Shown here in pieces: positions 1 through 23,775 of a stretch of DNA of 23,775 nucleotides. The stretch is from a virus. Its lineage: Duplodnaviria; Heunggongvirae; Uroviricota; Caudoviricetes. The DNA lies in IMG/VR virus record IMGVR_UViG_2579779002_000006; one strand, 5' to 3'. Both the position numbers and the translations under genes were made by a program. How positions within the stretch are numbered: position 1 is the stretch's first letter; the number at the start of each line of letters is the position of its first letter. The notes below the pieces were generated by a model, which was given only the letters and a program-made list of their open reading frames with translations, was not told the origin of the DNA and made no database searches.

Positions 1-561
1 GGAACGCCGCCGTATCTGGCGTAAGCTGCATCTCGCCGTTGACAGTAAAACACATGAAATCATCTGTGCAGACCTGTCGCTGAACAACGTTACGGACTCA
101 GAGGCCTTCCCCGGGTTAATCCGGCAAACCCACCGGAAAATCAGGTCAGCCGCCGCCGATGGCGCTTACGATACCCGGCTATGTCACGATGAACTGCGGC
201 GTAAGAAAATCAGCGCGCTTATCCCTCCCCGAAAAGGTGCGGGCTATTGGCCCGGTGAATATGCAGACCGTAACCGTGCAGTGGCTAATCAGCGAATGAC
301 CGGGAGTAATGCGCGGTGGAAATGGACAACAGATTACAACCGTCGCTCGATAGCGGAAACGGCGATGTACCGGGTAAAACAGCTGTTCGGGGGTTCACTG
401 ACGCTGCGTGACTACGATGGTCAGGTTGCGGAGGCTATGGCCCTGGTACGAGCGCTGAACAAAATGACGAAAGCAGGTATGCCTGAAAGCGTGCGTATTG
501 CCTGAAAACACAACCCGCTACGGGGGAGACTTACCCGAAATCTGATTTATTCAACAAAGCC
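1..561 (+). mobile_element. IS903-group (IS5 family) insertion sequence, right-hand ~560 bp; the rest lies beyond the window start
   Basis: Positions 544-561 are the reverse complement of GGCTTTGTTGAATAAATC, which I recall as the IS903 terminal inverted repeat. An open frame runs from the window start to 505 ending ...LNKMTKAGMPESVRIA. The ydfI reading frame is broken exactly at the element end. Confidence 0.8.
2..505 (+). CDS. IS903-family DDE transposase, C-terminal ~168 aa (5' end outside window)
   Basis: Frame is open from position 2 with no upstream stop; the translation (ERRRIWRKLHLAVDSKTHEIICADLSLNNVTDSEAF...) contains the listed 74-aa ORF 281..505. Assignment to IS903 is from memory of the family. 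Confidence 0.8.
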   Translation, partial: ERRRIWRKLHLAVDSKTHEIICADLSLNNVTDSEAFPGLIRQTHRKIRSAAADGAYDTRLCHDELRRKKISALIPPRKGAGYWPGEYADRNRAVANQRMTGSNARWKWTTDYNRRSIAETAMYRVKQLFGGSLTLRDYDGQVAEAMALVRALNKMTKAGMPESVRIA

Positions 562-772
562 GTTGTAAATCGGCAATTTGCTGTTCGCCGCCGATTAAGT
601 TGACCTCATAATATCCCCAGTCACTGAAATGTTCCGTAGCAAGAATATCGGCATACACGCCCTGATGCGCACGGTGAAATGCACCAAAGCCTAAATGAAC
701 AATTCTTGGGGCCAGGTTATTACGATCATAAACAGGGAGTGTCGCTTTTGCTGATAACAAATTATTTCCCAT
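562..772 (-). pseudogene. ydfI: ydfI 5' fragment (mannitol-dehydrogenase-family oxidoreductase, N-terminal ~70 aa) truncated by the IS insertion
   Basis: ORF 551..772 starts [37 protein letters not shown], a mannitol-dehydrogenase-type N-terminal dinucleotide-binding segment, and ends ...ADLQ followed by RLC-stop read from the IS inverted repeat. Confidence 0.7.
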
Positions 773-860
773 AACAATTCCTTAAATATAAATATGGCAA
801 GCTATATGTTTTGTTATATGAATAAAAATCCCCTCTCCGGTAAGAGAAGGGATTAAGGGT

Positions 861-2144
861 TTACAGACTTCTGGAAGGTTGCGCAGCTCTTACAACACGC
901 GGTTGATCTTCCGCAGCGTCTTCCAGCGCACTTAAATCACGGTCTTTCACCTCTGGCATTTGCAGCGCAGAGATTAAACCAATCACTGAATATGCCATGA
1001 TCATAATGGCGATCGGATACCAGGATTCCGTCATGGTGCAGAAAATACCCGCCAGGATAGGACCAAAACCGGAAGCGATAAGACCACCAATTTCTTTAGA
1101 AATAGCCATCCGGGTAAAGCGGTTTTTACAGCCGAACATTTCTGCCATGGTAATGTTTTCCAGAGCAAATAATCCCAGCACCGCACAGTTATGAATCACA
1201 ATCAGTGCAACCATAATGGTGCTCGGGGCATAGCTTTTATCTACAATGATAGAAAGCATTGGCCATGCCAGCACAATCGCGGAGGTATTCATAATAATAT
1301 ACGGGATCCGGCGACCAATTTTATCGGATAACCAACCAAGGAACGGAATGGTCATAAAGCCGAGAATCGAACTGATCATCAATGCATCTGTTGGAATTGC
1401 TTTGTTAAACAATAACGTCTGCACTAAATAGCCTGCAAGGAAAGTCTGAATTAACCCGGAGTTACCCGCCTGACCAAAACGCAGCCCTGTTGCCAGCCAG
1501 AAGGATTTGCTCTGGAACATGCTACCAGCAGGTGCAGGTTTTGCTGTCGGTTGGTTACTGTCGTTAACCTTCTCAAAGACCGGGCTTTCTTTCAGATTCA
1601 TACGCAACCAGATAGCAAAGACCATCACGACAACGCTCGCCAGGAACGGTATACGCCATCCCCACGCCAGCAGTTCCTCTTTACTGAGAATGAAGAACAT
1701 AAAGGCCCAGATTGCCGTTGCGCTCAAGGTTCCGCAGTTAGTTCCCATAGCCACAAATGAGGAGATAATTCCGCGCTTACCTTTTGGCGCATATTCCGCC
1801 AGCATCGTACCGGCACCGGAAATTTCCGCACCTGCACCCAACCCCTGAATAATACGCAACGTCACCAGCAAGATGGGTGCAAAAACACCAATCTGTGCAT
1901 AGGTCGGTAACACACCAATTAAGGTGGTACAGATCCCCATCATGGTGATGGTAATAAAGAGCACTTTTTTACGCCCTATTCTGTCGCCCATTTTGCCGAA
2001 AATAAATGCTCCGACAATACGCGCCACATAACCTGCACCGTAGGTTCCCATTGCCAGAATTAACGCCATTGCCGTTGATGATTCAGGAAAAAATATTTCA
2101 TGAAACACTAACGCTGCGCCGAGCGAATATAACTGGAAATCCAT
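861..2144 (-). CDS. ydfJ: MFS family transporter (metabolite:H+ symporter type)
   Basis: 427-aa ORF with multiple hydrophobic spans and the MFS loop motif G-x-x-x-D-R-x-G-R-K (GKMGDRIGRKK). Length and N-terminus match my recollection of K-12 YdfJ, and ydfI lies next to it in the same orientation. Confidence 0.9.
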   Translation of the reverse strand: MDFQLYSLGAALVFHEIFFPESSTAMALILAMGTYGAGYVARIVGAFIFGKMGDRIGRKKVLFITITMMGICTTLIGVLPTYAQIGVFAPILLVTLRIIQGLGAGAEISGAGTMLAEYAPKGKRGIISSFVAMGTNCGTLSATAIWAFMFFILSKEELLAWGWRIPFLASVVVMVFAIWLRMNLKESPVFEKVNDSNQPTAKPAPAGSMFQSKSFWLATGLRFGQAGNSGLIQTFLAGYLVQTLLFNKAIPTDALMISSILGFMTIPFLGWLSDKIGRRIPYIIMNTSAIVLAWPMLSIIVDKSYAPSTIMVALIVIHNCAVLGLFALENITMAEMFGCKNRFTRMAISKEIGGLIASGFGPILAGIFCTMTESWYPIAIMIMAYSVIGLISALQMPEVKDRDLSALEDAAEDQPRVVRAAQPSRSL

Positions 2145-2746
2145 AATTCACAGGTGTTTTTTCCCATCCTGTGGTTTCCTTGGCGTTTTCTAGGTTTTTT
2201 CAGATAGTTGCATTTTTTAAAAAGCATCCTAAGTTCGATCTCAGTGTCTATCTGGGGCCTATTTCTGTCCCATATATGCCCCAAAAAAACTCCCCAACAG
2301 ATAAGTAGTTTTTTCATGGATTTATGCGTAAAATCAAGAACGGCTGGAAATCATTCAATACTCACACTATCGAAAAATTTACCAGCCAACCGCAGCACGT
2401 TCTTGCATAAGGCGTGTCTGCGGTTTTTCAACTATTCAGATACATCACTCCCATCACATTCATTCCTCCGCATCAAAGGCATATAGGCTATATCACCTTG
2501 ATATTTTTCTTTTTCAGATAAAAACTGTTATCTATGTATACTTTTAAACCCAATCCGTGTAGAGTCTCTGCATAAGATAGTTTGCAGTTGCCGCTTCAGC
2601 TTGCGCCATAACCGCCTGATTTTTGCTGCCACCTGTTAGCATTCCTGTATACCTGAAACGACAATGTTTATCTACGAACTTTAAGAACACCCAAGATAAA
2701 AATTGTCAACTATATCATATATAACACATTACTAATTCGAGGCTAT

Positions 2747-2860
2747 ATGAACAGCATACTGATAATCACTTCTCTCCTTATCATATTCAGCATTTTTAGT
2801 CATGCCCTAATAAAATTAGGGATTGGCATATCCAATAACCCAGACAAAACCGATGTATAA
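2747..2860 (+). CDS. Candidate small hydrophobic protein, 37 aa ([37 protein letters not shown])
   Basis: ATG preceded by GAGG about 5 nt upstream; about 25 hydrophobic residues then a polar tail. Below the cutoff of the supplied ORF track; translated by hand. No homology support. Confidence 0.2.
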
Positions 2861-2928
2861 GTCAACATATCCTGAATCAGACATACAATATCGCAATGAA
2901 AATCAATAATATTTTAAGGAATATCTTC

Positions 2929-3162
2929 ATGAAATCAAAAGACACCCTAAAGTGGTTCCCTGCGCAGCTTCCTGAAGTAAGAATTATCCTAGGGGATGCT
3001 GTAGTGGAAGTAGCAAAACAGGGAAGACCTATCAATACCAGAACATTGCTTGATTACATTGAAGGAAACATAAAGAAAAAATCATGGCTGGATAACAAAG
3101 AATTATTACAAACAGCGATATCAGTTCTTAAAGACAACCAAAATTTAAATGGTAAAATGTAA
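2929..3162 (+). CDS. ydfK: YdfK/YnaE-family prophage cold-shock-induced protein (77 aa)
   Basis: Internal Met of ORF 2896..3162 (MKSKDTLKWFPAQLPEVRIILGDAVVEVAKQGRP...) with AAGGA 8 nt upstream; the 2896 ATG has no Shine-Dalgarno. 77 aa matches my recollection of K-12 YdfK, which sits next to pinQ. Confidence 0.8.
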   Translation: MKSKDTLKWFPAQLPEVRIILGDAVVEVAKQGRPINTRTLLDYIEGNIKKKSWLDNKELLQTAISVLKDNQNLNGKM

Positions 3163-3478
3163 TATAATAAACTTACTTTTTTATCATTTTTCCACTTTAA
3201 CAACATTTTGCTCCACTTTTCCACGACCAAACAACTTAAAATCTGGTTAAAATAACACGAAACACTATTCTTCTTCCTTGAGTCCGCCCGGAACTCGAAA
3301 AACAAACCGAGTTAAAGCCATTTTTCACAAAATCGATTTTGGGTCTCACCAAGATTACGGGGTTGCATACGCATTCGTTTATTTTCGAACGTGTACATAC
3401 AAATATGCACAAAAATAATCAAAATTATTTTCTGCGATGCATTATGATATGAACACCAATTTCGTATAGAGTCTCACT

Positions 3479-4069
3479 ATGTCTCGAATTTTTGCTTACT
3501 GTCGGATATCAACGCTGGATCAGACCACCGAAAATCAACGCCGGGAAATCGAAAGTGCAGGTTTTAAAATCAAACCTCAGCAAATAATCGAAGAACACAT
3601 TAGCGGCTCAGCAGCAACCAGTGAGCGTCCTAGTTTTAACCGGTTGCTTGCTCGCCTGAAATGTGGTGATCAATTGATTGTGACAAAACTGGATCGCCTT
3701 GGTTGTAATGCAATGGATATCAGGAAAACAGTGGAACAACTGACCGAAACAGGTATCAGAGTGCATTGCTTAGCATTGGGGGGCATTGACTTGACCAGTC
3801 CAACAGGAAAAATGATGATGCAAGTAATTTCAGCAGTTGCTGAATTTGAACGAGACCTTTTACTTGAACGCACTCATTCCGGGATAGTAAGAGCCCGCGG
3901 CGCAGGGAAACGTTTTGGTCGACCACCTGTGTTAAATGAAGAACAGAAACAGGTGGTATTCGAACGAATTAAGTCAGGTGTAAGTATAAGTGCCATTGCC
4001 CGGGAATTCAAAACCTCGCGGCAAACCATTTTAAGAGCCAAAGCAAAACTTCAGACACCTGACATATAA
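3479..4069 (+). CDS. pinQ: Serine recombinase, DNA invertase Pin (Gin/Hin/Cin family)
   Basis: 196 aa; N-terminal catalytic motif YCRISTLDQ (serine nucleophile), C-terminal helix-turn-helix; same length and sequence as I recall for K-12 PinQ; adjacent to tfa/stf as in Qin, Rac and e14. Confidence 0.92.
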
Positions 4070-4166
4070 AAAATAATCTCGGTGTGAGATGCTTTACGTC
4101 TTCCAAGCCCCCTTCCTTGCCGTAAATGGAAAGATACATCTAATTAAAGAATTTATATGTTTTACC

Positions 4167-4742
4167 CTACGGCAGTGCTGGCCATTCAATATCCTGTGCA
4201 GTTGACGTATCAACACGGTTCAGCAATACCCGATACTTTTTCCATGCTTCCAGCAACGAGATTTCTTCCTCCGTTGCAATTTCCAGATCTGCAGCATCCT
4301 GAAGCGGAGCAATATGCTCACTGGCTACCTGCATCAGGTTGTTTTTTGTTTCTTCCGCCTCCCGGATCCGGAACAGTTTTTCTGCTTCCGTATCCTTCAC
4401 CCAGGCTGTGCCGTTCCACTTCTGAAACTCCCCTTCCGGCGATAACCAGGTAACATTTTTCGGTAACGGACCGAGTTCAGAAATAAATAACGCGTCGCCG
4501 GAAGCCACGTCATAAACCGTTTTACCCCGATGATCTTCAACGAGATGCCACGATGACTCATCACTGTTGAAAACAGCCACGAAGCCAGCCGGAATATCTG
4601 GCGGTGCAATATCGGTACTGTTTGCTGGCAGACCTGTATGAGGCGGAATATATGCATCACCTTCACCAATAAATTCATTAGTTCCGGCCAGCAGATTATA
4701 AATTGTTATGGTCCGTGGTTGTTCACTCATTCTGAATGCCAT
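4167..4742 (-). CDS. tfaQ: Tail fibre assembly protein Tfa
   Basis: 191 aa, [44 protein letters not shown]... closely matches lambda Tfa as I recall it; start overlaps the stf stop (ATGA). Confidence 0.9.
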
Positions 4743-7700
4743 TATGCAAGCCTCACAATATAGTTAAATGCGATGTTTTTGACGGTGTTTTCCGCGTTAC
4801 CAGCAGCGTTAACGGTGATGGTGTGTCCATGTGAGCCAATCGCAACGGAGTGCGTATGAGCACCAATACCGACAGTATGTGCGTGTGCACCTGCGCTTGC
4901 AGCAGTACCCGATACAGAGTGCGTATGAGCGCCTGCAGAAGAAGTGTTAACACTGTATTTAGAATAATCAGGTGATCCACTTCCCGGAGCACCACTGGAA
5001 CCACCTGAAACAAATGTCATCGAATGGGTATGTGCACCGGCTGAAGCAGCCGTACCGCTAACACTATGGGTATGTGCACCAGTGTTATTCGTGGATTTAG
5101 TGCCGTAATCAAACGATGATGTGGTTTTCGTCCCCAAATCCGTACTGGATGCGCTGGCGCTGTGGGTGTGCGATTTAATGCCGTCCTGTTCCTGAGACAA
5201 TACGGCACGACCACTGGCGGGCTTGCCCTTAATCGTCCAGCCACGCATATCAGGAATAACGCCTGACGGATAAGCCACTGCAAGTTTCGGGTATGCAGAT
5301 TTGTCAAAAGTCTGCCCCTGCATCAGGGCATAGCCAGACGGAACGGTATCTGATGGCCACGGGATTGGTGCGCCGACTGGGTAGCTTTCTGGTGGAAGAT
5401 TTTTCGAGGTATAAACTTCTGCCCAGTCATCCTCAAAACCATAACCGTCTCTTGAAGAACGGTAGAACAGACCACCATTTCTGTAATGCGCCTTCATCTG
5501 CAATGTCCGGCAACTTCCGACTCCGGTATAGAAGTTAACCAGAATATAGCTGTCGCCAGAGCGGGTGACATTGTAAGCGCCTGATTCGGCATTCCAGGGA
5601 ACGGCTCCATCCGAATCCGCATAAGCCCCCGTCGAACGTCGGGCAAATGCACCAATATTTTCCGGCGTGAGGTTAATATCCGCCGAGCCATCAAACTTAA
5701 CACCGTTAATTTTTGGGTCTGCCGCAAGTTTCGTCGCGGTATCGGCGTTCCCCTTCAGTGCCCCGGTGATCCCATCAGTAACAGACAACGGACCTGAAAT
5801 AGTCCCTCCAGTTGTTGACAGCGCTCCAATATCTGATGGTGTAGGTTTCTGATGTGAGCTATACATCGTATAAACAACACCATCGGTAACGCTGGAAGGC
5901 TTACTCGCTGAATATGTTAGCGAGGTATAAATAGAAACTGACGCATTTGTAGTACAATCCCAATGGATATTTACACTCGTCGCATAATTGCCAATCTCAA
6001 CGTAAATATCATATATATCGCCGGATGTGTTGATCCAGGCGAAATTCGTTAATCCGACGGCTGTACGCTTCCACAAAGCTCCGGTAATCCCTTTGGGGTT
6101 TCCATTGCCTGCTCGTAGAACCAGTTCAGATATACCTGCCTGTTGAGGTGCCCCCACGTTAAATCCAGCGCCACCAATCAATGCGATGTAAACGATGGAA
6201 CTCGCTTGTGGCATGGTAACCGTTGCCAGTTTGAACCACCCTGCCCCGCCAGAGAAAGAGATCGTTACTGAATTTAAAGTGCCAATATCTTTCGGTGTTA
6301 ATGTTATATCCGCAGTCAGTGCTTTCCCGTTAACTTTTCGGTTAGATGGTACCCTGCCATTCGCATTGTCATTCGCTGCTTTAACTGCCTTCGGTGTCGC
6401 GGCAAGCGTTTCAGATGTGCTGTTGGTTGCACTGCTGAGCTGTACTATCCCCTTTTTCGTCGTGCTCGCATCCTCAAGCGCCACGGCGGATGCAATATCC
6501 TCTGCCCGTTTTGCCGCTGTCTCGGCGCGCGTTGCCGCGGATTCCGCCGTACTTTTGCTCTGAGCTGCCGCCGTCGCACTGCCAGCTGCCTCTGTCGCCT
6601 TCGTGGATGCCGTCGTGGCGCTGCCCTTTGCTGCTGACGCCTGTCTGGTCGCCTCATCTTTTGAAGCAGACGCAGATGATGCCGATGACGCCGCTGAACT
6701 GGCTGACGATGCGGCTGCCGCCTTAGAGGAAGCAGCATTGTCTGCTGAAGTCTTTGCATTTGTTTCAGAGGTTTTTGCTGCAGAAGCAGACCTCGCTGCT
6801 GCAGTGGCTTGCTCAGTGGCTTTGCCAGCCTTCGTTGTGGCTGTTGAAGCGGATGATGCGGCGCTTTCTGCCGATTTTCCGGCGGCGGTGGCACTGGCTG
6901 AGGCCTGCCCGGCACTTGTTGACGCGGCACTGGCAGATAATGCAGCCGCTGTTTTTGAACCTGCCGCAGTTGAGGCGCTCTGTCCCGCTGCTGTTTCAGA
7001 AGACTTAGCGTTCGTCTCGGACGTTTTTGCCGCCTTCGCGGAATTTCCTGCCGCCGTTGCCGAGGAAGCTGCACTACTGGCACTTGATGATGCATTCGTT
7101 TCTGAAGATTTCGCTGCCTCTTTTGAGGCCGCCGCACCCCGTGCCGAGGTGGCAGCTTCTGACGCCTTCGTGGTCGCTGTGGATGCAGAAGTGGCTGCCG
7201 ATTTTTGTGATGCTGCGGCATTCGTTTCTGACGTTTTCGCGGCACTGGCGCTGGTAGCTGCCGCGCTTTTTGATGACTCTGCAGCAGCAGCACTTTTTGA
7301 TGCCTCAGAGGCTTTTGCTGATGCCGTTCCTGCGCTGGAAAAAGCCTCCTGAGCCGACGTCGCAGCCTGTCCGGCTGACGTGCTGGCTGCACGTGCTGAG
7401 CCTGCAGCATCAGTCGCATGGGTTGCCGCCTCACGGGCTGATGTGCTGGCATCGCCGGCTGACTTCTTCGCGGCTGCCGTGTTCTGTGCCACTGCGGACG
7501 CGTTACGCGCCACCTCTTCCACCATCTGCTCAAAGCGGCGCAGTGCCTCCGGTCGGACATCATCCTCCGTCATGGCACCGAGAAAATCATTCAGCGTACC
7601 TGGTCTGGAACCTTCATAGACGGTAATGGTCCCGGCATGTGAAGGCGGAAAACCTTCAACCAGCAGGGTGACGCTGTACTGACCATGCTCAACATCCATG

Positions 7701-7849
7701 CTGTAACGTCCGGCTTCATCCGGATTTTCAGAGGCCACCGTGTTCACCACCACCGTGCTGCTGGTTCGTCTGGCCTTCAGCACAATGGTGCAGTTCTGTA
7801 CTGGTTTTCCTGTGCCATCTTTAAGCACGCCAGAAATTTTTACTGTCAT
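4742..7849 (-). CDS. stf: Side tail fibre protein Stf (1035 aa)
   Basis: N-terminus [27 protein letters not shown]... and C-terminus ...[29 protein letters not shown] match lambda Stf; long Ala/Ser/Thr-rich low-complexity stretch; a central ~330 aa not recognisable to me as lambda. Confidence 0.9.
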
Positions 7850-7862
7850 ACTTTTCCACCAA

Positions 7863-7893
7863 TAAAAAAAGCCCGCAGCAGTGACGCCACGGG
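7863..7893 (-). terminator. Hairpin plus T-run (intrinsic-terminator-like) downstream of lom, immediately upstream of the stf RBS
   Basis: On the - strand: GCCCGTGGCGTCACTGCTGCGGGC followed by TTTTTTTATT. Confidence 0.45.
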
Positions 7894-8000
7894 CTTCAGG
7901 ACAGTGTAACTTTACGTTTCCTCAAACGCAGTTCACCCCATAAGGTGGATGAACCTGCGTATCATAACAATATTTACAGAAGATAAATCGGCGTCTGTTG

Positions 8001-8600
8001 TCAGAAACGGTATCCGATACCAACAATAAATGCATCCGTTCGCCAGTCGCCACTACCGGAACCTTCATAAGCAAGGTCAATGGTCACGGATTCGGTCGGG
8101 TTAAACTGCACGCCAGCCCCCCACGCCAGAGACGTGTTGCTGTGGCGACCGTCATCACTTCCGGTCAGCACATCGTGCGTTTTCCCCTTGTTGTCAGTTA
8201 CGCGGAGATAATCCCCGGAGAAAGTCGACACACGGCTGTAAGCCACACCCGCCATCGCATACGCGCTGAACCATTCATTCACGCGTACAGACGGCCCCGC
8301 CATCACGCTGAACCAGCGGTTACGCACGGAATCTTCATGCCAGCGGGTATCGCTGTAGCGCGTTTTTTGCTCATCCTCAGCATTGGCATAACTGAAGGAC
8401 GTAATCAGCCCCAGCGCGTCCGTAAACTCATAACGGTATTTCACGTTAATCCCGTTCAGATCATCACTACCGGGAACGTTCGTCGAGGCATGGAGATACC
8501 CCGCGCTCAGCGTGGACTGATGTTCTGCTGCACTCGCTGGCGTAGCAGCGGCGACCTGCCAGACTACTGCGGACAAAATAACAGCACATAATTTACGCAT
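8001..8600 (-). CDS. lom: Lom outer membrane protein (Ail/Lom family beta-barrel)
   Basis: 199 aa, N-terminal signal peptide, C-terminal ...IVGIGYRF; near-identical to lambda Lom over most of its length (EHQSTLSAGYLHA...NGINVKYRYEFTD...). Confidence 0.9.
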   Translation of the reverse strand: MRKLCAVILSAVVWQVAAATPASAAEHQSTLSAGYLHASTNVPGSDDLNGINVKYRYEFTDALGLITSFSYANAEDEQKTRYSDTRWHEDSVRNRWFSVMAGPSVRVNEWFSAYAMAGVAYSRVSTFSGDYLRVTDNKGKTHDVLTGSDDGRHSNTSLAWGAGVQFNPTESVTIDLAYEGSGSGDWRTDAFIVGIGYRF

Positions 8601-8623
8601 AATTACCTCTCGCTTTTCTGCAA

Positions 8624-8648
8624 TAAAAAAGGCGCCATTTCTGGCGCC
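8624..8648 (-). terminator. Intrinsic-terminator-like hairpin between J and lom
   Basis: On the - strand: GGCGCCAGAAATGGCGCC followed by TTTTTT, 25 nt upstream of the lom ATG. Confidence 0.5.
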
Positions 8649-8667
8649 CGTATCTGGGTTATAAAAT

Positions 8668-8914
8668 TCAGCTAATCGTGATGCCTGCAGTGGCTTTCTT
8701 CATCACCACAACCAGCAAATCGCTGATACTTGCTGTGGGATACCAGTTATTTACCAGCCATGCTGACACCGAAAACTCCAGTGTCATGTGACCGTGACCG
8801 GCAGGCATATCAATAACACCACTGTAAATCAGCGTATTATCCAGCGCGGTACGGTTATAAATTTCAGCACCGTTTTTCCGCACTATCAGACGGCATGAGG
8901 AGAAAAATATCAGT
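8668..8914 (-). pseudogene. J: J C-terminal segment in a different frame (receptor-binding end), separated from the main J frame by an apparent 1-nt indel
   Basis: Part of ORF 8668..9165: ...[12 protein letters not shown]...SGVIDMPAGHGHMTLEF...VVVMKKATAGITIS aligns with the lambda J C-terminus (LKVLMNGAVIYDG...RIVDMPAGRGNVILTF...VQVMVIKKQALGISVV). Confidence 0.6.
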
Positions 8915-11900
8915 ATGCTCTTTCTCATGTTTAGCGCCGCTGAATGCCACCGCCGGAATAACAATCTGCCGGTCAAACGGCTGATCGTCATAAACCCTGA
9001 CGGTAATGGTTCCTGATGGCCACCGCTCCGGTGCACGGGAGTCCCGGGGGAAAGCTTTGCCCACTGTTTTAACGAGATCGCCTTCAATCTGGTTCGCGGA
9101 CAATTTTCCCAGAACCCGACAGTTCTCGTTAATCGTGACGTTGTTGAGCGTCCCGGAGTTCGCATTCACGTTACCGCTGATATCGGCATTTTTCGCCGTC
9201 AGCCGCCCGTCCGGTGTCAGGGAAAATGCCGGAGGATTACCGCCGCTGGTAATGGTGGGAGCCGTCAGATATTTCAGGAACACTTCATTCATAAATATCT
9301 GATCGCCCTGACCAACAAACATCGGCTTTGTGTTGCCATTCGCAGGATTAATCATCGCAATCCTGTCTGCCGCCAGCAGCACCTGACTCTGCATTCCTGC
9401 TGGCGTATTCTCAATACCGGCACCGATACCCGCAATATAAAGGCGTCCGTCCTGCATCTGCTGCAGTTTCACGGCCCACATGCTGTTCAGGTTATTATTT
9501 GTATCAACCTGAACTTTCTGTATCTGCTGGATTGCCGCACTCTGATTTTCCAGTTTTTTATTGACGGTCTGCGTGATTTCATTGCTGACATTCGTAATGG
9601 ACGTCCTGATTTCAGCCAGGTCCGGCGCAAGCTGACCGTTATCAATCTGCGTCCACAGCTCCTGGGCCAGATGTGTTTTCCCGATTTCTCCTTTGAAAAA
9701 ATCCAGGTAACCTTCCGCATCATCGCTCGCCCGACCGACAGCCTCCACGAATGCCGATTTGCCAACAGTATTCACACTGCGGATATAAAAATAATAATCA
9801 TGGCCCGGTTTGATATTGATACTGGCAGCTATCCAGTACAGCGCCGAGCCAAGATAGCGGGCTGCGGTTTCAACCTGCCTGATATCCGCAATCCGCTTTT
9901 CCGAGAACCAGAACTCAAACTGTACCGTCGGGTCATAAACGGCAAGATGTGGCGTTGCGGTTATCTGAAAATAGCCCGGCGTCAGCTCAATCCGCGACGG
10001 TGCTGCCGGTGCGGCAATCCGGAAGGTGGTGGTGGCAGGTTCACCCTGCTGGCCATAGCTGTTTATCGCCCGCACCGTCAGGGTGTATTCCCCGAGCGGC
10101 AGGCCGCTGAAACGGTGCTCCGTGTCTGCGGTGATGGCGGTGGTCACCAGTCTGGCATCCGTTCCCTTACCACTGGTCAGGCGCAGACTGAAGCGCACAC
10201 CCTTCACCACCCGCGGCGTGTCCCATTTCGCCTGCGCCAGATACTGGCCGTCAGCTGCGCTCACCTCCACCGTCAGGTGCTGCACTGCCGGTGGGATGAC
10301 GCTGTTCAGGGAACCTGACTGCGGCTCAAAGCGGGCACCGTTATCCACGATGGCTTCTTTTTCCGGTACGTGCTGCACCGCCGTGATGGCAAAGGTGCCG
10401 TCCGTGTTTTCCCGGATGGAGACACAGCGGAACAGGCGACGGCGCAGTGACGGCAGGGAGAGTCCCCACACCCCGTATGTCTCCACACCATCAGGCAGGG
10501 TACTGACCTGTATCCGGTCCGGCGCGGGGTGTGCGGTGATGTCCACACTCACCGGCTTACCGCTGCCGTTAATCAGGTTCACCGCCGATGTACCTGTCTC
10601 CGGCAGGGTAACCTCACGGTCCAGCGTCAGGGTGCGGGTGGCAGCATAAATGGACAGGACACGTCCGCCGGTCAGGGTCCCGGCATAGTCATTATCACAG
10701 ATTTCAATAATGTCACCGGGTGTGTGCCGCAGCCCCTGAGACCCGAGCGTGAAATCCACCGTCTGCGTTTCCAGCAGTTCGGTCTTTATCACCCACAGTC
10801 CGGCACGGTGGGCCTGACCGCGGCTGGTACAGCCGAACGCGTCCATCTTCAGCAGGTTGCGTCCGTAGCGCAGTATGGCTTCCGGGTCTTCCACCAGTTC
10901 CGTGGAGGTCTGCCAGCCGTTCTGCGGGTCGGTGTAATTCACCTCCACCGCCGTGTGCCGGTCCTTCAGGGCACTGAAGCTGTAGCGGAATCCCACGCCG
11001 TTATCATCCACCACCACATCGCTGTTGGTGTACGGCCACACCACATCCGACGGGCGGTCCTGAACGAACGTCAGCGTCTGACCGTTCCATACCGGCATAC
11101 AGCGCATCGCAGAGCAGAAATCACTGAGAACGTCCCACGCCTTACGCTGTTGTGCCAGGTACGCATTAAAGGTCATCCGCGGCTCGGTCCCCCCGAAACC
11201 ATCCGGGACCGTCTGGTCGCAGTACTGCCCGATGGCATACAGCGCCCACTTGTCCACATCCGCCGCCCCCAGACGTTTTCCCATGCCGTAGCGCGGGTGA
11301 GTCAGCATGTCCCACAGGCACCAGGCCGGGTTGTTGCTGTATGCCGGTTTCAGACTGCCGTCCCAGATACCACTGTACGTGCGTTTTTCCGGGTCATAGT
11401 TTGACGGCACCTGGATGATGCGACCGCGGATATGGTAGTTCACCGTCATCTGCTGGCCGCCGAACTGCTCCGCATCCACCTGCAGCCCCACAATGGCCGT
11501 GTTCGGGTAGCACTGTTTCACATCGATGATTTCGGTGTATGACGACCACAGCGTCTTATTCTGCAGCTGGTCCGTGGTGCTGTCCGCCGTCTCCCTGACC
11601 ATCCGGATGTTAAAGGGCCGGGGAGGCAGATTATCCAGAATCACCGAGGCCAGGAACTGTGAGGTGGTCTTGCCGTTAATGGTGACGTCCTTTTCCGTCA
11701 CCCAGCGGCCATTACGCTGTAACTGAATCAGAATCCGGACAGAGGAAGGATTACGGTCGCCCTTTGACGTGGTCTGCACCAGTGACTGCACCCCGAAGGT
11801 AACCCGCAGGCGGTCAATGTTCGCGGACGTAATGGTGCGCGTCACCGGTTTTGCCTTCGTCACTTCCACGCCCAGTCCGGTTTCAGCTCCGGAGGACTCA

Positions 11901-12142
11901 AAGCCTTCCGGTGGTGTCTGCTCCTGCTCCCCGGCGCGCCAGACCGCCGTCACACCGTGTATCACGGGATTGCCGTCCGTGTCCGTCAGTGGGGTTTTGT
12001 TCACCAGAATACTCTGCAGTCCCTTCACCGGACCTTCTATCGGTCCCTCACCAATCGCATCAATCACACTCATCATCTGCGTGGATTTGAGATTATCCTT
12101 CGCCTCACGAGGCGTGTGTGCCTTACCGCCACCTTTTCCCAT
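8864..12142 (-). CDS. J: Tail tip / host specificity protein J, N-terminal 1092-aa reading frame (frame lost near 8903-8912)
   Basis: [22 protein letters not shown]... collinear with lambda J over more than 1000 aa; the last ~16 codons ([16 protein letters not shown]) do not match lambda. Confidence 0.9.
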
Positions 12143-12248
12143 ACAGCCTTCCCCTGAATAAATTAACCGCCACTTGCCATTCCGTACAGAAGTCGGATAT
12201 CCTTCGCCCGAAAAGCATGAAACACATTTCTGCCATGCTAAAGAGAAA

Positions 12249-12280
12249 CCCCGGTATCAGCAGATACCGGGGTTTTCTTT
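12249..12280. terminator. Strong bidirectional hairpin (9-bp stem CCCCGGTAT/ATACCGGGG, 6-nt loop) with T-rich flanks, in the I-J spacer
   Basis: + strand: AAACCCCGGTATCAGCAGATACCGGGGTTTTCTTT; the - strand has TTTCTCTTT after the stem. Confidence 0.5.
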
Positions 12281-12484
12281 CATGCCCACCGATAATCCTG
12301 TTGGTTAAAACCGGTAATGGCATAAAAATTCTGAATATCTTCACATTTTCACACACTGACTGTGGCGCTTATAATTTCGCTGCGTTAGTGTTTTTTTGCC
12401 CGAGTAACAAAAACAACTCCTTAACATTGATCTTCATTTGTCTGTCCCCACAGCTCCGCGATCACTGCGGGATTTTTTTATGTT

Positions 12485-13165
12485 TTATCCCTGTCGCCCG
12501 ATAACCACGACCGTTCCGCCCCCGCCTTCATCACGGGTGCTGATGTCCTGGGATATACGGCGGGAGCCAACCAGCATTTCCCCGTAAGGCACCGGCATCG
12601 GGTTCCCCTGGGCAATCATGTTATCCAGCGAGGAAAAGTACGTGTTCTGTTTACCGTTATCCGTGCTTTTGTACTCCGGTGTTTTTGCCTTCGGGGCCAG
12701 CATCTGGGCCACACCGCCCAGTATCATGCTGGCCCCCAGTGAAAACAGCATCGTGGTGGCAGAAAAACCGCCGGCTGCCAGGGCTGTACCCCATAACGCC
12801 ATCGAGCCTCCGGCAGTGAAGAAAGAGCCCACGATGGCTGCCGCCCCCAGTACAATCTGCAGTCCACCCTTTCCGGCCCCGGCCAGTCGCGGCACAATGT
12901 GGATGACCGTTCCCTCACCCAGCTGTTCGTGAAGACGGGCATACACCGCCTCCGGTGCCGTGTCATCACCGGCAATACGTATCTGGTACCAGCCTTCGTT
13001 CATCTGACGGCGAAAGCCCGGCATCTGCATCGACAGGGCGCGAATGGCTTCCGCTGCCGTGTTCACATACAGGCTGAGGCGGCGGCCAAATCGTTGCAAA
13101 TCCCCGTGAAGGCAGATGCGTGCCAGTGGCGGTGACGCCAGACAGAATGCGTTCGTCGTTGCCAT
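12485..13165 (-). CDS. I: Tail assembly protein I
   Basis: 226 aa; ...RICLHGDLQRFGRR...IVLGAAAIVGSFFTAGG...KQNTYFSSLDNM... matches lambda gpI; 5' end overlaps K by ~100 nt, as in lambda. Confidence 0.9.
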   Translation of the reverse strand: MATTNAFCLASPPLARICLHGDLQRFGRRLSLYVNTAAEAIRALSMQMPGFRRQMNEGWYQIRIAGDDTAPEAVYARLHEQLGEGTVIHIVPRLAGAGKGGLQIVLGAAAIVGSFFTAGGSMALWGTALAAGGFSATTMLFSLGASMILGGVAQMLAPKAKTPEYKSTDNGKQNTYFSSLDNMIAQGNPMPVPYGEMLVGSRRISQDISTRDEGGGGTVVVIGRQG

Positions 13166-13806
13166 TTTTCGGAATACCTCTCCCGTTTACTCAGTTGTTC
13201 AGGCAGATGGTGAAGCAGCTCACCGTTGCCGCAGTAAATGGCGGCATGGTTCGGTACCGAAGCACCAAAGCAGCACAGCAGAATATCGCCCGCCTGTGCA
13301 GAGGACAGGGGCACCCGGTAAAAGCCGGTGACCGCCATATTGTCCAGGTAAAGGTTCTGACCGTTGCGCCACCAGTCATCCTCGCGATGAAAATCCGGCA
13401 TTTCAGTCCCCGCCAGATGATAAGCATCCCGGAACAGCGTGTAACAGTCCGTCACCCCGTGCTCAAAGCGCCGTCCTGTCAGATGTGGCACACAGCGGAA
13501 TTTGTGAATGTCACCCCGGCAGACCAGCCACCAGGGCAGTGCGCTTTTTATCTGCAGCCGCCGGTCAGCCTCGCTCAGCCAGGGCAGCCCACCGGGATGA
13601 CTGTGGACCAGTGCCACAATCTCCCCCTGCATCTCTGCCCGCAGCCAGTCTTCCGGTGCGATACGAAAATACGCCTCCGGCTCTGCGGAAATATTCACAC
13701 AAGGGATATACCGCTCCCCCTCCGGCGTGCTTATCACGAAGCCGCACGACTCCGCAGGCGCACACCGCCGGGCATGTGCCAGAATCGCTGATTCAGTCTG
13801 TGTCAT
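13063..13806 (-). CDS. K: Tail assembly protein K (JAB/MPN plus NlpC/P60-like)
   Basis: Internal Met of ORF 13063..14067 (MTQTESAILAHARRCAPAESCGFV...), matching the lambda gpK N-terminus; JAMM motif HSHPGG...SEAD present. Confidence 0.9.
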   Translation of the reverse strand: MTQTESAILAHARRCAPAESCGFVISTPEGERYIPCVNISAEPEAYFRIAPEDWLRAEMQGEIVALVHSHPGGLPWLSEADRRLQIKSALPWWLVCRGDIHKFRCVPHLTGRRFEHGVTDCYTLFRDAYHLAGTEMPDFHREDDWWRNGQNLYLDNMAVTGFYRVPLSSAQAGDILLCCFGASVPNHAAIYCGNGELLHHLPEQLSKRERYSEKWQRRTHSVWRHRHWHASAFTGICNDLAAASACM

Positions 13807-13816
13807 AAACCGGGAT

Positions 13817-14515
13817 TTACTGCGAAAGTTTATTAATGGAAAGGAAACCGCCAAAATTGCCGACATTCCTGCGCAGTTCACACCCGCGCATGCACTTGCT
13901 GCATCTGTCCTTACGGATATCCGTGGTGGGGTTGTCGAACTCATCCGCCACCGCAGGACCGTTATACCCGCATTCATCTCCCCGGTAATCCCACATACAG
14001 GTGTTCGCCAGCATGATGCGACCGGGAAACAGCGCCCCGTCCGTCTCGGTCGGTGTGGCCAGCACAAACGAGGCCGTCATGGCTGTCAGCTGCGACATCT
14101 GCTCCACCACCCAGCGGTCACTCAGCTCCTGCTCCGGGTCCGCCGACGGATTGCCCGCAACGAAATTCACCGCATCCAGAAAACGGGCATACACCCGGCG
14201 GCGGACCACCGTGGCCCCCACCAGACTCTGCAGGTCCTCCGCCATCCCGATGACAAGGCCAAACAGATTGGACACCGTCAGCGACGGGCGGGCACTGCTG
14301 CCCCGGCCGTTCATCTCAAAGCCGCTGCCGTCAATCGGGTATGCCTCATACTTACGCCCCTGCCAGGTGACCGGCTCCCCTTTTTCATTCAGCTCATTAC
14401 AGAAAAAATACCGCTCACCGCCCTGTACCATCAGGTCGATTTCCCAGAGTACCACCCGCGGTGACTGCTCTGATTTAACCGACTCGTTCAGACTTTCTTC
14501 GTGAATATCCTGCAT
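13817..14515 (-). CDS. L: Minor tail protein L
   Basis: 232 aa, MQDIHEESLNE...VVLWEIDL...GERYFFCNE...NVGNFGGFLSINKLSQ; same length as, and near-collinear with, lambda gpL. Confidence 0.92.
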   Translation of the reverse strand: MQDIHEESLNESVKSEQSPRVVLWEIDLMVQGGERYFFCNELNEKGEPVTWQGRKYEAYPIDGSGFEMNGRGSSARPSLTVSNLFGLVIGMAEDLQSLVGATVVRRRVYARFLDAVNFVAGNPSADPEQELSDRWVVEQMSQLTAMTASFVLATPTETDGALFPGRIMLANTCMWDYRGDECGYNGPAVADEFDNPTTDIRKDRCSKCMRGCELRRNVGNFGGFLSINKLSQ

Positions 14516-14856
14516 CAGTTCACCACCTGCTCAATCGTACAACTGAAATCACTGTACCTGGCGTTATCTGTGACGCTCCACTCCCGGCATACCACCCTCA
14601 CCGTCCGGTTATGTTTCGGCGGTCGCCACAAAAAGGCACGGTAACCACCATGCCACGATAAAAACTCTTCCAGCCATCGCCGGGTCGCCTCATCCGTCAC
14701 CCGGAACACCGCCTGAAACGTCTTCAGTCGGGCATTAAGTCCCGTCGGGCGGCGCTGTTCATAACCGTCACCAAACCGTACCCTCGCCACCGACGGTTTC
14801 TCACTCACCTGCATCCCTTCACGCGGGACCAGATGCAGCGTTTTTATCTCAGCCAC
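14515..14856 (-). CDS. M: Minor tail protein M
   Basis: 113 aa; ...VRFGDGYEQRRPTGLNA...FLWRPP...EQVVN resembles lambda gpM; stop overlaps the L start. Confidence 0.9.
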   Translation of the reverse strand: MAEIKTLHLVPREGMQVSEKPSVARVRFGDGYEQRRPTGLNARLKTFQAVFRVTDEATRRWLEEFLSWHGGYRAFLWRPPKHNRTVRVVCREWSVTDNARYSDFSCTIEQVVN

Positions 14857-15943
14857 TCAGCATTCCTCCGTCACGTCGCATGGACAGCATCACCGCCTGC
14901 ACCCGCTGGTCAATCAGTTGCACAAGGCTGCCCGCAGCTTCCGGCCCTATCTGGCCATTAGTCCCGTCATTCTGAATGGCGATATGGTAGACCGGGGAAT
15001 ACACCAGACCTGCACTGCCGTTCATACTGCCCACCGCTCGCACACCCAGCGAGCCATCCGCCGCCCGGGTCAGGGGCATAATGGCTTCAGGACCGGCCTC
15101 CCCCATCAGTCCCGCCCCTTTTGCAAAGGCAAAGTACGTGGGCGTATCCACAATACTGTTGCTGTACGCACTCAGGTTTGCCGAGGTATACACCCCGCCT
15201 TTTGCATTGGCCACCGCACCGCCCAGCCAGCTACCAATACTGCCGATAAATCCTCCCGCTCCGGACATACTGTTTGCCGCCGTCTTGATCCCGTTGACAA
15301 TCGCGGCATTCATAAGAACTTTTGATATTTCCTGCAGCACTGATGAGGCCCAGCTGCGCCATTCCACTTTATTTCCGTTCAGCATCTCCGTGATGTTATT
15401 CACCATCCCTGAGATACCCTCCGTCGCCAGCTGTGCTGCCTGTGAGGCGTAATCGGACGCATTATCCACCCAGTTACTGAATCCCTCCTGCAGCCCTTTC
15501 TGCCAGTCCGCACGCTGCACATCCGATTCGGCATAAAAGGCTTCCTGCTCTTTCAGACGTTCACTCAGATACTGCGCGTTCTGTGCCAGAGCCTGTCTGT
15601 AAAAATCCTCACTGATATCCCCGGTCTGATACTGAGACTGAAGGTCCGCATCCTTCTGGCGGAAACTGTCGCGGATCTGCTGCAACTCCCGCATGCGTTC
15701 ACGGAGCCGCTCTCCCTGCCCGTACCCCAGCAGTTCCGCTTCATTTGATGCACGCGCAGCCACATTATCATTCTTCAGGGTCTCTTCCCGGGACCGCAAC
15801 TGCTCCCGGATTTTTTGCTGGTCAATCAGGGCCGCATTGCGCAGCAGTTCCTGCTTCTGCATCTCCGTCAGGGTTTTCAGTTCGCCCTGCGCAGTCTGGT
15901 ATTTCAGCTTCGCCAGCTCTGTATTCTGCCCCGGGATTTGGGT
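14849..15943 (-). CDS. H: Tail tape measure protein, C-terminal segment in a shifted frame (open from about 15943; listed ORF begins at internal Met 15862)
   Basis: C-terminus ...HIAIQNDGTNGQIGPEAAGSLVQLIDQRVQAVMLSMRRDGGMLSG resembles the lambda gpH C-terminus (...NNDGTNGQIGPAALKAVYDMARK...MRDGGLFSG); the two frames overlap over ~15907-15943. Confidence 0.8.
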   Translation of the reverse strand, partial: TQIPGQNTELAKLKYQTAQGELKTLTEMQKQELLRNAALIDQQKIREQLRSREETLKNDNVAARASNEAELLGYGQGERLRERMRELQQIRDSFRQKDADLQSQYQTGDISEDFYRQALAQNAQYLSERLKEQEAFYAESDVQRADWQKGLQEGFSNWVDNASDYASQAAQLATEGISGMVNNITEMLNGNKVEWRSWASSVLQEISKVLMNAAIVNGIKTAANSMSGAGGFIGSIGSWLGGAVANAKGGVYTSANLSAYSNSIVDTPTYFAFAKGAGLMGEAGPEAIMPLTRAADGSLGVRAVGSMNGSAGLVYSPVYHIAIQNDGTNGQIGPEAAGSLVQLIDQRVQAVMLSMRRDGGMLSG

Positions 15944-18009
15944 TTATTCGCCTCGTTATTGCGCCAGGCTTCCAGGGCATTACTGATATAACGTTGTCTC
16001 GCCTCCTGATACGGTTCACCCACAAAACCGAGGTCATCCGCCGCATACCCCAGCCGGACACGCTCTTTTTCTTCCCCTTTCAGTCTGGACAGGGCCAGCT
16101 CACGCTCTGTTTTTGTCAGGGCACTCTGCTGTTTATCATCCAGAGTGGCCTGTGGCAGCCGTAACGGCACATTCACCAGTCCCTGCCGCTGCTGAAGCAG
16201 TTCATTACCCAGCCCCAGCAGACGGTTGAATTCCGTATGCTGACCGTTCATAACCAGCATGGACTGGTACACCTTATTCTGCTCTGCCGCCTGCTGACGA
16301 ATTAACGCCACACGACGGTCTTCCAGCCCGGCAAGCACATCCTGAATGGACTGCGCTTTTTCCTGCATCTGTGCCAGACGGGACTGCTCAACGGCAAGCT
16401 GCTCTGTTGCCTGAGAAAGCCCTTCCGTCACGGTCTTCACCGATGTCAGATGGTTTATCATGAATCCGTCACCGGTTGTCCAGCCAGGGTTAGCCAGAAC
16501 ATACTGATATCCAGCGATTTTTTCCTGCAGGGATTTCACCCGGCTGGCCTGTTCATCAATCAGCCGGTTCTGCTCTGCCAGCGCCGCCCGTGTTCGTCCT
16601 TCATTATCTGAGGCTTCAGGCAAAGACATTGACGGCGTTTTATGCGCGATTTCATCTATCGTCAGTGCATACTGGCGCGCTGACTCCCTGGCCTGCTCCT
16701 GATTCTGGTACAGCGTATACCATGCTGCTGCCCCCAGCATCACCAGTCCGGGTACGCCACCAACCAGTCCCAACGCACCAGTCATCAGACGTGAGCCCAC
16801 CGCCGTTGTACTGTTCAGCGCATTCTGGGCTGCGGTTCTGGCAGCAATATTTCTGTTCAGGCGTTCCTGTGTGGCCGCCAGACGGGCTTCTGCAGCAATC
16901 TGCATCTCCGTCCCGCGGGCTGCCGCCACAGCCTGCTGTGCACGGTACACGGCTGCCCTTGCCCGCGCCGTGGCAATCTGCGTCCCCCTGAGCTGTGCTT
17001 CCGCCAGTGCCACTTCATTACGTGCTGCCGTCACAAGTCCTGCCGTGGCAGACACCGCTCCGGAGGCCATATTGCCAAAGTACCGGGCAACCCCGACGGC
17101 AACCAGCGCCCCCGCGGCTGTTGCCACATTATCAATATTACCGGCAACACCGTTCAGCACGCCGGAGAGCGTTTTCGTCGCTCCGCTGGCTTCATTCGCG
17201 CCACCCACCCAGGCCATAAAGGCGTTTTCCACCTTTGTGATCCCGTCAGAGACCGTTTCCGGCATGGCGGCATATTCATCACGCAATACCCCCAGCTGGC
17301 TGATTAACGCAGGAACGACTTTATCCGCCGTCAGTTTGCCGTCGTCCGCCATCGCCTTAAGGTCTTTACGGGCCACGCCCATACCCGCAGCCAGTGCACG
17401 TACGATCCGGTCTCCGCTTTCATTGACCGAATTAAATTCCTCACCGCGTAACACACCCTGTGCCAGCGCCTGGCTGAACTGGGTGATCACCGAGCCCGCC
17501 TCTGCCGTACTGGCACCGGAGATTTTCAGCCCCGTGGAAATGGCCTCCGTCACCTTCAGCACATCATCAGCACTGTAACCATATTCACGCATTGAGGCTG
17601 CCGAGCGGGCAAACAGGGCCGCATTATCTGAAAATGCCGTGCCCGTCCGCTGGCTGATATCCATCAGCACTTTCTGTGATGACGAAAATTCATCGGATGA
17701 CTGCGACGCCTGTTTCAGTCGGGCATTCACGGAACTCCATTCATCGGCCAGAGAAATCAGGTGTCCGGTGGCAAAGGCCCCTGCAAATGCCCCCGCCGTT
17801 CCGGCAGCTGAAGCGCGGATTTCCGTCAACTGGCTGTTCAGCTCAGCCAGGGCGCGTCGCTGCTCCCGGGCGACTGCGGCAGCCTGACGCCCGCCATTCT
17901 GCAGGGTCCGGTAATATTCACTGCCCATGCGGGAAGCCCGCTGGATCTCCGACTGGAATGACTGCGAATTTGCCGAAATTTTGATAATCAGTTCACGTAA
18001 CGTCGCCAT
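15904..18009 (-). CDS. H: Tail tape measure protein, N-terminal 701-aa reading frame
   Basis: Long helical, Ala/Gln-rich ORF at the tape-measure position (after G/T, before M); GGAG-type RBS before the ATG; frame stops at 15904. Confidence 0.85.
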   Translation of the reverse strand: MATLRELIIKISANSQSFQSEIQRASRMGSEYYRTLQNGGRQAAAVAREQRRALAELNSQLTEIRASAAGTAGAFAGAFATGHLISLADEWSSVNARLKQASQSSDEFSSSQKVLMDISQRTGTAFSDNAALFARSAASMREYGYSADDVLKVTEAISTGLKISGASTAEAGSVITQFSQALAQGVLRGEEFNSVNESGDRIVRALAAGMGVARKDLKAMADDGKLTADKVVPALISQLGVLRDEYAAMPETVSDGITKVENAFMAWVGGANEASGATKTLSGVLNGVAGNIDNVATAAGALVAVGVARYFGNMASGAVSATAGLVTAARNEVALAEAQLRGTQIATARARAAVYRAQQAVAAARGTEMQIAAEARLAATQERLNRNIAARTAAQNALNSTTAVGSRLMTGALGLVGGVPGLVMLGAAAWYTLYQNQEQARESARQYALTIDEIAHKTPSMSLPEASDNEGRTRAALAEQNRLIDEQASRVKSLQEKIAGYQYVLANPGWTTGDGFMINHLTSVKTVTEGLSQATEQLAVEQSRLAQMQEKAQSIQDVLAGLEDRRVALIRQQAAEQNKVYQSMLVMNGQHTEFNRLLGLGNELLQQRQGLVNVPLRLPQATLDDKQQSALTKTERELALSRLKGEEKERVRLGYAADDLGFVGEPYQEARQRYISNALEAWRNNEANKPKSRGRIQSWRS

Positions 18010-18026
18010 TCACCTTTCTCCGGGCG

Positions 18027-18048
18027 TAAAAAAACCGCCTCAGCGGTT
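18027..18048 (-). terminator. Hairpin plus T-run between T stop and the tape-measure RBS (attenuator or terminator-like)
   Basis: On the - strand: AACCGCTGAGGCGGTT followed by TTTTT, then GGAGAAAGGTGA-ATG. Confidence 0.35.
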
Positions 18049-18056
18049 CTCATCAT

Positions 18057-18371
18057 TCATGACTGTGCTGCAAAGCTCAGCGCGTCTTCCAGCGCCGCAA
18101 ACGGATCCACCTCCGGCTTATCCTCATCCTCGCCCCAGCAGAGCATGGCGTCCTTCAGTGCAACATTCATCCCCTGTGCCCCAAAAACCGCTTTCACGAT
18201 CTGTGCATTACGGATATCCCCGCGCTCATCACCCAGCGGGGATACCCTGTCGAACTCCATCCACATCATCGCCTCGCTCACACTCAGGCTGTGCCGCAGT
18301 TCGGATAAGGTGCGCCCCAGACGGAGCGCAAGTCGCATCAGAAAGCGAATTTCCGGGCGGGCTACTTTTTT
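18057..18371 (-). CDS. T: Tail assembly chaperone frameshift extension (gpT analogue; expressed as a G-T fusion by -1 frameshifting)
   Basis: The -1 frame is open from the slippery site through ORF 18057..18338 (...KKVARPEIRFLMRLALRLGRT...); no independent RBS. Confidence 0.7.
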   Translation of the reverse strand, partial: KKVARPEIRFLMRLALRLGRTLSELRHSLSVSEAMMWMEFDRVSPLGDERGDIRNAQIVKAVFGAQGMNVALKDAMLCWGEDEDKPEVDPFAALEDALSFAAQS

Positions 18372-18736
18372 CTGGCCGACTCTGCATCAGCGATCAGTTC
18401 CAGTGCCTGACGCAGCAACCGGGCATGTACCGGACCATAGACGGCCAGCACCTGCTCACGGTCGTCCGGAGCGAACACCCGCTGCAGATCCGTATCACAC
18501 AGGACATCGCAGAACAGCGTCACATCCGCTTCCAGGTTACGGCGGGTTTTCGCCACCACCGACAGGGTATCGTCATCCTCTCCATCACCATTGAGCACTT
18601 CCTGCCACAGATACCAGGCCTCTGCCGAAGGCTCCCGCAGCACCACGCTGACATTACCCCATTCCGGCACCTTCACCGTTTTATGACGAAACCCTGACAG
18701 TCTGGCCAGCGCCAGCGTTTTCAGATCCTTTTTCAT
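18362..18736 (-). CDS. G: Tail assembly chaperone (gpG analogue)
   Basis: ORF 18362..18784; I prefer the internal start MKKDLKTLALARLSGF... at 18736 because the 18784 start would overlap V by 34 nt. Acidic small protein immediately after the major tail gene; ends ...ARKK at the slippery site. Confidence 0.75.
   Translation of the reverse strand: MKKDLKTLALARLSGFRHKTVKVPEWGNVSVVLREPSAEAWYLWQEVLNGDGEDDDTLSVVAKTRRNLEADVTLFCDVLCDTDLQRVFAPDDREQVLAVYGPVHARLLRQALELIADAESARKK
18365..18371 (-). promoter_or_regulatory. Programmed -1 ribosomal frameshift heptamer A_AAA_AAG at the 3' end of G
   Basis: - strand reads GCC AGA AAA AAG TAG; the heptamer A AAA AAG is the same slippery sequence used by E. 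coli dnaX; the -1 frame continues into T. Confidence 0.6.
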
Positions 18737-18750
18737 GATGACCCATCCAC

Positions 18751-23775: not shown

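Follow-up and report, generated by a model that had tools for sequence, protein, structure and literature searches.

Probable inactivation of gene J by a frameshift in a defective lambdoid prophage of Escherichia coli

A lambda-like gene J, coding for the host specificity protein at the tail tip, loses its reading frame close to its 3' end in a stretch of prophage DNA of 23,775 nt. Is this break a mutation carried by the prophage, or was it introduced when a short homopolymer run was sequenced? The stretch, called the window below, corresponds to the whole of contig JJLV01000174.1 from the commensal E. coli 1-182-04_S3 (100% identical). Based on the agreement between assemblies, we consider it very probable that J of this defective lambdoid prophage has become a pseudogene through a genuine, vertically inherited frameshift.

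Frame break and domain content of gene J

The J gene spans 12142..8668 on the minus strand and measures 3475 nt (3474+1). The following features define the locus.

8864..12142, minus strand: 5' part of gpJ (tip attachment or host specificity protein), open reading frame of 1092 codons, TGA stop at 8866..8864
8903..8907, minus strand: lesion at codon 1080, A5 on the plus strand and T5 on the coding strand, net gain of 1 nt
8867..8902, minus strand: 12 out-of-frame codons of the main frame, 3' of the lesion
8668..8901, minus strand: displaced 3' end of J, 77 codons (8901..8671, residues 1081-1157 of intact J) and TGA at 8670..8668
8630..8649, minus strand: terminator-like hairpin GGGCGCC-AGAAAT-GGCGCC followed by T6, directly 3' of the ancestral J stop
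8001..8600, minus strand: Lom-family outer membrane protein gene, intact, downstream of J

A sequence-only reading of this DNA had proposed that J loses frame, and the odd nucleotide in the gene and the main-frame stop ending at 8864 bear this out. It was also right to assign the C-terminal ~77 residues to another frame, as 77 codons are found there, ending in MKKATAGITIS and a stop. The main frame ends with 12 unrelated codons (8902..8867), not with the 16 that had been counted. The frame switch had been mapped to an A5/T5 run near 8903-8912; there is one such run, at 8903-8907, and nothing relevant lies between it and 8912. In the truncated product of 1092 amino acids, residues 1-1079 are authentic, position 1080 has Phe in place of the Tyr of relatives, and 1081-1092 are read out of frame. 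GenBank gene calls place a 71-aa ORF at the displaced 3' end, and deleting one T in silico yields a continuous J protein of 1157 amino acids. The hairpin downstream has the same sequence in relatives.

Host-range mutations of phage lambda map to the last ~10% of J. The repaired 1157-aa protein contains six gpJ Pfam domains, arranged end to end and in order (FNIII-A_GpJ, Phage-tail_3, Ig_J, Ig_J_second, Phage_Tail_Tip and Ig_GpJ_C). The FNIII-A domain (PF24801) covers residues 86-207 (E=2e-40) and Phage-tail_3 (PF13550) residues 331-492 (E=5e-38), followed by two Ig-like domains and the tail tip fibre domain (PF24421, PF24489 and PF09327, each with E<1e-30). The C-terminal receptor-binding domain (PF12421, residues 1027-1157) is matched only after one T has been removed in silico. 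Over their full length, the last 170 residues of the repaired protein can be aligned with gpJ structures that have been solved, namely 9wca ('A8 gpJ 713', E=6e-62) and the lambda entries 8xcj/8iyk (~1e-40). This end-to-end domain content, together with 701 nt around the site that are otherwise identical to intact J genes (see below), argues that the pairing of J with the displaced frame is not a chance pattern of open reading frames.

Codon 1080 falls inside the PF12421 domain. The earlier suggestion that J breaks before its receptor-binding end thus holds in that this end is lost, but the break lies within residues 1027-1157 rather than ahead of them. The 1092-aa product is devoid of residues 1081-1157, that is 77/131 residues of the C-terminal Ig-like receptor-binding domain, and this distal 59% is encoded one frame over. 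In lambda, the Ig-like receptor-binding domain puts four loops into LamB, and the resulting opening passes up the central fibre and leads to opening of the tail (PMC11101478). By analogy, the truncated domain should be unable to fold or to bind a receptor, and tails built with the truncated J would not be expected to adsorb. Domains and synteny place the locus in the gpJ family, but no receptor-binding domain is encoded in frame, and the locus is therefore a J pseudogene and not a functional member of that family.

Nature and distribution of the J allele

We searched positions 8600-9300 of the window against 5,426 complete E. coli genomes and against GenBank phages, and obtained thousands of matches. 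The best of these covers the full 701-base query with 700 subject bases, at an identity of 99.7%. As the sequence-only reading had proposed, the J genes of related prophages could be compared directly: intact relatives have TAC where the window has TTTC (GAT ATT TAC TCC TCA TGC, coding for D-I-Y-S-S-C, versus GAT ATT TTT C TCC TCA TGC). The lesion corresponds to a delins on the coding strand (TAC>TTTC, A>TT; on the plus strand T>AA at 8903-8904), which creates the T5/A5 run. Apart from this, J of VT1-Sakai, of PV15-279 (O157:H7) and of strain 102651 shows no difference from the window over the 701 nt around the site.

The change is an isolated one. It is the sole indel in 10,871 aligned columns against the ompW-locus prophage of strain 102651, the complete genome nearest to the window, where it is accompanied by 19 substitutions. 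Outside the lesion, J and its 102651 copy are identical at 3472/3474 positions, with just two other differences, and the truncated protein shares 99.9% identity with gpJ of strains 102651 and TUM14664, which is intact there at 1157 amino acids. None of the 79 other homopolymer runs of at least 5 bases in 16.4 kb differs in length from its counterpart in the relative. Judged from these alignments, the J change is a 1-to-2-base delins and not a change in length of an existing run.

The allele could have arisen in two steps, a substitution followed by slippage, or in a single delins event, and we consider the two routes equally possible; the intermediate of the two-step route was not observed. 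We found no in-frame Phe intermediate (ATT TTC) in IMG/VR, nor in the complete E. coli genomes, in which the best matches are 61/63 and none reaches 62/63. We also asked whether a paralogous J could have been the donor in a gene conversion, but the Qin-locus J of strain 102651 does not align across window positions 8752-9044 in blastn, and no donor is apparent there.

A look-up of the exact sequence of the 1092-aa product returned three GenBank assemblies of E. coli 1-182-04_S3. These derive from separate colonies of one stool sample from a Tanzanian child, sequenced on an Illumina HiSeq 2000 with 100-bp reads and assembled with MaSuRCA (PMC6222053). Look-ups with the tape measure fragment and the tail fibre protein led to contigs of other accession prefixes (SNEE01000089, JBRTPH010000056, JBRTKG010000082, ABRNIE010000062 and JAAPFY010000061), all of which carry the identical allele, GATATTTTTCTCC. 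The exact allele is thus present in eight draft assemblies (JJLV, the source of the window, JJLS, JJLT, SNEE01, JBRTPH01, JBRTKG01, ABRNIE01 and JAAPFY01), which belong to five different WGS accession series and are set apart by a few private SNPs. JBRTPH and JBRTKG share a C>T substitution nine bases 3' of the T5 run (coding strand), and a missense change in J (D499Y) is private to the 1-182-04 strain. On the strength of these SNPs, the contigs come from distinct strains of one lineage.

The 5,426 complete E. coli genomes contain 4,126 homologous places, spread over 1,836 records. The allele occupies none of them (best match 61/63), and every one of these J places has the in-frame ancestral sequence. 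Exact-pattern scans returned no copy in GTDB representative genomes, IMG/VR or JGI metagenomes, and there is no revertant of the J lesion among the eight assemblies. Presence in one lineage and absence from the other collections identify the allele, as far as these collections reach, as a lineage-specific mutation that is neither recurrent nor conserved.

These data bear directly on the possibility that a homopolymer miscall or an assembly error conceals an intact J, which we now regard as extremely improbable. Such an artefact would account for a break at a 5-base homopolymer, for the full 1157-aa ORF obtained on removing one base, and for the failure to find the allele in any of the 5,426 complete E. 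coli genomes. It should, however, be irreproducible across assemblies and consist of a pure run-length change with other such errors nearby, and neither is the case. The same allele recurs in eight assemblies from five WGS accession series that differ by SNPs elsewhere, and a random base-calling error is thereby ruled out; the source data come from Illumina sequencing, with its low indel error rate; the change is A>TT with respect to intact alleles; no further single-base indel occurs in 10.9 kb; and an in-frame T4 intermediate is absent from IMG/VR and from the complete genomes. The sequence-only reading had taken the restoration of one continuous ORF by correction of a single base as a sign against a real lesion. 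The correction does restore the 1157-aa frame but is undiagnostic, because the extra base is genuine and the ancestral sequence is TTTAC, not TTTTC. Of the two explanations offered there, a decaying prophage or homopolymer errors, the eight assemblies, the Illumina data and an 82-bp deletion in the tape measure gene uphold the former and dispose of the latter.

Tape measure lesion, further lesions and hybrid structure

Several other genes of the tail module complete the picture.

14849..18009, minus strand: tape measure gene, 3161 nt, corresponding to the 3243 nt of relatives minus 82
15929..15933, minus strand: tape measure deletion junction, retained copy of a CGGGG direct repeat
12485..13066, minus strand: tail assembly protein I gene, 193 amino acids, intact in the window
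4742..7849, minus strand: side tail fibre gene, a chimera of 1035 amino acids, its 3' part matching the Qin-locus and its 5' part the ompW-locus prophage of strain 102651
4167..4742, minus strand: tfaQ tail fibre assembly gene, intact in the window

A lesion in the tape measure gene had also been suspected, and it is real. An out-of-frame deletion of 82 bp between two CGGGG direct repeats splits the gene, leaving a 701-aa product (18009..15904) and a separate 337-aa ORF (15862..14849). Homopolymer errors could not produce a deletion of this kind. All assemblies that have the J allele and show the tape measure gene carry the deletion, whose contiguous junction was not found in any complete E. 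coli genome. We attempted to order the two lesions using contigs with the 701-aa tape measure fragment. No assembly carries the J or the tape measure lesion alone: the contigs that reach J codon 1080 all have both, and the metagenome scaffolds end short of the J site.

Two further inactivating changes were found in sub-lineages. A premature stop (CAG>TAG) interrupts gene I in JBRTPH/JBRTKG (G>A at window position 12550), and another CAG>TAG change interrupts tfaQ in JAAPFY01 (G>A at window position 4331). The prophage has thus acquired several independent inactivating lesions (J, tape measure, gene I and tfaQ), as expected for a defective prophage. The portal gene, described as 'frameshifted' in relatives, was considered as an additional lesion and rejected, as the same two-ORF annotation appears in many records of Stx-converting phages; this layout is probably either normal or a matter of annotation. 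No GGGAAAG slippery site of the lambda type, as would serve the G/GT tail chaperone genes, was found in positions 18000-18800.

Full-length J could still be made if ribosomes or the DNA itself shifted frame at the T5 run. At U UUU C, tRNA-Phe can re-pair in the +1 frame (UUU to UUC), and CUC, the zero-frame codon that comes next, is a comparatively rare one in E. coli; this combination would suit +1 ribosomal slippage. Equally, T5 might serve as a contingency tract, in that reversion to T4 would yield full-length J with Y1080F. It is nonetheless exceedingly unlikely that some full-length J is produced by either route. A programmed frameshift should show a slippery site and a two-frame layout that are conserved among homologues; here the site is not conserved, since the 4,126 J places in 1,836 records are all in the ancestral frame. 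Revertants number zero among the eight assemblies, T5 is too short for efficient slippage, and full-length J would be of no use to genomes that also have the irreversible 82-bp tape measure deletion. We give just as little credence to the idea that slippage or reversion at T5-C keeps full-length J (Y1080F) available to the lineage, at a low level or in a switchable manner, for instance for recombinational rescue into lambdoid phages that reside in the same cell and have this tail module in common.

A different proposal is that a function in the host has preserved the truncated J, or what is left of the tail module, and that the truncation is adaptive. The rest of J is an open frame of 1080 codons in 8/8 assemblies, and the allele has lasted long enough to be sampled in five accession series. 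A long open frame is, however, also what a recent lesion would leave behind, and we find retention very unlikely: neighboring tail genes are gaining independent nonsense mutations, J itself has suffered a missense mutation of a radical kind (D499Y), the tape measure gene is no longer intact, and the module bears no likeness to a known tailocin or domesticated-tail arrangement.

Inactivation by decay, which we prefer to these proposals, fits the mosaic structure of the window. Two prophages of strain 102651 together account for it. Positions 1-5623 match the Qin locus (99.86%; IS903B in ydfI, then ydfJ', ydfK, pinQ and tfaQ), and positions 5063-23775 match the ompW-locus prophage (99.2-99.8%). 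The two segments cross over in the side tail fibre gene, within 5063-5623. The junction, in which the 1035-aa chimeric fibre adjoins tfaQ-pinQ-ydfK-ydfJ', is also found in independent assemblies and is therefore no misassembly. In strains 102651 and TUM14664 the Qin and ompW-locus prophages are located ~300 kb apart in inverted orientation, and the arrangement in the window would thus imply an inversion. From comparison with these two complete genomes, a ~300-kb inversion between two resident prophages is the most likely origin of the hybrid.

The ancestor had GAT ATT TAC TCC (Asp-Ile-Tyr1080-Ser), and in the lineage of the window TT has taken the place of the A of TAC. Translation of the shifted J runs through 12 out-of-frame codons into TGA and gives the 1092-aa product. 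Tail assembly is barred in any case by the 82-bp out-of-frame deletion in the tape measure gene of this prophage. The Qin-locus end and the tail and head module of the ompW locus, joined in the side tail fibre gene, should not permit normal excision of the hybrid. Selection on the tail genes would be relaxed as a consequence, and the morphogenesis genes of a hybrid that does not excise may drift without selection.

Comparison with known gpJ proteins

For annotation, the deposited 1092-aa 'phage tail family protein' and the 71-aa fragment are best treated as parts of a single J pseudogene rather than as two distinct proteins, and the prophage should be scored as defective in surveys of prophages or host range. 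The window provides a small, clean case of stepwise prophage decay, with J and tape measure lesions that are shared and stop codons that follow in sub-lineages, and the A>TT allele is handy as a lineage marker. The J lesion has no bearing on the open questions of tail-tip function or recoding.

Among known systems, lambda gpJ (PDB 8IYK, 8XCG, 8XCJ and 8XCK) has the same architecture of hub, FNIII/Ig domains, tail tip fibre and C-terminal Ig-like receptor-binding domain. The last 170 residues of the repaired protein align with lambda J residues 962-1131 (E about 1e-40), and the synteny is that of lambda, with tape measure-M-L-K-I upstream of J and lom-stf-tfa downstream. In contrast to lambda gpJ, the J of the window is broken opposite lambda Tyr1054, leaving about 78 lambda-equivalent C-terminal residues out of frame, and its receptor-binding domain appears to be of a different specificity type, nearer to 'A8 gpJ 713' (9wca).

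The gpJ proteins of ompW-locus lambdoid prophages (WP_440252808.1 in 102651, WP_109963259.1 in TUM14664, and the PPompW phages) have the same flanking genes. They differ from the window in having TAC, Tyr1080 and 1157 amino acids, where the window has TTTC and 1092 amino acids, and by this comparison the intact ompW-locus gpJ is the ancestral state of the window J. Events of the same kind are found in J of VT1-Sakai/Sp15, annotated as 'truncated protein by a mutation', and in the Qin-locus gpJ of strain 102651, annotated with an 'internal stop'. These lesions are independent and lie at other positions, whereas the window allele is specific to one lineage. Inactivation of J in resident lambdoid prophages is thus already known, and the case described here is an ordinary one.

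Two prophages joined in one contig

The contig combines parts of two prophages in a mosaic, one matching positions 1-5623 and the other 5063-23775, with the crossover falling within the side tail fibre gene. In the closest complete E. coli genomes, those of strains 102651 and TUM14664, the two sources occupy the Qin/ydfJ and ompW loci, respectively, where they lie ∼300 kb apart and in inverted orientation. The same prophage-prophage junction is seen in independent assemblies. Joining of two such distant, inverted prophages implies, as judged from sequence comparison, that a large inversion would have occurred between them. The left edge of the contig carries an insertion sequence:

1 to ∼558, part of an IS903B element that interrupts ydfI (a gene of the mannitol dehydrogenase family); the contig begins inside this element

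Genomes that lack IS903B match the window only from position ∼559, and sister contigs from other assemblies begin at positions 456 and 568, near the IS903B boundary.

Lesions and substitutions in tail genes

The tape measure gene is split by a deletion into a 701-amino acid product and a 337-amino acid ORF:

14849-18009, tape measure gene with an 82-bp out-of-frame deletion (junction 15929-15933); CGGGG direct repeats flank the deleted segment

The deletion is common to every assembly of the lineage (the eight drafts sharing this J allele) in which the gene is visible, and it is also carried by several gut metagenome scaffolds. We found no contiguous deletion junction in complete E. coli genomes. 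J, the tail-tip gene, is inactivated in other resident prophages as well, namely in the Qin-locus prophage of strain 102651 (L005, 20823-24221; annotated 'internal stop') and in VT1-Sakai (L001, 4069-7541; annotated 'truncated protein by a mutation'). The positions of both lesions differ from that of the J lesion in the window.

Two nonsense mutations are specific to sub-lineages; the window has an intact copy of each gene:

12550, CAG>TAG in gene I, loci L008 and L013 (assemblies JBRTPH and JBRTKG)
4331, CAG>TAG in tfaQ, locus L021 (assembly JAAPFY01)

They shorten gene I to 172 and tfaQ to 137 amino acids, respectively. The J substitution D499Y (codon 499, position 10648) is private to the 1-182-04_S3 colonies, and a synonymous GGT>GGG change at position 17779 in the tape measure gene is private to the window's own colony contig. 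The three 1-182-04_S3 colonies are thus not strictly identical.

Portal region and its tandem repeat

The portal region comprises two overlapping ORFs, the second of which contains a tandem repeat:

22383-23747, minus strand, portal ORF (454 amino acids)
21001-22386, minus strand, ORF following the portal gene (461 amino acids; 4-nt overlap)
21467-22161, tandem repeat within ORF 21001-22386, 162-nt unit in 4.3 copies

In strains 102651 and TUM14664, PGAP treats these two ORFs as a single portal pseudogene, labelled 'frameshifted'. Many records of Stx-converting phages annotate the same two-CDS layout, which is therefore probably a normal arrangement or an annotation issue rather than a lesion. 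The protein encoded by ORF 21001-22386 has no Pfam match and aligns with PHROG 2271 ('portal protein'), a profile of 859 positions, over the profile's C-terminal half. Its repeat copies are 96% identical, each unit encoding 54 amino acids, and copy number differs among strains: the ORF has 461 amino acids in the window versus 353 in JBRTPH01, the shorter version being present in metagenome scaffolds too.

An invertase gene beside the tail fibre genes

3479-4069, plus strand, pinQ serine invertase gene, directly adjoining tfaQ and the tail fibre gene's 3′ end (these two genes together span 4167-7849 on the minus strand)

In its gene order, the pinQ-tfaQ-fibre arrangement has the layout of a Pin/Gin-type invertible tail fibre segment.

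Follow-up and report, generated by a model that had tools for sequence, protein, structure and literature searches.

A published Hfq-dependent sRNA gene, pasB, and a terminator-like hairpin in the I-J spacer of a lambdoid prophage

The window analysed here is a stretch of 23,775 nucleotides carrying a lambdoid prophage with its late operon on the minus strand. According to the ORF list and Pfam matches, tail genes I and J are separated by an intergenic spacer of 342 bp, and the bounds of the two ORFs (I, 12485-13165; J, 8864-12142) place it exactly at 12143-12484, which bears out the insert that had been predicted between them. Downstream of J comes lom, followed by genes for a tail fibre, for fibre assembly and for an invertase. 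The description of I and J of phage lambda as almost contiguous was roughly right, the actual gap being 60 bp (I ends at 15444, J starts at 15505). The following features are referred to below:

8864-12142, minus strand: tail tip / host specificity gene J, with the full gpJ domain set (Pfam)
12143-12321, no strand assigned: left block, which holds the big hairpin and the J leader and is inherited with the J allele
12240-12284, no strand assigned: terminator-like hairpin with a 13-bp perfect stem (12246-12258 / 12263-12275) and the loop AGCA
12330-12345, plus strand: CRP-like palindrome TCTGA-N6-TCACA (9/10 core positions), upstream of the pasB -10
12348-12375, plus strand: pasB sigma-70 promoter, with -35 TTCACA (12348-12353), a 16-nt spacer and -10 TATAAT (12370-12375)
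12382-12479, plus strand: predicted primary PasB transcript of 98 nt, with the +1 (G12382) deduced from the -10 position and the 3' end in U7
12397-12479, plus strand: PasB as annotated in E2348/69 (83 nt; 81/83 identity), mapped to the window from table S6 of PMC8550237
12447-12479, plus strand: Rho-independent terminator of PasB, with the family stem CCCGCAG/CTGCGGG (12447-12453 / 12465-12471) and U7 (12473-12479)
12485-13165, minus strand: tail assembly gene I (Pfam Lambda_tail_I, PF06805, E 1.8e-16)

In line with the earlier statement that no ORF has a credible RBS, those in the spacer are all 20-49 aa long or run across the big hairpin, and neither the ORF list nor the allele alignment revealed a conserved one. 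Rfam returned no significant match to the spacer, and a permissive scan to E = 10 gave terminator-like chance matches that fell well short of the gathering scores. A literature search with the sequences of the hairpin and the terminator as text strings yielded no match.

By sequence comparison, the right half of the spacer (12322-12484, plus strand) is pasB, the gene of a published Hfq-dependent sRNA, and the RNA is thus already known. PasB was described as E2348CN_0006 (NC_011601.1, 1466343-1466261, minus strand, 83 nt) in prophage PP6 of EPEC O127:H6 strain E2348/69 (Pearl Mizrahi 2021, PMC8550237), and was probed on Northern blots with AATCCCGCAGTGATCGCGGAGCT (table S6, PMC8550237). The window has a single match to the reverse complement of this probe, located on the plus strand at 12452-12474 and free of mismatches; 0/100 shuffles matched it. 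Over the annotated RNA the two sequences share 81 of 83 positions and differ at position 27 (C>A) and position 54 (G>A); the former is the polymorphism named in the contrast of PasB with PasB-2 (Zhu, Shabalina and Storz 2026, bioRxiv 10.64898/2026.05.13.724894). From 12329 onward, over a stretch that covers the promoter and runs beyond the terminator, these two bases are the only differences. Synteny is also the same: PasB of E2348/69 is flanked by tail assembly protein I and gpJ and is antisense to the two genes. In the window, the stop codon of gene I, on the other strand, is 5 nt away from the 3' end of PasB. All 12 further pasB alleles inspected abut gene I, with gpJ inside the fetched stretch in 10/12. 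The exact probe match, the 81/83 identity, the identical promoter and the shared I-J location and orientation together indicate that this is the same gene as PasB of E2348/69. The J-proximal half of the spacer differs from the E2348/69 locus and is here a different block of 179 bp.

In EPEC E2348/69, PasB RNA was detected by Northern blot, RNA-seq and RIL-seq (Pearl Mizrahi 2021, PMC8550237). Its log2 fold change in the delta-hfq mutant was -6.8 and -2.4, it has a U-tract of 7, it took part in 37 RIL-seq interactions with core and accessory genes, and it was more abundant in overnight static LB than in DMEM (PMC8550237). Its gene is described as lying within an operon that encodes structural proteins of the phage (Zhu 2026, bioRxiv 10.64898/2026.05.13.724894). 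By analogy to this near-identical copy, we infer that PasB of the present prophage is made and bound by Hfq, and it would act as an Hfq-dependent, trans-acting base-pairing sRNA produced from the prophage in the lysogen. The suggestion of a small or antisense RNA on the strand opposite the late operon was therefore correct, in that it corresponds to pasB, whose RNA has been detected in E2348/69. None of the RefSeq E. coli records examined carries an annotation at pasB, and Rfam 15 holds no PasB model; reading the sequence alone had thus picked out a validated prophage sRNA gene missed by standard annotation.

The pasB unit would comprise a sigma-70 promoter, a largely unstructured RNA of about 83-98 nt and a Rho-independent terminator with U7. 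The perfect TATAAT reported at 12370-12375 is present and is preceded by TTCACA 16 nt upstream, giving an 11/12 match to the sigma-70 consensus that was reached in 18/2000 dinucleotide shuffles of the spacer. This promoter is identical to that of E2348/69, and the ATAAT of its -10 does not vary across 15 alleles. While the original prediction had found both the TATAAT and the hairpin with the T7 run, and both are real, it had not joined them into a single gene as the promoter and terminator of pasB. A covariance model of the family matched exactly 12382-12479 (94.8 bits, E 1.3e-16; one copy in the window), and a GCGTTA block directly after the predicted +1 is conserved across alleles. The predicted start at 12382 is located 15 nt upstream of the published 5' end (12397), just before a U7-8 run. 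The 5' end in E2348/69 had been set from read coverage and the approximate band size (PMC8550237). Either PasB is processed, or one of the two 5' ends is imprecise.

Upstream of the promoter, the palindrome TCTGA-N6-TCACA is the sole match to at least 9/10 positions of the CRP core within the 23.8-kb window, a level reached by 49/5000 shuffles of the spacer. Across 15 alleles the two half-sites show no change, in contrast to the 6 bp between them and the -35 region, both of which are variable. The palindrome is centred at 12337.5, that is, at -44.5 from the predicted +1, which fits neither -41.5 (class II) nor a class I position at -61.5 or farther upstream. CRP is a repressor of Spot 42. In static LB, PasB levels were increased and those of Spot 42 decreased, in a comparison in which growth phase and oxygen also differ; in light of the repression of Spot 42 by CRP, this pattern is consistent with activation of pasB by CRP. 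As a hypothesis, the candidate site at 12330-12345 hints at regulation of pasB by CRP.

The pasB module was found by blastn in 1809/5426 complete E. coli genomes, at identities of 70-100% and in as many as 11 copies per genome. Alignments were made of 15 alleles sampled across this identity range and of 25 unique alleles including those of IMG/VR prophages. Invariant or nearly so were ATAAT of the -10, the block just upstream, GCGTTA, and the stem CCCGCAG/CTGCGGG with U7, whereas the body differs by 20-30%. The covariance model was built from the 25 alleles, and unrelated terminators with the same stem sequence scored at most 37 bits under it, compared to 94.8 for the window. These negative controls were unrelated terminators among the matches listed in a scan of GTDB with a terminator pattern, which was too generic. 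The earlier proposal to look for the insert and for conserved structure in related phages was answered in the affirmative: related prophages carry pasB, and its promoter and terminator stem are conserved.

The fold of PasB was no more stable than that of shuffled sequence (z = 0.10 and -0.25), the RNAalifold consensus of the 25 alleles contained no covariation, and the terminator stem was the sole structure retained. Accordingly, RNA structure provides no independent support for PasB. A single-stranded body is usual for Hfq-dependent sRNAs. The motifs in PasB comprise the U7-8 run, the A-rich AAC/AAA repeat AACAAAAACAAC, CUCCUU, the conserved UUAAUCUUC and the 3' U7. At the motif level, it thus displays features of Hfq-dependent trans-acting sRNAs, namely U-rich and A-R-N type motifs and a free 3' U-tail, with everything outside the terminator unpaired.

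The terminator of the window copy carries an unusual base. Its stem reads CCCACAG, which creates an A.C mismatch at the pair 12450/12468 in a stem that is invariant in 24/25 alleles. This A in place of G, which is the G>A at RNA position 54, is the only difference between the window and the common pasB allele, and A at 12450 occurs in just 4/854 E. coli records. The 7-bp family stem thus loses one pair, while U7 is intact and an alternative 6-bp stem with two G.U pairs, spanning 12455-12471, is kept. This alternative stem and the T7 run at 12473-12479 are the second short hairpin that had been reported at about 12455-12480. The G>A change weakened the predicted local fold from -12.6 to -9.0 kcal/mol, with a switch to the shorter stem. 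Based on this folding model, the A12450 copy could have lowered termination and, in turn, a lowered PasB level.

The left block appears from its sequence relationships to be unrelated to the pasB unit and to belong to the J side of the junction. It could not be aligned to the spacers of E2348/69 or Sakai and is at least 99% identical in 1442/1451 E. coli records. Two alleles alternate on the pasB/I side, whereas the left block and the 5' end of J keep an identity of 98-100%. No second copy was found in the window, and elsewhere the block occurs only as this unit at I-J junctions. A repeat or mobile element was rejected, as the block is unique in the window and an apparent second BLAST location was the palindrome matching itself. 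Taken together, the spacer very probably consists of two unrelated units, a complete pasB gene and a J-side block with a terminator-like hairpin.

The hairpin of the left block had been described as a 9-bp GC-rich stem with a T-run on the plus strand. Both hairpin and T-run are present, but the stem is longer than stated, with 13 perfect pairs closing a 4-nt loop, and reaches about 19 pairs when the A-tract upstream (AAAGAGAAA) and the T-tract downstream (TTTTCTTTC) are counted in. Its predicted free energy is -28 to -32 kcal/mol, with z = -5.8 on both strands, and a 13-bp perfect stem was obtained in 0/2000 dinucleotide shuffles of the spacer. The stem is followed by T-rich runs on either strand, TTTTCTTTC on the plus and TTTCTCTTT on the minus strand, each with 7 T in 9 bases. 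A GC-rich stem, a short loop and a U-tract on both strands constitute the anatomy of a bidirectional intrinsic terminator, and on these grounds the element at 12240-12284 is most likely a two-way intrinsic terminator. Like known bidirectional Rho-independent terminators, it has a GC-rich perfect stem and short loop, flanked by an A-tract and, opposite, by a T-tract; unlike these, it lies inside an operon read by Q-antiterminated polymerase rather than between convergent genes. On the plus strand, the hairpin would shield the pasB promoter from antisense transcripts leaving J, and on the minus strand it would stop polymerases unmodified by Q before J, lom and the fibre genes. For this hairpin, the earlier suggestion of a terminator against read-in transcription in the lysogen is plausible.

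Spacers of the E2348/Sakai type have a non-homologous hairpin at the same place, CAGGCAyC...GrTGCCTG, with a compensatory C-G to T-A change between alleles. Because its U-tract is found on the late strand only, shielding of the pasB promoter cannot be its general role. The 60-bp gap of lambda (15445-15504; 746-805 of record L205) likewise contains a hairpin, AAACCGCC-cgca-GGCGGTTT, followed by a T-rich stretch on the late strand. The recurrence of a stable I-J hairpin across non-homologous sequences argues that the hairpin matters. Judged from these sequences, it could serve as a stop for polymerases lacking Q, as an element protecting an mRNA end, or as a shield for the pasB promoter. In one IMG/VR variant of the left block (L025, L178, L187 or L198), the big hairpin is precisely deleted between TTTCT direct repeats.

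Relatives of PasB also appear to be present in EHEC. EcOnc22, EcOnc23 and EcOnc24 are Hfq-crosslinked sRNAs of prophages Sp15, Sp14 and Sp11 of the O157:H7 strain Sakai, and EcOnc22, the one probed, gave a Northern band of about 85 nt that was destabilised in delta-hfq (Tree 2014, PMC4104026; sRNAs listed in table S2). In the current Sakai record, we found a PasB-like gene in the I-J spacers of Sp15 (L002, 1337-1427) and Sp11 (L003, 1318-1408). As the published peak coordinates refer to an older version of the Sakai genome, the shift was calibrated on AgvB1 (published, 1941783-1941835; Rfam AgvB, 1941920-1941981), giving +137 to +146. The shifted Hfq-CRAC peaks of EcOnc22 and EcOnc24 fall inside the predicted 91-nt PasB-like RNAs of Sp15 and Sp11, which argues strongly for these two as PasB paralogues. 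EcOnc22, EcOnc23 and EcOnc24 therefore appear, by position and sequence, to be PasB paralogues in the same slot, with Sp15 and Sp11 having been checked. EcOnc22 and EcOnc24 share with PasB the I-J spacer, the antisense orientation to the late operon, the palindrome, the -10 and the terminator stem, whereas the body is about 74-78% identical and the assignment depends on the coordinate shift. The link between PasB and EcOnc is unstated in the two Pas papers: no homologue of PasB in EHEC is given in table S6 of PMC8550237, and EcOnc is not mentioned in the text of Zhu 2026 (bioRxiv 10.64898/2026.05.13.724894).

The anti-sRNAs AgvB and AsxR (RF02702, RF02703) resemble PasB in being short, Hfq-binding prophage RNAs with their own promoter and intrinsic terminator, and in being non-coding cargo antisense to late transcription. 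They differ in sequence, in their shorter length (51-60 nt) and in their location at the PR' moron site beside Q, stx and the lysis genes. Neither model matched the window at its gathering score or the spacer to E = 10, whereas the same scan recovered AgvB in Sakai. With a location at I-J rather than downstream of PR' and no Rfam match, identity with AgvB or AsxR was ruled out.

The I-J junction carries further cargo in other prophages. In some E. coli prophages, the I-J spacer is occupied by two or three sRNA cassettes arranged in tandem (L010, 134-554; L012, 1-550; L013, 1-553); all of them have the upstream block seen in pasB, and each has a T-run terminator of its own. One cassette type, with the terminator CTCCCGT...ACGGGAG, was missed or scored weakly (21 bits) by the PasB model. 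The CRP-like palindrome was present in every sRNA cassette examined. In Sakai Sp10 (L206, 9485-10335), the slot is occupied in antisense by the Cu/Zn superoxide dismutase gene sodC (ECs_1989), followed by a promoterless pasB-like body; the left block is absent there, with sodC in its place. The sodC moron thus shares with pasB the I-J slot, the antisense strand and a terminator of its own, but differs in being protein-coding cargo, and in Sp10 the pasB-like body lacks its promoter. In view of sodC in the same slot, the suggestion that the insert is a remnant moron holds in spirit as far as a moron is concerned, but not for a dead remnant.

It is conceivable, if rather improbable, that I-J is a dedicated slot for antisense cargo wired to host physiology, in which PasB-family RNAs are under catabolite control and also pair with the late mRNA, and in which the left block may be a second sRNA gene. 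If so, pairing with the late mRNA just upstream of the conserved late-strand terminator hairpin would come in addition to the trans targets, and the nutrient state would be linked either with the silencing of J, lom and fibre genes in lysogens or with PasB clearance upon induction. A12450, the CRP-like palindrome, and the tandem cassettes and sodC in the slot are additions to the Pas papers (PMC8550237; bioRxiv 10.64898/2026.05.13.724894). The added value is modest, namely a recurrent cargo slot, a tie between EPEC PasB and EHEC EcOnc22-24 and a CRP-like site, and leaves the picture of the sRNA mechanism unchanged.

An alternative to the trans-acting role is that PasB would act mainly in cis, by pairing with the late polycistronic mRNA just after the I stop codon, to which it is perfectly complementary, with cleavage or transcription interference leading to less J, lom and fibre product in the lysogen. 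In the opposite direction, PasB could be titrated by the late transcript once the prophage is induced. The constant position of the gene at I-J, antisense to the late operon and with 5 nt between its 3' end and the I stop, speaks for this, as does the terminator-like hairpin that follows pasB on the late strand with both types of left block and in lambda. Nevertheless, the 37 RIL-seq interactions in trans, with core and accessory genes, point elsewhere, and PasB overlaps neither the I coding region nor the ribosome-binding site of J, which is 255 nt away. Moreover, the promoterless pasB copy retained behind sodC in Sakai Sp10 implies that the I-J position may be a merely tolerated cargo slot. 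On balance, we regard a mainly cis-acting PasB as unlikely.

For the J-side block, a doubtful alternative is a second sRNA gene on the plus strand that would form a two-gene array with pasB. It would use the promoter-like TTGCCA-18-TATCCT (12174-12203), start near 12210 and end near 12284, giving an RNA of about 75 nt. The 9/12 promoter match, the very stable terminal hairpin with its T-run and the two or three tandem cassettes in the same slot of other prophages are compatible with such a gene, but 9/12 is at chance level (mean of 0.7 per shuffle of the region), the block has no conserved cassette promoter, goes unrecognised by the PasB model and has no significant Rfam match. Hfq-dependent sRNAs use a free 3' U-tail, whereas here the A-tract pairs with the U-tail and would hide it. 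As the left block is nearly invariant, sequence comparison is uninformative on this point.

It is very improbable that the spacer has no function and is what remains of a decaying moron or of scars left by recombination. The mosaic at the junction, the severing of the pasB body from its promoter by sodC in Sakai Sp10 and the terminator-stem mutation of the window copy would fit decay, but the promoter, palindrome and terminator stem do not vary among alleles with 20-30% divergence elsewhere, PasB is an abundant RNA bound by Hfq in EPEC and, as deduced above, in EHEC, and pasB is present in 1809/5426 complete E. coli genomes. Least credible of all is a small protein encoded on the late strand, such as the 22-aa ORF at 12369-12437 (minus strand), which has an ATG with a weak Shine-Dalgarno-like GGGGA 6 nt upstream and AATCTTCAT (reverse complement of ATGAAGATT) conserved in some alleles, but whose length and sequence vary between alleles and whose ATG is lost in the commonest alleles, as these read AATCTTCGT or AATCTTTGT. 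With its ORFs short or unconserved, coding potential of the spacer was rejected.

Outside the I-J spacer, the window contains a full-length match to Rfam IS009 at 4201-4399 on the minus strand (214.9 bits), 8 kb from the spacer. The commonest Rfam matches in the flanks of PasB are IS009 and IsrG (Zhu 2026, bioRxiv 10.64898/2026.05.13.724894), and the match in the window fits this description. Because it lies inside the tail fibre assembly ORF at 4167-4742, it may represent coding sequence rather than a separate RNA. A serine invertase/resolvase gene (3479-4069, plus strand) adjoins the fibre assembly gene; no convincing inverted repeats for an invertible segment were detected near it. Between the invertase gene and a host MFS transporter gene, about 1.3 kb (2144-3479) is devoid of long ORFs and may be a decayed invertible fibre segment.

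Follow-up and report, generated by a model that had tools for sequence, protein, structure and literature searches.

A tape measure gene in a decaying Qin-site lambdoid prophage very probably became a pseudogene through a recent 82-bp deletion between short direct repeats

The tape measure gene in the 23,775-nucleotide stretch of viral DNA analysed here (IMG/VR record IMGVR_UViG_2579779002_000006; hereafter the window) is split into two frames. With high confidence, we attribute the split to a recent, heritable deletion of 82 bp, flanked by microhomology, which would have made the gene a pseudogene within a decaying lambdoid prophage at the Qin site. In the course of events that we propose, a gpH-equivalent gene of 3243 bp, encoding 1080 aa, would have lost 82 bp between two CGGGG repeats, with one copy left in place. 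Translation would then enter the -1 frame after G694, pass through seven wrong codons and terminate, yielding a 701-aa product. Having no lambda-type C-terminal domain, this product would not support nucleation of a tail on the tip complex, and the allele would have been inherited in a near-clonal prophage that also has a frameshifted tail-tip gene, J.

Results

The split gene lies on the minus strand, as do the window's other genes, according to the ORF list and translation. Its N-terminal fragment, supported by the ORF list, translation, Pfam matches and alignment, occupies positions 15904..18009 and encodes 701 aa from an ATG start. In a three-frame translation from 18009 to 14849, this frame ends ...NNEANKPKSRGRIQSWRS* at a TGA at 15906-15904, and the fragment comprises 694 native codons followed by seven out-of-frame codons, RIQSWRS (15927-15907). 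The C-terminal fragment, defined by translation, alignment and Pfam, spans 14849..15943 in the -1 frame relative to the first. It is open from 15943, where it follows directly on a TAA at 15946-15944, as far as 14849, and reads on as ...IPGQNTELAKLKYQ... until the end of the gene, with native sequence from codon G721 (15931-15929). The first ATG of this frame, at 15862 (M744), gives a 337-aa ORF at 14849-15862. The zero and -1 frames overlap by 37 nt, at 15943-15907. An earlier note on this DNA had described a 701-aa frame stopping at 15904, a C-terminal frame open from 15943 and a switch between them within 15907-15943; the ORF list and translation reproduce both frames, and the retained repeat at which the gene is broken (see below) falls inside that interval.

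Both fragments carry domains of the tape measure family, all of them above the curated thresholds. The 701-aa piece matches TMP_3 (2.8e-58, 197.3 bits, cut-off 41) and Phage_HK97_TLTM (4.9e-91, 305.4 bits, cut-off 24), and the 337-aa piece matches Tape_meas_lam_C (4.8e-19, 68.6 bits, cut-off 23). Aligned with the 1080-aa protein of strain 102651, the fragments show 100% amino acid identity over residues 1-694 and 721-1080. Because both pieces carry tape measure domains and match the intact protein completely, the two ORFs are best read as a real split of one gene and not as a chance pair, in agreement with the earlier note. In its domains and its slot after the G/T chaperones and before M-L-K-I-J, the gene resembles phage lambda gpH and HK97-type tape measure genes; unlike the intact genes, it is without 82 bp, is frameshifted and encodes 701 aa instead of 1080 aa. 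No single uninterrupted frame runs over the N-terminal, ruler and C-terminal parts, the frame being split at 15933-15929, and for that reason we would class the window gene as a pseudogene of the lambda/HK97-type family rather than as a functional member.

By BLAST, we compared a 651-bp query across the break (window 15600-16250) with phage and E. coli records, and full-coverage matches were obtained in 91 phage records and 1,155 E. coli records. In the best 30 of the 91 phage records, the match is broken into two pieces that together extend over 733 bp, longer than the query by 82 bp, and the best 30 E. coli records likewise give a two-piece match spanning 733 bp. When 40 E. coli records were sampled at even steps down the ranking, 36 had full coverage, and every one of these 36 spans 733 bp, at identities from 99.4% to 94.2%. 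This long form is present in 1,149 of 5,426 E. coli genomes and in 91 phage records, down to 94% identity. The nearest intact relatives are those of strain 102651 (WP_021520064.1), E2348/69 (WP_000212986.1) and phage JLK-2012 (gene H), in all of which the tape measure is a single 3243-bp CDS encoding 1080 aa.

Alignment with E2348/69 and phage JLK-2012 leaves one clean 82-bp gap in the window. The intact allele reads AAATCC-CGGGG-TGGAAAA...GGCACTTG-CGGGG-CAGAAT and the window allele AAATCC-CGGGG-CAGAAT; the stretch GGTGGAAAATCAGAGACG...GGCACTTG is the mark of the intact allele. In the intact gene, the CGGGG repeats are found at nt 2077-2081 and 2159-2163, exactly 82 bp apart. One CGGGG copy and the 77 bp between the copies are missing from the window, and the sole retained copy, at 15929..15933 on the minus strand, is the deletion junction, as placed by alignment, repeat coordinates and BLAST spans. 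At the protein level, the loss comprises residues 695-721 plus one nucleotide. As 82 = 27 x 3 + 1, or 27 codons and one further nucleotide, translation beyond G694 is in the -1 frame and meets seven wrong codons and then a stop. The earlier note had offered a real inactivating indel as one option, and a real indel it appears to be, although one of 82 bp and not of one base in a run of C, G or T; the alignment with intact homologues, by which the note proposed to find the exact indel, gives the same 82 bp.

Microhomology of at least 5 bp has a probability of about 0.0046 at a random junction, and the repeat is thus longer than expected by chance. The 82-bp loss carries the classical footprint of a deletion between short direct repeats, consistent with slipped-strand mispairing (replication slippage) or a microhomology-mediated deletion. 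Spontaneous lacI deletions between short direct repeats were reportedly described by Albertini, Hofer, Calos and Miller in 1982 and ascribed to slipped-strand mispairing. As in lacI-type deletions, the lost segment was flanked by two identical short repeats, here of 5 bp, of which one survives, and the loss matches the repeat spacing (82 bp); the difference is that the footprint alone is visible here, with no repeat-joining hairpin predicted. The fold of the intact segment (z = -0.31) is equalled by 64 of 200 shuffles and contains no predicted DNA hairpin juxtaposing the CGGGG repeats, so structural help for slippage cannot be claimed. A literature search found no published account of this specific lesion.

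The carriers of the junction came to light solely through an exact-protein look-up, which placed the exact 701-aa product on 22 contigs and the exact 337-aa product in 47 blocks of a public assembly collection. The junction string is present, base for base, in every fetched locus checked (L004-L011, L012, L014, L016, L018, L019 and L020). These loci represent 12 distinct assemblies, namely four NCBI isolates (GCA_000627475.1, GCA_000627455.1, GCA_013355445.1 and GCA_053192715.1), four SRA runs re-assembled by Logan (ERR4920117, SRR28532237, ERR10900706 and SRR13773693) and four ENA gut metagenome assemblies (ERZ28645594, ERZ28626133, ERZ28625308 and ERZ28642679). GenBank likewise holds the exact 701-aa and 337-aa proteins from E. 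coli 1-182-04_S3_C2 and C3 (EZJ76819.1 and EZJ76818.1, among others).

With a tandem-repeat region set aside, only 1-4 SNPs over 6-19 kb separate the carrier prophages from the window; being a few SNPs apart, the carriers represent different isolates. The short form is restricted to this near-clonal prophage. The nearest intact prophage, that of strain 102651, has just five further differences from the window in the interval 5505 to 15933, and apart from the lesions in H and J the tail module is 99.8% identical to an intact one. Given 1-4 SNPs among carriers and only five further sites separating strain 102651, we conclude that the deletion is recent and of single origin. The deletion allele is rare: a junction-spanning megablast found it in 0 of 5,426 complete E. 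coli genomes, which gave only two-piece (intact) matches, and the exact junction was not found in GTDB species representatives, IMG/VR viral contigs or JGI metagenome contigs.

The window comprises the tail and head-tail module of a lambdoid prophage. From high to low coordinates, the genes are the portal (22383-23747), a repeat-containing 461-aa ORF, connector, head-closure, HK97-gp10-like and gp17 genes, and then the major tail protein V, the chaperones G and T and the split tape measure; on the low-coordinate side of the tape measure follow M, L, K, I, J, lom, and the tail fibre and tail-fibre assembly genes. The tail gene order is thus V, G/T, H, M, L, K, I, J, lom, stf, tfa, and the split gene sits between the G/T chaperones and the tip genes in the series Phage_TAC_1, Phage_tail_T, tape measure, Phage_min_tail, Phage_tail_L, NLPC_P60, Lambda_tail_I and J. 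The left end of the window (1-4300) carries ydfI'-IS903B-ydfJ-ydfK-pinQ-tfaQ, which is the Qin prophage site. Its mosaic make-up hints at a possible prophage-mediated inversion.

A second lesion affects the tail-tip gene J (8668..12142, minus strand), as judged from its sequence, its Pfam matches and a list of differences from the intact J of strain 102651. At 8903/8904, the window has TTTTT where the intact gene has TTTA, a frameshift that shortens the ORF to 1092 aa (8864-12142) and separates from it a C-terminal receptor-binding remnant with an Ig_GpJ_C match. The lesion is common to other carriers (loci L014, L016 and L018). A prophage counts as defective when at least one essential morphogenesis gene is disrupted, and here both the tape measure gene and J are. 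We thus take the element for a defective prophage, recently inactivated and in decay, that certain E. coli strains carry at the Qin site.

In E. coli O157, it is usual for lambdoid prophages to be defective and to bear frameshifts and deletions (PMC2669165). As a defective lambdoid prophage with lesions in morphogenesis genes, the element resembles Qin, Rac and e14 of K-12 and the Sp pool of O157 Sakai (PMC2669165), and it shares the site of Qin (ydfJ-ydfK-pinQ-tfaQ). It differs from K-12 Qin in that its decay is far less advanced: the tail module is complete, the portal at least is also still there, and the lesions visible in the window are confined to point-like ones in H and J.

What the deletion would mean for tail assembly can be gauged from lambda and TP901-1. 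In lambda, gpH is a trimer, and its C-terminal end forms a trimeric coiled coil in the lumen of the tail tip, where the C-terminal helix, residues 818-842 of 853, is held by gpI (PMC10721106). The tape measure protein of TP901-1 cannot do without its C-terminal 60 residues (PMC5099701). The 701-aa product of the window gene is without the C-terminal 386 residues, the lambda-type C-terminal domain included, and by analogy it is not expected to start a tail on the tip complex. As to the downstream ORF, a GGAG abuts the ATG at 15862 with no spacer, and no properly spaced Shine-Dalgarno sequence is present. Because the GGAG touches the start codon, independent initiation is probably poor and little of the 337-aa protein is likely to be made; any that were made would be without the ruler and chaperone-binding parts. 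Aside from the 82-bp loss, both fragments are free of further mutations, which fits a very recent event and is by itself no proof of lost function. Together, the truncated tape measure and the J lesion would mark the prophage as defective.

Discussion

The earlier note had raised, beside a real indel, a homopolymer sequencing error, in which case one extra or missing base would restore a single gene of about 1050 aa. We see a minute chance that an error of this kind, or a true 1-bp indel, splits an otherwise intact gene. Short runs do occur at the junction (CCC, GGGG, AAA), and a -1 relation between frames is what loss of a single base would give. The alignment gap is, however, 82 bp and not 1 bp, which rules out a one-base homopolymer indel; restoring the frame with one base would give about 1052 aa, a size without any homologue, where the intact homologues have 1080 aa; and the identical sequence recurs in 12 independent assemblies from different pipelines, so that a homopolymer error is effectively excluded. 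An assembler that skipped 82 bp is likewise highly improbable, if somewhat less so. The evidence does consist of draft contigs, but a 5-bp repeat is far below the k-mer size of any assembler, NCBI isolate, Logan and ENA metagenome assemblies agree on the junction, and carrier prophages a few SNPs apart represent different isolates. Because different runs and assemblers give the identical 82-bp loss, artefacts of either kind can be set aside and the split, as judged from assembled sequences, is best regarded as a heritable allele of a near-clonal prophage. That the short form is instead ancestral, with 82 bp inserted in the other genomes, has a formal claim and nothing beyond it, and its probability is next to nil: the long form is a single ORF shared by many genomes and phages that diverge down to 94% identity, whereas the short form is confined to one near-clonal prophage.

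It is also very unlikely, though less remotely so, that a functional tape measure is still made, either by -1 slippage in the 37-nt overlap, which would give a 1052-aa protein with an in-frame loss of 27 aa, or as two separate working polypeptides. The overlap at 15943-15907 contains the codons CGG GGC AGA ATA, of which AGA and ATA are rare in E. coli. For slippage, a leaky break can be pictured, somewhat less probable than residual function as a whole, in which the P-site tRNA-Gly slips by -1, from GGC to GGG, before AGA ATA (15930-15922) and the 1052-aa protein results. With gpH a trimer, few tape measure copies are needed per tail, and because about three would do, even a leaky slip could be enough. 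In-frame deletions in the TP901-1 tape measure give shorter but viable tails (PMC5099701), and both fragments in the window are otherwise intact. If true, the slip would be an adventitious 'saviour' frameshift that rescues the deletion allele, and tails might be slightly shorter, by about 4 nm at 1.5 Å per residue.

Against any such rescue, no canonical X XXY YYZ heptamer occurs in the zero frame from 15950 to 15904, and the two-frame layout is in no homologue inspected: the best 30 phage records, the best 30 E. coli records and the 36 sampled E. coli records all have the extra 82 bp. A programmed -1 frameshift in the tape measure gene was rejected on these two grounds, the missing slippery heptamer and the unconserved split. 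The overlap of -1-related frames in a tail gene region does recall the programmed -1 frameshift of the chaperones G and G-T, but the module's true recoding site is an A AAA AAG at 18371-18365, just before the stop of G and upstream of the break in module order. The lambda-type G-T slip site GGGAAAG is absent from gene G, its four matches being at chance level. For two working polypeptides, the ATG at 15862 has the spacing defect described above. J is broken too, which suggests that tail function is no longer under selection, and a recent origin, with 1-4 SNPs per ~17 kb, explains why the fragments are still intact. A recent deletion that inactivated the gene accounts for these observations and is the reading that we prefer.

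The kind of lesion is already known, and no new mechanism is added by it; the deletion is in keeping with what is established about the pools of defective lambdoid prophages in E. coli. For annotation, the two ORFs, deposited as separate 'tape measure' proteins (EZJ76819.1, EZJ76818.1), should be treated as one pseudogene. The case also carries a caution, in that a two-frame split near short base runs may have another cause than a homopolymer error, a matter that intact homologues settle. The 82-bp junction offers a clean marker for one near-clonal prophage of human-gut E. coli isolates and metagenomes.

Defective prophages are open to complementation by sibling prophages (PMC2669165). A second, closely related prophage may thus complement the truncated tape measure in trans, or recombination with such a prophage may repair it, and because siblings can complement, the element may retain some mobility despite the loss of this gene copy. 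With two small lesions, in H and J, the element would offer a snapshot of very early prophage decay.

Lesions in the tail genes of related prophages

The tape measure gene has been disrupted more than once among related prophages. Four of the loci fetched from public assemblies for encoding the exact 701-aa or 337-aa product (L013, L015, L017 and L021) carry a separate 934-bp deletion in the same gene (for example, L013 8707-11014), which is independent of the 82-bp deletion in the window. The 934-bp deletion removes about nt 1267-2200 of the intact tape measure gene, with a junction overlap of about 10 bp, and likewise produces a -1 frame shift, yielding a 444-aa ORF and the identical 337-aa ORF. 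Head genes are missing too from these four prophages, which are related to that of the window and more degraded.

A further lesion lies in the tail-tip gene J (8668-12142, minus strand), where comparison with the intact J of strain 102651, the E. coli strain with the nearest intact prophage, places a frameshift at 8903/8904, within 8864-9165 (TTTTT in the window versus TTTA in strain 102651). The frameshifted gene comprises a 1092-aa ORF and a separated receptor-binding remnant bearing Ig_GpJ_C, and the lesion is common to the other carriers of the 82-bp tape measure deletion. Private to the window is a SNP at 17779, with all other carrier loci and the intact relative having the other base; this substitution is synonymous, because the 701-aa protein is identical.

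Probable chaperone frameshift site and repeat-containing ORF

The 3' end of the tail chaperone gene G reads AGA AAA AAG TAG. Its stop codon (18364-18362) is directly preceded by a classical slippery heptamer, A AAA AAG (18365-18371, minus strand), and downstream of that stop lies the T frame (18057-18338, minus strand). This heptamer differs from the lambda slip site G GGA AAG and is likely where the module undergoes its programmed -1 G-T frameshift.

A 461-aa ORF (21001-22386), located between the portal gene and those for the head-tail connector, contains a tandem repeat (21467-22161, minus strand) of 4.3 copies of a 162-bp (54-aa) unit at 96% identity. Copy number differs among strains: L012, L019 and L020 have a 353-aa version of the ORF, and one copy more than in the window is present in strain 102651. 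In that strain, PGAP labels the portal and repeat ORF together as 'portal protein, frameshifted'.

Mosaic structure of the window

The first base of the window falls inside a partial IS903B (IS5-like) transposase (1-560), which interrupts ydfI (mannitol dehydrogenase family) and is probably why the contig ends there. Relative to strain 102651, the window is a mosaic. Positions 1-5623 are 99.86% identical to the Qin-site prophage end of that strain, which comprises IS903B, ydfI', ydfJ, ydfK, pinQ, tfaQ and the 3' part of stf. The segment 5063-23775 shows 99.2-99.8% identity to the second prophage of the strain, which adjoins ompW/yciE and lies about 290 kb from the Qin-site prophage in reverse orientation. 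The crossover between the two segments is within the tail-fibre gene. Such an arrangement suggests recombination between prophages or a prophage-mediated chromosomal inversion.
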